NCBI RefSeq assembly: GCF_024502345.1
Contig: NZ_JALDNN010000001.1
DNA from: Escherichia coli
Lineage (GTDB): Bacteria; Pseudomonadota; Gammaproteobacteria; Enterobacterales; Enterobacteriaceae
Length of the DNA stretch: 64,000 nucleotides
Reading direction: 5' to 3' (one strand)
Shown one piece after another: positions 1 to 64,000 of this stretch. The translations under genes and the position numbers were made by a program. How positions within the stretch are numbered: the first letter of the stretch is position 1; every line of letters begins with the position of its first letter. The notes under the pieces are model-generated. The model saw nothing but the letters and a program-made list of their open reading frames with translations, made no database searches and was not told the DNA's origin.

Positions 1-546
1 CATCAGACGGTACGGGACGTTTGAGTTGGTGATGTTTCCGCCATCTACGCCTGTTCCGTACAGGACATGTACAGCCTCATTGCCGTAATCTTTCAGGATC
101 CGCCGAAGATTATCACTGATGGTATCCAGGGCTTCGTCCCAACTTATCCGTTCAAATTTACCTTCACCGCGCTTGCCGACGCGCTTCATGGGATATTTCA
201 ACCTATCAGGATGATTCATCCGTCGGCGGATAGAGCGCCCGCGTAAACACGCTCGAACCTGATGATTACCGTAGACGTCGTCACCTGTCGTATCAGACTC
301 CACCCAGTACACGGTGTCATCTTTCACATGCAAACGTAACAGACAGCGGCTCCCGCAGTTAACGGTGCAGGAACTCCAGACCGCTTTCTCTTCTACCGGA
401 GCCTCTGCCGCCCGGACCATTTGGGAAAATGGCAGAGTGAAAGCACTGCTTGCCAGCGCAAGACTGCCAAGTGCGGAGGTTTTCATCAGACTTCTACGGC
501 TGATTTCAGCCTTCATGAGCGCCTCTGTGGTATGGATTTTCATCAT
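1..546 (-). CDS. ynfF: DMSO reductase-family molybdoenzyme catalytic subunit, N-terminal part only (3' end lies beyond the window start)
   Basis: Minus-strand translation from ATG at 546 gives MMKIHTTEALMKAEISRRSLMK... with twin-arginine Tat motif and N-terminal Cys cluster; paralogous to the adjacent ynfE; RBS-like gagtaATGATG. Confidence 0.85.
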   Translation of the reverse strand, partial: MMKIHTTEALMKAEISRRSLMKTSALGSLALASSAFTLPFSQMVRAAEAPVEEKAVWSSCTVNCGSRCLLRLHVKDDTVYWVESDTTGDDVYGNHQVRACLRGRSIRRRMNHPDRLKYPMKRVGKRGEGKFERISWDEALDTISDNLRRILKDYGNEAVHVLYGTGVDGGNITNSNVPYRLM

Positions 547-603
547 TACTCACTTATTGCTTTTCAAACAAAATGTCATGCCAGAATTTATGGTTGTCGT
601 GGG

Positions 604-3030
604 TTATATTTTTTCGATCTCGACCAGATTAGTGTGCTGCGGGTTTCCCTTCGCCAGTGGTGAAGGGCGCAGAGTGGTTAGCGTATTCACACAGCCGCCA
701 TGGTCGATTTTATCGCCAGACATATTGGCCTCGTGCCAGGCTCCCTGGCCCATAGCGCTAACTCCAGGGAGAATACGTGGTGTTACTTTGGCTGGTAGCC
801 GAACTTCGCCACGATGGTTAAACACCCGCACCATATCGCCGTTGGCAATCCCACGTTTCTGCGCATCTATAGGGTTGATCCACACCTCCTGACGGCAGGC
901 AGCCTTCAGGAGATCAATATTGCCGTAGGTCGAGTGAGTACGGGATTTGTAATGGAAACCAAACAGTTGCAGTGGGAAGGTTCTACGTTCAGGGGAGTTC
1001 CAGCCTTCAAAGGTTGAGGCATAAACTGGCAATGGGCTTATCACTTCATCTTTTTCCAGTTCCCAGGTACGGGCAATTTCCGCCAGCCTGCTGGAATAAA
1101 TTTCAATCTTACCGGAAGGCGTTTTAAGTGGATTTGCCTCGGGGTCGTCACGAAATGCTTTGTAGGCGACAAAATGGCCATTGGGATCTTTACGCTTATA
1201 GATACCCATTTTTTTCAGTTCGTCGTAAGACGGTAACGCCGGATCTTTGGCAAGCATTTTGGCGTACAGATGTTGTAACCATTGTTCCTGCGTGCGACCT
1301 TCTGTGAACTTTTGATAGACGTCAGGTCCAAGACGTTTCGCGACTTCACTCAGGATCCAGTAAATCGGTTTGCGTTCGAATTTTTCGCTGGTGACAGGCT
1401 GGAGGAAAATGAGATATCCCATGTTACCGGCGTAGTCGTTAGGAATAATATCTTCCTGCTCAACGGTCATCAGGTCTGGCAGCAGAATGTCGGCATATTT
1501 TGCCGATGAGGTCATAAAGTTTTCGATGACCACAATCATTTCGCATTTCGATTCGTCCTGCAGAATTTCATGCGTTTTGTTGATGTCAGAATGCTGATTA
1601 ACGAGGGTATTTCCCGCGTAGTTCCAGATGAACTTAATGGGCACATCCAGTTTATCTTTGCCGCGGACGCCGTCGCGGATTGCCGTCATTTGCGGACCAT
1701 GATCGATAGCATCTGTCCAGCTGAAGCAGGAGATTGACGTTTTGACCGGATTATCCAGCACCGGCAGGCGTTCTATGGTAATGGTATAGGTCGATTCACG
1801 CGCGCCACTATTTCCGCCGCTGATGCCGACATTGCCCGTCAAAATAGGTAACATAGCAATAGCGCGTGCAGTCAGTTCGCCGTTTGCCTGGCGTTGCGGC
1901 CCCCAGCCCTGGCAGATATAAGCGGGTTTTGCTGTGCCAATTTCACGCGCCAGTTTGATGATACGGTCTACCGGGATACCGGTAATTTGCGAAGCCCACT
2001 GCGGCGTTTTCGCTGTGTTATCATCACCTTCACCAAGAATATAGGCTTTATAGTGACCATTTTTGGGTGCATCTGCGGGTAAGGTTTTTTCGTCATAGCC
2101 GACGCAGTATTTATCGAGAAAAGGTTGATCAACGAGATTTTCGTTAATCAATACCCAGGCAATACCCGCAACCAGCGCGGCATCGGTGCCCGGGCGAATA
2201 GGGAGCCATTCATCTTCACGACCAGCAGCCGTATCGGTATATCGCGGATCGATAACAATCATTTTGGCGTTCGATTTCTCGCGCGCTTTTTCAAGAAGAT
2301 AAGTGATGCCACCGCCGCTCATGCGGGTTTCTGCCGGGTTGTTACCAAACATCACGACCAGCTTGCTGTTTTCAATATCCGTGGTGCTGTTGCCATCATT
2401 ACTGCCGTAGGTGTAGGGCATGGCACAGGAAATTTGCGCGGTGCTGTAGGAGCCATACTGATTGAGTGAACCGCCGTAGCAGTTCATCAGGCGTTTGACC
2501 GCCGAGGCTGATGGCGAAGAGCGGGTCATATTGCCGCCAACGATCCCCGAAGAGTACTGAATATATACAGCCTCATTGCCATATTGTTCGACGGTTTTTT
2601 TCAGGCTACTGGCGATAGTATCCAGGGCTTCATCCCAGCTAATCCGTTCGAATTTGCCTTCACCGCGTTTACCCACGCGTTTCATTGGGTAATTCAAGCG
2701 ATCGGGATGATTAATACGCCGGCGGATGGAGCGACCGCGCAAACAGGCGCGTACCTGATGGTTGCCGTACTCATCGCTGCCGGTATTGTCAGTTTCCACC
2801 TAGGTCACTTCATTATCTTTAACATGTAGACGAAGTGCACAGCGGCTACCACAGTTGACGGAACAGGCACCCCAGACCACTTTTTCGCGGGCCTGTTGTA
2901 CCGCTGCTGCTGCACTGCGCAGGGTAAACGGCAAAGAAAAACCGCCTGCAGCCAGCGCCAGAGAACCTATCGCGGTAGATTTAACGAGTGTTCTGCGGCT
3001 GATGCCCACCATTCGTTCATTTTTGGACAT
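604..3030 (-). pseudogene. ynfE: DMSO/selenate reductase-family catalytic subunit YnfE, interrupted by an in-frame amber codon at 2802..2800
   Basis: ORF track gives two same-frame contiguous ORFs (2800..3030 Tat signal + Cys cluster; 604..2799 molybdopterin oxidoreductase body) separated only by TAG; paralog in window has TGG at aligned codon. Confidence 0.8.
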
Positions 3031-3228
3031 AACTCACTCCCTGTTCTTTATCGTTATATAAAAGTTTATATATTGAATATTTAGCGCGCTAACAATAGAG
3101 GGAGTCTACCCATTTTGGGTTAAGAATTATTAATCCATATCAATAGAAGGGTATGAGTAATAAGGTGGGATTATGTTGTATGTTCAAATCGCCGGATGTG
3201 TCGTATCCGGCGTTCAGTCGATAATGTA

Positions 3229-3534
3229 TTACTGCGGTTCGGCAGGCGCGCCATCCTGGGTAGACTGCGCGGGAGCAGAGACGTTACCGCTGGTGGTGCG
3301 GGTGTAGAGAATTTTATGCGTATCATTAGCACAATGCCCGACGACCTGGGAATCAGGCTGATCAACCTGGTCATTGGGTACAATACTTAACGTGAAGCTG
3401 CTTTCGGGTACGCCATTATTGATAATGCGCTGTGATATATCGCTCTGTATGCGCTCACAGGATCCCGGCGCGGCGAGTACCGCGGGTGAGGCGAGGGCGA
3501 GCAGAAGCGCGGCACAGCAGGTTGAGAGTTTCAT
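3229..3534 (-). CDS. ynfD: small secreted protein YnfD (DUF1161)
   Basis: ORF 3229..3576; internal Met gives 101-aa product MKLSTCCAALLLALASPAVLA... with signal peptide, matching remembered YnfD. Confidence 0.8.
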   Translation of the reverse strand: MKLSTCCAALLLALASPAVLAAPGSCERIQSDISQRIINNGVPESSFTLSIVPNDQVDQPDSQVVGHCANDTHKILYTRTTSGNVSAPAQSTQDGAPAEPQ

Positions 3535-3641
3535 CATAAGCTCCTTACGCGAAGATAACTTCTTTAAGCATAGCATTTAACGTGTAAAGTACTGTATTTG
3601 CTACTATGATTGAGAATCATCTCTACTCTCTGGTGACTGTT

Positions 3642-4352
3642 GTGAAATACAAATTACTACCATGCTTACTCGCGATATTCCTCACAGGATGTGACCGCAC
3701 AGAGGTAACACTTTCATTTACCCCTGAGATGGCCAGTTTCTCTAATGAATTCGATTTTGATCCGCTGCGTGGTCCGGTAAAAGATTTCACTCAGACATTA
3801 ATGGATGAGCAAGGTGAAGTGACGAAACGTGTTTCTGGGACTTTGTCGGAAGAAGGCTGTTTTGATTCACTCGAATTACTGGATCTGGAAAATAATACCG
3901 TGGTCGCTCTGGTACTGGACGCCAATTATTACCGTGATGCCGAGACGCTGGAGAAGAGAGTACGTTTACAGGGAAAATGCCAGCTAGCAGAATTACCTTC
4001 TGCCGGGGTGAGTTGGGAAACCGATGATAATGGCTTCGTGATTAAAGCCAGCAGCAAACAAATGCAGATGGAATATCGCTATGATGATCAGGGTTATCCA
4101 CTGGGTAAAACCACGAAAAGTAACGACAAAACATTATCTGTCAGCGCCACGCCATCAACGGACCCGATCAAAAAATTAGATTACACAGCGGTTACTTTAC
4201 TGAATAATCAACGAGTTGGTAATGTAAAACAGAGCTGTGAATATGACAGTCACGCCAATCCGGTGGACTGTCAGCTGATCATTGTTGATGAAGGAGTAAA
4301 ACCCGCCGTCGAACGGGTTTACACCATCAAAAATACGATCGATTATTATTAA
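3642..4352 (+). CDS. ynfC: UPF0257 lipoprotein YnfC
   Basis: ORF 3606..4352; lipobox LTGC; GTG at 3642 gives the 236-aa MKYKLLPCLLAIFLTGC... form; start codon uncertain (ATG 3606 alternative). Confidence 0.75.
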   Translation: MKYKLLPCLLAIFLTGCDRTEVTLSFTPEMASFSNEFDFDPLRGPVKDFTQTLMDEQGEVTKRVSGTLSEEGCFDSLELLDLENNTVVALVLDANYYRDAETLEKRVRLQGKCQLAELPSAGVSWETDDNGFVIKASSKQMQMEYRYDDQGYPLGKTTKSNDKTLSVSATPSTDPIKKLDYTAVTLLNNQRVGNVKQSCEYDSHANPVDCQLIIVDEGVKPAVERVYTIKNTIDYY

Positions 4353-4354
4353 TG

Positions 4355-4915
4355 CTATTGTGCGGTCGGCTTCAGGAGAGTCTGACCCGGTGTTTTGTGC
4401 TCTGCCAGATACTGATGCTGGAATATACACATGCGAATGGCATTACGATATTGACCATTAATAAAGAACTCGTGCATCAATTCACCTTCAACCGTAAAGC
4501 CAAGCTTGCGGTAAATGTGAATCGCTTTTTCATTCTCTTTATCGACGATCAGATACAGCTTATAGAGATTGAGAACGGTGAAGCCATAGTCCATTGCTAA
4601 TTTGGCGGCACGGGTTGCCAGACCTTTCCCCTGATACTCCGGGGAGATAATTATCTGAAATTCTGCCCGGCGATGTACATGGTTAATTTCCACCAGCTCC
4701 ACCAGACCGGCTTTTTCGCCGTCACATTCCACCACAAAGCGTCGTTCGCTCTGATCGTGAATATGCTTATCATACAGATCAGAGAGTTCAACAAAGGCTT
4801 CGTAGGGTTCCTCAAACCAGTAACGCATCACACTGGCGTTATTGTCGAGTTGATGTACATAGCGTAAATCTTCACGCTCCAGCGGGCGTAGCTTAACACT
4901 GTGGGCGCTTGGCAT
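4355..4915 (-). CDS. speG: spermidine N1-acetyltransferase
   Basis: 186-aa [44 protein letters not shown]... matches SpeG (GNAT family). Confidence 0.95.
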
Positions 4916-4949
4916 AACGTGTCCTTACATTCCTTAAATCAATAACAGG

Positions 4950-5291
4950 TTAGGGGGTAATAACGCGGCCAGTTCGACGGTCCAGGCAGCGCAAAGTATT
5001 TGGCTCCCAGTAGGCATTGATGTTGGCGCTTTGCTCACATTTATCGCGGTTATCAAAAGCGGCGTCGGCTTTATCCCACTCTTTTTCAGTGCGTTTATTC
5101 ACTTTCTGACGCAGATTGCGCGTGTCATTCCATTGCTCTTTTTCCATAGCGGCGTGCTGGCGGCTTTGTGCACTGTCGCCAGACTCAATCACCAGTTTGT
5201 TAGTTTCGGCATGAACAGTTGTGCTCAGTGCCAGTGCGCAAGGCAGCAGAAAAGCGAGCAGGCCGATTCGTTTGCTGAGAGTGATTTTCAT
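4950..5291 (-). CDS. ynfB: UPF0482 secreted protein YnfB
   Basis: 113-aa ORF with N-terminal signal peptide; position between speG and ynfA as in K-12. Confidence 0.85.
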
Positions 5292-5425
5292 AATTCATTC
5301 CCTGTATGAATGATTAAAGGTGATTCTACACCATCCACTGCGAACGCAAAACGTACCAGGAGGGTGTTTATATTGATGATATTATGTCGCCCTATAACTA
5401 TACATGATGTCAATAAGTGACAAAG

Positions 5426-5752
5426 ATGATTAAAACAACGTTACTATTTTTTGCTACTGCGCTGTGTGAAATTATTGGATGCTTTCTGCCCTGGTTGTGG
5501 TTAAAACGAAACGCCAGTATCTGGCTGTTGCTTCCGGCGGGGATTTCACTGGCGCTGTTTGTCTGGTTGTTAACGTTGCATCCAGCGGCGAGTGGGCGTG
5601 TTTACGCGGCTTATGGTGGCGTTTATGTCTGCACGGCGTTGATGTGGCTGCGCGTTGTGGATGGCGTGAAACTGACTCTTTATGACTGGACGGGTGCGTT
5701 GATTGCGCTTTGCGGCATGTTGATCATTGTTGCGGGCTGGGGGCGCACGTAG
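5426..5752 (+). CDS. ynfA: UPF0060 inner-membrane protein YnfA
   Basis: ORF 5417..5752; Met at 5426 gives 108-aa [26 protein letters not shown]... four-TM small membrane protein. Confidence 0.85.
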
Positions 5753-5957
5753 GAACATAAATCCATTTTATCAATAAGATAAGAGGAAGTGTCAGCTGAC
5801 AAAAGGTATTCTATTTCATCTTTTGTCAACCATTCACAGCGCAAATATACGCCTTTTTTTGTGATCACTCCGGCTTTTTTCGATCTTTATACTTGTATGG
5901 TAGTAGCTCAGTTGCGTAGATTTCATGCATCACGACAAGCGATGCAAGGAATCGAAC

Positions 5958-7172
5958 ATGAAGATCGTAAAGGCTGAAGTTTTTGTTACCTGTCCGGGGC
6001 GTAATTTCGTCACATTAAAAATCACCACTGAGGACGGTATTACGGGCCTTGGGGATGCCACCCTCAATGGACGTGAGCTTTCCGTGGCCTCTTATTTGCA
6101 GGATCACCTTTGTCCGCAGCTTATTGGTCGCGATGCGCACCGTATCGAAGATATCTGGCAGTTTTTCTATAAAGGTGCTTACTGGCGTCGCGGTCCGGTT
6201 ACGATGTCGGCCATTTCAGCGGTTGATATGGCGCTGTGGGATATTAAAGCCAAAGCTGCCAACATGCCGCTTTACCAGTTACTCGGCGGCGCGTCTCGTG
6301 AAGGGGTGATGGTTTATTGCCATACCACCGGTCACAGTATTGATGAAGCTCTGGATGATTATGCCCGTCATCAGGAGCTGGGATTCAAAGCCATCCGCGT
6401 GCAGTGCGGAATCCCTGGTATGAAAACCACCTACGGCATGTCGAAAGGTAAAGGTCTGGCTTATGAACCCGCAACCAAAGGACAGTGGCCGGAAGAGCAG
6501 CTGTGGTCGACGGAGAAATACCTCGATTTCATGCCGAAATTGTTTGACGCGGTACGTAACAAGTTTGGTTTTAATGAACATTTGCTGCATGACATGCACC
6601 ATCGCTTAACGCCTATTGAAGCGGCGCGCTTTGGTAAAAGCATTGAAGATTATCGCATGTTCTGGATGGAAGACCCGACGCCTGCGGAAAACCAGGAATG
6701 CTTCCGTCTCATTCGCCAACATACCGTCACACCCATCGCAGTGGGTGAAGTCTTCAACAGCATCTGGGACTGCAAACAACTGATTGAAGAGCAACTCATC
6801 GATTATATCCGCACCACGCTGACCCATGCAGGCGGAATTACCGGTATGCGCCGGATTGCCGATTTTGCTTCGCTGTATCAGGTACGTACTGGCTCACACG
6901 GTCCTTCCGATTTGTCACCAGTCTGCATGGCTGCGGCGCTGCACTTTGATCTGTGGGTCCCCAATTTCGGTGTCCAGGAGTACATGGGTTATTCCGAACA
7001 AATGCTCGAAGTCTTCCCGCACAACTGGACTTTCGATAACGGCTATATGCATCCGGGAGACAAACCGGGTCTTGGCATCGAATTCGATGAAAAGCTGGCG
7101 GCGAAATATCCCTATGAACCTGCTTATCTGCCAGTCGCACGTCTGGAAGATGGCACGCTGTGGAACTGGTAA
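5958..7172 (+). CDS. rspA: starvation-sensing protein RspA, mannonate dehydratase-like enolase-superfamily enzyme
   Basis: ORF 5925..7172; ATG at 5958 gives [40 protein letters not shown]... (404 aa). Confidence 0.9.
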
Positions 7173-7183
7173 GGAGTAAGGTA

Positions 7184-8203
7184 ATGAAAAGCATTTTAAT
7201 TGAAAAACCGAATCAACTGTCGATTATCGAACGTGAAATACCCACCCCGTCAGCGGGTGAAGTACGAGTAAAAGTGAAACTTGCCGGAATTTGTGGTTCA
7301 GATAGCCATATTTACCGTGGGCATAATCCTTTTGCGAAATATCCGCGCGTCATTGGTCATGAATTCTTTGGCGTCATTGATGCGGTGGGTGAAGGTGTGG
7401 AAAGCGCCAGAGTCGGTGAACGCGTTGCTGTCGATCCGGTGGTCAGCTGTGGGCATTGCTATCCGTGCTCTATAGGTAAGCCGAACGTTTGTACGACACT
7501 TGCTGTATTAGGTGTGCACGCTGACGGTGGTTTCAGTGAATATGCCGTGGTTCCGGCAAAAAATGCGTGGAAAATTCCTGAAGCAGTGGCCGATCAATAT
7601 GCGGTGATGATCGAACCTTTTACCATTGCGGCTAACGTTACCGGTCATGGTCAACCGACTGAAAATGATACCGTTCTGGTTTATGGTGCCGGTCCAATCG
7701 GCCTGACGATCGTTCAGGTATTAAAAGGCGTCTATAACGTTAAAAATGTGATTGTTGCCGATCGCATTGATGAACGACTGGAAAAAGCGAAAGAGAGCGG
7801 GGCAGACTGGGCGATTAATAACAGCCAGACACCGCTTGGCGAGATTTTCGCTGAAAAAGGCATCAAGCCGACATTAATTATCGATGCGGCTTGTCATCCT
7901 TCTATCCTGAAAGAGGCCGTAACGCTGGCTTCTCCAGCGGCACGTATTGTATTGATGGGCTTCTCCAGTGAACCGTCTGAAGTGATTCAGCAAGGAATTA
8001 CCGGAAAAGAACTCTCTATTTTCTCTTCACGCTTAAATGCAAATAAATTTCCGGTTGTTATCGACTGGTTAAGTAAAGGGTTAATTAAACCAGAAAAATT
8101 AATTACCCATACGTTTGATTTCCAGCATGTTGCTGATGCCATTAGTTTATTTGAACAGGATCAAAAACATTGCTGCAAAGTCTTACTCACTTTTTCTGAA
8201 TAA
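7184..8203 (+). CDS. rspB: starvation-sensing protein RspB, Zn-dependent alcohol dehydrogenase family
   Basis: ORF 7160..8203; ATG at 7184 after aggagtaagg RBS gives MKSILIEKPNQLSII...; GHE..G and Cys ligand motifs; 339 aa. Confidence 0.9.
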   Translation: MKSILIEKPNQLSIIEREIPTPSAGEVRVKVKLAGICGSDSHIYRGHNPFAKYPRVIGHEFFGVIDAVGEGVESARVGERVAVDPVVSCGHCYPCSIGKPNVCTTLAVLGVHADGGFSEYAVVPAKNAWKIPEAVADQYAVMIEPFTIAANVTGHGQPTENDTVLVYGAGPIGLTIVQVLKGVYNVKNVIVADRIDERLEKAKESGADWAINNSQTPLGEIFAEKGIKPTLIIDAACHPSILKEAVTLASPAARIVLMGFSSEPSEVIQQGITGKELSIFSSRLNANKFPVVIDWLSKGLIKPEKLITHTFDFQHVADAISLFEQDQKHCCKVLLTFSE

Positions 8204-8260
8204 TACCAATAACGGCGAGTAAGTAGTACGCATCTTACCTCTTTTTTAGAGATAACCATT

Positions 8261-9628
8261 ATGACAATAGAAAAACATGAAAGAAGCACTAAGGATTTGG
8301 TGAAAGCAGCAGTATCGGGATGGCTGGGCACTGCGCTTGAATTTATGGATTTCCAGTTATATTCGCTCGGCGCAGCGTTAGTGTTTCATGAAATATTTTT
8401 TCCTGAATCATCAACGGCAATGGCGTTAATTTTGGCAATGGGAACCTACGGTGCAGGTTATGTGGCGCGTATTGTCGGAGCATTTATTTTCGGCAAAATG
8501 GGCGACAGAATAGGGCGTAAAAAAGTGCTCTTTATTACCATCACCATGATGGGGATCTGTACCACCTTAATTGGTGTGTTACCGACCTATGCACAGATTG
8601 GTGTTTTTGCCCCCATCTTGCTGGTGACGCTGCGTATTATTCAGGGGTTGGGTGCAGGTGCGGAAATTTCCGGTGCCGGTACGATGCTGGCGGAATATGC
8701 ACCAAAAGGTAAGCGCGGAATTATCTCCTCATTTGTAGCTATGGGAACTAACTGCGGAACCTTGAGCGCAACGGCAATCTGGGCCTTTATGTTCTTCATT
8801 CTCAGTAAAGAGGAACTGCTGGCGTGGGGATGGCGTATACCGTTCCTGGCGAGCGTTGTCGTGATGGTCTTTGCTATCTGGTTACGTATGAATCTGAAAG
8901 AAAGCCCGGTCTTTGAGAAGGTTAATGACAGCAACCAACCCACAGCAAAACCTGCACCTGCTGGTAGCATGTTCCAGAGCAAATCCTTCTGGCTGGCAAC
9001 AGGGCTGCGTTTTGGTCAGGCGGGTAACTCCGGGTTAATTCAGACTTTCCTTGCAGGCTATTTAGTGCAGACGTTATTGTTTAACAAAGCAATTCCAACA
9101 GATGCATTGATGATTAGTTCGATTCTCGGCTTTATGACCATTCCGTTCCTTGGTTGGTTATCCGATAAAATTGGTCGCCGGATCCCGTATATTATTATGA
9201 ATACCTCCGCGATTGTGCTGGCATGGCCAATGCTTTCTATCATTGTAGATAAAAGCTATGCCCCGAGCACCATTATGGTTGCACTGATTGTGATTCATAA
9301 CTGTGCGGTGCTGGGATTATTTGCTCTGGAAAACATTACCATGGCAGAAATGTTCGGCTGTAAAAACCGCTTTACCCGGATGGCTATTTCTAAAGAAATT
9401 GGTGGTCTTATCGCTTCCGGTTTTGGTCCTATCCTGGCGGGTATTTTCTGCACCATGACGGAATCCTGGTATCCGATCGCCATTATGATCATGGCATATT
9501 CAGTAATTGGTTTAATCTCTGCGCTGAAAATGCCAGAGGTGAAAGACCGTGATTTAAGTGCGCTGGAAGACGCTGCGGAAGATCAACCGCGTGTTGTAAG
9601 AGCTGCGCAACCTTCCAGAAGTCTGTAA
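8261..9628 (+). CDS. ydfJ: MFS metabolite:H+ symporter YdfJ, apparently intact
   Basis: 455-aa ORF with ~12 predicted TM segments; located immediately after rspB. Confidence 0.8.
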   Translation: MTIEKHERSTKDLVKAAVSGWLGTALEFMDFQLYSLGAALVFHEIFFPESSTAMALILAMGTYGAGYVARIVGAFIFGKMGDRIGRKKVLFITITMMGICTTLIGVLPTYAQIGVFAPILLVTLRIIQGLGAGAEISGAGTMLAEYAPKGKRGIISSFVAMGTNCGTLSATAIWAFMFFILSKEELLAWGWRIPFLASVVVMVFAIWLRMNLKESPVFEKVNDSNQPTAKPAPAGSMFQSKSFWLATGLRFGQAGNSGLIQTFLAGYLVQTLLFNKAIPTDALMISSILGFMTIPFLGWLSDKIGRRIPYIIMNTSAIVLAWPMLSIIVDKSYAPSTIMVALIVIHNCAVLGLFALENITMAEMFGCKNRFTRMAISKEIGGLIASGFGPILAGIFCTMTESWYPIAIMIMAYSVIGLISALKMPEVKDRDLSALEDAAEDQPRVVRAAQPSRSL

Positions 9629-9716
9629 ATCCTCAATCCCTTCTCTTACCGGAGAGGGGATTTTTATTCATATAACAAAACATATAGCTTGCCATATTTA
9701 TATTTAAGGAATTGTT

Positions 9717-11177
9717 ATGGGAAATAATTTGTTATCAGCAAAAGCGACACTCCCTGTTTATGATCGTAATAACCTGGCCCCAAGAATTATTCATTTAGGC
9801 TTTGGTGCATTTCACCGTGCGCATCAGGGCGTGTATGCCGATATTCTTGCTACAGAACATTTCAGTGACTGGGGATATTATGAGGTCAACTTAATCGGCG
9901 GCGAACAGCAAATTGCCGATTTACAACAGCAAGATAATCTTTATACCGTTGCGGAAATGTCGGCCGATGCGTGGACGGCTCGCGTCGTTGGCGTCGTTAA
10001 AAAAGCCTTGCACGTACAGATGGATGGCTTAGAAACCGTGTTGGCTGCGATGTGTGAACCGCAAATCGCGATTGTCTCTCTGACAATCACCGAAAAAGGG
10101 TATTTCCACTCTCCGGCGACCGGACAGTTAATGCTCGATCACCCGATGGTCGCTGCCGACGTGCAAAATCCCCACCAGCCGAAAACAGCAACAGGGGTGA
10201 TTGTTGAGGCGCTGGCCCGCCGTAAAGCGGCAGGACTTCCCGCATTTACCGTCATGTCATGTGACAACATGCCAGAAAACGGTCATGTTATGCGTGACGT
10301 TGTCACTTCATACGCGAAAGCTGTTGATGTAAAACTGGCACAATGGATCGAAGATAACGTGACTTTCCCATCAACAATGGTGGACCGTATTGTGCCCGCA
10401 GTGACAGAGGATACGCTGGCGAAAATCGAACAACTTACCGGTGTGGGCGATCCTGCGGGCGTTGCCTGTGAACCTTTCCGCCAGTGGGTAATAGAAGATA
10501 ACTTTGTTGCCGGACGTCCAGAATGGGAAAAAGCGGGAGCCGAACTGGTTAGTGATGTGCTGCCTTATGAAGAGATGAAGTTGCGCATGCTCAACGGCAG
10601 TCATTCATTCCTGGCGTATTTGGGTTATCTTGCTGGATATCAGCACATTAATGACTGCATGGAAGATGAACATTATCGTTATGCGGCGTATGGCTTGATG
10701 TTGCAGGAACAAGCGCCGACGCTGAAAGTGCAGGGCATTGATTTGCAAGATTACGCTAACCGATTAATTGAACGCTATAGCAACCCGGCGTTACGTCATC
10801 GAACCTGGCAGATTGCGATGGATGGTAGCCAGAAATTGCCACAGCGGATGTTGGATTCTGTTCGCTGGCATCTGGCGCATGACAGCAAGTTCGATCTGCT
10901 GGCGCTGGGCGTCGCGGGTTGGATGCGTTATGTCGGTGGTGTTGATGAACAGGGAAATCCGATAGAAATCAGTGACCCACTGTTACCTGTTATTCAGAAG
11001 GCTGTACAAAGTAGTGCCGAAGGGAAAGCGCGCGTCCAGTCATTGCTGGCGATTAAGGCAATCTTTGGTGATGATTTGCCAGACAATAGCTTGTTTACTG
11101 CAAAAGTGACGGAAGCGTACTTGTCTTTATTAGCGCATGGCGCGAAAGCGACCGTGGCGAAATATTCCGTGAAGTAA
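9717..11177 (+). CDS. ydfI: mannitol dehydrogenase-family oxidoreductase YdfI
   Basis: 486-aa ORF; N-terminal Rossmann [10 protein letters not shown] motif typical of long-chain mannitol/mannonate dehydrogenases. Confidence 0.85.
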
Positions 11178-11205
11178 AAAAAGCAATGCCGCCATCGGCG
11201 GCATT
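11175..11205 (-). terminator. intrinsic terminator of ydfZ (9-bp stem aatgccgcc/ggcggcatt followed by U-tract on minus strand)
   Basis: Perfect hairpin 11185..11205 with A-run 11175..11181 on plus strand = U-run after hairpin on minus strand. Confidence 0.6.
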
Positions 11206-11212
11206 CACACAC

Positions 11213-11416
11213 TTAGTTCATGCCGAGACGAATCAGGTCCAGAGGTGCCAGTTTCTCTTCACAACCTTCAACAACTACGGTTTTTCCGCGGCGGATTTGC
11301 TCAGCGGTCAGACCTTCAGTATCAATCGACAGGATCTTGCCAGTGTGACCGGTGCCGCTAACCATAACACGGCTGCCAGTGGTGATTGCGTTACGGTTAC
11401 GATCGTAGGTCGTCAT
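11213..11416 (-). CDS. ydfZ: small protein YdfZ (putative selenium-binding, DUF1471-like)
   Basis: 67-aa [48 protein letters not shown]... matches remembered YdfZ. Confidence 0.85.
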
Positions 11417-11593
11417 AGGTGTTTTCTCCTTTCTGATTTACAGTCGAAGCCCACGTAACGGGCGCAATATAAATACTCCTGTCGAGTGAAATATTTTTTG
11501 TTTTTGATCAAGCTCACATCTTTTTTGATGCATGCATGAGCCGTAAGGCGGGGGGAAAAGCCTCTCATCCCGGATGGGATAAGAGTAAATGAA

Positions 11594-12280
11594 TTACTCT
11601 TCGCTAAACCAGTCGCTGTTTTCCTGGCGGATCTGGCGCACGGATTCGCTGATTTCCTGCAAATGTTGCGTCATTGCACGTTCTACCGCATCGCCATCAC
11701 GTTTTTGCAGGGCAGAGAAAATATCAAGATGCTGGCGTAACAGCATTTCTGGTGGAGAAACATGGTCGAAACTCATATAGCGCACGCGATCAACGGTCGC
11801 TTTCAGGTTCTCAATGGTATCCCACGCCAGTTGACAGTCGGCAATCTGCGTCAGGAGTTGATGGAAGTTGTCATCAAGTTCAAAAAAATCATCCAGTTGC
11901 TTGCGCTCAATGGCAATGCGTTGCTGGTGAAGATTTTGTTCCAGTTGGTAGCACTGGCTTTCGGTAATCATGCTCGCCGCCCGACGCGCCACCGCGCACT
12001 CAATGGCCTGACGGATAAAACTGCCGTTGCGCACCTGGGCCATGGAAATTTTGTTGACGTAGCTGCCACGCTGTGGACGAATTTGAATCAGGCCGTTTTC
12101 CGCCAGTTTAATAAAGGCTTCACGAACCGGCTGGCGTGACACATTGAAACGAACAGAAACTTCTTTTTCCGACAACGGTGTGCCTGGAGCAATCAGGCAA
12201 TGGACAATGTCGCGACGAAGGATACGATAAATTTGCTGATTGACAGGCTGTGTGGGATTAAGTTGCGTTTCGACGGTCAT
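11594..12280 (-). CDS. rspR: GntR/FadR-family transcriptional regulator RspR (YdfH)
   Basis: 228-aa ORF; N-terminal winged-HTH GntR signature and FCD-type C-terminal domain; position adjacent to rspAB-ydfJI. Confidence 0.85.
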
Positions 12281-12368
12281 TCGTTCTTGCTTGTGAGTGA
12301 GTTAACTGCATGAGTCTACCACTTTTTTGTGACAAGCAATAACCCGGCAGTTACGCCGGGTATAAAAA

Positions 12369-13115
12369 TTACTGACGGTGGACATTCAGTCCGGCATAGC
12401 TTTGGGTAACCGGCATCATTTCCAGGGTATTGATATTGACGTGAGCAGGCAGCGTTGACACCCACCAAACGGCTTCGCTGACATCTTCTGGCGTCAATGC
12501 AACGGTATTTTGATAGGTTTTTTCCGCTTTACCGTCATCGCCTTTAAAGCGGACATTGGAAAACTCGGTGCCACCCACCAGACCCGGTTCGATGTCGGTG
12601 ACGCGCACCGCCGTACCATGCAGGTCCGTACGCAGATTCAGGCTAAACTGACGAACAAACGCTTTCGTCGCACCGTAAACGTTACCACCGGCATACGGCC
12701 AGCTACCTGCCGTTGAGCCAATGTTAATAATATGACCATGATTACGTTCAACCATACCCGGTAAGACGGCGCGCGTCATATATACCAGGCCTTTGTTGTT
12801 GGTATCAATCATCGTTTCCCAGTCTTCAATGCTGGCTTTATGCGCAGGCTCCATGCCCAACGCCAGGCCGGCATTATTTACCAGGATATCAATATTGCTC
12901 CACTCGGCAGGGAGCGATGCCAGCATCTCTTCAATAGCGGCGCGGTTGCGAACGTCCAGTTGGGCGATGTACAGATTATCTCCCAGTTCGTCTTTTAACT
13001 CCTGCAACCGTTCCTGGCGACGGCCAGTGGCGATAACTTTATGCCCTTGTTGAATAAAACGACGAGTAATGCATTCACCAAAACCTGCCGTTGCTCCAGT
13101 TACTAAAACGATCAT
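12369..13115 (-). CDS. ydfG: NADP-dependent 3-hydroxy acid dehydrogenase (SDR family) YdfG
   Basis: ORF 12369..13130; Met at 13115 gives 248-aa MIVLVTGATAGFGECITRRF...; TGxxxGxG and YxxxK SDR motifs. Confidence 0.9.
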   Translation of the reverse strand: MIVLVTGATAGFGECITRRFIQQGHKVIATGRRQERLQELKDELGDNLYIAQLDVRNRAAIEEMLASLPAEWSNIDILVNNAGLALGMEPAHKASIEDWETMIDTNNKGLVYMTRAVLPGMVERNHGHIINIGSTAGSWPYAGGNVYGATKAFVRQFSLNLRTDLHGTAVRVTDIEPGLVGGTEFSNVRFKGDDGKAEKTYQNTVALTPEDVSEAVWWVSTLPAHVNINTLEMMPVTQSYAGLNVHRQ

Positions 13116-13251
13116 CTCACTGTTCCTCAACGCTTTTGTGTGTCAATAACATAGCACGTGATGCTTAAGAGCGGGTAATACTGGTTTGCAAGATTGCACT
13201 CCGTTATCAGTAAGCCTACGCTATGGAACACCTCGCGTTCAGGAGAAGAAA

Positions 13252-15297
13252 ATGACAACAATGAATCCTTTCCTTGTGCAAAGCACACTGCCGTATCTGG
13301 CTCCCCATTTTGATCAAATTGCCAATCATCACTATCGCCCGGCATTCGATGAGGGAATGCTGCAAAAGCGGGCAGAAATTGCTGCCATCGCGCTTAACCC
13401 GCAAACACCTGATTTCAATAATACTATTCTGGCACTGGAACAAAGCGGAGAATTACTTACCCGCGTTACCAGCGTCTTTTTTGCGATGACTGCGGCGCAT
13501 ACCAATGATGAATTACAGCGTCTTGATGAACAGTTTTCCGCTGAACTGGCGGAACTGGCTAATGATATCTATCTGAACGGTGAATTATTCGCGCGGGTAG
13601 ATGCTGTCTGGCAGCGCCGTGAATCCCTGGGGCTTGATAGTGAATCCATCCGCCTGGTGGAGGTGATTTATCAACGTTTTGTCCTTGCCGGAGCCAAACT
13701 TGCACAAGCTGATAAAGCAAAATTAAAAGTACTGAATACAGAAGCTGCGACACTGACCAGTCAGTTTAACCAGCGGTTACTGGCAGCAAATAAATCCGGC
13801 AGTCTGGTTGTGAACGATATCGCGCAGCTGGCAGGAATGAGTGAGCAAGAGATTGCGCTGGCGGCAGAGGCGGCTCGCGAGAAAGGTCTGGATAACAAAT
13901 GGCTGATTCCGCTGCTGAATACCACCCAACAACCGGCGCTTGCCGAAATGCGCGATCGTGCGACGCGTGAAAAACTGTTTATTGCGGGCTGGACGCGAGC
14001 GGAAAAAAGTGATGCCAATGATACCCGCGCTATCATTCAACGTCTGGTGGAGATCCGTGCACAACAGGCAACACTACTTGGTTTTCCTCATTATGCCGCA
14101 TGGAAAATCGCCGATCAGATGGCAAAAACACCTGAAGCAGCACTTAACTTTATGCGGGAAATTGTTCCAGCGGCGCGTCAACGTGCGAGCGATGAATTAG
14201 CCTCCATACAGGCGGTTATCGATAAGCAGCAAGGCGGGTTTAGCGCGCAGCCGTGGGACTGGGCATTTTATGCCGAACAGGTCCGGCGGGAGAAATTTGA
14301 TCTTGATGAGGCGCAGCTCAAGCCATATTTTGAATTAAACACGGTGTTGAATGAAGGTGTATTCTGGACCGCGAATCAGCTCTTCGGTATTAAGTTTGTC
14401 GAACGTTTTGATATTCCTGTCTACCATCCTGACGTTCGGGTGTGGGAAATTTTTGATCATAATGGCGTGGGGCTGGCGTTATTTTACGGTGATTTCTTCG
14501 CCCGTGATTCAAAAAGCGGCGGTGCATGGATGGGCAATTTTGTTGAGCAATCAACGCTTAATGAAACGCATCCGGTAATTTATAACGTCTGCAATTATCA
14601 GAAATCCGCTGCCGGTGAGCCTGCGTTGTTACTCTGGGATGATGTCATAACCTTATTCCATGAATTTGGTCATACGCTGCACGGCCTTTTTGCCCGCCAG
14701 CGTTATGCCACGCTCTCCGGCACCAACACGCCGCGTGATTTTGTCGAATTTCCGTCGCAAATCAACGAACACTGGGCAACGCATCCGCAGGTATTCGCTC
14801 GCTACGCCCGGCATTATCAGAGCGGGGCAGCAATGCCTGACGAACTGCAACAGAAAATGCGTAATGCCAGCCTGTTCAACAAAGGGTATGAGATGAGCGA
14901 ACTGCTTAGCGCCGCACTTCTCGATATGCGCTGGCATTGCCTGGAAGAAAACGAAGCAATGCAGGATGTCGATGATTTTGAATTGCGGGCGCTGGTGGCA
15001 GAAAATATGGATCTTCCTGCTATACCGCCACGCTATCGCAGCAGTTATTTTGCCCATATTTTTGGTGGCGGATATGCCGCAGGTTATTACGCTTATCTGT
15101 GGACGCAAATGTTGGCCGATGATGGTTACCAGTGGTTTGTTGAGCAGGGCGGATTAACGCGTGAAAATGGGCTGCGTTTTCGCGAGGCGATCCTTTCCAG
15201 AGGTAACAGCGAAGATCTGGAACGCCTGTATCGACAATGGCGCGGTAAGGCACCTCAGATTATGCCGATGCTGCAACATCGTGGCTTGAACATATAA
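13252..15297 (+). CDS. dcp: peptidyl-dipeptidase Dcp (M3 family zinc metallopeptidase)
   Basis: ORF 13186..15297; ATG 13252 after aggagaagaaa gives MTTMNPFLVQSTLPY...; HEFGH zinc-binding motif present. Confidence 0.9.
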   Translation: MTTMNPFLVQSTLPYLAPHFDQIANHHYRPAFDEGMLQKRAEIAAIALNPQTPDFNNTILALEQSGELLTRVTSVFFAMTAAHTNDELQRLDEQFSAELAELANDIYLNGELFARVDAVWQRRESLGLDSESIRLVEVIYQRFVLAGAKLAQADKAKLKVLNTEAATLTSQFNQRLLAANKSGSLVVNDIAQLAGMSEQEIALAAEAAREKGLDNKWLIPLLNTTQQPALAEMRDRATREKLFIAGWTRAEKSDANDTRAIIQRLVEIRAQQATLLGFPHYAAWKIADQMAKTPEAALNFMREIVPAARQRASDELASIQAVIDKQQGGFSAQPWDWAFYAEQVRREKFDLDEAQLKPYFELNTVLNEGVFWTANQLFGIKFVERFDIPVYHPDVRVWEIFDHNGVGLALFYGDFFARDSKSGGAWMGNFVEQSTLNETHPVIYNVCNYQKSAAGEPALLLWDDVITLFHEFGHTLHGLFARQRYATLSGTNTPRDFVEFPSQINEHWATHPQVFARYARHYQSGAAMPDELQQKMRNASLFNKGYEMSELLSAALLDMRWHCLEENEAMQDVDDFELRALVAENMDLPAIPPRYRSSYFAHIFGGGYAAGYYAYLWTQMLADDGYQWFVEQGGLTRENGLRFREAILSRGNSEDLERLYRQWRGKAPQIMPMLQHRGLNI

Positions 15298-15308
15298 ACA
15301 CCACCAAT

Positions 15309-15338
15309 GGCTGGACTGGAGATATCGCCAGTCCAGCC
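15309..15338. terminator. 11-bp perfect hairpin between convergent dcp and ydeJ (probable bidirectional terminator, no strong U-tract)
   Basis: ggctggactgg / ccagtccagcc inverted repeat with 8-nt loop. Confidence 0.4.
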
Positions 15339-15341
15339 TGG

Positions 15342-15860
15342 TTATAGCAGTAATTGCAGCAGCTGGGCGAGGGCAAACCTCACCGCTATAGCTAATACCG
15401 TTTCGCAGTCGCCAGCAAAATGCATAACCGCAGTGTAGTTCTGGCCTTTAATATGCCACGCGAACCAGACGGTACCCGCTGGCGTACCATCTTCACCGCC
15501 CTCCGGTCCGCCGTAGCCGGTAATGGCAATACTGACATCAGCATCCGCACGCTCTATGGCACCGGTTGCCATTTCTGCTGCCACTTTCTCACTCACCGCA
15601 GAATATCGTTCAAGAGATTGCTGGCTTACGCTGAGGATTTTCATCTTTGCCTGATCGGTGAAAGTAACAAAGCCTGCACCGTAAAATTTGGGGGTATCTT
15701 CAGCTGCACACAGTGCGCTAGCCAACTTACCACCGGTGCATGATTCGGCGGTAGTTAAGCGTAATTGATCCGCGATAAGTCTTTGACTCAATGCGGATGT
15801 CAGGTTTTCAATAGTGTCGGTATCTGCGAGTTGTACAATTTTATCTTTATTAATGTTCAC
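15342..15860 (-). CDS. ydeJ: CinA C-terminal domain-family protein YdeJ (PncC-like amidohydrolase fold)
   Basis: 172-aa ORF; CinA-like signature ...TAESCTGG...; position as in K-12. Confidence 0.8.
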   Translation of the reverse strand: MNINKDKIVQLADTDTIENLTSALSQRLIADQLRLTTAESCTGGKLASALCAAEDTPKFYGAGFVTFTDQAKMKILSVSQQSLERYSAVSEKVAAEMATGAIERADADVSIAITGYGGPEGGEDGTPAGTVWFAWHIKGQNYTAVMHFAGDCETVLAIAVRFALAQLLQLLL

Positions 15861-16135
15861 TGTTTTTTGTCCACGCTATTATATGTAAAGGTGATTTGCT
15901 TTTTCTGTATGCTCGTCCAATATAATAATTTTCAAACATATAAATCCGATTATTCTGAAAATATGTTTAAGACTCTTCAATCTTCTTAACTTTAGTGAGT
16001 TAAATTCTCTGAATATTTGACAGCTAGTTGGCTGATTTTAAATGCCTTATAACAATTGGTAGTATTCTTATTTGGCAATTATAAAAATAGCAACCAGACT
16101 TAATAAGTCAAACCAAACGCAATTAAGGAGTTAGT

Positions 16136-16528
16136 ATGAAATTTCAGGCCATTGTATTAGCAAGTTTTCTTGTCATGCCTTATGCGTTGGCAGATGACCA
16201 GGGCGGTTTAAAACAGGATGCAGCGCCACCGCCGCCTCATGCAATAGAAGATGGCTATCGCGGAACCGATGATGCAAAAAAAATGACCGTTGATTTCGCA
16301 AAAACCATGCACGATGGCGCTTCGGTTTCACTACGCGGTAATTTGATTTCTCACAAAGGAGAGGACCGTTACGTTTTTCGCGATAAGAGCGGTGAAATTA
16401 ATGTTGTTATTCCTGCGGCCGTTTTTGATGGTCGAGAAGTTCAGCCGGACCAGATGATCAACATTAGCGGCAGTCTGGATAAGAAAAGCGCGCCGGCCAT
16501 TGTTCGGGTCACTCATTTGCAGAAATAA
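16136..16528 (+). CDS. ydeI: periplasmic OB-fold (BOF/YgiW family) stress protein YdeI
   Basis: 130-aa ORF with signal peptide [19 protein letters not shown]. Confidence 0.8.
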
Positions 16529-16782
16529 AAATAAATTAGCCTGATGGCCTGAACTACTGGGCCATTAGGGTATTGGGTTATGCTTTTTGTCATCCTTTTA
16601 TTTACGATAATGCAGAGGTAATTTACAGAATTAAACACTTTTTTATCCGCTGATTTTGTTTTAAATCACAATGTTATCTCAGATATGACTCATAACTTCG
16701 GATTTCTATGAAAATATTGACGTAATTTTGCTTTTCTCTCGTTAGAATAGCGCGCACAAGGAACTGTGAAAAAGGAGTGGCA

Positions 16783-17673
16783 ATGATCAAGAAGACAACG
16801 GAAATTGATGCCATCTTGTTAAATCTCAATAAGGCTATCGATGCCCACTACCAGTGGCTGGTGAGTATGTTTCACAGCGTGGTCGCGAGAGATGCCAGTA
16901 AGCCAGAAATAACGGATAACCATTCTTATGGACTGTGCCAGTTTGGTCGGTGGATTGATCATCTGGGGCCACTCGATAACGATGAATTACCTTACGTTCG
17001 GCTAATGGATTCTGCCCATCAACATATGCATAACTGTGGTCGGGAATTAATGCTGGCTATTGTTGAAAATCACTGGCAGGACGCGCATTTCGCCGCTTTT
17101 CAGGAAGGGTTACTTTCTTTTACTGCGGCATTAACCGATTACAAAATTTATTTGCTGACGATCCGTAGCAATATGGATGTTTTGACGGGATTGCCGGGGC
17201 GTCGGGTTCTTGATGAATCCTTTGATCATCAGTTACGCAACACTGAGCCTCTGAATCTTTATTTAATGTTGTTGGATATTGACCGATTTAAATTGGTTAA
17301 TGATACCTACGGGCATTTAATCGGCGATGTAGTATTACGCACCCTGGCAACTTACTTAGCCAGTTGGACGCGTGATTACGAAACGGTTTATCGCTACGGG
17401 GGCGAAGAATTTATCATTATTGTCAAAGCGGCTAATGATGAAGAAGCATGTCGTGCAGGTGTCAGAATTTGCCAGTTAGTCGATAACCATGCCATCACAC
17501 ATTCTGAAGGGCATATCAACATTACCGTGACAGCAGGTGTCAGTCGCGCATTTCCTCAAGAGCCTCTGGATGTGGTCATTGGAAGAGCAGACCGGGCAAT
17601 GTATGAGGGTAAGCAAACCGGAAGAAATCGCTGCATGTTTATTGACGAACAAAACGTGATTAACCGAGTTTAA
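16783..17673 (+). CDS. dgcZ: zinc-sensing diguanylate cyclase DgcZ (CZB + GGDEF)
   Basis: ORF 16777..17673; ATG 16783 after aaaaaggagtgg gives MIKKTTEIDAILLNL...; RYGGEEF active-site motif. Confidence 0.9.
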   Translation: MIKKTTEIDAILLNLNKAIDAHYQWLVSMFHSVVARDASKPEITDNHSYGLCQFGRWIDHLGPLDNDELPYVRLMDSAHQHMHNCGRELMLAIVENHWQDAHFAAFQEGLLSFTAALTDYKIYLLTIRSNMDVLTGLPGRRVLDESFDHQLRNTEPLNLYLMLLDIDRFKLVNDTYGHLIGDVVLRTLATYLASWTRDYETVYRYGGEEFIIIVKAANDEEACRAGVRICQLVDNHAITHSEGHINITVTAGVSRAFPQEPLDVVIGRADRAMYEGKQTGRNRCMFIDEQNVINRV

Positions 17674-17683
17674 GCTCCGTTTA
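17667..17683 (+). promoter_or_regulatory. candidate PhoP box (aGTTTA-N5-cGTTTA direct repeat) overlapping the dgcZ stop codon
   Basis: Direct hexamer repeat gtttaa at 17668..17673 and 17679..17684 separated by 5 nt; consensus (T/G)GTTTA-N5-(T/G)GTTTA from established knowledge. Confidence 0.45.
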
Positions 17684-17711
17684 ACATTCATTGAGAAAAC
17701 TGATGCTACTG

Positions 17712-17816
17712 TGTCAACGATCCGTTATCAGTGCAGGAAAATGCCTGTTAGCGTAAAAGCAAAACACAAATCTATCCATGCAAGCATTCACCGCCGGTTT
17801 ACTGGCGGTTTTTTTT
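17712..17816 (+). ncRNA. mgrR: candidate MgrR sRNA (PhoP-activated, Hfq-dependent); 5' end approximate
   Basis: About 100 nt between PhoP-like box and a strong intrinsic terminator (ccgccgg-ttta-ctggcgg + T8) at 17791..17816; no ORF; K-12 synteny dgcZ-mgrR-mgtS. Confidence 0.45.
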
Positions 17817-17820
17817 CGCC

Positions 17821-17864
17821 GTCATAAAAATCAGGCCCCTTGTACACAACTGTAACAAGGGGCC
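17821..17864 (-). terminator. intrinsic terminator of mgtS (10-bp stem ggccccttgt/acaaggggcc, U-tract on minus strand)
   Basis: Hairpin 17834..17864; plus-strand aaaaa at 17826..17830 gives U-run downstream on minus strand. Confidence 0.6.
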
Positions 17865-17891
17865 GGTTAGGTGAGGGATTATCTCCGTTCA

Positions 17892-17987
17892 TTAGTCATC
17901 CCATTTGTGGCTGAAATACGCGGCCAGAAAACCAGAAAATAAAATTATTCCCAGTACGGCCATAAAAACATTCATATTACCCAGCAT
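17892..17987 (-). CDS. mgtS: 31-aa small inner-membrane protein MgtS (YneM), PhoP-regulated MgtA stabiliser
   Basis: Hand translation of minus strand: ATG..TAA gives MLGNMNVFMAVLGIILFSGFLAAYFSHKWDD; GGAGG RBS 6 nt upstream; not in ORF track (too short). Confidence 0.85.
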   Translation of the reverse strand: MLGNMNVFMAVLGIILFSGFLAAYFSHKWDD

Positions 17988-18113
17988 TATTTGCCTCCGT
18001 TTATGGTGTGGTGTGTTTCCTCGCTTACCTTAATTTTCATCTCAATGAGAAACATATTAGCAGAGGTAACCTAAACGAAGGCTGAATTAAATTTTTATTG
18101 TGTTCGACTTAAA

Positions 18114-19301
18114 TCAACAAAGCGCGGGCTGCCTCCACGGTCTTGCACGAATCCCTTTTAACATCAGTACCCACGCAGCAATAATCACCAACGCTAAGAT
18201 GATAAACAGCGAGGAAGGCGGCAGGTTGGTTAGCACTAGGCCACTCACTAATGGGTTAATTGCGGCACCAAGCCAGCCTAAAGACTGGGCGGAAAAATAG
18301 CTGGCTTTCATTCCTGGCGGCGCAATATGGTCAATCAACATATACTCGCCCGGCGCATAAATGATTTCACCGACAGTAAATACCGCAGCTGACATACCCC
18401 ACAATAGCAGGCTGTTGCCGGAAAAAATAAAACCGACCAGACCGATGACGAAACAGAGGGTGCCTGCTGTCATCAGCGCGCGGATGTTAGCCGGGTTAAG
18501 TCGGTGGCCCACGGAATATTGCAACGTAACCACCATGGCAGCATTCACCGGAAGAACAACCGCGACCACCTTTTCGGCAAAATCCCCATCAGCAATCACC
18601 ATCACATATTGTGAGATGCATGAAGCAAATGCGCCACTAACAAAAGAAGCCAGAAAGCCAGAGCAGGTAAACCACAACAGTGCTTTATCTTGTAATAAAA
18701 CTTTCGGCGACCAGACACTGCCTGTTTCCGTGGCGATGATTTTCTCGCTGCGCTTTACCCAAATTTGAATGAAAAGCATGGGAAACGCGGAACAGATAGC
18801 TGCCAGCCAAAAGGGCAGATTGATGCTCTGCATCACCAACAGCGTGCCGAGCGGCGGACCGATGGTCCAGCCAATGTTGAGCATGGTGTAGTTGATTGAG
18901 AAGATTTTCGTTTTGCTGGTGGACGAAAGATTGTCGGCAAACCAGGCTTTCAACACGGTAGCAAAAACGGAATAGGCACAGTTAATGAGGGCAAAAAAGA
19001 GCACCACCAGCGTTACGTTATTCACTAAAGGAATGGCAATAAAACCGCTGGCGAAGGCGGTAATTGCCAGTAACATATAGCGTTTCTTGTCGAACTTATC
19101 CGCCAGGATACCAAAACCGAGGCTAAAAACGACGCCAATAGTGAGCGCAATTGTCATCGCATAACCGATTAGATCGACACTCAGGCTGTACTGGCGACTC
19201 AAGTAAATGGTCATAAATGGCAGCGTAGCGCCGCGTCCGATGGTTAATAACAACGACGAGGCAAGAAGGGCGCTGGTAGAGCGTCGTAGGGATAAGTTCA
19301 T
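18114..19301 (-). CDS. ydeE: MFS efflux transporter YdeE (dipeptide exporter)
   Basis: 395-aa ORF with 12 predicted TM helices; position between mgtS and eamA. Confidence 0.85.
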   Translation of the reverse strand: MNLSLRRSTSALLASSLLLTIGRGATLPFMTIYLSRQYSLSVDLIGYAMTIALTIGVVFSLGFGILADKFDKKRYMLLAITAFASGFIAIPLVNNVTLVVLFFALINCAYSVFATVLKAWFADNLSSTSKTKIFSINYTMLNIGWTIGPPLGTLLVMQSINLPFWLAAICSAFPMLFIQIWVKRSEKIIATETGSVWSPKVLLQDKALLWFTCSGFLASFVSGAFASCISQYVMVIADGDFAEKVVAVVLPVNAAMVVTLQYSVGHRLNPANIRALMTAGTLCFVIGLVGFIFSGNSLLLWGMSAAVFTVGEIIYAPGEYMLIDHIAPPGMKASYFSAQSLGWLGAAINPLVSGLVLTNLPPSSLFIILALVIIAAWVLMLKGIRARPWRQPALC

Positions 19302-19495
19302 TTGTCTGTCCGGCAGTGTGTTTCGTTATGTTTTGTTTTAGAGATGTAAAGAAATAGCATGGCAAAAATCCGAAGTATAGCGACTTATTTGCGCATTAAT
19401 GCCGTCGTAACCGGCGACTAACGAATCAACTGTTAAAGAAAAGTAAATTCAGCTAAGTTGATTGCTTACAAAAGATGAAATTCAGAGGCGGTTGA

Positions 19496-20395
19496 ATGTC
19501 GCGAAAAGATGGGGTGTTGGCGCTACTGGTAGTGGTCGTATGGGGGCTAAATTTTGTGGTTATCAAATTGGGGCTTCATAACATGCCACCGCTGATGCTG
19601 GCCGGTTTGCGCTTTATGCTGGTCGCTTTTCCGGCCATCTTTTTTGTCGCACGACCGAAAGTACCACTGAATTTGCTGTTGGGGTATGGATTAACCATCA
19701 GCTTTGCGCAGTTTGCCTTTCTGTTCTGCGCCATTAACTTTGGTATGCCTGCTGGACTGGCTTCGCTGGTGTTACAGGCACAGGCGTTTTTTACTATCGT
19801 GCTTGGCGCGTTTACTTTCGGTGAGCGACTGCATGGCAAACAATTGGCGGGGATCGCCTTAGCGATTTTTGGCGTACTGGTGTTAATCGAAGATAGTCTG
19901 AACGGTCAGCATGTGGCGATGCTCGGCTTTATGTTGACCCTGGCGGCAGCATTTAGTTGGGCGTGTGGCAACATCTTCAATAAAAAGATCATGTCGCACG
20001 CAACGCGTCCGGCGGTGATGTCGCTGGTAATCTGGAGCGCATTAATCCCAATCATTCCCTTCTTTGTTGCCTCGCTGATTCTCGATGGTTCCGCAACCAT
20101 GATTCACAGTCTGGTCACTATCGATATGACCACTATCTTGTCTCTGATGTATCTGGCTTTTGTGGCGACAATTGTTGGTTATGGGATCTGGGGAACACTA
20201 CTTGGACGCTATGAAACCTGGCGGGTTGCACCGTTATCGTTACTGGTGCCTGTAGTCGGACTGGCAAGTGCGGCACTATTGTTGGATGAACGCTTAACGG
20301 GTCTGCAATTTTTCGGTGCGGTGCTCATTATGACCGGGCTGTATATCAATGTATTTGGCTTGCGGTGGCGTAAAGCGGTAAAGGTTAGAGGCTAA
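19496..20395 (+). CDS. eamA: cysteine/O-acetylserine exporter EamA (DMT superfamily)
   Basis: 299-aa ORF MSRKDGVLALLVVVVWGLNFVVIKLGLHNMPPLMLAGLRF... with two EamA repeats. Confidence 0.9.
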   Translation: MSRKDGVLALLVVVVWGLNFVVIKLGLHNMPPLMLAGLRFMLVAFPAIFFVARPKVPLNLLLGYGLTISFAQFAFLFCAINFGMPAGLASLVLQAQAFFTIVLGAFTFGERLHGKQLAGIALAIFGVLVLIEDSLNGQHVAMLGFMLTLAAAFSWACGNIFNKKIMSHATRPAVMSLVIWSALIPIIPFFVASLILDGSATMIHSLVTIDMTTILSLMYLAFVATIVGYGIWGTLLGRYETWRVAPLSLLVPVVGLASAALLLDERLTGLQFFGAVLIMTGLYINVFGLRWRKAVKVRG

Positions 20396-20400
20396 ACCAT

Positions 20401-20433
20401 ACGCACAGAATGTGATGTCAGCACTCTGTGCGT
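20401..20433. terminator. hairpin between convergent eamA and island regulator (acgcacaga / tctgtgcgt)
   Basis: 9-bp inverted repeat with 15-nt loop followed by ctgcttta. Confidence 0.35.
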
Positions 20434-20438
20434 CTGCT

Positions 20439-21137
20439 TTATCGCGGGAAAAAGTACTTTACCTGGAACTCGAAAATATTGCTGTAAAGTAACGAATAAT
20501 CCAGCGGAACAGAGTTACTGTCCACAGCCTGGGTCTGAATTTTAAGTATGGGATCCCGTGGGCTGATCCGTAAAATACTGGCGATTTCTGGGGTAGGAAA
20601 AGTAGGGGAGAAAGTTTCAAAGGTGCCAATGATTTTGATCCCGCATTCGTTCTCAATATACGAAAATTTGGATTTTTGCATATGTGCTACGGTTAAATCA
20701 GGAAAACGTGCCACTGACATCCACGTTTCTTCTAATTGTGCTGCATTATCCTCAATGAATCGCAGTCTCTTTATGTAATAAACCTGCTCACCAGTTACTA
20801 AATTCAGCTCAGTCGCAATAGTAGGTGAAGCATCCTGCACTTCAAATTTCATAATCTGACTCCCTGCCTCTTTGCCGCTTTTATGCGCAATTTCACTGAA
20901 ACTGTTCATGTGATCAATGTGTGCAACAAAATTCTTTTTTTGAATGTATGTTCCTGAACCATGCTTTCTGTGAATAATTCCTTCGCCTTCCAGCAAGGAT
21001 AATGCCTTACGCAGGGTATTACGCGAAACATTATAACGAACTGCGAGTTCAGCTTCTGATGGCAACAAATCACCAACATGCCATGAATAGCCATTGATCT
21101 CGGATTTAAGTAAGCGGGCAATCTTTTGAAAAATCAC
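20439..21137 (-). CDS. GntR/HutC-family transcriptional regulator (winged HTH + UTRA effector domain)
   Basis: 232-aa ORF; N-terminal ...LPSEAELAVRYNVSRNTLRKALSLLEGEGIIHRKHGSGTYI GntR signature; divergent from PTS operon. Confidence 0.8.
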   Translation of the reverse strand: MIFQKIARLLKSEINGYSWHVGDLLPSEAELAVRYNVSRNTLRKALSLLEGEGIIHRKHGSGTYIQKKNFVAHIDHMNSFSEIAHKSGKEAGSQIMKFEVQDASPTIATELNLVTGEQVYYIKRLRFIEDNAAQLEETWMSVARFPDLTVAHMQKSKFSYIENECGIKIIGTFETFSPTFPTPEIASILRISPRDPILKIQTQAVDSNSVPLDYSLLYSNIFEFQVKYFFPR

Positions 21138-21335
21138 TTTTGCACCTTTTAAGAGCCATTGAAAACAAGGGGTTGAGTCCTGATTGGTTTATCGTATGGC
21201 CGAGTCGTTTAATTAACACCCTGATGTTGAACAACTTTATTACTGTATTACTGTGATCAATGTACCAGGATGTATAGCTACTGCGGGATATGATATTTAC
21301 ACAATGTAGTCTGTTATATACCAGTAAGGGAAAAT

Positions 21336-21647
21336 ATGAAAAAGATATTGTTAGTTTGCGCTGCGGGCATGTCAACCAGTATGCTGGTTAAACGTATGAT
21401 TGATCATGCTAACGCTATTTCACTTGAAGTTAATATTTCCGCATTGGCGATTGCAGAGGCTAAAGGGAAAATTAAAAATAACGAAGTTGATGTTGTTTTA
21501 CTTGGCCCGCAAGTTCGCTTTCAGAAACCGGAGATTGAAGCCGTTGCACAGGGGAAAATGCCTGTATCCGTTATCGAGATGAAAGACTATGGCACCATGA
21601 ACGGACAGGCAGTTCTTGAATTTGCGATGAAACTACTGCAAGAGTAA
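21336..21647 (+). CDS. PTS lactose/cellobiose-family EIIB component
   Basis: 103-aa ORF MKKILLVCAAGMSTSMLVKRM... with phospho-Cys motif CAAGMSTS. Confidence 0.85.
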   Translation: MKKILLVCAAGMSTSMLVKRMIDHANAISLEVNISALAIAEAKGKIKNNEVDVVLLGPQVRFQKPEIEAVAQGKMPVSVIEMKDYGTMNGQAVLEFAMKLLQE

Positions 21648-21760
21648 GAATCTAATATTATTAAACTATTACCTGAACTAACTTTTCACACATCATAAAA
21701 TGGATATGGCATACATGCTTTATTGGGATGTATAAATATCCAGAACAGCAGGTATAAAAA

Positions 21761-23083
21761 ATGGGATTAATGGCCTCATTCGAACGTGGAATGGAACGTT
21801 TTCTTGTTCCAGTTGCTATCAAGTTAAACTCACAAAAACATGTTGCAGCGGTGAGAGATGGATTCGTTTTTACGTTTCCAATTATCATGGCAAGTTCATT
21901 AATTATATTAATTAACTTTGCCATATTATCGCCAGACGGTTTTATTGCCGGATTACTGCATCTGAACAGCATTTTCCCCAACCTTGAAAAAGCACAAGCT
22001 ATTTTTACTCCGGTAATGAATGGTTCTGTAAATATCATGTCAATTATGATTGCTTTCCTGGTCGCCAGAAATATGGCGATTAGCTATGAGCAAGATGATC
22101 TTTTATGCGGATTAACGGCAATAGGAGCATTTTTTATTGTTTATACACCATATCAGATGATAGATGGACAAGCATTCCTGACGACCAAATATCTCGGCGC
22201 GCAGGGGTTGTTTGTTGCTGTTATCGTTGCATTGATCACCAGTGAAATATTTTGTCGCTTAGCTCGAAACCCAAAAATCACCATAACGATGCCGGCAGCT
22301 GTACCTCCTGCGGTAGCGCGTTCATTTAAAGTTTTATTGCCAATATTTTTTGTTATGGTGTTCTTTTCCGCACTTAATTATTGCCTGACACTGATATCCC
22401 CGGCAGGATTAAACGATCTCATTTACACATTAATCCAGACGCCGCTCAAACATATGGGAACGAATATCTTTGCGGTAATTATCCTGGGGGCTGTGGGTAA
22501 TTTCCTCTGGGTGCTGGAGATCCACGGACCTAATACCACGTCGGCAATTCGAGAAACCGTTTTTTCTGAGGCTAATCTGGAGAATCTCTCCTGGGCCGCT
22601 CAACACGGCACTACCTGGGGCGCGCCATATCCGATTACCTGGACTTCTATTAATGATGCATTCGCCAACTGCGGCGGTTCAGGTATGACGTTGGGGTTAT
22701 TGTTGGCTATTTTTATCGCATCTAAGCGTGCGGAATACCGTGATCTGGCAAAAATGTCATTTATCCCCGGTATTTTCAATATCAATGAACCGATAATGTT
22801 CGGCCTTCCTATTGTACTTAACCCCATTATGATGGTGCCGTTTATTCTGGTTCCCATTGTTAACTGTGCCATTGGTTACTTCATTGTTTCGATGGAAATT
22901 ATTCCACCGGTTGCTTATGCCGTGCCCTGGACTACGCCCGGACCTTTAATTGCTTTCCTCGGAACCGGGGGAAACTGGCTGGCGTTACTGGTTGGTTTTT
23001 TATGTTTAGGTGTGGCGACAATGATCTATTTACCTTTTGTTATTGCCGCCAACAAGGTCAATAACTTAACAACTAACGGATAA
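21761..23083 (+). CDS. PTS lactose/cellobiose-family EIIC permease
   Basis: 440-aa polytopic membrane ORF immediately after EIIB; family assignment by resemblance to ChbC/CelB-type EIIC. Confidence 0.8.
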   Translation: MGLMASFERGMERFLVPVAIKLNSQKHVAAVRDGFVFTFPIIMASSLIILINFAILSPDGFIAGLLHLNSIFPNLEKAQAIFTPVMNGSVNIMSIMIAFLVARNMAISYEQDDLLCGLTAIGAFFIVYTPYQMIDGQAFLTTKYLGAQGLFVAVIVALITSEIFCRLARNPKITITMPAAVPPAVARSFKVLLPIFFVMVFFSALNYCLTLISPAGLNDLIYTLIQTPLKHMGTNIFAVIILGAVGNFLWVLEIHGPNTTSAIRETVFSEANLENLSWAAQHGTTWGAPYPITWTSINDAFANCGGSGMTLGLLLAIFIASKRAEYRDLAKMSFIPGIFNINEPIMFGLPIVLNPIMMVPFILVPIVNCAIGYFIVSMEIIPPVAYAVPWTTPGPLIAFLGTGGNWLALLVGFLCLGVATMIYLPFVIAANKVNNLTTNG

Positions 23084-23104
23084 TCCCATTTACACAGAAA
23101 GGAG

Positions 23105-23422
23105 ATGTTGATGTTTGCAGATGAAGAACTTGTTATGGAGTTACTGGTCAACGCGGGACAGGCTCGTTCTGATGCGATGGAAGCCATACGTTGTGCCGGG
23201 AAAAAAGACTGGCAGGGCGCAACTCAGCTAATGGCCAGTTCTGAATCTGCCTGTCTTCAGGCACATAAGATTCAGACCGCGTTAATTAGTCAGGATGAAG
23301 GCTGTGGCAAAATAAAAGTTAATTTAATTCTGGTACATGCACAGGATCATTTGATGAATGCGATGTTATGCCAGGATTTAGCCAGGGAAATTATTTCATT
23401 AAGAAAAGAACTCCATGCCTGA
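23105..23422 (+). CDS. PTS lactose/cellobiose-family EIIA component
   Basis: 105-aa ORF with ...LVHAQDHLM... region resembling ChbA; start codon (23105 vs 23111) uncertain. Confidence 0.8.
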   Translation: MLMFADEELVMELLVNAGQARSDAMEAIRCAGKKDWQGATQLMASSESACLQAHKIQTALISQDEGCGKIKVNLILVHAQDHLMNAMLCQDLAREIISLRKELHA

Positions 23423-23468
23423 ATTTTTCCTCCAGTGCGTTAGCTGGAGGAAACTATTACACTCTTAA

Positions 23469-26615
<3,147 letters not shown>

Positions 26616-26671
26616 GACTTCAGGAAGATATTACGGAGATGTCAGGCTCTGTGATCAGAGCCTGACAATAA

Positions 26672-26890
26672 CTACATAGCGTGTTGATTATAATAGGGCA
26701 CGCCGAGCGCATCCGACTTATCACTGCCAGTACCCATGTGATTTAAATCAAACGGTGGTTGTTCCTGCGATGGGGGAACAACCACGACATTGGCACAGGA
26801 AGTAACAACTGGCTGCGTGGTTTGTTCCGCAACGCCCTGCGCGGAAAAGAGAATAAGCGCAGCTGCTATTGCGGATAAAAGCGGTTTCAT
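26672..26890 (-). CDS. marB: multiple antibiotic resistance protein MarB (periplasmic)
   Basis: 72-aa ORF MKPLLSAIAAALILFSAQGVAEQTTQPVVTSCANVVVVPP... Confidence 0.9.
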   Translation of the reverse strand: MKPLLSAIAAALILFSAQGVAEQTTQPVVTSCANVVVVPPSQEQPPFDLNHMGTGSDKSDALGVPYYNQHAM

Positions 26891-26921
26891 AATTGCCTCA
26901 GTGACGTTGTCACGTTTTCAA

Positions 26922-27311
26922 CTAGCTGTTGTAATGATTTAATGGATGTAAAAAGCGCGATTCGCCCTGCATATTGGTCATCCGGTATTTATGTGGCGGG
27001 ACATCAAAGTAATTTTTGAAGGTTCGGGTCAGAGTTTGTTGCGACTCGAAGCCATATCGTTCTGCCAGATAGAGTATTGGCTCGTTACTTTCCTTCAGCT
27101 TTTGCGCGATTTCCGTCATCTTACGGCTGCGGATGTATTGGCCTAATGAATGACCGGTTTCTTTTTTAAACATCCGTTGCAGGTGCCATTTGGAGTAACC
27201 CGAACGCTCTGACACTTTCTCCAGTGACAGTGGCGATTCCAGGTTGTCCTCGATCCAGTCCAAAATGCTATGAATGGTAATAGCGTCAGTATTGCGTCTG
27301 GACATCGTCAT
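26922..27311 (-). CDS. marA: AraC/XylS-family transcriptional activator MarA
   Basis: ORF 26922..27356; Met at 27311 gives [64 protein letters not shown]... Confidence 0.9.
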
Positions 27312-27324
27312 ACCTCTTTTTTGT

Positions 27325-27759
27325 TTACGGCAGGACTTTCTTAAGCAAATGCTCAAGTGTTGCCACTTCGTCCGCCGTCAGGTTTTTTGTTAATTCTTGA
27401 TGCAGGTCCTGGCCAACTAATTGATGGCATTGTTCGCATATTGCCGCGCCGCTGGTGGTAAGTTTTACCAGTACGCCGCGCTTATCATTCGGGTTCGGCA
27501 ACCTTTCAACCCAGCCTTTACAGACCAGGCGATCCAGCATACGGGTCAGTGCTCCCAGGTCGACCGACAACACTTTTTTCAGTTCAACCGGAGTAATACA
27601 CGCCGCGCAGCGGATAGAGCAGAGCACCTTAAACTGTGCCGCAGTAATATCCAGCGGAGACAGATACTCGTTAAGCAGACGATCTTTTTTCTGATTAACC
27701 ATATGGATTAAGCGACCCAATGGAATAATTTCATTGAACAGATCGCTGGTACTTTTCAC
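27325..27759 (-). CDS. marR: MarR-family repressor of marRAB
   Basis: 144-aa [54 protein letters not shown]... Confidence 0.9.
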
Positions 27760-27760
27760 A

Positions 27761-27815
27761 TTAGTTGCCCTGGCAAGTAATTAGTTGCAGAGGATAATAT
27801 TGCCCAGGCAAGTAT
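27761..27815 (-). promoter_or_regulatory. marO operator: two MarR-binding palindromes (TTGCC-N-GGCAA type)
   Basis: attagttgccctggcaagtaat (27761..27782) and aatattgcccaggcaagta (27797..27815) immediately upstream of marR; marbox-like atgccacgttttgctaaatc further upstream (~27830..27850). Confidence 0.7.
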
Positions 27816-27970
27816 AAGTCAAATGAATGAATTGACCGATGCCACGTTTTGCTAAATCGGTTCAAGTTTTGGTCAATGCGATGCAAGGTTAGCTAAAGAG
27901 TGACACTTTATCCTTGTTTACCCCTTATACTTTTCGCTGATAACCCAGATACACAGGATAACAACCACCA

Positions 27971-28636
27971 ATGTTAGATTTGTTTAAAGCAATTGGCCTG
28001 GGGCTGGTGGTGTTACTGCCGTTAGCTAACCCATTAACAACTGTCGCGTTATTTCTTGGCCTGGCAGGCAACATGAACAGTGCCGAACGTAATCGTCAGT
28101 CGTTGATGGCCTCGGTGTACGTCTTTGCCATCATGATGGTGGCGTATTACGCCGGGCAACTGGTGATGGATACATTTGGCATTTCGATTCCCGGTCTGCG
28201 AATTGCAGGCGGCTTAATCGTCGCGTTTATCGGTTTTCGGATGCTCTTTCCGCAACAGAAAGCGATTGATTCACCGGAAGCGAAAAGCAAGTCGGAAGAG
28301 CTGGAAGATGAACCCAGCGCCAATATTGCTTTTGTACCACTGGCAATGCCAAGTACCGCCGGTCCGGGAACCATTGCAATGATTATTAGCTCGGCGTCCA
28401 CAGTGCGTCAGAGTTCAACCTTCGCTGATTGGGTACTGATGGTTGCGCCGCCGCTGATCTTTTTCCTGGTGGCGGTTATTTTGTGGGGAAGTCTACGCAG
28501 CTCTGGCGCAATTATGCGGCTGGTGGGCAAGGGTGGCATTGAAGCGATCTCCCGCTTGATGGGGTTCCTGCTGGTATGTATGGGTGTACAGTTTATTATT
28601 AACGGCATCCTGGAAATCATTAAAACGTATCATTAA
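27971..28636 (+). CDS. marC: MarC-family inner-membrane protein
   Basis: 221-aa [46 protein letters not shown]... Confidence 0.9.
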
Positions 28637-28660
28637 AAAAGGCCCGAATGGGCCTTTCAA
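28635..28660. terminator. bidirectional intrinsic terminator between marC and sotB (ggccc-gaat-gggcc flanked by A-run and T-run)
   Basis: aaaaaaggcccgaatgggcctttc. Confidence 0.6.
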
Positions 28661-29851
28661 CTATTGCGTCTGTTCTTCGAGTGTCACTGGCCAGCGGCGA
28701 AATATAATGATTGACCATATTAACGCGGCAAAAGCAGGCACCGCGCCCACATAACCAATCATCGACATTGACCAGTGCAGACTCACCTGATTACCTACCA
28801 ACGCACCCGCCCCGATTCCAATATTAAATATCCCGGAGAATAGCGCCATCGCGACGTCGGTGGCATCTGGTGCCAGCGCCAGTACTTTAACCTGCATACC
28901 AAGCCCGATGATCATCATCGCGATCCCCCAGAAAATACTCAGCACCCCGAGGTGTATTTCACTGTTCGCCGCAGGTAGCAGCAGTGCCAGGCACACCAGC
29001 AACAGCGCAATCGCCGTACTTACCAACGCAGACGCATATTGATTACCCAGTTTACCGAAAATCACGCTGCCAATAATGCCCGCACCACCGAGTAATAACA
29101 GTAATGCCGTGGCAAAGTTGGCGCTGAATCCCGCAATGTTTTGCACAAAAGGCTCAATATAGCTGTATGCCGTGTAATGGGCGGTGACAACCACCACAGT
29201 TAACAAATAAATGCTCATCAATGCCGGGCGGCGGAACAATAGCGGGAGGCTTTTCAATGAACCGGAATGCTCACTGGGCAGTAAGGGAAGTAACTTAATC
29301 AGGCACAAAAGGGTAACAAGCGCCCCGATACCAATCGCGAAGAAGGTCATTCGCCAACCGAAATACTGCCCCACAATGCGCCCGAGAGGTAATCCTAATA
29401 CCATTGCCAGTGCTGTACCTGTGGCAATTAAACTCAATGCCTGTGCTCGCTTCCCGGCCGGAGCCATACGGATCGCCAGGGACGCCGTAATCGACCAGAA
29501 AATCGCATGTGCAAAAGCCACACCAATGCGACTGATCACCAGAACGGTAAAGCTCCACGATAAAAACGACAGTACGTGGCTGGCAATAAACACCACAAAC
29601 AGGCAGATCAGTAATTTGCGCCGTTCAACCTGGCTGGTCATTAGCATAAAAGGCAATGACATTAGCGCTACTACCCATGCGTAAATGGTCAACATAATGC
29701 CGACCTGAGCGGTTTGCATGTGAAAACTTTGCGCAATGTCAGAGAGTAGGCCAACAGGGACAAATTCGGTGGTGTTGAAGATGAAGGCGGCGACTGCCAG
29801 CGTAACGACCCGTAGCCACGCCACTTTGCGGGAAACAGTGTTTGTTGTCAT
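28661..29851 (-). CDS. sotB: MFS sugar efflux transporter SotB (YdeA)
   Basis: 396-aa 12-TM ORF; position between marC and yneK. Confidence 0.85.
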
Positions 29852-30000
29852 AACAGATTATCGGGTGAGTTGCGAAAAAGTGATGAAATGATCTTAAAAC
29901 GGTTAATGATGTGAATACAATGCATTTGTGATCTGGATCGCGTTTTCCGTTTCTCTGACGCTGATTCTTTCACGCGTCAGAGAGTCGGTCACATCACGGT

Positions 30001-31116
30001 TTAATGACGTTCAGGGAGGTCTGGCGTTTTGGAGGTTGCGGGTATAGGTGGTCTGACAGGGGAGCGAGGCCTGTTTTTCACCAGGTCTTCATGAGTAACT
30101 TTTGGCGGCGTTTCATTTTTTACAAAAAGTTTGAGGGTCTTGCGCGCCATATGTTTGATAATTTTATCATCACTTAATGATGCTGGCATCAACACGTCAT
30201 TCAAATCACTTTCATTGGGATTCATAAATTGGTGATAGTGCAATAACATATTGGCGAAAAATAAAAACAAGTCCTGAAAATGTGGAAAATCTTGTTCTGC
30301 TAAAAGGGATAAAAAGCAGATGCAGACTTCGGGTAGTACATGTTTGTTAGAACCTAATGAATCCATCAGGCTTTGCAATAAATCCTCTTTTAATTCGCTG
30401 TCCGTTATGTCGAGAATGGCGGTGATCAAGTTAGGATCTTTATTGACGAACCATCTGTGAACCTCAGAGTTATTCCATAATCGGGGGAGTATGACAAAAT
30501 TACCGCGAGAGATAAAATTCAGGACAAGCAAATCAAACTGGCGTAAGTAATCTGCAGCGGTATGGTGATCCGGAGGCAGGGGGTCAATATGTGGTGTATG
30601 CGCTCTTTTGATGGGAACGCCAGGGTTGATCATTGGAAATTGTTCAATAAAATCATTCAGAAACAGAAAGAGCACACGCTCGACGCCGGTCTGAAATACG
30701 CGCCCCATAGTGACAGGCTTTGGGTTGGGAGCGCAAAAAATATTAATTTCTCCATCATGGCGGAAATTATCTAAATAAATAGGGCTTAAATTTATTACTA
30801 CCTGAAATTCAATATTTTCTTTGTGTCTTCCATTCCTGGCGGGATAAGTGAGTTTAAACTGAACCTTTTCATTGTATAGCGTGTCGTTACCCCGAAAAGA
30901 AGTCCTCTGAATATATGATAAGTTGTCAAGGTTATTAAATATCTTTTTTGTGGCTGAGTTGATGTTTAAAGACGTGCGCCACTCTTCATCACATATTATT
31001 GTACTAAGTGCATCAATAAAATCCTTTAAAACTTCTTTTACCTGAGGTGCAATATTACGAACGGGAAAATCATCAGGAAGAGATATGTAATTGCTGATGC
31101 TTACTGGCGTAACCAT
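30001..31116 (-). CDS. yneK: uncharacterised protein YneK
   Basis: 371-aa ORF at the K-12 yneK position; no recognisable catalytic motif. Confidence 0.7.
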   Translation of the reverse strand: MVTPVSISNYISLPDDFPVRNIAPQVKEVLKDFIDALSTIICDEEWRTSLNINSATKKIFNNLDNLSYIQRTSFRGNDTLYNEKVQFKLTYPARNGRHKENIEFQVVINLSPIYLDNFRHDGEINIFCAPNPKPVTMGRVFQTGVERVLFLFLNDFIEQFPMINPGVPIKRAHTPHIDPLPPDHHTAADYLRQFDLLVLNFISRGNFVILPRLWNNSEVHRWFVNKDPNLITAILDITDSELKEDLLQSLMDSLGSNKHVLPEVCICFLSLLAEQDFPHFQDLFLFFANMLLHYHQFMNPNESDLNDVLMPASLSDDKIIKHMARKTLKLFVKNETPPKVTHEDLVKNRPRSPVRPPIPATSKTPDLPERH

Positions 31117-31193
31117 ATTTGCCCCATATAGTCATAAGTCATCGGAACATCACTATATAGAGCATATTAGCCGCAAGAACTATCAAAAATAGC

Positions 31194-32075
31194 TCATTGG
31201 TAACCCTGTTTTGTCGAGTCAGGCACATCCAGTAGTTGAATAAATGCCTCGAGCGGACGCGTTTTCGCACCACGACGCCAGACCAGCCAGGTTGTTAGCC
31301 AACGCCATTGCTCAGCTAACGGCCACGCTTCAACCTGGTGATGCCCCGGCATACTTTCCAGCATAGAGCGCGGAATAAGCGCAATGCCTGCTCCTGCGAC
31401 TACACAGGCCAACATTCCGTGATAAGACTCCATCTCATGGATAGTTCCCGGAGCGGCACCGTCAGCATGAAACCAGCTCTCGAAGTGGCGACGATACGAA
31501 CAATTGGCGCGGAAGGCATAAATGTTACTGCCATTAACCTGACTGGCACGGATTACTGGCGCATGACCTTGTGGCGTGACGATCATCAGCTCCTCGCGGT
31601 ATACCGGTATCCCGTCAATGGCAGTATGGTTAATGGGTCCATCAATAAACGCCGCATTAAGTTTTCCCTCCAGCACACCTTCCAGCATAGTGCCGGAAGG
31701 GCCGGTGGAAAGTGAAAACTGAATTTTGGGATAACGACGGTTGAATTCCGCCAGCGTGGCCGGAATGCGCACTGCTGCGGTGCTTTCCAGCGAACCCAGA
31801 GAAAATAAACCTTGCGGCTCATCGCCAGCGACAACGCTCCGCGCTTCATCCACTAACGCGAGAATTTGTTGGCTATAGCGTAAAAAGTTATGCCCGGCAG
31901 GAGATAGACGTAAACGCTGATTCTCGCGAATAAACAGATCTACCCCCAGTTCTGTTTCCAGCTGGCGTAGACGGGTAGTGAGATTCGACGGCACGCGATG
32001 CACTATTGCTGCAGCCTGCGTAATGCTGCTAGCTTCGGCAACCGCGTTGAACATCTCCAGTTGGGTCAGATCCAT
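31194..32075 (-). CDS. yneJ: LysR-family transcriptional regulator YneJ
   Basis: 293-aa ORF; N-terminal [43 protein letters not shown]; divergent from sad. Confidence 0.85.
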
Positions 32076-32175
32076 AATATTCTCGATTCGTGAATAAGTG
32101 GCTTAATATTATTCATTTTAAAGCAAGAGTAAATCTGCGTATCTTCATACCATGACTCATAAAGGAGATACCCCG

Positions 32176-33564
32176 ATGACCATTACTCCGGCAACTCATG
32201 CAATTTCGATAAATCCTGCCACGGGTGAACAACTTTCTGTGCTGCCGTGGGCTGGCGCTGATGATATCGAAAACGCACTTCAGCTGGCGGCAGCAGGCTT
32301 TCGTGACTGGCGCGAGACAAATATAGATTATCGTGCTGAAAAACTGCGTGATATCGGTAAGGCTCTGCGCGCCCGTAGCGAAGAAATGGCGCAAATGATC
32401 ACCCGCGAAATGGGCAAACCAATCAACCAGGCGCGCGCTGAAGTGGCGAAATCGGCGAATTTGTGTGACTGGTATGCAGAACATGGTCCGGCAATGCTGA
32501 AGGCGGAACCTACGCTGGTGGAAAATCAGCAGGCAGTTATTGAGTATCGACCGTTGGGGACGATTCTGGCGATTATGCCGTGGAATTTTCCGTTATGGCA
32601 GGTGATGCGTGGCGCTGTTCCCATCATTCTTGCAGGTAACGGCTACTTACTTAAACATGCGCCGAATGTGATGGGCTGTGCACAGCTCATTGCCCAGGTA
32701 TTTAAAGATGCGGGAATCCCACAAGGCGTATATGGCTGGCTGAATGCCCACAACGACGGTGTCAGTCAGATGATTAAAGACTCGCGCATTGCTGCTGTCA
32801 CGGTGACCGGAAGTGTTCGTGCGGGAGCGGCTATTGGTGCACAGGCTGGAGCGGCACTGAAAAAATGCGTACTGGAACTGGGCGGTTCGGATCCATTTAT
32901 TGTGCTTAACGATGCCGATCTGGAACTGGCGGTTAAAGCGGCGGTAGCCGGACGTTATCAGAATACCGGACAGGTTTGTGCAGCGGCAAAACGCTTTATT
33001 ATCGAAGAGGGAATTGCTTCGGCATTTACCGAACGTTTTGTGGCAGCTGCGGCAGCCTTGAAAATGGGCGATCCCCGTGACGAAGAGAACGCTCTCGGAC
33101 CAATGGCTCGTTTCGATTTACGTGATGAGCTGCATCATCAGGTGGAGAAAACCCTGGCGCAGGGTGCGCGTTTGTTACTGGGCGGGGAAAAGATGGCTGG
33201 GGCAGGTAACTACTATCCGCCAACGGTTCTGGCGAATGTTACCCCAGAAATGACCGCGTTTCGGGAAGAAATGTTTGGCCCCGTTGCGGCAATCACCGTT
33301 GCGAAATATGCAGAACATGCGCTGGAACTGGCTAATGATAGTGAGTTCGGCCTTTCAGCGACCATTTTTACCACCGACGAAACACAGGCCAGACAGATGG
33401 CGGCACGTCTGGAATGCGGTGGGGTGTTTATCAATGGTTATTGTGCCAGCGATGCGCGAGTGGCCTTTGGTGGCGTGAAAAAGAGTGGCTTTGGTCGTGA
33501 GCTTTCCCATTTCGGATTACACGAATTCTGTAATATCCAGACGGTGTGGAAAGACCGGATCTGA
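32176..33564 (+). CDS. sad: NAD-dependent succinate-semialdehyde dehydrogenase Sad (YneI)
   Basis: ORF 32152..33564; Met at 32176 gives 462-aa [20 protein letters not shown]...; aldehyde dehydrogenase ELGG and catalytic Cys motifs. Confidence 0.9.
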
Positions 33565-33627
33565 CGCGACATATTCAGCTCTGATATACTCGCAGGTCTT
33601 TTCAGACCTGCGGTCCAGGAGTAGAAA

Positions 33628-34554
33628 GTGGCAGTCGCCATGGATAATGCAATTTTAGAAAACATCTTGCGGCAAGTGCGGCCGCTCATTGGTCAGGGTA
33701 AAGTCGCGGATTATATTCCGGCGCTGGCTACAGTAGACGGTTCCCGATTGGGCATTGCTATCTGTACCGTTGACGGACAGCTTTTTCAGGCCGGAGACGC
33801 GCAAGAACGTTTTTCCATTCAGTCTATTTCTAAAGTGCTGAGTCTCGTTGTCGCCATGCGTCATTACTCCGAAGAGGAAATCTGGCAACGCGTCGGCAAA
33901 GATCCGTCTGGATCACCGTTCAATTCTTTAGTGCAACTGGAAATGGAGCAGGGTATTCCGCGTAATCCGTTTATTAATGCTGGTGCGCTGGTGGTCTGCG
34001 ATATGTTGCAAGGGCGATTAAGCGCACCACGGCAACGTATGCTGGAAGTCGTGCGCGGCTTAAGCGGTGTGTCTGATATTTCCTACGATACGGTGGTAGC
34101 GCGTTCCGAATTTGAACATTCCGCGCGAAATGCGGCTATCGCCTGGCTGATGAAGTCGTTTGGCAATTTCCATCATGACGTGACAACCGTTCTGCAAAAC
34201 TATTTTCATTACTGCGCTCTGAAAATGAGCTGTGTAGAGCTGGCCCGGACGTTTGTCTTTCTGGCTAATCAGGGGAAAGCTATTCATATTGATGAACCTG
34301 TGGTGACGCCAATGCAGGCACGGCAAATTAACGCGCTGATGGCGACCAGTGGTATGTACCAGAACGCGGGGGAGTTTGCCTGGCGGGTGGGACTACCGGC
34401 GAAATCTGGCGTTGGTGGCGGTATTGTGGCGATTGTTCCGCATGAAATGGCCATCGCAGTCTGGAGTCCGGAACTGGATGATGCAGGTAACTCGCTTGCG
34501 GGTATCGCCGTCCTTGAACAATTGACGAAACAGTTAGGGCGTTCGGTTTATTAA
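33628..34554 (+). CDS. glsB: glutaminase 2
   Basis: 308-aa [37 protein letters not shown]... serine-dependent glutaminase family. Confidence 0.9.
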
Positions 34555-34913
34555 TGCAGTCTCTCGATCCACTCTTCGCGCGTTTATCCCGTTCAAAATT
34601 TCGATCTCGCTTTCGTTTGGGCATGAAAGAGCGTCAGTATTGTCTGGATAAAGGTGCGCCAGTCATCGAACAACATGCAGCAGATTTTGTCGCTAAACGT
34701 CTTGCTCCGGCATTACCGGCTAATGACGGTAAGCAAACCCCCATGCGCGGGCATCCGGTGTTTATCGCTCAGCACGCCACTGCAACCTGTTGTCGCGGTT
34801 GTCTGGCTAAGTGGCATAACATTCCGCAGGGTGTTTCGTTAAGCGAGCAACAACAACATTATATCGTGGCGGTAATCTATTACTGGCTGGTTATACAGAT
34901 GAATCAGCCATGA
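34554..34913 (+). CDS. yneG: uncharacterised protein YneG (DUF4186)
   Basis: 119-aa ORF, stop/start overlap with glsB. Confidence 0.75.
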   Translation: MQSLDPLFARLSRSKFRSRFRLGMKERQYCLDKGAPVIEQHAADFVAKRLAPALPANDGKQTPMRGHPVFIAQHATATCCRGCLAKWHNIPQGVSLSEQQQHYIVAVIYYWLVIQMNQP

Positions 34914-35051
34914 TAATTGCGGAAAACGATAAAATAGCATTCCCAGGGTACCTTTATTTGCCGCCGCTGTCAGCGAACATGCTATCCTTTATGAGAATTT
35001 ACTTATTACGTTGAGATAATTGCCACCCGCAATTGTATGGACAGATAATTA

Positions 35052-36470
35052 ATGCATGTACACCCCATTTCAACTTTCCGTTTGTTCCAGGAAGGTCATC
35101 TGCTACGTAATAGCATCGCTATTTTTGCGCTAACCACGCTGTTCTATTTTATTGGTGCAGAGTTACGGCTGGTTCACGAACTTTCTCTTTTCTGGCCGCT
35201 GAATGGCGTAATGGCGGGGGTGTTTGCCCGCTATGTCTGGCTTAATCGACTGCATTACTATGCGATCAGTTATGTGGCGATGCTGGTTTATGATGCCATA
35301 ACCACCGAATGGGGACTGGTTTCACTGGCTATCAATTTCTCCAATATGATGTTTATTGTTACCGTCGCCTTACTGGTCGTGCGGGATAAGCGTCTGGGGA
35401 AAAATAAGTATGAGCCAGTAAGTGCCTTACGGCTATTTAATTACTGTCTGATTGCCGCATTATTATGCGCTATTGTCGGGGCGATTGGTTCGGTCAGTAT
35501 TGATAGTCTGGATTTCTGGCCCTTGCTTGCCGACTGGTTCAGTGAGCAATTCTCAACGGGCGTGTTGATCGTGCCTTGTATGCTGACGTTGGCAATTCCT
35601 GGAGTGCTGCCGCGCTTTAAAGCAGAACAGATGATGCCCGCCATCGCGCTTATTGTGTCGGTTATTGCCTCGGTAGTCATTGGCGGAGCGGGGAGTCTGG
35701 CGTTCCCGCTGCCTGCATTAATCTGGTGTGCAGTGCGCTATACGCCGCAGGTAACATGTATGTTGACCTTTGTTACCGGTGCGGTGGAAATCGTACCGGT
35801 GGCTAATTCGGTGATTGATATCTCGGTCGGTTCGCCGTTCTCCATTCCGGAAATGTTCTCCGCACGTCTCGGTATTGCCACGATGGCGATATGCCCAATT
35901 ATGGTTTCTTTTAGCGTGGCAGCGATCAATTCGCTAATGAAGCAAGTTGCGCTGCGAGCCGACTTTGATTTTCTGACTCAGGTTTACTCACGGTCCGGTC
36001 TTTATGAGGCGCTGAAAAGTCCATCGCTGAAACAGACACAACATCTGACTGTCATGCTGCTTGATATCGACTATTTCAAAAGTATTAACGATAACTATGG
36101 ACATGAATGTGGCGATAAAGTGTTAAGCGTGTTTGCCCGGCATATTCAGAAGATTGTCGGTGATAAGGGGCTGGTGGCGCGCATGGGCGGCGAAGAATTT
36201 GCTGTTGCAGTGCCGTCAGTGAATCCTGTCGATGGTCTGCTAATGGCGGAAAAAATCCGTAAAGGCGTTGAACTGCAACCATTCACCTGGCAACAAAAAA
36301 CGCTTTATCTCACGGTAAGTATTGGCGTCGGTAGTGGTCGCGCATCGTACCGAACGCTTACCGATGACTTTAATAAATTGATGGTCGAAGCCGATACCTG
36401 TCTGTATCGCTCGAAGAAAGATGGGCGCAACCGTACCAGCACTATGCGTTACGGGGAGGAAGTTGTCTGA
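35052..36470 (+). CDS. dgcF: membrane-anchored diguanylate cyclase DgcF (YneF), GGDEF domain
   Basis: 472-aa ORF; N-terminal multi-TM sensor region, C-terminal GGDEF with RMGGEEFAV motif. Confidence 0.8.
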   Translation: MHVHPISTFRLFQEGHLLRNSIAIFALTTLFYFIGAELRLVHELSLFWPLNGVMAGVFARYVWLNRLHYYAISYVAMLVYDAITTEWGLVSLAINFSNMMFIVTVALLVVRDKRLGKNKYEPVSALRLFNYCLIAALLCAIVGAIGSVSIDSLDFWPLLADWFSEQFSTGVLIVPCMLTLAIPGVLPRFKAEQMMPAIALIVSVIASVVIGGAGSLAFPLPALIWCAVRYTPQVTCMLTFVTGAVEIVPVANSVIDISVGSPFSIPEMFSARLGIATMAICPIMVSFSVAAINSLMKQVALRADFDFLTQVYSRSGLYEALKSPSLKQTQHLTVMLLDIDYFKSINDNYGHECGDKVLSVFARHIQKIVGDKGLVARMGGEEFAVAVPSVNPVDGLLMAEKIRKGVELQPFTWQQKTLYLTVSIGVGSGRASYRTLTDDFNKLMVEADTCLYRSKKDGRNRTSTMRYGEEVV

Positions 36471-36696
36471 CATCTTTATTCATTCAGAGCGTTTTAAATG
36501 CAATGTGTTCTACCACTTTATGTTCGAAGAAAAGGCGTATTTCCTCAATTAAACCATGATCCGCGCCACACTTTTCTCATAAAACTGCTCATTAATCATC
36601 AGGAGTTGATCAAAACAGGGGTTCGGCGTATTAAAGTTTGCTAACCTGTCGTACCAATTTAAACAGGTTGTATGACTAATCAGAAGGGAACCCATT

Positions 36697-38148
36697 GTGA
36701 AAACACTAAATCGTCGTGATTTTCCCGGTGCACAGTATCCAGAACGTATCATTCAGTTTGGTGAAGGTAACTTCCTGCGCGCCTTTGTTGACTGGCAAAT
36801 TGATCTCCTGAATGAGCACACCGATCTGAATTCTGGTGTGGTCGTTGTTCGTCCGATTGAAACTTCATTCCCGCCGTCACTGAGCACGCAGGATGGTCTG
36901 TACACCACCATTATCCGTGGCCTGAATGAGAAGGGGGAAGCGGTCAGCGACGCGCGTCTGATTCGCTCTGTTAATCGTGAAATCAGCGTCTACAGTGAAT
37001 ACGATGAATTCCTGAAACTGGCGCACAATCCGGAAATGCGCTTTGTTTTCTCTAACACCACCGAAGCGGGTATCAGCTACCATGCGGGCGATAAATTCGA
37101 TGACGCGCCAGCGGTAAGCTATCCCGCAAAACTGACCCGTCTGCTGTTCGAACGTTTTAGCCATTTCAACGGTGCGCTGGATAAAGGTTGGATCATCATC
37201 CCGTGTGAGTTGATTGACTACAATGGCGACGCGTTGCGTGAACTGGTGCTGCGCTATGCGCAAGAGTGGGCACTGCCAGAAGCATTTATTCAATGGCTGG
37301 ATCAGGCTAACAGCTTCTGTTCTACGCTGGTGGACCGTATCGTTACCGGCTATCCGCGTGATGAAGTGGCTAAACTGGAAGAAGAACTGGGTTATCACGA
37401 TGGTTTCCTCGACACCGCTGAACACTTTTACCTGTTTGTGATTCAGGGGCCGAAATCCTTAGCGACTGAACTGCGTCTGGACAAATATCCGCTCAACGTG
37501 CTGATTGTTGACGATATTAAACCGTATAAAGAACGCAAAGTGGCAATTCTCAACGGTGCACACACCGCGTTGGTGCCGGTGGCGTTCCAGGCAGGGCTGG
37601 ATACCGTAGGTGAAGCGATGAACGATGCTGAAATTTGCGCATTCGTTGAAAAAGCCATCTACGAAGAAATTATTCCGGTACTGGATTTGCCACGCGATGA
37701 ACTGGAATCTTTCGCCAGTGCAGTCACCGGGCGTTTCCGTAACCCGTACATTAAGCATCAGCTGCTGTCTATCGCGCTCAACGGTATGACCAAGTTCCGT
37801 ACCCGCATCCTGCCGCAGCTGCTGGCAGGGCAGAAGGCAAACGGCACACTTCCGGCGCGCCTTACTTTCGCATTAGCGGCATTGATTGCGTTCTATCGTG
37901 GTGAGCGTAACGGAGAAACATATCCGGTACAGGACGATGCTCACTGGCTGGAACATTATCAGCAACTCTGGAGTCAGCATCGTGACCGTGTTATCGGTAC
38001 CCAGGAACTGGTAGCGATTGTGTTGGCAGAAAAAGACCACTGGGAGCAGGACCTGACGCAAGTGCCTGGTCTGGTCGAGCAGGTTGCTAATGACCTGGAT
38101 GCGATTCTTGAAAAAGGGATGCGCGAAGCTGTACGTCCGTTGTGCTAA
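36697..38148 (+). CDS. uxaB: altronate oxidoreductase (tagaturonate reductase) UxaB
   Basis: 483-aa ORF with GTG start, [41 protein letters not shown]... Confidence 0.9.
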
Positions 38149-38155
38149 TACTCTG

Positions 38156-38183
38156 AACCCGGTTTCGACCGGGTTTCTCATTT
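38156..38183 (+). terminator. uxaB intrinsic terminator (aacccgg-tttcga-ccgggtt + tctcattt)
   Basis: 7-bp GC-rich stem directly after uxaB stop, followed by T-rich run. Confidence 0.6.
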
Positions 38184-38344
38184 CACTATATTAGTTACAA
38201 CATCCTATATGCCTTTATCATTAACAGGTGCCACATGCAGCACCTGTTAATGTTGTAAGCTTGTAGATAATTTGTAAGTCGTGTCTTGAGAATGTGATCG
38301 TAATCACGTTTAATAGGGCTACTTTTCCACGCCTGAAGATAACC

Positions 38345-39259
38345 ATGATCGTTCGTCCACAACAACACTGGCTGCGCCGTATTTTTGTCTGGCATGGCTC
38401 AGTATTATCCAAGATATCCTCGCGCTTACTACTCAATTTTCTCTTTTCTATCGCTGTTATTTTCATGCTGCCCTGGTACACGCATTTGGGCATCAAATTC
38501 ACCCTCGCACCGTTCAGCATTCTCGGTGTCGCCATCGCCATTTTTCTTGGTTTTCGTAATAATGCCGGGTACGCCCGTTACGTTGAAGCGCGCAAACTTT
38601 GGGGGCAGTTGATGATTGCCTCGCGGTCGTTACTGCGCGAAGTAAAAACGACATTGCCGGATTCGGCAAGTGTAAGGGAGTTTGCCCGTCTGCAAATCGC
38701 CTTCGCCCACTGTTTACGCATGACATTACGCAAACAGCCACAGGCGGAAGTGCTGGCTCATTATCTCAAGACTGAAGATCTTCAGCGTGTACTGGCTTCG
38801 AACTCTCCAGCTAACCGTATCTTGTTAATAATGGGGGAGTGGTTGGCGGTTCAGCGACGCAATGGACAACTTTCAGATATCCTGTTTATTAGCCTCAACG
38901 ATCGGCTTAACGATATTTCAGCGGTTCTGGCAGGCTGCGAGCGCATTGCCTACACGCCAATTCCCTTTGCCTATACCCTGATTTTGCATCGTACCGTTTA
39001 TCTGTTTTGTATCATGCTGCCGTTCGCGCTGGTCGTGGACCTGCATTACATGACGCCTTTTATCTCTGTGCTGATTTCCTACACTTTTATTTCGCTGGAT
39101 TGTCTGGCGGAAGAACTGGAAGATCCATTCGGTACTGAAAACAATGATTTACCACTGGATGCCATCTGCAACGCTATTGAAATTGACCTCTTACAGATGA
39201 ACGATGAAGCCGAAATTCCAGCAAAAATTCTTCCCGATCGTCATTACCAGCTGACGTGA
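38345..39259 (+). CDS. yneE: bestrophin-family membrane protein YneE
   Basis: ORF 38294..39259; Met at 38345 gives 304-aa MIVRPQQHWLRRIFVWHGSVLSKI... Confidence 0.8.
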   Translation: MIVRPQQHWLRRIFVWHGSVLSKISSRLLLNFLFSIAVIFMLPWYTHLGIKFTLAPFSILGVAIAIFLGFRNNAGYARYVEARKLWGQLMIASRSLLREVKTTLPDSASVREFARLQIAFAHCLRMTLRKQPQAEVLAHYLKTEDLQRVLASNSPANRILLIMGEWLAVQRRNGQLSDILFISLNDRLNDISAVLAGCERIAYTPIPFAYTLILHRTVYLFCIMLPFALVVDLHYMTPFISVLISYTFISLDCLAEELEDPFGTENNDLPLDAICNAIEIDLLQMNDEAEIPAKILPDRHYQLT

Positions 39260-39262
39260 TAC

Positions 39263-40021
39263 TTACTCCGTACGCCGGGCAACAATAAACAGACGCGGAA
39301 ATGCCAGCAGTATCTGTCCGTTCTCTTGCAGTGGATACTGCTCTTCCAACATCTGATGGTAGCGCGTAAGAAAATGCTGCTGTTTGCTCTCGGTCAGATC
39401 CTGTAACCACGGACGTAATCCAGTGGCAGTCACCCAATCGATAATCGCCTGGTGCGACGGCATCTGATGATAGTAAGTGGTTCGCCAGATATCGACCTTA
39501 CATCCGGCTTCGCTCAAAATATCGTAGTAAGCATGAACGCCTGCCAGCGGCTCACGCCCGCGATCCGGGTAGTTTTGTTCCCAGGCAACTTCGCGCATGA
39601 GCACATGGGTCGGCTCCAGCCAGTTATCTGGCATCTGTACTGCCAGCACGCCCTGCGGATTAAGTAACGAAACCAGATGAGGAAACAATTCGTAGTGGTC
39701 GGGCAGCCATTGCAGTGAGGCATTAGCAAAAATCAGATCGAGTGTCTGTTCCGGTTGCCAATTGCGGATATCTGCTTCCACAAACTGGCAGTCTGGCAAA
39801 GCACTGCGCGCTTCAGCAATCATCGCCGGAGACAAGTCGATGCCCGTTATCCTGGCAGCAGGCCAACGTTGTTGTAGAAGGGCGGTGCTGTTACCTGGGC
39901 CACAGCCAAGATCGGCAACATATTCGACATTCTCCAGCGGCACTCTGGCAAGCAGCTCCACCGCCGGACGCGATCGTTCAGCGGCAAAGTGCAGATATAA
40001 AGAGGGGTTCCAGTCAGACAT
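39263..40021 (-). CDS. tam: trans-aconitate 2-methyltransferase
   Basis: 252-aa [49 protein letters not shown]... SAM-MTase motif. Confidence 0.9.
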
Positions 40022-40077
40022 TTTTTTACTCCCGTCAGCGCGTTACCCCAATTGTAGATAAAACTGATAAATTCGCC

Positions 40078-40368
40078 TCACGGCATCAACCCATTGAACC
40101 GACGTTTTTTACGCGGCCCGGTCATTAAAGATTCCAGTTTCGCGACACAGGTTTTGTAGTGGGGCGTGGTTTTATGGAATGCCACTGCGTCTTCATCTTT
40201 ATAGGCTTCGTAGATATAAAAGCGCGAATTCACTTCCGGGTCCTGTAAGACATCGAAGCGCAAATTGCCTTCTTCCTGTACAGAGCCCAGGTGGTTCTGG
40301 CGAAAAACTTCGATAAACTCGTCAACCTTGTCTTCATGAACGTTAATTTCAACCAGTGTGACGTGCAT
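40078..40368 (-). CDS. lsrG: (4S)-4-hydroxy-5-phosphonooxypentane-2,3-dione isomerase LsrG
   Basis: ORF 40078..40404; Met at 40368 gives 96-aa [43 protein letters not shown]... Confidence 0.9.
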
Positions 40369-40390
40369 GTTTCTTCTCCTTAATCCGCAG

Positions 40391-41266
40391 TTACTGTTTT
40401 TCACTCAGATAGAGTTCATATGCCCGATCAGCCGTTTCGTTATGGTGTACCACCGCCTGTACGGCTTTCATCATTGCCACCGGATGGTCAGACTGGAAAA
40501 TATTACGCCCCATATCCACACCAGAAGCGCCCTGATCGATAGCCTGCCAGCACATTTCCAGCGCCTCGCGCTCCGGTAATTTTTTACCGCCAGCAATAAC
40601 AATGGGTACCGGACATCCGGCAACAATCCGTTCAAAACCTTTTTCGACATAGTAGGTTTTGATAATTTGCGCCCCCATTTCAGCGGCGATTCGAGTCGCG
40701 AGCGAGAAATAACGCTGATCGCGCACCATATCTTTGCCCACGCCAGTCACGGCCATGGTCGGCATTCCCACTTTCATTCCGGCATCAACCAGCTGAATAA
40801 TATTTTTGATCGACTGATGTTCATATTCGCTGCCGATATAAACCTGCGCCGCCACCGCGCAACTGTTCAGGCGCACGGCGTCATCCATCGATAACGCCAC
40901 GGCTTCATTACTTAATTCCGCCAGAATAGAGTTCGCACCTGACGCCCGCAGTACCACCGGCCTATTGGCCGCAGGGGGAACTACGCTGCGCAAAATCCCG
41001 CGCGTACACATTAATACATCGGCATGTTCAAACAGCGGGGCGATATTTATATCAATGCGTTCAAGTCCGGTAGTCGGTCCCTGAAAATAACCATGGTCAA
41101 AAGCCAGCATCACGGTTTTACCCGTTTTCGGATTAAATATCCGCGATAAGCGTGACTGCATTCCCCAATCCAGCGCACCGCAACCTTTCAGGGTAAAAGG
41201 GATATTTTTTTGCGGTTGATCGGTACGAAAATCTTTACCATCTTTAATATCGTCTAAATCTGCCAT
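40391..41266 (-). CDS. lsrF: 3-hydroxy-5-phosphonooxypentane-2,4-dione thiolase LsrF (aldolase fold)
   Basis: 291-aa [31 protein letters not shown]... Confidence 0.9.
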
Positions 41267-41292
41267 AACTTACTCCGGTTAAGTAATGCACA

Positions 41293-42315
41293 TCAGAAAT
41301 CGTATTTGCCGATATTCTCTTTGTTGAATATCACGCGCTCCGGTAACAGTACGATGCCATTACCATCCGCTTCGTAGTCATAGCCCTGGACGCTGTTTGG
41401 CGAGACTTCCACCTGACCTACGCCCTGAATATCCAGCTTGTCGCCCGTTTTCATTGATCCTTTTTTCAATAATGCATCCGCGACATAAACTGAAATTTTG
41501 CCTTGCTGAACCACATCCCACAGGCCAAATTCTTTCACCGTGCCGCGTTCCACATATGGATGCATCACGTTTGGCGTACTGAATCCGACAATCGCAACTT
41601 TGTCATTTTTCAGGTTTTCTGCGGCTTGTGCGGCAGCGGGCAGGGCATTGGCATCGGGGGCGATAATGGCGTCGAGATCGCTATACGCTTTTAATATTCC
41701 TTCTGCGGTTTGTAATGATTTAGTGGCATCGTTATAGCCAAACTGCGTAGTGACAATTTCCCAGCCAGGATGCTCTTTGGCGATTTTCGCTTTCGCTTCT
41801 TTCACCCACTGGTTTTGGTCCGTAACGGTGGGGCTTGAGTAGAAAAACGCGACTTTGGCTTTGTCTTTATTCACCTGACGCGCCGCCATATCCACCAACA
41901 TACCTCCCAACTGGGCGGGCGTTCCCTGATTAATGTAGTAAGAGCGGCACTCCGGTTTAGTATCAGAGTCCCAGGTCAGCACTCTCACACCACGTTGCAT
42001 GGCGCGTTTCAGTGCCGGACACAAGCCATCAGGCGAAACCGCAGAAACGATAATGGCGTTATAACCTTGATTGACGAAGTTATTAATCAACTGTACCTGA
42101 CCAGAAACACTGGGTTCTGTCGGCCCGTCGTAGGTCACATCAACGCCCAGCTCTTTACCCGCTTGTTGTGCGCCGTTGCCACCGCTGGTAAAAAATCCCA
42201 CGCCAACCAGTTTGGGAATAAATGCAATACGCTCTGCGGCCTGCACATTCATAGAGATTGCGGCAATGCCAAGAGCGCTAAGTAAGGCGATTTTCTTAAA
42301 GCGATGAAGTGTCAT
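41293..42315 (-). CDS. lsrB: autoinducer-2 periplasmic binding protein LsrB
   Basis: 340-aa ORF with signal peptide [26 protein letters not shown]. Confidence 0.9.
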
Positions 42316-42326
42316 GAAGATATCCT

Positions 42327-43319
42327 TTATGGCAATGGGTTATTGGCCCGACGCGCCAGCCACTCTTTAATTTGCTGGCGATGCAGGCTAACGGAACGAC
42401 CTACGACAACGACGATAAGTAGCGCACCGGAAAGGGCGCTGGACACCTGATTTGGCACTCCTGCCATTTGCAAACCTTGTTGCAAATATCCCACTAATAA
42501 AACCGCAATGGCGGTGCCGATAATGGAACCGGAACCACCATAAATATTGGCCCCGCCAAGCACCACGGCGGTGATGCCGGGCATCAGAAACGACGCACCG
42601 AGATCGGAACGTGCTGAACCAAAATACGATACCAGCAGCACAGCGGCGACCGCAGATGCCAGCCCCGTCATGGCATAGAGTGCACATAAGGTGCGGTTAA
42701 CTGGAATCGCGCTATAAAGCGCCACGCGCGGGCTTTGCCCAATCAAAAACACATTACGTCCGGCATGGGTTTTATGCAGCCAGAGCCAGAAAACGAGGAG
42801 ACATATCAGGAAGATAATCAGCGGAACGGGGAGTCCCAGCACATCCAGGTTAGCGAAATCTGTAAACGCCATCGGGAATCCACCAATACCTTCGTACCCC
42901 GTCGCTCCGGCCATACCGGAAAGCAGCAGAGCGCTTCCGGCAAACAGATACAGCGTGCCAAGCGTAATCACCAGCGGGTTAACTTTGGTATAGATAATTA
43001 ATCCGGCGTTGATCAGCCCGCACAATGCGCCGAGCAGTAAGGTCAGGAGTATCGCCAGCGGCATCGGCACACCACTTTGAAACAGTACGCCCAATGCAAT
43101 GGCGCAGAGGCCGATGGTCGAACCAAACGAAATATCGATCCCGCCACTGACAATCACCATCGTCAGCGGTAGGGCGACAATGCCAATGCAGATAAAGTCA
43201 CTGGTGCTGAACAGCAACATATTGAGGTCTAACATCCGCGGGTTATTTGCACCAAATGCGACAATCTCAATTACGAGCAGTGCGGCAAGAGCCAGTTCCC
43301 AACCGTAGCGAATACGCAT
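42327..43319 (-). CDS. lsrD: autoinducer-2 ABC transporter permease LsrD
   Basis: 330-aa polytopic membrane ORF; position in lsrACDB. Confidence 0.9.
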
Positions 43320-44347
43320 TATGCAGCCTCCCGTTTTTTACCTGACGAAGCGGGTTTAACGGATGGCGGTGGCGTCATAAAGCGGGCATATTTTTGCCGC
43401 CGCAGATTACGTTCCAGCGCGCAACGCAGGCGTCCATCAAACACCAGCACCGCCAGCAGCACGAGGCCCGCGATAAAATCATTCCACCATGCCGGAATGC
43501 GCAACAGCACCAGTACACTATCGATCTGCGTCAGGAACCATGCGCCGAGTACCGCACCGATGATCGCACCGGAACCGCCGAGCAAACTAATGCCGCCCAG
43601 CACGCAGGCTGCAATTGCTTTCATCTCCAGCCCGGTACCGGTCTGGTTGGGGATAAAACCAATCTGCGAAGCAAACACAATCCCCGCCAGTGCCGCCATG
43701 CAGCCGTTCAACGAAAATGCCACAATGCGAATGGCTTCCGTACGAACGCCCAGTTGACGAGCGCCCTGTAAATTATCGCCCGTGGCATAAAAACTGCGTC
43801 CAAACGCCGTCTTCGCCAGCAGCCAGGCCATAAATGCCACCAGAATTATCGTCAACCAACCAATTGCTGAAACGCCAAGCAGCAGCGGGGCGGAGAGCTG
43901 TTTCAGTTCGGCGGGTAACCCTTCAATCCATTTGCCGCCAGTCCACAGCAACATAATGCCTCTGTACAACCCTAACGTGCCAAGGGTGGCAACAATGGCA
44001 GGGATCTTTAGCCACGCGACCAGGACACCGTTGAAAAATCCCGCGAGCAAACCAAGCAGTAAAGTCGCGACACAGGCAACAGGTAGTGAATATCCTGCGT
44101 TCAGTAACATCCCCAACAGCACCGCGCACATTCCGGTAATCGAACCCACTGAAACATCAATATTGCGCGTAAGCATTACCAGCGTCGCGCCCATTGCCAG
44201 CAGGATCAGGATTTGCGCGCTGCTATAAACCATGGTCAGCGTTTGCACACTTAAATACTGGCGGTCGAGAAAACCGGGTAATACAAACAGCAGCACCACC
44301 GCCAGCAGTGCCGTGATTTCACGGTTGTTCTGAATAAACTTCAGCAT
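43319..44347 (-). CDS. lsrC: autoinducer-2 ABC transporter permease LsrC
   Basis: 342-aa polytopic membrane ORF overlapping lsrA stop and lsrD start. Confidence 0.9.
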
Positions 44348-45876
44348 GACGCCTCCTGACGCTGACTATCGCCGAAGGCAACGCGCATAATAGTCTCGAC
44401 ATTAATATCGCGCCCGGTCAGTGCAGAGTGGGTAATTTCGCCCTGATGCATCACATACACGCGATCTGCCATCAGTTCGATCTCTTCCAGATCAGAGGAG
44501 ATAAGCAGCACAGCTACATTTTGTGCGGCGATGCTGCGCAACAGCTGGTAGATATCATTACGGGCCGAGACATCCACGCCGCGCGTCGGCTCATCGACAA
44601 TCAATACTTGCGGCGAAGCTTCCAGGCATTTGGCAATGAGGATTTTTTGCTGGTTGCCACCGGATAATGTCCGTGCAGCTTGTTCCGGTTGGTTAAATTT
44701 AATATTCAGCGCCCGACGATAACGTTCCAGGGTGGCATTATCTTTCGCGGTTTTCGCCCAGAATCCACGAAGGTTATGAGTAAGGGCGCAGACGTTCCAG
44801 GCCAGCGAAGCATCGAGATTCAGTCCGGATGACTGGCGATCTTCCGGCAGATAAACGAGACCGCGCAGTAAACGTTCTCCAGTGGATAATTTATTGATCT
44901 CTTTACCATTCAGCATAATACGTCCGCCACGCAAAGTACGTAGACCATAGAGCGTCTCGGCCAGTTCTGTGCGTCCGGCACCCACCAGCCCAGCCAGACC
45001 CAGAATTTCTCCGGCATTTAGCGTCATGCTGACATTCCTGAAACCTTCGCCAGTCAGATTTTCCAGTGTCAGCACCGACGTTCCTGCGGCATGTTGTGGG
45101 CGGTTGCCAGGTAACTCCAGCCATAATTTTTGGCTGGCAGAGAGCGATTTTTCCCGTACCGCTGGGGTGATGGCCTGAATAATGTCGTCGGTAGACAGTT
45201 CGCTGGTTTTGCCGCTTAAGGCGATGGTTCCGTCGCGCATCACGCTAATTCGATCGGCAATCTGGCGAATTTCCGGCAGCTTATGCGAGATAAAAACAAT
45301 ACCCACGCCAGTAGCAAGCAGCTCTTGCAAGCGACTAAACAAGCGTTCGGTTTCCGCAGGGGTAAGCGAGGCGGTAGGTTCATCGAGGATCAGAATCCGC
45401 GAGTCGCGCATCAGCCCGCGGAGGATTTCCACCATTTGGCGATCGGCGACATCCAGCGATCCTGCCAGACTATGCAGATCAAACTGGCAGCCCAGCGCCG
45501 CCAGCAAGTTCTTCATTTTCTGCATGGAGAGCTGTTTTTTTGCCAGCCCAAACAGGATGTTTTCTTTTATCGACAGGCTTGGGAAAAGCAGCGGTTCCTG
45601 GGGAACGAGATAAATACCCAGCTGATGAGCATGAACTGGCGTTAATCTGACGTAGTTGTTGCCCCCAATCTCCAGCGTACCGCTATCAGCAGGGGTAATA
45701 CCGGCAATAATCTTCATTAACGTCGATTTACCGGCACCATTGCCGCCGAGCAGGGCGTGGACCTCCCCCTGGTGCAACGTAAAATCGATGCCTTTCAGGA
45801 CATTAACCCCTGAATACTGTTTATAAACCGAGCGGGCGCAAAGTAGCGGTAACGCGCGGGTATCACTCGTTTGCAT
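44341..45876 (-). CDS. lsrA: autoinducer-2 ABC transporter ATP-binding protein LsrA (tandem ABC domains)
   Basis: 511-aa ORF with two Walker A (GGNGAGKST / GLVGAGRTE) and signature motifs. Confidence 0.9.
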
Positions 45877-46124
45877 ATTTCCCCCGTTCAGTTTTGCAGG
45901 TGAGTTTTGAACAAATGTATTTCTGCTTTTAATTTGTTCATAACCTTAGGTGGACATTGCACATATTTCCGACGAATAGATCACAATTTATGCTATTTTG
46001 ATTTTCACGGTTGCGTTTGTTCATGCTCGTAGAGTCAAACTGTGGTTGCCATCACAGATATAAATGCGCAAGAACTGAACAATTGCATTAAAGATTTAAA
46101 TATGTTCAAAGTGAAGAATGAATT
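45877..46124. promoter_or_regulatory. divergent lsrA / lsrR promoter-operator region
   Basis: 248-bp AT-rich intergenic region between divergent lsrA and lsrR; LsrR and CRP sites expected from established knowledge, not individually resolved. Confidence 0.6.
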
Positions 46125-47078
46125 ATGACAATCAACGATTCGGCAATTTCAGAACAGGGAATGTGTGAAGAAGAACAGGTCGCGCGGATCGCGTGGTTTT
46201 ACTACCACGACGGGCTGACCCAGAGTGAGATCAGCGATCGTCTCGGCCTGACCCGTTTGAAAGTGTCGCGCTTGCTGGAGAAAGGGCATCAGTCCGGCAT
46301 CATTCGCGTGCAGATTAATTCTCGCTTTGAAGGCTGTCTGGAATATGAAACACAATTACGTAGTCAGTTTTCGCTGCAACATGTCCGGGTGATCCCTGGG
46401 CTTGCGGATGCTGATGTCGGCGTGCGACTGGGGATAGGCGCGGCGCATATGTTGATGAGTTTACTTCAACCACAACAGATGCTGGCGATTGGTTTTGGCG
46501 AGGCAACCATGAATACGCTGCAACGCTTAAGTGGTTTTATTTCGTCACAGCAAATTCGCCTGGTCACGCTCTCCGGTGGCGTCGGTTCTTATATGACGGG
46601 TATCGGACAGCTTAACGCGGCGTGCAGTGTGAATATTATTCCGGCTCCGTTGCGGGCATCCTCCGCTGACATTGCCCGTACGCTAAAAAATGAAAATTGC
46701 GTCAAAGATGTTCTGTTAGCCGCGCAAGCAGCGGATGTGGCGATTGTCGGCATTGGGGCCGTGAGTCAACAAGACGACGCGACGATCATTCGCTCCGGTT
46801 ATATCAGCCAGGGCGAACAGTTAATGATTGGCCGAAAAGGGGCGGTTGGCGACATTTTAGGCTACTTTTTTGATGCAAAAGGTGACGTTGTCACGGATAT
46901 CAAAATACATAACGAACTGATTGGCTTACCTTTAAGCGCGCTGAAGACCATACCCGTCCGGGTTGGCGTGGCAGGGGGAGAAAATAAAGCCGAAGCAATT
47001 GCCGCTGCAATGAAAGGCGGTTATATCAACGCACTGGTTACCGATCAGGACACAGCAGCGGCGATTTTACGTAGTTAA
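46125..47078 (+). CDS. lsrR: transcriptional repressor LsrR (SorC family)
   Basis: 317-aa [57 protein letters not shown]... Confidence 0.9.
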
Positions 47079-47156
47079 ATTTGCATGACCTTATTACCGG
47101 GAATGATGGAGAACGTATAGAGGAACAGACAGAACGCATAAGCCGAGGATAATCTA

Positions 47157-48749
47157 ATGGCTCGACTCTTTACCCCTTCAGAATCAAAGTACTACCTGAT
47201 GGCGCTGGATGCAGGCACCGGAAGTATTCGGGCTGTGATATTCGACCTGGAAGGCAATCAAATAGCAGTGGGACAGGCGGAGTGGCGGCATCTGGCAGTA
47301 CCGGACGTTCCTGGTTCTATGGAATTTGATCTCAACAAAAACTGGCAACTGGCGTGTGAGTGTATGCGCCAGGCGTTGCACAACGCCGGCATAGCCCCGG
47401 AGTATATCGCTGCCGTTTCGGCATGTTCGATGCGTGAAGGCATTGTTTTATATAACAATGAAGGAACACCGATCTGGGCCTGCGCCAATGTGGATGCCAG
47501 AGCGGCGCGCGAAGTTAGCGAACTTAAAGAACTGCACAACAATACCTTTGAAAACGAAGTTTATCGCGCGACCGGACAAACACTGGCTTTAAGTGCCATC
47601 CCCAGATTACTTTGGCTGGCGCACCATCGTTCCGATATTTACCGTCAGGCATCAACCATCACCATGATCAGCGACTGGCTGGCCTATATGCTCAGCGGCG
47701 AACTTGCGGTGGATCCCTCTAACGCTGGCACCACGGGACTTCTTGATCTAACCATCCGTGACTGGAAACCTGCATTGCTGGATATGGCTGGCCTGCGTGC
47801 CGATATTCTTTCTCCTGTCAAAGAAACCGGCACATTGCTGGGCGTGGTAAGTTCACAAGCGGCGGAACTCTGCGGTCTGAAGGTGGGCACTCCGGTGGTC
47901 GTTGGAGGAGGCGACGTGCAGCTTGGTTGCCTGGGGTTAGGCGTTGTGCGTCCGGCACAAACCGCGGTTCTTGGCGGCACATTCTGGCAGCAAGTTGTAA
48001 ATTTAGCCGCGCCGGTGACAGACCCAGAAATGAACGTGCGCGTTAATCCTCATGTTATTCCTGGCATGGTACAAGCTGAATCTATAAGCTTTTTTACCGG
48101 ACTCACCATGCGCTGGTTCCGCGATGCTTTCTGTGCCGAAGAAAAACTGATTGCCGAACGTTTAGGCATCGACACCTATACGCTGCTGGAAGAGATGGCC
48201 AGTCGGGTGCCGCCTGGGTCGTGGGGCGTAATGCCGATCTTCTCCGACAGAATGCGCTTTAAAACCTGGTATCACGCTGCGCCTTCCTTTATTAATTTGT
48301 CCATTGACCCGGATAAATGTAACAAAGCGACATTGTTCCGTGCGCTGGAAGAAAATGCGGCGATTGTATCAGCGTGTAACTTGCAGCAAATTGCTGATTT
48401 TTCGAATATTCATCCTTCATCGTTAGTCTTTGCAGGCGGAGGTTCAAAAGGGAAATTATGGAGTCAAATTCTCGCTGATGTCTCGGGATTACCCGTCAAT
48501 ATTCCGGTGGTCAAAGAAGCCACTGCATTAGGATGTGCCATTGCAGCTGGCGTCGGTGCCGGAATTTTTTCATCAATGGCAGAAACCGGAGAACGCCTGG
48601 TTCGCTGGGAACGGACGCACACACCAGACCCGGAAAAGCATGAACTTTATCAGGATTCACGCGATAAGTGGCAGGCAGTTTATCAGGATCAGCTGGGGCT
48701 GGTTGATCATGGACTGACGACGTCGTTATGGAAAGCGCCTGGGTTATAG
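47157..48749 (+). CDS. lsrK: autoinducer-2 kinase LsrK (FGGY carbohydrate kinase family)
   Basis: 530-aa [43 protein letters not shown]... Confidence 0.9.
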
Positions 48750-48757
48750 TTTCATTG

Positions 48758-48793
48758 ACAGCCACATCATGATGACCGTGGCTGTTAGTTTTT
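48758..48793 (+). terminator. lsrK intrinsic terminator (acagccac ... gtggctgt + tagttttt)
   Basis: 8-bp stem, 12-nt loop, T-run 48786..48793 immediately after lsrK stop. Confidence 0.65.
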
Positions 48794-48835
48794 GAGTATA
48801 GTTATTCTTATTTCCCTTCTTTTAGAGCTGGCTTG

Positions 48836-64000: not shown

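Follow-up and report, generated by a model that had tools for sequence, protein, structure and literature searches.

An amber codon at a former Dcm site interrupts ynfE in Escherichia coli and recurs on independent haplotypes

We found that ynfE, a gene for the catalytic subunit of a selenate/tellurate reductase, is interrupted by an amber codon in a 64-kb stretch of Escherichia coli DNA, hereafter referred to as the window. A single spontaneous transition, from C to T, very probably inactivated the gene; it affected the internal cytosine of a Dcm site, so that CCAGG became CTAGG. The stop lies in an ancestral Dcm context, the mutated base is the internal cytosine of that site, the same change is observed on independent haplotypes, and the tryptophan codon has been replaced by TAG in preference to TGA. 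We consider that exactly this base, position 2801 of the plus strand, has been altered repeatedly because the 5-methylcytosine of Dcm (CCWGG) sites constitutes a mutational hotspot. The features concerned are listed in Table 1.

Table 1. Positions in the window of ynfE, its premature stop codon and the features related to them
Feature	Position	Strand	Basis
ynfE, selenate/tellurate reductase catalytic subunit (DmsA/YnfE/YnfF family), with one nonsense mutation	604..3030	-	translation, identity, synteny
Amber TAG in place of Trp77 (TGG)	2800..2802	-	plus-strand CTA
Former Dcm site, ancestral plus-strand CCAGG (coding CCTGG), now CTAGG	2800..2804		direct reading
N-terminal 76-codon remnant of ynfE, with Tat signal and C56, C60 and C64	2800..3030	-	translation, ORF list
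Remaining 731 codons of ynfE, GTG start adjoining the stop, molybdopterin- and MGD-binding domains, C96	604..2799	-	ORF list
Paralogue ynfF, 5' part, open in the window	1..543	-	aligned Trp codon 306..304

The gene was identified as the ynfE orthologue by its full-length identity, synteny, twin-arginine signal, Cys motif and molybdopterin- and MGD-binding domains. It is 99.9% identical over 2427 nt to the annotated ynfE of many E. coli genomes, and a 401-base query around the stop retrieved ynfE from 5295 of 5426 complete E. coli genomes, the best matches having one mismatch. The gene order is the usual one for E. coli (ynfF, ynfE, ynfD, ynfC, speG, ynfB, ynfA and rspAB onward), with ynfD upstream and ynfF downstream of ynfE in the same orientation. 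Compared with ynfE of strain KW21, the gene shows only two differences, nt 1501 (I501V) and nt 230 G>A (W77*), the latter being the one-base change at plus-strand position 2801 that the initial annotation had named.

Translation of the minus strand from position 3030 down to 604 gave a frame of 808 codons, in which the TAG at codon 77 was the sole internal stop, in agreement with the single in-frame amber that had been described from the sequence. The product around this position reads ...HVKDNEVT*VETDNTGSDEYGNHQ..., and the ORF listing accordingly breaks the gene into a 76-aa and a 731-aa ORF. According to the initial annotation, both the Tat signal and the whole Cys cluster preceded the stop. 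This holds for the Tat signal (SRRTLVK, residues 11-17); however, the Fe-S motif straddles the stop, with C56, C60 and C64 before it and the fourth cysteine, C96, after it. Similarly, the conservation that had been claimed for the replaced tryptophan held in YnfE, YnfF and NarG, but not in the perchlorate reductase PcrA. The codon of ynfF aligned with the stop is TGG, as had been claimed (...HVKDDTVYWVESD...), and it occurs there as TAC-TGG, which is not a Dcm site. Precomputed domain matches were available for identical proteins: the 76-aa peptide matches Pfam PF04879 weakly, and the 731-codon remainder, in which an export signal is absent, matches PF00384 and PF01568.

We then considered the sequence context of the stop. 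Restoration of the G in codon 77 gives the coding sequence ACC TGG GTG, in which CCTGG occupies nt 227-231 of ynfE. Base 2801, which pairs with the mutated G of the coding strand, is the internal, methylatable C of CCAGG and has been altered to T. Both an ancestral CCWGG and a C>T change at its internal cytosine were thus found at codon 77. The mutation also newly formed the hexamer CCTAGG at 2799-2804. As a separate observation, the tetranucleotide CTAG occurs 10 times in the 64-kb window, compared with about 250 occurrences expected at equal base use, and one of the ten is the ynfE mutation.

Dcm methylates CCWGG, and deamination of the methylated base yields CTWGG with a T:G mismatch, which is a substrate of Vsr and, when left unrepaired, results in a C>T transition (PMC2715241). 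In the case of ynfE, Dcm would have methylated the internal cytosine (plus-strand 2801) of CCAGG, and the resulting 5-methylcytosine would have deaminated to thymine. The T:G mismatch would have escaped very-short-patch (Vsr) repair and been fixed by replication, changing the TGG of Trp77 to TAG, so that translation would end after 76 residues. We infer both that position 2801 is methylated in the strain of the window and that the change arose by deamination and not from an error of replication. The dcm and vsr loci lie outside the window.

The predicted phenotypic consequence of W77* is that ynfE would yield no functional catalytic subunit, a loss that would be tolerated through the paralogous isoenzyme YnfF, encoded in the same operon. 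The 76-residue product would be unable to bind the molybdenum cofactor, and a protein restarted from the neighboring GTG would have no export signal, while its Fe-S site would be incomplete. YnfE and YnfF have been described as selenate reductase isoenzymes that are paralogues of one another, encoded by ynfEFGH-dmsD (PMC12724226, PMC5203670). Because the two are such isoenzymes and the part of ynfF contained in the window is open, the loss of ynfE is probably buffered by ynfF. The premature stop could also lower the expression of the downstream genes ynfFGH and dmsD through polarity.

The lesion is isolated in a region that is otherwise undecayed, since ynfE alone among 46 conserved genes of the window has an internal stop; the other 45 are full-length and without stops compared with their annotated relatives. 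A decaying genome of the Shigella type was accordingly rejected for this region. Because the remainder of ynfE is undamaged, the mutation is recent in its lineage. Recent pseudogenization, which the initial annotation had listed beside a sequencing error and amber suppression, is therefore the reading that gained support: the gene is otherwise undamaged, a near-identical wild-type allele exists, and five genomes carry RefSeq pseudogene flags at the same place (see below).

With regard to the background of this lineage, none of the 5426 complete E. coli genomes was closer to the window than 98.9% (positions 1-25 kb) or 98.3% (25-50 kb), and the closest fragment found was a Logan contig of SRR30884154 (99.88% over 8.4 kb). 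By contrast, ynfE itself is 99.9% identical to common alleles. The lineage has no representative among the complete genomes, and its sequence in this region appears mosaic.

We searched for the same allele in other genomes. An exact 61-mer centered on the TAG was present in 5 complete E. coli genomes of about 5290 with ynfE, namely those of strains 97.3 (NZ_CP061758.1), KFu015 (NZ_CP147130.1), TUM14664 (NZ_CP135649.1), 102651 (NZ_CP189662.1) and CUWW11 (NZ_CP182154.1), which originate from the USA, Japan, Gambia and Thailand. In each of the five, the RefSeq record of ynfE is flagged pseudo, internal stop, so that the W77 TAG already stands as a pseudogene allele in the annotation of other E. 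coli. In a collection of 15 billion proteins, the exact 76-aa product (Ser39 type) was found on 21 contigs of public assemblies and its Asn39 (K-12-type) variant on 102. In all 20 of the distinct contigs that were fetched, codon 77 is TAG and not TGA, and the 731-codon remainder comes after it. The initial annotation had proposed that reads or orthologue alignments showing TGG at this codon in this strain would speak against the stop. Among the orthologues, TGG does stand at codon 77 in >99.8% of complete genomes, yet the identical TAG also occurs in independent assemblies. The W77 TAG allele therefore exists in nature.

These assemblies also bear on the possibility that sequencing or consensus building introduced the T at 2801 in error, for example as an uncorrected nanopore miscall at a Dcm-methylated CCWGG. 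The altered base coincides with the methylated position of the Dcm motif, and modification-induced nanopore errors have been documented, CCWGG included (PMC11610603). However, many independent assemblies, multi-contig drafts as well as RefSeq complete genomes, carry exactly this allele. Furthermore, when 35.7 kb was compared with a relative, the methylatable Dcm positions differed in 2 of 190 cases (1.05%), compared with 1.26% of all positions; only one of these two differences, the change in ynfE, was C>T, and the remaining eight Dcm sites of ynfE were unchanged. Because the Dcm sites of the window are not unusually altered, nothing points to a systematic error linked to methylation, and we regard an error at 2801 as quite improbable.

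Alternatively, ynfE might still be expressed via amber suppression by a supE-like tRNA or via read-through, the TAG then being a sense or regulated codon. Laboratory K-12 strains carrying supE exist, and suppression is formally possible in that the rest of ynfE is intact, although a recent mutation equally predicts an intact downstream frame. A tRNA scan detected no tRNA gene, and hence no suppressor tRNA, within the 64-kb window. In addition, the TAG is not conserved but sporadic on unrelated haplotypes, against TGG in nearly all genomes as stated above, and in strain 102651, which bears the TAG, the 3' half of ynfE is missing as well, as expected of a dead gene. Continued expression through the stop is therefore extremely improbable, and a recent loss of the gene remains the preferred reading.

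To determine how often the TAG had arisen, we compared the haplotypes that carry it. The TAG-bearing ynfE genes formed about eight haplotype groups, up to 35 of 2427 bases apart, and for four of these backgrounds wild-type twins were sought by searching the haplotype against the complete genomes. The haplotype of strain 97.3 differed from ynfE of K-12 MG1655 at the TAG base only, and so did haplotype L010 from ynfE of O103:H2 and O45:H2 Shiga-toxin strains. The haplotype of the window (twin in KW21 and others) and haplotype L013 (twin in several strains) each differed at the TAG base plus one. These four backgrounds are mutually 14-34 SNPs apart, with some of the SNPs located 22-130 bases from the stop. 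For a further haplotype, L017, the nearest wild type was about 11 mismatches away. Because wild-type twins exist for haplotypes that are unlike each other, the TAG has arisen repeatedly, on at least four backgrounds, and repeated independent mutation is far more parsimonious than the spread of one ancestral allele.

We further analyzed the kind of stop that replaces tryptophan codons of ynfE. A TGG codon becomes a stop by either of two single G>A transitions, giving TAG or TGA, and TAG alone matches the methylated cytosine. At W77, which has a Dcm context, we counted 20 TAG, no TGA and no contig ends, and at W292, which also has one, 5 TAG, 1 TGA and no contig ends. At W275, which has none, there were 2 TAG, 4 TGA and 4 contig ends. 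TAG and TGA were thus unequally distributed across the Trp codons (Fisher test, P = 0.002), with the reservation that not every locus represents an independent event. W292 itself (GCC TGG, positions 2155-2157) is intact in the window, and its TAG recurs elsewhere (loci L024-L029), on 20 and 37 contigs of the two backgrounds described below.

The nine Dcm sites of ynfE include seven that are amber-capable, at codons 77, 292, 374, 381, 656, 762 and 765. We counted the exact truncated YnfE products by contig on two protein backgrounds, Ser39 and Asn39. Protein polymorphism past residue 337 splits these backgrounds, and the non-Dcm controls were taken from the first 337 codons. On the Ser39 background, W77 and W292 were represented by 21 and 20 contigs and the controls by 5, 0, 6, 0, 18, 0, 6 and 7, while on the Asn39 background the values were 102 and 37 versus 14, 10, 0, 10 and 13; all these counts are semi-quantitative, as clonal spread is mixed with independent events and some control counts represent contig ends. 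Exact rank tests of the Dcm-context Trp codons against the controls gave P = 0.022 (Ser39) and P = 0.048 (Asn39). The non-Dcm codon Q158 accounted for the 18 contigs on one background. The Dcm-context Gln codons Q374 and Q381 showed no clear excess, with 7 and 4 contigs compared with 4 and 4 for neighboring controls. The enrichment at Dcm sites is accordingly clear for Trp codons only, and the comparison with non-Dcm sites is supportive, not conclusive.

The recurrence of the stop might also reflect positive selection for the loss of YnfE, for instance if YnfE hampers the assembly of YnfFGH or competes for DmsD. Lubitz and Weiner reportedly observed in 2003 that YnfE expression hindered the accumulation of YnfFGH. 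Moreover, ynfE is disrupted in other ways, including a 353-aa frameshift, an IS5 insertion (H114), a 3' deletion and nonsense mutations at non-Dcm codons. However, such varied disruptions are equally expected from relaxed selection on a redundant paralogue, and selection would neither prefer TAG to TGA at codon 77, where all 20 stops are TAG, nor make Trp codons in a Dcm context the focus of such events. The allele is also rare, being found in only 5 of about 5290 complete genomes. We therefore consider selection for YnfE loss unlikely as the explanation of the recurrence, although it is compatible with a Dcm hotspot as the mutational source. A stronger version, in which the Dcm site of Trp77 (and that of Trp292) would be a built-in, high-rate off switch of ynfE, repeatedly selected to shift to YnfF or to free DmsD, seems very unlikely.

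The frameshifted YnfE mentioned above (P0103, 353 residues) diverges after about residue 332 and is present on 360 contigs, so that at least one widespread E. coli lineage carries a different ynfE pseudogene. The varied ynfE disruptions in public genomes fit relaxed selection on a redundant gene.

Rearrangements were also observed elsewhere in the window. An IS5-family element of 1058 bp is present in three copies, at 48835-49892 (+), 52247-53304 (-) and about 60688-61755 (+), which are 99.3% identical to an element annotated as IS903B in E. coli MSHS 472. In the third copy, a 1-bp indel occurs near 60949/60950, and the transposase ORF encodes only 279 aa. An autotransporter gene of the ECSE_1600 family is split into two parts, 49862-51793 (-) and 53215-56694 (+): two IS903B copies in inverted orientation enclose its first 634 codons, themselves inverted, and codons about 632-1629 lie on the other strand. 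Compared with E. coli MSHS 472, this arrangement is an inversion mediated by the IS copies. The segment 58600-60690, which separates hipA from the third IS copy, lacks an equivalent in the E. coli locus used for comparison, and it contains a 464-aa ORF (58739-60133) for which only a very weak tyrosine-recombinase match was found.

For the annotation of this genome, these results indicate that ynfE should be recorded as a pseudogene and that selenate/tellurate reduction would depend on ynfF. They also provide a practical rule: stops in CTAGG or CCTAG that derive from CCWGG are likely to be real recurrent mutations, but such sites are also those at which long-read consensus errors should be excluded. 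On a small scale, the stop illustrates how a textbook laboratory hotspot, the 5-methylcytosine of Dcm sites, can be recognized by its recurrent trace in the genomes of wild E. coli and Shigella.

The ynfE of the window is an ordinary, isolated and recent nonsense pseudogene at a hotspot of known type, and in this sense it is not novel. Its closest counterparts are the five RefSeq pseudogenes, which share the TAG at codon 77 in the same gene and the same neighborhood. Their ynfE haplotypes are, however, 11-15 SNPs from that of the window, so that they do not belong to the same lineage, and strain 102651 differs additionally in lacking the 3' half of the gene. Another stop of this type was found in ynfE of Shigella flexneri (CP037996.1; locus L041, 2620-2622), where Gln374 is lost by a change from TGC CAG GGC to TGC TAG GGC. 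As at W77, CCAGG became CTAGG at a Dcm site of the same gene, but the codon is a different one and the methylated C lies on the coding strand. The classical precedent is lacI: Coulondre and co-workers reportedly assigned its amber hotspots in 1978 to 5-methylcytosine at Dcm sites (CCAGG), and Lieb is said to have described in 1991 how deamination of 5-methylcytosine is countered by Vsr very-short-patch repair. The lacI hotspots and ynfE W77 have in common an ancestral CCWGG, a C>T change of the internal cytosine to give CTWGG, an amber codon as the outcome and independent recurrence. They differ in that the methylated C of ynfE W77 is on the template strand, so that TGG becomes TAG, whereas in lacI CAG becomes TAG on the coding strand. 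Finally, the lacI hotspots were defined in a laboratory mutant collection, whereas the W77 stop is a natural polymorphism in wild genomes, at a site whose methylation is presumed from its sequence.

Follow-up and report, generated by a model that had tools for sequence, protein, structure and literature searches.

An unoccupied Qin-type prophage attachment site within ydfJ, next to rspB, in an Escherichia coli chromosome

The Qin insertion in K-12 and the cluster in the window

In Escherichia coli, the gene ydfJ has been listed as the insertion site of the cryptic prophage Qin (Archer et al. 2011, PMC3032704), and Qin integration has been described to cost ydfJ 28 codons and its promoter (Ramisetty & Sudhakari 2019, PMC6379469). 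Furthermore, a lambda-like prophage located 'between ydfJ and rspB' was reported for strain SE11 (PMC2608844). In K-12, rspR and rspAB are parted by the Qin/Kim insertion, which is missing from some E. coli strains (Shimada et al. 2021, PMC8249747).

In the genome of K-12 MG1655 (accession number NC_000913.3), the 'cryptic prophage Qin' is annotated at 1632277..1652745, corresponding to 20,469 bp, and the annotated order is a 427-aa ydfJ, Qin, a 36-codon ynfP, a 57-bp gap and rspB. This agrees with the original prediction, according to which approximately 20 kb of Qin separate rspB from ydfJ in K-12. The K-12 YdfJ protein is identical to residues 29–455 of its counterpart in the 64,000-nucleotide stretch of DNA analyzed in this study (the window; 427/427 residues, 100%), and RefSeq lists the 427-aa ydfJ as a CDS carrying no pseudogene flag. 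The gene ynfP (b4534; 26729–26839 of the K-12 region compared) consists of the first 31 ydfJ codons followed by five Qin codons, its product being MTIEKHERSTKDLVKAAVSGWLGTALEFMDF (YdfJ residues 1–31) and then KSHAC, read from Qin. Judged by this composition, ynfP is a by-product of Qin integration and no independent gene. The Qin integrase gene intQ, located at the rspB-side end of the prophage, is a pseudogene. The further claim that Qin disrupts the 5' end of ydfJ was also borne out, since alignment, translation and the published account (PMC6379469) all indicated the removal of 28 codons together with the upstream promoter region; the opposite situation, namely an intact ydfJ in K-12 and a Qin prophage lying elsewhere, was checked and does not hold.

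A 5.3-kb block of the window matched complete E. coli genomes with up to 99.9% identity under the labels rspA, rspB, ydfJ and ydfI (megablast, n = 5,426), and the window therefore represents E. coli chromosome. The window coordinates of this block were reproduced in the annotation of one collinear RefSeq genome. Genes were named by means of NCBIfam profiles, all four scoring above the curated cutoffs, and the RefSeq annotation of near-identical genomes agreed with these names. On the plus strand, rspA (5958–7172, 404 aa) encodes an enolase-superfamily protein of the low-efficiency D-mannonate dehydratase type (PRK15072, 819.7 bits, cutoff 430), and rspB (7184–8203, 339 aa), ending with the stop codon TAA, encodes a Zn-dependent oxidoreductase (equivalog NF007489, 694.6 bits, cutoff 376). 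These genes are followed on the same strand by ydfJ (8261–9628, 455 aa), which encodes an MHS-family MFS metabolite/H+ symporter (TIGR00883, 462.9 bits, cutoff 443.45), and by ydfI (9717–11177, 486 aa), assigned to the mannitol dehydrogenase/fructuronate reductase family (NF011611, 646.3 bits, cutoff 603). The gene rspR (ydfH; 11594–12280, minus strand) was identified by annotation and encodes the GntR-family repressor of rspAB, its function being taken from PMC8249747. Due to the Qin insertion, the distance between rspR and its target amounts to about 24 kb in K-12, compared to 3.4 kb between rspR and rspB in the window.

Between the rspB stop at 8203 and the ydfJ start at 8261, exactly 57 bp (8204–8260, plus strand) were found in the sequence and the open reading frame list. 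The predicted 57-bp distance to an uninterrupted 455-codon ydfJ was thereby confirmed, as was the intactness of the transporter gene, which is supported by the open reading frame and by the TIGR00883 score above the cutoff. Read from the sequences, this adjacency rests on a comparison of determined sequences, in which chance plays no part.

We consider it about 95% probable that 8204–8260 is an ordinary spacer of the ancestral rspA-rspB-ydfJ-ydfI(-ydfZ)-rspR order, being special only against K-12 and the approximately 58% of genomes carrying a Qin-type prophage in ydfJ codons 26–32. The finding is correct and ordinary, and it is already known: the site, the 28 lost codons, the loss of the promoter and the prevalence were published previously (PMC6379469), as was the proximity of rspR and rspAB in some strains without Qin (PMC8249747). 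The present analysis adds the core at base level, a connection with free phages of the mEp460 type, updated frequencies and a hairpin between ydfJ and ydfI. The main value of the result lies in correct annotation, as it explains the orphan 36-codon ynfP and the 5'-truncated ydfJ in K-12.

Two further regions of the window were recorded during the comparison. A block of approximately 6.3 kb between eamA and marB (20386–26669), encoding a GntR regulator, lactose/cellobiose-type PTS IIB/IIC/IIA components, a carbohydrate porin and a 6-phospho-beta-glucosidase, was detected in CFT073 and in 2,494 out of the 5,426 complete E. coli genomes, and is missing from the genome most closely related in the rsp region. 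For approximately 12 kb at 40996–53304, no counterpart was found in NZ_CP104123 except for one 178-bp inverted match; beside lsrF, NZ_CP104123 carries IS1 and a truncated autotransporter of the ECSE_1600 family.

The attachment core and its phages

Alignment of the window with the K-12 flanks of Qin (blastn) assigned 3099–8356 to the rspB side and 8338–14632 to the ydfJ side, leaving a 19-bp overlap at 8338–8356. The attachment core anticipated inside ydfJ was thus located, and the window represents the sum of both flanks. The core, TGAATTTATGGATTTCCAG, covers ydfJ codons 26–32 (8338–8356, no strand assigned) and was deduced from this overlap and from comparison of attB, attL, attR and attP as the attB core for Qin/mEp460-type lambdoid phages. 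Base by base, the attB context reads GCGCT-TGAATTTATGGATTTCCAG-TTATATT, compared to …TGAATTTATGGATTTCAAGAGTCAT… for attL on the rspB side (K-12 and strain A38) and …CACCTGTGAATTATGGATTTCCAGTTATATT… for attR on the ydfJ side. The phage copy is one T short in the TTT run (TTT versus TT) and features A in place of C at window position 8354. Accordingly composed of bacterial left and phage right (attL) or of phage left and bacterial right (attR), the two junctions indicate that strand exchange is confined to ATGGATTTC (8345–8353, no strand assigned), which contains the Met29 codon and is bounded by attB/attP differences on both sides. The window contains a single copy of the core, which is duplicated in lysogens, and the empty site equals the left flank of attL joined to the right flank of attR.

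Based on these junctions, a Qin-type lambdoid phage would integrate by means of its tyrosine integrase through recombination of attB TGAATTTATGGATTTCCAG with attP TGAATT-ATGGATTTCAAG, the exchange taking place inside ATGGATTTC. In the window, where attB is empty, the first 28 codons of ydfJ are preserved together with the ribosome-binding region, and the gene remains physically linked to the rspA promoter repressed by RspR. In lysogens, the first 31 ydfJ codons stay beside rspB as a 36-codon stub (ynfP in K-12), and the rest of the gene is displaced by 20–48 kb, leaving a product of at most 427 aa. In attR, an in-frame TGA is located two codons 5' of the Met29 ATG, and a nearby phage ATG is out of frame. 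The in-frame TGA implies that the phage supplies no N-terminus and that translation in lysogens can start at Met29 at the earliest, giving a protein of no more than 427 aa; a phage-donated replacement N-terminus of YdfJ, as Rac provides for TtcA, was therefore ruled out.

Strain A38 harbors a 47.6-kb Qin-like prophage at the same site, comprising all K-12 Qin genes as well as complete terminase, head and tail modules. Its 426-aa tyrosine integrase is encoded 187 bp from the rspB stop and is followed by an excisionase; the same 426-aa integrase was found at the same distance (187 bp) in UTAK-12. The A38 ydfJ gene was called a pseudogene 'missing N-terminus' by PGAP.

To obtain attP, the phage side of the A38 attR was joined to the phage side of the A38 attL, which resulted in the core TGAATT-ATGGATTTCAAG. 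The rebuilt attP was contiguous in the free phages mEp460_ev081, PhiR42_1, HannyBb and Tritos, with 98.9–99.7% identity across approximately 800 bp, and in the two annotations examined (mEp460_ev081 and Tritos) it is located directly beside the integrase gene. The predicted core was seen in the attP alignments of mEp460_ev081 and Tritos, in the latter with one mismatch. Because attP is contiguous in free phages, window positions 8338–8356 are, as far as these alignments indicate, the attB of extant temperate phages and no mere artefact of comparison. Phages of the mEp460/Qin type would thus find a free integration site in the window strain.

The Tritos mismatch, in the attP at about 2900–2920 of the phage sequence, consists of ATGCATTTC in place of ATGGATTTC and is located inside the strand-exchange segment in comparison with attB. 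Furthermore, approximately 15 records of Stx2a-converting phages (LC7278xx) matched part of the Qin-type arm beside attR at approximately 90% identity, the match being located at the record end, which hints that some Stx2a phages may share the Qin-type arm or attachment site.

Frequency and ancestry of the empty site

To evaluate the prevalence of the empty site, a 600-bp query centered on the core was compared with the 5,426 complete E. coli genomes. A continuous match, representing attB, was obtained for 2,010 of them (37%), including CFT073 and JJ1886, and evenly sampled results showed that nearly all remaining genomes break at query positions 292–310, corresponding to window 8338–8356. Using 400-bp junction queries, the Qin-type attL junction was detected in 2,707 and the attR junction on the ydfJ side in 3,168 (58%) of the same 5,426 genomes. 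These counts are consistent with the previously reported occurrence of Qin in 48% of 638 strains (Ramisetty & Sudhakari, PMC6379469). The empty state is a minority, yet very common.

Beyond E. coli, one genome per species was scanned using six peptide patterns. Full-length YdfJ orthologues featuring 77–98% identity were found in loci of 80 other Enterobacterales species, among them members of the genera Escherichia, Citrobacter, Enterobacter, Klebsiella, Raoultella, Kluyvera, Buttiauxella, Serratia, Pragia, Gilliamella and others. In 78 out of these 80 loci, rspB directly precedes ydfJ on the same strand, about 45–176 bp separating the two genes, and the most common order is rspA-rspB-ydfJ-ydfI(-ydfZ)-rspR. 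Judging from the adjacency in 78 of the 80 species, the uninterrupted gene order is certainly ancestral.

The original prediction had regarded the window as the pre-integration state. The site is empty and the gene order is ancestral, but the same sequence would be expected from a precisely cured site. A Qin-type prophage may thus once have been present in the lineage and have been excised precisely, a history that we regard as possible, if on the unlikely side. Many occupants keep an intact integrase together with an excisionase, viable phages possessing a matching attP exist, occupancy across E. coli is patchy (37% empty, 58% occupied), and precise excision regenerates exactly the attB seen in the window. 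What speaks against former occupancy is that neither a scar nor a phage-type base was found, position 8354 being C and the T-run at 8342–8344 consisting of three T's, both of the bacterial type. Since precise excision within the 9-bp ATGGATTTC leaves no phage base, the sequence fits a never-occupied as well as a cured history.

Transcription, the transporter and known systems

Shimada et al. 2021 (PMC8249747) established the RspR box ATACnnGTAT and the RspR footprint at rspA. In the window, the sole exact ATACNNGTAT match within the cluster is ATACTTGTAT (5889–5898, plus strand), located in the rspA promoter region 60 bp 5' of the rspA ATG. The spacers 8204–8260 and 9629–9716 contain no RspR box with 0 or 1 mismatch according to the motif scan, and one-mismatch RspR-box matches occur in the window as often as expected by chance. 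Another exact ATACNNGTAT palindrome, ATACCGGTAT, is located at 31601–31610 inside the ptrR coding region, as deduced from collinearity, and is probably a chance match, 0.7 such matches being expected per window.

In the 57-bp spacer itself, neither a terminator nor a sigma-70-like promoter match was detected by a crude consensus scan, a type of scan that misses many real promoters, and the RNA fold of the spacer is no better than that of shuffled sequences (z = -0.13). A scan of 5300–12400 against Rfam returned no family. This content fits co-transcription of ydfJ with rspAB, and ydfJ would accordingly be expressed from the rspAB transcript in strains featuring the empty site.

In the spacer separating ydfJ from ydfI, the terminator scan revealed a terminator-like element (9635–9670, plus strand) consisting of a perfect 12-bp hairpin, AATCCCTTCTCT/AGAGAGGGGATT (9635–9662), and a U-rich tail. 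When 9620–9725 (106 nt) was folded, the centroid structure (-17.3 kcal/mol) retained no helix other than this hairpin. The modeled element looks like an intrinsic terminator, in which case ydfI would represent a separate or attenuated unit; since the hairpin separates both genes, ydfI may sit outside the ydfJ transcript. The gene arrangement thus suggests rspA-rspB-ydfJ as the likely transcription unit, with ydfI being read through or separately promoted. The proposed control of rspAB-ydfJI by RspR consequently holds for the rspA promoter, where the box at 5889–5898 coincides with published evidence (PMC8249747), and was not supported further downstream, as no box precedes ydfJ or ydfI and the hairpin precedes ydfI. 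RspR control of ydfJ would need read-through from the rspA promoter.

Alternatively, ydfJ could possess a promoter of its own in or near the 57-bp spacer and be located outside the rspAB transcript, so that prophage insertion would cost no promoter. RegulonDB-style descriptions and PMC8249747 name only an 'rspAB' operon, delineated in K-12, in which ydfJ is separated from rspAB, and the limited sensitivity of consensus scans noted above also leaves room for such a promoter. However, the spacer lacks a sigma-70-like match, a terminator and structure, it is short (45–176 bp) and flanked by genes on a shared strand in 78 of the 80 species, and Qin integration was said to cause the loss of the ydfJ promoter (Ramisetty & Sudhakari, PMC6379469), all of which makes a separate promoter quite unlikely. 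That the adjacency is an assembly artefact, with a prophage having collapsed out of the window, has a virtually negligible probability and was rejected, since 2,010 complete genomes, CFT073 and JJ1886 among them, share the identical junction, which also occurs in other genera, and the ydfJ open reading frame is uninterrupted and colinear.

Returning to the reading of an ordinary spacer upstream of an intact gene, the consequences of prophage insertion for the YdfJ protein were deduced from conservation. The TIGR00883 match extends over YdfJ residues 23–418 and covers profile positions 1–400. Across 56 orthologues, residues 14–28 (VKAAVSGWLGTALEF) are 94% identical to the window and as conserved as residues 29–60, and residues 1–13 are 64% identical; part of the conservation seen at residues 27–34 stems from the search itself, as the six patterns by which the orthologues were gathered included EFMDFQLY. 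Of the twelve transmembrane segments expected for the MHS family, the first of which should contain a conserved E-F/W-x-D-F motif, a crude hydropathy analysis detected the later ones, residues 14–42 being only moderately hydrophobic, and the LEFMDF motif is present in YdfJ. The truncated protein is devoid of 15 residues that are highly conserved within the first hydrophobic segment, Glu27 of LEFMDF among them. Given the profile start at residue 23 and the conservation of residues 14–28, truncation removes a conserved part of this segment, along with the native start of translation and the promoter located upstream. On these grounds, the truncated ydfJ allele likely loses its function, and the transporter of the rsp sugar-acid cluster would remain potentially functional in the window strain.

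In 2014, a cryptic pathway for L-gulonate in CFT073 was reportedly described by Wichelecki and colleagues; in this pathway, RspB is said to oxidize L-gulonate to D-fructuronate and a YdfI homologue reportedly reduces D-fructuronate to D-mannonate. The enzymology was reportedly done in CFT073, a strain other than that of the window. Searching the literature for L-gulonate together with rspB returned incidental mentions only. The gene context suggests that YdfJ may import the sugar acid on which RspB and YdfI act, which makes YdfJ a candidate importer of L-gulonate or another sugar acid.

It could be speculated that Qin-type occupancy of attB represents a strain-level, possibly reversible switch for sugar-acid uptake, a proposal that we regard as doubtful. 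If it were true, strains featuring the empty site (such as the window strain and CFT073) would take up L-gulonate or a related substrate of RspB and YdfI in an RspR-controlled manner, the approximately 58% of E. coli carrying the prophage would be transport-deficient, with the phage targeting the conserved E-F-M-D-F codons, and an intact integrase together with an excisionase could make the switch reversible. The modest remaining interest of the locus lies in relating prophage occupancy to a growth phenotype such as the use of L-gulonate.

Compared with described systems, the locus resembles the K-12 Qin site in position and core, and the published loss of 28 codons matches exactly; the difference is that the window allele is unoccupied, whereas K-12 carries a 20.5-kb decayed prophage with a pseudogenized integrase. 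The CFT073 cluster rspR/rspA-rspB-ydfJ-ydfI shares the gene order, the 455-aa ydfJ and the 57-bp rspB-ydfJ gap with the window, and no structural difference was found between the two. The phages mEp460_ev081, Tritos, HannyBb and PhiR42_1 feature the attP …CCTGTGAATTATGGATTTCAAGAGTCAT… beside a 426-aa tyrosine integrase and an excisionase, as predicted from the prophage ends; in contrast to the prophages, they are free phage genomes, linked to this attB by sequence. Similar to e14 in icd and Rac in ttcA of K-12, where a tyrosine integrase targets a conserved host coding segment, the site is located within a conserved gene; e14 duplicates the 3' end of icd, and Rac alters the N-terminus of TtcA (PMC6379469). 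Unlike both of them, Qin-type phages provide no replacement 5' end, and ydfJ is left truncated and parted from its promoter.

Follow-up and report, generated by a model that had tools for sequence, protein, structure and literature searches.

The mgrR small RNA locus of Escherichia coli and the conservation of a predicted PhoP box 12 nt upstream of its −10 element

The locus described here comprises a small RNA gene that follows the diguanylate cyclase gene dgcZ and faces two small-protein genes on the opposite strand. The window, i.e., the whole 64-kb stretch of E. coli DNA that was analysed, carries these genes in the order dgcZ (+), mgrR (+), mgtT (−), mgtS (−), and ydeE (−), which is the order annotated in K-12 MG1655 (ydeE, mgtS, mgtT, mgrR, dgcZ). 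In MG1655, mgrR is listed as b4698, an ncRNA of 98 nt at 1622817..1622914 on the minus strand; the PGAP RefSeq record NC_013353.1 has no mgrR annotation. The features of the locus, given in window coordinates, are the following:

16783..17673, + strand: coding sequence of dgcZ (diguanylate cyclase), from the mapped PGAP annotation of NC_013353.1, the open reading frame list and the K-12 annotation
17667..17672, + strand: upstream half-site AGTTTA, 11 bp in phase with the conserved box, not conserved outside Escherichia
17678..17694, + strand: conserved predicted PhoP box CGTTTA-ACATT-CATTGA (−41 to −25), direct orientation, conserved in 73 orthologues
17704..17712, + strand: extended −10 element TGcTACTGT (TG at 17704..17705, hexamer TACTGT at 17707..17712), from conservation
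17719..17816, + strand: mgrR sRNA, 98 nt, with +1 at G17719, from identity to b4698 and lying inside the RF01407 match
17723..17753, + strand: 5′ stem-loop of the RNA (nt 5–35), from the fold
17754..17788, + strand: single-stranded A-rich region and seed, from the fold, with the pairing region U55–A68 at 17773..17786
17790..17816, + strand: Rho-independent terminator, with the hairpin at 17790..17809 and the U8 tail at 17809..17816
17788..17892, − strand: mgtT, encoding a 34-aa small protein, from annotation, convergent with mgrR
17892..17987, − strand: mgtS, encoding a 31-aa small protein of Mg2+ homeostasis, from the open reading frame list and annotation, convergent with mgrR

The identity of the RNA gene was established by comparison with K-12. 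Upon alignment, the 98-nt b4698 sequence fell on 17719..17816 of the + strand with 97/98 nucleotides identical. The sole mismatch, T4C at position 17722, is located in the unpaired 5′ part of the RNA, at a position that is variable in the Rfam consensus as well. Except for this substitution, nothing differs between K-12 MgrR and the window gene, which have in common the strand relative to dgcZ, the neighbours, the terminator, the seed, and the A-rich stretch. When the 64-kb window was scanned with Rfam, the only match above threshold was RF01407 (STnc560, Hfq-binding RNA) at 17685..17898 (+), with a score of 281.9 bits against a gathering score of 55 (E = 1.8e-64); the bounds of this 214-nt model are not those of the mgrR RNA. 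The initial annotation had proposed MgrR here, and both the alignment and the Rfam score bore out its strand, position, and size. It had also named the K-12 alignment beforehand as the check to be made, and this alignment placed the gene on the + strand at the same place, not on the other strand or elsewhere. The surrounding sequence is widespread in the species: a 301-bp query (17600..17900) was present in 5414 of 5426 complete E. coli genomes, at an identity of at least 99% in 5089 records. On the strength of these sequence comparisons, 17719..17816 (+) is assigned as the mgrR sRNA gene, an already known and ordinary gene. MgrR was reportedly described by Moon and Gottesman in 2009. It is of interest as a link between the sensing of Mg2+/Ca2+ by PhoQ/PhoP and both LPS modification (eptB) and resistance to antimicrobial peptides.

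Published work describes MgrR as a 98-nt RNA with a central adenosine-rich, ARN-like stretch, a pairing region at U55–A68, and a 3′ U8 tail; it is a class II Hfq-binding sRNA that depends on PhoP/PhoQ and represses eptB and ygdQ (PMC6239178). The window RNA folds with a minimum free energy of −25.9 kcal/mol (z = −2.9, 200 shuffles) into a 5′ hairpin (nt 5–35), a largely open middle (nt 36–71), and a terminator hairpin (nt 72–91) followed by the U tail. A strong intrinsic terminator, as had been noted at the outset, is indeed present: its 8-pair stem, six pairs of which are G-C, encloses a 4-nt loop at 17790..17809 and leads into a T8 run ending at 17816. No other terminator-like site was found on the + strand between 17400 and 18200. 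Like the class II Hfq-binding sRNAs ChiX and MgrR (PMC6239178), the window RNA combines a terminator and U-rich 3′ tail with an A-rich, ARN-like stretch. It matches K-12 MgrR exactly in the A-rich stretch and the U8 tail, and no difference from class II is detectable by sequence. When the unstructured core (nt 36–70) was paired with the K-12 eptB leader, the best duplex joined MgrR nt 54–69 to eptB positions −7 to +9, across the start codon, at −17.6 kcal/mol. This energy is not significant (z = −1.2; 25 of 200 shuffles were as good), and the location of the duplex, which matches the published U55–A68 region (PMC6239178), was the only aspect counted.

To place the locus in a wider context, orthologues were collected by scanning the GTDB representative genome of each species with a pattern of 19 nt from the seed, which leaves the box out. 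The scan returned 84 stretches. Five chance matches, seven stretches too near a locus end, and a promoterless second copy in one locus (L015) were left out. The chance matches came from Atopobium, Moraxella (two loci), Mycoplasmataceae, and a gammaproteobacterial MAG (L026, L046, L060, L066, L078). A seed match in a 'Caldithrix' MAG (L009) proved to be E. coli-like contamination; it was too near the locus end and did not enter the promoter analysis. With the window counted in, the promoter set numbered 73 orthologues from about 25 genus-level groups. Among these genera are Escherichia, Salmonella, Citrobacter, Enterobacter, Kluyvera, Lelliottia, Leclercia, and Kosakonia, as well as Pluralibacter, Phytobacter, Silvania, Siccibacter, Yokenella, Huaxiibacter, and others.

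The RNA architecture recurs across this set. Of the 20 orthologues that were folded, taken from different genera, most kept the seed largely unpaired between a 5′ hairpin whose sequence diverges and a terminator with U8–9. These per-sequence folds replaced an RNAalifold prediction on the MAFFT alignment, which recovered the terminator only, the 5′ hairpins being misaligned by indels. The invariance of the 19-nt seed among the orthologues follows by construction from the search pattern; the flanking TT and ACCG are conserved too. In an alignment of 30 orthologues, one terminator pair (columns 88/98) changed in a compensatory manner from AU (20 sequences) to GC (5).

The promoter is conserved as a block. 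Each of the promoter-bearing orthologues (73/73) contains exactly one copy of the pattern xGTTTA-N5-xRTTxA-N12-TAnnnT, which served as the anchor and is expected by chance at roughly 2e-4 per sequence. In the window, the corresponding layout is a box at 17678..17694, a 12-nt spacer at 17695..17706, the −10 hexamer at 17707..17712, and a further 6 nt before +1 at G17719. The 5′ end and the −10 element, which the initial annotation had left unclear, are here placed at G17719 and TACTGT by homology and conservation. With one vote per genus, conservation was distributed over the region as follows:

17667-72, upstream half-site of the 17667..17683 repeat: 0.11 bit per column
17678-83, half-site common to the repeat and the conserved box: 1.82 bits per column
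17689-94, downstream half-site: 1.36 bits per column
17707-12, −10 hexamer: 1.22 bits per column

Within the hexamer, the first T, the A, and the last T do not vary. In columns free of the anchoring pattern, A17694 stands at 0.93 and the TG at 17704..17705 at 0.94 and 1.00; this conservation of the TG in unanchored columns points to an extended −10 element. When 34 representatives were aligned with MAFFT L-INS-i without constraint, the same conserved block emerged; conservation broke off sharply 5′ of 17677, and the region of the upstream half-site was unaligned and variable. The gene upstream varies between genera, and the box is kept. No promoter was assigned to mgrR by a simple sigma-70 scan, as would be expected of an activator-dependent promoter without a −35 element. 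A full-text literature search for either box sequence or for the mgrR promoter returned nothing.

By the published criterion for PhoP boxes, (T/G)GTTTA-N5-(T/G)GTTTA with at most 2–3 mismatches (PMC7667037), the E. coli box is a poor match: CGTTTA-ACATT-CATTGA carries four mismatches (C1, C12, A13, and G16), more than are allowed. Half-sites of the form ATTGA and GTTGA do occur among listed PhoP boxes, i.e., those of pipD and orgB (PMC3335776, Table 1). In Enterobacter, the downstream half-site reads TGTTGA or CGTTGA, and a box such as CGTTTA-CGCTT-TGTTGA has two mismatches overall. The arrangement of box and −10 element can be compared with known PhoP promoters. In architecture I, a single box in direct orientation lies 12 nt upstream of the −10 element; mgtA, phoP, slyB, pmrD, and yrbL are examples and show class II behaviour, with the activation of mgtA being independent of the alpha-CTD (Zwir et al. 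2012, PMC3335776). The mgrR promoter has in common with these five the direct box at 12 nt that replaces the −35 element. It departs from them in its promoter-proximal half-site, which is of the weaker form xRTTGA (CATTGA in E. coli), and, in Escherichia, in an extra in-phase GTTTA half-site 11 bp further upstream, inside the end of dgcZ.

This extra half-site belongs to the direct repeat AGTTTA-AGCTC-CGTTTA at 17667..17683, to which the initial annotation had drawn attention as a PhoP-box-like element overlapping the dgcZ stop codon. Its coordinates and the overlap were confirmed, the TAA at 17671..17673 lying under the first half-site and the spacer, and the dgcZ reading frame ending at 17673. 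The gap of about 30 bp that had been estimated between the repeat and the RNA was close, as the RNA starts at 17719, 36 bp past the end of the repeat. Of the two half-sites of the repeat, the 3′ one alone, CGTTTA at 17678..17683, is shared with the cross-genus box; the upstream one is not conserved outside Escherichia. As a statistical signal, the repeat by itself is weak. The 64 kb contain a single exact core GTTTA-N6-GTTTA where 0.13 would be expected, and 12 of 100 shuffled sequences had one or more copies. The looser pattern KGTTTA-N5-KGTTTA, with two mismatches, gave 22 matches in the window against 19.3 expected; in the absence of enrichment, it was dropped as evidence. Another candidate PhoP site flagged by this pattern, GGTTTActggcGGTTTT (17796..17812, one mismatch), falls within the mgrR terminator and was rejected, the hairpin loop being unconserved among the orthologues.

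In E. coli, the three half-sites are spaced in an 11-bp phase (17667, 17678, and 17689), and either register is geometrically plausible. The alternative to the 12-nt box is that the functional site in this species is the repeat at 17667..17683, by itself or jointly with the conserved box, and that it operates in architecture III with alpha-CTD dependence, as at rstA. Promoters of architecture III carry their box 21–23 nt upstream of the −10 element (23 nt in rstA, 21 nt in ompX), and rstA requires the alpha-CTD (PMC3335776). The repeat fits this arrangement, for it ends 23 nt before the −10 element at 17707, i.e., within the range and at the exact rstA distance, in an architecture that is functional (PMC3335776). 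It is also the better match to the strict consensus (two mismatches vs four), with two perfect GTTTA cores in a core pattern that is unique in the 64 kb, and a weaker in-phase upstream element is found in Citrobacter (TAGTTx) and Salmonella (TGGTTx). Conservation, however, tells against it. The upstream half-site, at its 0.11 bit per column, is absent from most genera, its mean match to GTTTA being 4.0/5 in Escherichia, at most 3.5/5 in all other groups, and about 1/5 in most; the 12-nt box is kept in all. In other words, the 23-nt register, unlike the universal 12-nt register, is unconserved outside Escherichia. The half-site varies within the genus too: one divergent E. coli lineage (L019) has AGTTTT in its place, and E. 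albertii (L005) has it displaced by 1 nt. Moreover, it is formed by the Val and stop codons of dgcZ (GTT-TAA), so that coding constraint accounts for it and it may be a by-product of these codons. We consider a functional site at 17667..17683 unlikely on balance, and it is similarly doubtful that the half-site at 17667..17672 contributes in Escherichia. The box 12 nt from the −10 element (17678..17694) is probably the principal functional PhoP site. As judged by conservation across genera, the predicted PhoP box under evolutionary constraint is this one, not the better-looking repeat over the dgcZ stop codon.

Two further alternatives concern the transcript itself. According to one of them, the true product would be the STnc560 unit of about 214 nt (17685..17898) in place of the 98-nt RNA, as might be read from the RF01407 match, which covers model positions 1–214 with full posterior probability. 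The composition of the match argues otherwise: the first 34 nt of the model fall on promoter and not RNA, taking in the −10 element, the spacer, and one half of the conserved PhoP box, and its last 82 nt lie over the 3′ region of minus-strand mgtT/mgtS with its hairpin. Between these segments, the strong terminator with its U8 ends at 17816, and 98 nt is the length both in the K-12 annotation and in the RNA studied in PMC6239178. A 214-nt transcript is accordingly very improbable. Slightly less probable still is an mRNA or dual-function RNA that encodes a small protein from the + strand frame 17711..17827 (GTG start, 38 aa). Although the 38 codons are uninterrupted, the start at 17711 is upstream of +1 at 17719, which leaves the start codon outside the RNA; in the 5′ hairpin, the orthologues differ by indels of lengths not divisible by three; and conservation is centred on the terminator and the unpaired seed, as is typical of an sRNA that acts by base pairing.

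The preferred reading of the locus is thus mgrR with a PhoP-box promoter, producing an Hfq-dependent, trans-acting RNA of 98 nt, and we regard it as very likely. Our own evidence for it consists of the K-12 identity, the Rfam match, the synteny, the fold, the terminator, the conservation of box, −10 element, seed, and terminator, and the location of the eptB pairing. For PhoP dependence, Hfq dependence, target repression, and class II activation, we draw on the literature or infer them. On this reading, the promoter that starts transcription at G17719 would lack a −35 element and have the PhoP box at 17678..17694 in its place. At low Mg2+/Ca2+, phosphorylated PhoP would bind the direct repeat and recruit RNA polymerase in the class II manner known from mgtA and phoP. 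Contacts to Hfq would be made by the U tail, as the site for the proximal face of Hfq, and by the A-rich, ARN-like stretch of the RNA; targets, eptB among them, would be repressed by pairing of the seed (nt 55–68, 17773..17786) across their start of translation. Repression of these targets would in turn alter LPS modification and sensitivity to antimicrobial peptides.

On the convergent strand, mgtT overlaps the RNA gene. The stretch downstream of the repeat had been described in the initial annotation as ORF-free, which does not hold: mechanical reading frames cross it, and the annotated mgtT overlaps the mgrR terminator, its last 29 nt (17788..17816) being antisense to it. The mgtT frame also shares one base with the stop codon of mgtS. 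Ribosome profiling and tagging have revealed the MgtT protein (bioRxiv 10.1101/511675), which is described as PhoQP-dependent and encoded in an mgtS-mgtT operon (PMC11429745). Three of four Escherichia loci (the window, L005, and L019) are the only ones with the full mgtT frame intact; the fourth, E. whittamii (L045), carries a frameshift. In-frame stops, or divergence past about 20 residues, are seen in Citrobacter and several other genera. mgtS, for its part, is adjacent and convergent to mgrR in 46 loci. On the minus strand, a hairpin at 17864..17834 (−22.6 kcal/mol) is followed by U5 inside the mgtT frame, and from its sequence it looks like the mgtS terminator. From the arrangement of the locus, two speculative consequences may be sketched. 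Binding of PhoP in two registers (I and III) might give Escherichia an induction threshold or dynamic range other than that of the genera with two half-sites; separately, the convergent, PhoP-induced transcripts of mgrR and mgtS-mgtT, which share at least 29 nt at the mgrR terminator, might engage in cis-antisense pairing or transcriptional interference. Taken jointly, these proposals are tentative, and we would not expect them to hold. As a separate observation, mgtS possesses a conserved architecture-I box of its own on the minus strand, AATTCA-GCCTT-CGTTTA at 18088..18072, which is 12 nt from the hexamer TAATAT at 18059..18054.

The mgrR terminator is shared, on the opposite strand, with the gene for a small protein. 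The 3' end of mgtT falls within it, giving an antisense overlap of 29 nt (17788..17816), and the strand complementary to the mgrR hairpin and its U8 tract encodes the C-terminal GEKKPPVNRR of MgtT. The minus-strand features concerned, together with those of the mgtS promoter, are as follows.

Minus-strand features at the mgtT and mgtS genes (window coordinates)
17788..17892, minus: mgtT, encoding a 34-aa small protein
17864..17834, minus: strong hairpin (-22.6 kcal/mol)
17830..17826, minus: U5 following the hairpin
18088..18072, minus: predicted PhoP box of the mgtS promoter, AATTCA-GCCTT-CGTTTA
18059..18054, minus: TAATAT of the mgtS promoter

The hairpin and U5 (17864..17826) sit within the mgtT ORF and look like the terminator of mgtS. 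If the hairpin does terminate mgtS, synthesis of MgtT would need read-through into the 3' end of mgrR. The full mgtT ORF is intact in only three of the four Escherichia loci, namely the window, E. albertii (L005) and a divergent E. coli lineage (L019). A frameshift breaks it in the fourth, E. whittamii (L045), and Citrobacter and several further genera show in-frame stops or divergence in it. An mgtT identical to that of the window, with a nearly identical mgtS promoter region, also occurs on a contig labelled "MAG: Caldithrix sp." (L009, SMXE01000224.1); this contig probably comes from Escherichia and was wrongly binned into a Caldithrix MAG.

The terminator also holds a resemblance to the PhoP box. 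GGTTTActggcGGTTTT (17796..17812, plus strand), which covers its loop and 3' arm, differs from the consensus by one mismatch; it was rejected as a PhoP site because conservation of the loop does not extend to other genera, and the match is probably due to chance.

Database bounds differ from those of the gene. The match to Rfam RF01407 (STnc560, a 214-nt model) spans 17685..17898; the model begins 34 nt 5' of the mgrR +1 and therefore takes in half of the PhoP box and the -10, and it extends 82 nt beyond the terminator into the opposite-strand mgtT and mgtS. Its bounds should not be taken as those of the RNA. Among the two records examined, mgrR is annotated only in the curated K-12 record; the PGAP annotation of NC_013353.1 lists dgcZ, mgtT and mgtS and lacks the mgrR ncRNA, despite 100% sequence identity to the window.

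In the mgtS promoter, 12 nt separate the PhoP box from TAATAT in the window, a layout found again in most of the 46 loci in which mgtS lies next to mgrR in convergent orientation. Enterobacteriaceae bacterium RIT691 (L015) carries two mgrR copies about 1.6 kb apart (seed matches at 1438-1456 and 3032-3050, minus strand): one has a PhoP box and an extended -10 and adjoins mgtS, and the sequence upstream of the other lacks a PhoP box.

At the other end of the locus, in the region of L019 (SCPM-O-B-8794) aligned to 17667..17694, TTA replaces the dgcZ stop codon TAA, turning the upstream half-site into AGTTTT. The frame stays open up to the TGA within the downstream half-site CATTGA, and dgcZ of this lineage would therefore run across the entire PhoP box.

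Follow-up and report, generated by a model that had tools for sequence, protein, structure and literature searches.

The known small-protein gene mgtS and its overlapping neighbors mgtT and mgrR in an Escherichia coli contig

Organization of the mgtS locus

The window (the whole stretch of DNA analyzed here, 64,000 nucleotides of E. coli contig NZ_JALDNN010000001.1) carries two overlapping small-protein genes, mgtS and mgtT, on its minus strand, and these meet the sRNA gene mgrR on the plus strand. The features of this locus are as follows.

17892..17987, minus strand: mgtS (yneM) coding sequence, 31 codons plus TAA, assigned from its translation, database matches, RefSeq and frame-specific purifying selection
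17994..17998, minus strand: Shine-Dalgarno sequence GGAGG, read from the sequence, 6 nt upstream of the mgtS ATG
17788..17892, minus strand: mgtT, 34 codons encoding MNGDNPSPNRPLVTVVYKGPDFYDGEKKPPVNRR, with an ATG that overlaps the mgtS stop codon (TAATG); from the ORF listing and RefSeq
17824..17864, minus strand: intrinsic terminator of the mgtS transcript, a hairpin (17864..17834) followed by the U-run UGAUUUUUAU (17833..17824), located inside mgtT at approximately codons 10-23
17987..18040, minus strand: CDS58, a reported upstream ORF of 17 codons encoding MKIKVSEETHHTINGGK, with a TAA that overlaps the mgtS ATG (TAATG)
18054..18059, minus strand: putative mgtS -10 element TAATAT (TAATAT, TACTAT or TAAGAT in relatives)
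18072..18088, minus strand: AATTCA-gcctt-CGTTTA, a direct repeat that resembles a PhoP box (putative), with 12 nt between its end and the putative -10 element
17719..17816, plus strand: mgrR, gene for a 98-nt Hfq-binding, PhoP-regulated sRNA, placed from the K-12 annotation via a gap-free alignment
17790..17809, plus strand: mgrR terminator stem, followed by a T-run, from a terminator scan
17667..17683, plus strand: PhoP-box match AGTTTAAGCTCCGTTTA, with 2 mismatches to KGTTTA-N5-KGTTTA, ending 36 nt before the mgrR 5' end

This locus is nearly universal in E. coli: a 601-bp query around the mgtS ORF was matched in 5416 of 5426 complete genomes, and the features annotated in these matches are mgtS, mgtT, ydeE and dgcZ. 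In K-12 MG1655 the gene order is ydeE, mgtS (b4599), mgtT (b4775), mgrR (b4698, on the opposite strand) and dgcZ, and the window has the same neighbors around mgtS. As in the enterobacterial locus generally, mgtS lies downstream of ydeE and is convergent with mgrR; Salmonella-type loci likewise have an MFS gene upstream of mgtS. Over 601 bp, the window and K-12 align without gaps and differ at 8 positions, all of which lie outside mgtS and mgtT. The 31 residues of MgtS, the mgtS-mgtT nucleotides, the Shine-Dalgarno sequence and the terminator are all identical to those of K-12. Upstream of mgtS, the window has A rather than G at 18093 and G rather than C at 18053 (minus strand). The best-matching complete genome, that of strain 90-3040, is collinear with the window in the ydeI-mgtS segment only.

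Some of the loci from relatives were collected by scanning 298 Gb of sequence with a 14-mer from the MgrR core. As a 14-mer is too short for a search of this size, most of the 120 loci returned are chance matches; mgtS is present in seven of them (four Citrobacter, E. albertii, Enterobacter sp. BIGb0383 and a contig identical to E. coli from a 'Caldithrix' metagenome-assembled genome [MAG]). In all, 11 loci were compared with the window: four Citrobacter, E. albertii, Enterobacter sp. BIGb0383, a Salmonella-type locus, three other assemblies and the one E. coli-identical contig. This last contig (SMXE01000224.1, 'Caldithrix sp.' MAG) carries mgtS and mgtT identical to those of E. coli at 179-271 and is most likely an E. 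coli contig that was mis-binned.

Identity and coding status of mgtS

The minus strand of the window from 17987 to 17892 reads ATG CTG GGT ... GAT GAC TAA and translates to MLGNMNVFMAVLGIILFSGFLAAYFSHKWDD followed by a stop codon. A preliminary description, made from the sequence alone, had named this ORF as mgtS, and the protein search that it proposed with the 31-residue sequence returned MgtS/YneM: by exact cluster look-up, MLGNMNVFMAVLGIILFSGFLAAYFSHKWDD is an exact match to the E. coli protein (UniProt MGTS_ECOLI). Two curated family models, NCBIfam NF033842 (80.6 bits; cut-off 35) and Pfam PF22865 (88.2 bits; cut-off 27), align with residues 1-31 of 31. The product has the characteristics of MgtS, namely a length of approximately 31 residues, a single hydrophobic helix and a short polar C-terminal tail (HKWDD). 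RefSeq annotates mgtS on the same interval in K-12 and other strains. The ORF is thus almost certainly mgtS (formerly yneM), which encodes an inner-membrane protein of 31 residues with a single helix, and no observation speaks against this identification. The gene has been annotated since 2008 and has been functionally characterized; mgtS at 17987..17892 is therefore already known and is not a novel gene. The protein belongs to a narrow family: when 1.84 billion cluster representatives were searched exhaustively with HMMER, only 22 matches were returned, all of which are close MgtS variants or truncated or fused calls.

The same sequence is found in the structural database. Chain C of PDB entry 5oqt ('Uncharacterized protein YneM', 31 residues) is 100% identical to MLGNMNVFMAVLGIILFSGFLAAYFSHKWDD; E. 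coli MgtS was co-purified and co-crystallized with a Geobacillus amino-acid transporter and is described as one transmembrane helix (PMC5803215), as had been predicted for this peptide. The structure (5oqt chain C and 6f34 chain C) is an accident, the protein having been carried over with GkApcT from the E. coli expression host. The MgtS helix packs on TM5 of Geobacillus GkApcT, with a cholesterol molecule in between.

Coding status was assessed using the orthologous loci of divergent MgtS variants. In 10 pairwise comparisons across 5 lineages, including comparisons between genera, pN/pS in the mgtS frame is 0.12-0.49, compared to about 1-5 when these 93 nt are read in either of the other two frames. 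The mgtS frame is under purifying selection across genera and is coding. An untranslated open frame arising by chance in an intergenic region might be considered for an ORF this short, as 56 ORFs of at least 20 aa overlap the same 3-kb stretch by chance alone. However, this explanation is contradicted by the frame-specific selection, by the curated family matches, by the presence of the protein, purified from E. coli, in a crystal structure, and by published translation and phenotype data (PMC11429745; 10.1101/511675; 10.1101/2021.06.30.450655). Its probability is close to nil, and it can be regarded as already effectively refuted.

The start codon is similarly well defined. Translation could in principle begin at an internal methionine, as in-frame ATGs exist at codons 5 and 9 and would give products of 27 or 23 residues. 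However, the GGAGG at 17998..17994 (the ribosome-binding site recognized in the preliminary description, which is present 6 nt before the ATG) is correctly spaced for Met1 only, and an AGGAG-like motif is found at a similar distance before the ATG in mgtS orthologues. Met1 is retained in 10 of the 11 other loci, the exception being Enterobacter sp. BIGb0383, in which the start was not resolved. Codons 5 and 9, in contrast, vary: the Salmonella-type protein has Ile at codon 5, which argues against the internal ATGs as alternative starts, and several loci have Ile, Val or Leu at codon 9. The alignment of the family models with residues 1-31 and the 31-residue length of the deposited PDB chain also favor Met1, and an internal start is very improbable.

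The absence of mgtS from the ORF track had been attributed to a length cutoff. This is plausible, as a default 60-aa listing would omit a 31-aa ORF.

Promoter, leader and CDS58

The 126 nt upstream of the mgtS ATG were aligned for 12 loci. A repeat of the form xxTTCA-N5-(T/C)GTTTA occurs at a conserved position; it reads xxTTCA-N5-TGTTTA in the Salmonella-type locus, E. albertii and four Citrobacter species. In the window this repeat has 4 mismatches to the textbook PhoP consensus and so was missed by a 3-mismatch search. A simple promoter/terminator scan did not recover the promoter or the terminator of mgtS. Together, the repeat and the putative -10 element would fit a PhoP-activated mgtS promoter in which the box stands in place of a -35 element, with transcription presumably starting near 18046-18047. 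Direct activation of yneM by PhoP has been reported (PMC3536696).

The leader contains CDS58, the sequence of which is listed in supplementary file 5 of the PIRT-Seq study, with a faint SPA-tag signal (PMC12350097). The C-to-G substitution at 18053 sits just past the putative -10 element and adds an in-frame ATG to this upstream ORF, lengthening the frame in the window to 22 codons with a start at 18055. As this extra ATG abuts the putative -10 element, it is probably not transcribed. E. albertii and Citrobacter lack the CDS58 start codon, while the 12-locus upstream alignment contains a conserved leader block, ATTAAGGTAAGnGAGGAAAC. Because the ATG is missing in these relatives, the block is conserved as nucleotides and not as peptide. 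This pattern suggests that it is an element of the 5' UTR, and not a peptide, that has been conserved. The lack of conservation of the CDS58 start codon bears on the weight due to recent small-ORF annotations of this kind.

mgrR

The mgrR gene, convergent with mgtS-mgtT, extends on the opposite strand across the final 29 bp of mgtT. The Rfam model RF01407 (STnc560) matches the window at 17685..17898 over the full model length with a score of 281.9 bits (gathering threshold 55). Compared with MgrR of K-12 (b4698), the position, convergent orientation and terminator are the same, and the window differs at sRNA nt 4 (17722). mgrR has been reported as a direct PhoP target (PMC3536696), and the convergent PhoPQ-dependent arrangement of mgtS and mgrR has been described (10.1101/2021.06.30.450655). 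The PhoP-box match upstream of mgrR is by itself weak evidence because the pattern is barely enriched across the window: with up to 3 mismatches allowed, the PhoP consensus has 196 matches compared to 166 +/- 12 in shuffled sequences.

mgrR-like genes with terminators, scoring approximately 57 bits and thus only slightly over the Rfam threshold, were also found in Enterobacter cloacae DSM 26481 (4997-5165 of the retrieved locus) and Lelliottia nimipressuralis (2759-2938). Within these two loci there is no mgtS beside the mgrR-like gene, and a larger gene ends directly at the terminator. The occurrence of mgrR without an adjacent mgtS in these species indicates that the two genes are not obligately linked.

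The mgtS terminator

The preliminary description had assigned to mgtS its own terminator hairpin at 17834..17864, and these coordinates proved exact. The hairpin has 13 pairs and one bulge. For its 66-nt context the fold energy is -24.8 kcal/mol (z = -4.0), a value not reached by any of 200 dinucleotide shuffles. The bulge in the stem accounts for the failure of the simple scanner to find it. A GC-rich hairpin followed by a U-run is present approximately 30 nt past the mgtS stop codon in every locus examined, including 10 distinct non-E. coli loci, and the U-run is often more canonical in these loci than in E. coli (AUUUUUUUAC, UUUUUCUUUC). In an alignment limited to nine sequences, both partners have changed in 6 of the 13 pairs, and 96.5% of cells are paired, compared to 27-59% in slid registers. 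For each of the five measures considered, no more than 2 of 500 column shuffles attain the observed value. Term-seq of K-12 provides a curated RNA 3' end at 1622804 on the plus strand (PMC7815308, supplementary file 1). In the window, the sequence of which is identical here, this position is 17829, at the second U of the run and within mgtT codon 22.

The position of the hairpin allows for two other explanations of its conservation. It is wholly within the annotated mgtT ORF and could be maintained as mgtT coding sequence, or it could be a structure of read-through transcripts from the opposite (mgrR) strand, as the plus-strand match to the STnc560 model of Rfam extends across the hairpin, which the model includes as a helix. 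For the mgrR strand, a region of Rho termination has been reported at K-12 position 1622553, approximately window position 18080 (PMC7815308, supplementary file 2), which would mean that some antisense transcripts read through mgtT and mgtS. However, it is only on the mgtS strand that a U-run comes after the stem, as seen in all 10 non-E. coli loci, and the Term-seq 3' end on the K-12 plus strand lies within this run. A coding explanation is also difficult to reconcile with the compensatory changes that keep the stem while the mgtT-frame peptide across the loop varies freely, and with an mgtT frame that ends after anywhere from 8 to 66 codons. It is therefore improbable that the hairpin is primarily something other than the mgtS terminator. 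The hairpin at 17864..17834 with its U-run is a real mgtS terminator. As it lies inside mgtT, full-length MgtT can be made only if some transcripts read through it.

mgtT

The product of mgtT, MNGDNPSPNRPLVTVVYKGPDFYDGEKKPPVNRR, is an exact match to MGTT_ECOLI (b4775) and is annotated in RefSeq; the 34-residue frame and the TAATG overlap are the same in K-12 and the window. NCBIfam contains no HMM for MgtT. The protein was found by initiation-complex ribosome profiling (Ribo-RET) and confirmed by tagging (10.1101/511675), and it was detected again by PIRT-Seq (PMC12350097). Its expression is PhoQP-dependent, it shares one operon with mgtS, it is not membrane-associated, and neither deletion nor overexpression of mgtT produces a phenotype (PMC11429745).

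Conservation of mgtT is uneven. Of the 11 other loci, 10 retain the stop/start overlap with mgtS (URAUG). The lengths of the mgtT frame over these 11 loci are 8, 8, 14, 29, 33, 34, 34, 41, 42, 45 and 66 codons. Outside Escherichia the frame is conserved only in the overlap, in the first 6-7 or so codons and in stem-encoded residues; past the N-terminus, the conserved residues (RPL...KGP) are those encoded by the stem. The 8 codons preceding the hairpin have a pN/pS of 0.38, compared to 1.1-1.4 in the other frames, a hint only given that it is derived from 24 nt and non-independent pairs. Between E. coli and E. albertii, mgtT has 1 synonymous and 4 non-synonymous changes, which are too few differences to gauge selection. 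Outside Escherichia, then, it is the hairpin that is conserved and not the MgtT peptide, and this also bears on the weight due to recent small-ORF annotations.

A speculative role can be proposed for the frame that is coupled to the mgtS stop codon. Ribosomes re-initiating at the mgtS-mgtT overlap would meet the terminator hairpin or pass through it, and re-initiation could then set the share of mgtS transcripts that read through into mgrR antisense. In such a model the main role of the frame might be regulation in cis and not the production of a protein, and translation of MgtS would be linked to MgrR output. The model is based on the overlap in 10 of 11 loci, the low pN/pS of the codons before the hairpin and a frame end that ranges from before the hairpin to far past it. 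We consider it unlikely.

Function of MgtS

The mgtS module can be summarized as a PhoP-box-like promoter, a leader of approximately 59 nt (both the promoter and the transcription start being putative), mgtS, the TAATG-joined mgtT and a terminator inside mgtT, with mgrR convergent to it. The function of its main product is taken from the literature on the identical K-12 protein. PhoQ/PhoP-dependent induction of mgtS has been reported for K-12 (PMC3536696; PMC11429745). MgtS binds and stabilizes MgtA and modulates PitA (10.1101/2021.06.30.450655; PMC10710835; secondary sources). The role given in the preliminary description, that of a PhoP-regulated protein that stabilizes MgtA, agrees with these studies (10.1101/2021.06.30.450655; PMC10710835; PMC3536696; PMC11429745).

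The sequence of events reported for the K-12 protein, and expected in the window strain, is as follows. Low Mg2+ activates PhoQ/PhoP, and PhoP activates the mgtS promoter, with mgrR induced as well. MgtS binds the P-type Mg2+ importer MgtA, which is thereby shielded from FtsH-dependent degradation, and acts also on the PitA phosphate/cation symporter. The effects on MgtA and PitA together raise intracellular Mg2+. MgtR and MgtU of Salmonella, also membrane peptides with a single helix, likewise control how stable P-type Mg2+ ATPases are towards FtsH (PMC10710835). Unlike MgtS, which is protective, MgtR promotes degradation, and no sequence relationship is claimed.

The mgtS locus also serves as a check on the initial scan of the window. 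A reader without tools correctly recognized, in raw sequence, a real gene of 31 codons together with its ribosome-binding site and terminator, but overlooked CDS58, mgrR and mgtT, the last of which contains the mgtS terminator hairpin. That the overlapping known genes mgtT and mgrR were overlooked shows how densely such loci are packed.

Other features of the window

Three IS903B-type (IS5 family) copies are present elsewhere in the window, at 48835-49892 (plus strand), 52247-53304 (minus strand) and 60694-61755 (plus strand). The first two are 100% identical and inverted, and the third differs by a 1-bp indel. The 2354-bp segment between the first two copies contains the 5' part of an autotransporter gene (with an ESPR signal peptide; ORF 49862-51793, minus strand), while the part of the same gene encoding the passenger and beta-barrel is found at 53215-56694 on the plus strand. 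The autotransporter gene looks to have been split by an IS-mediated inversion.
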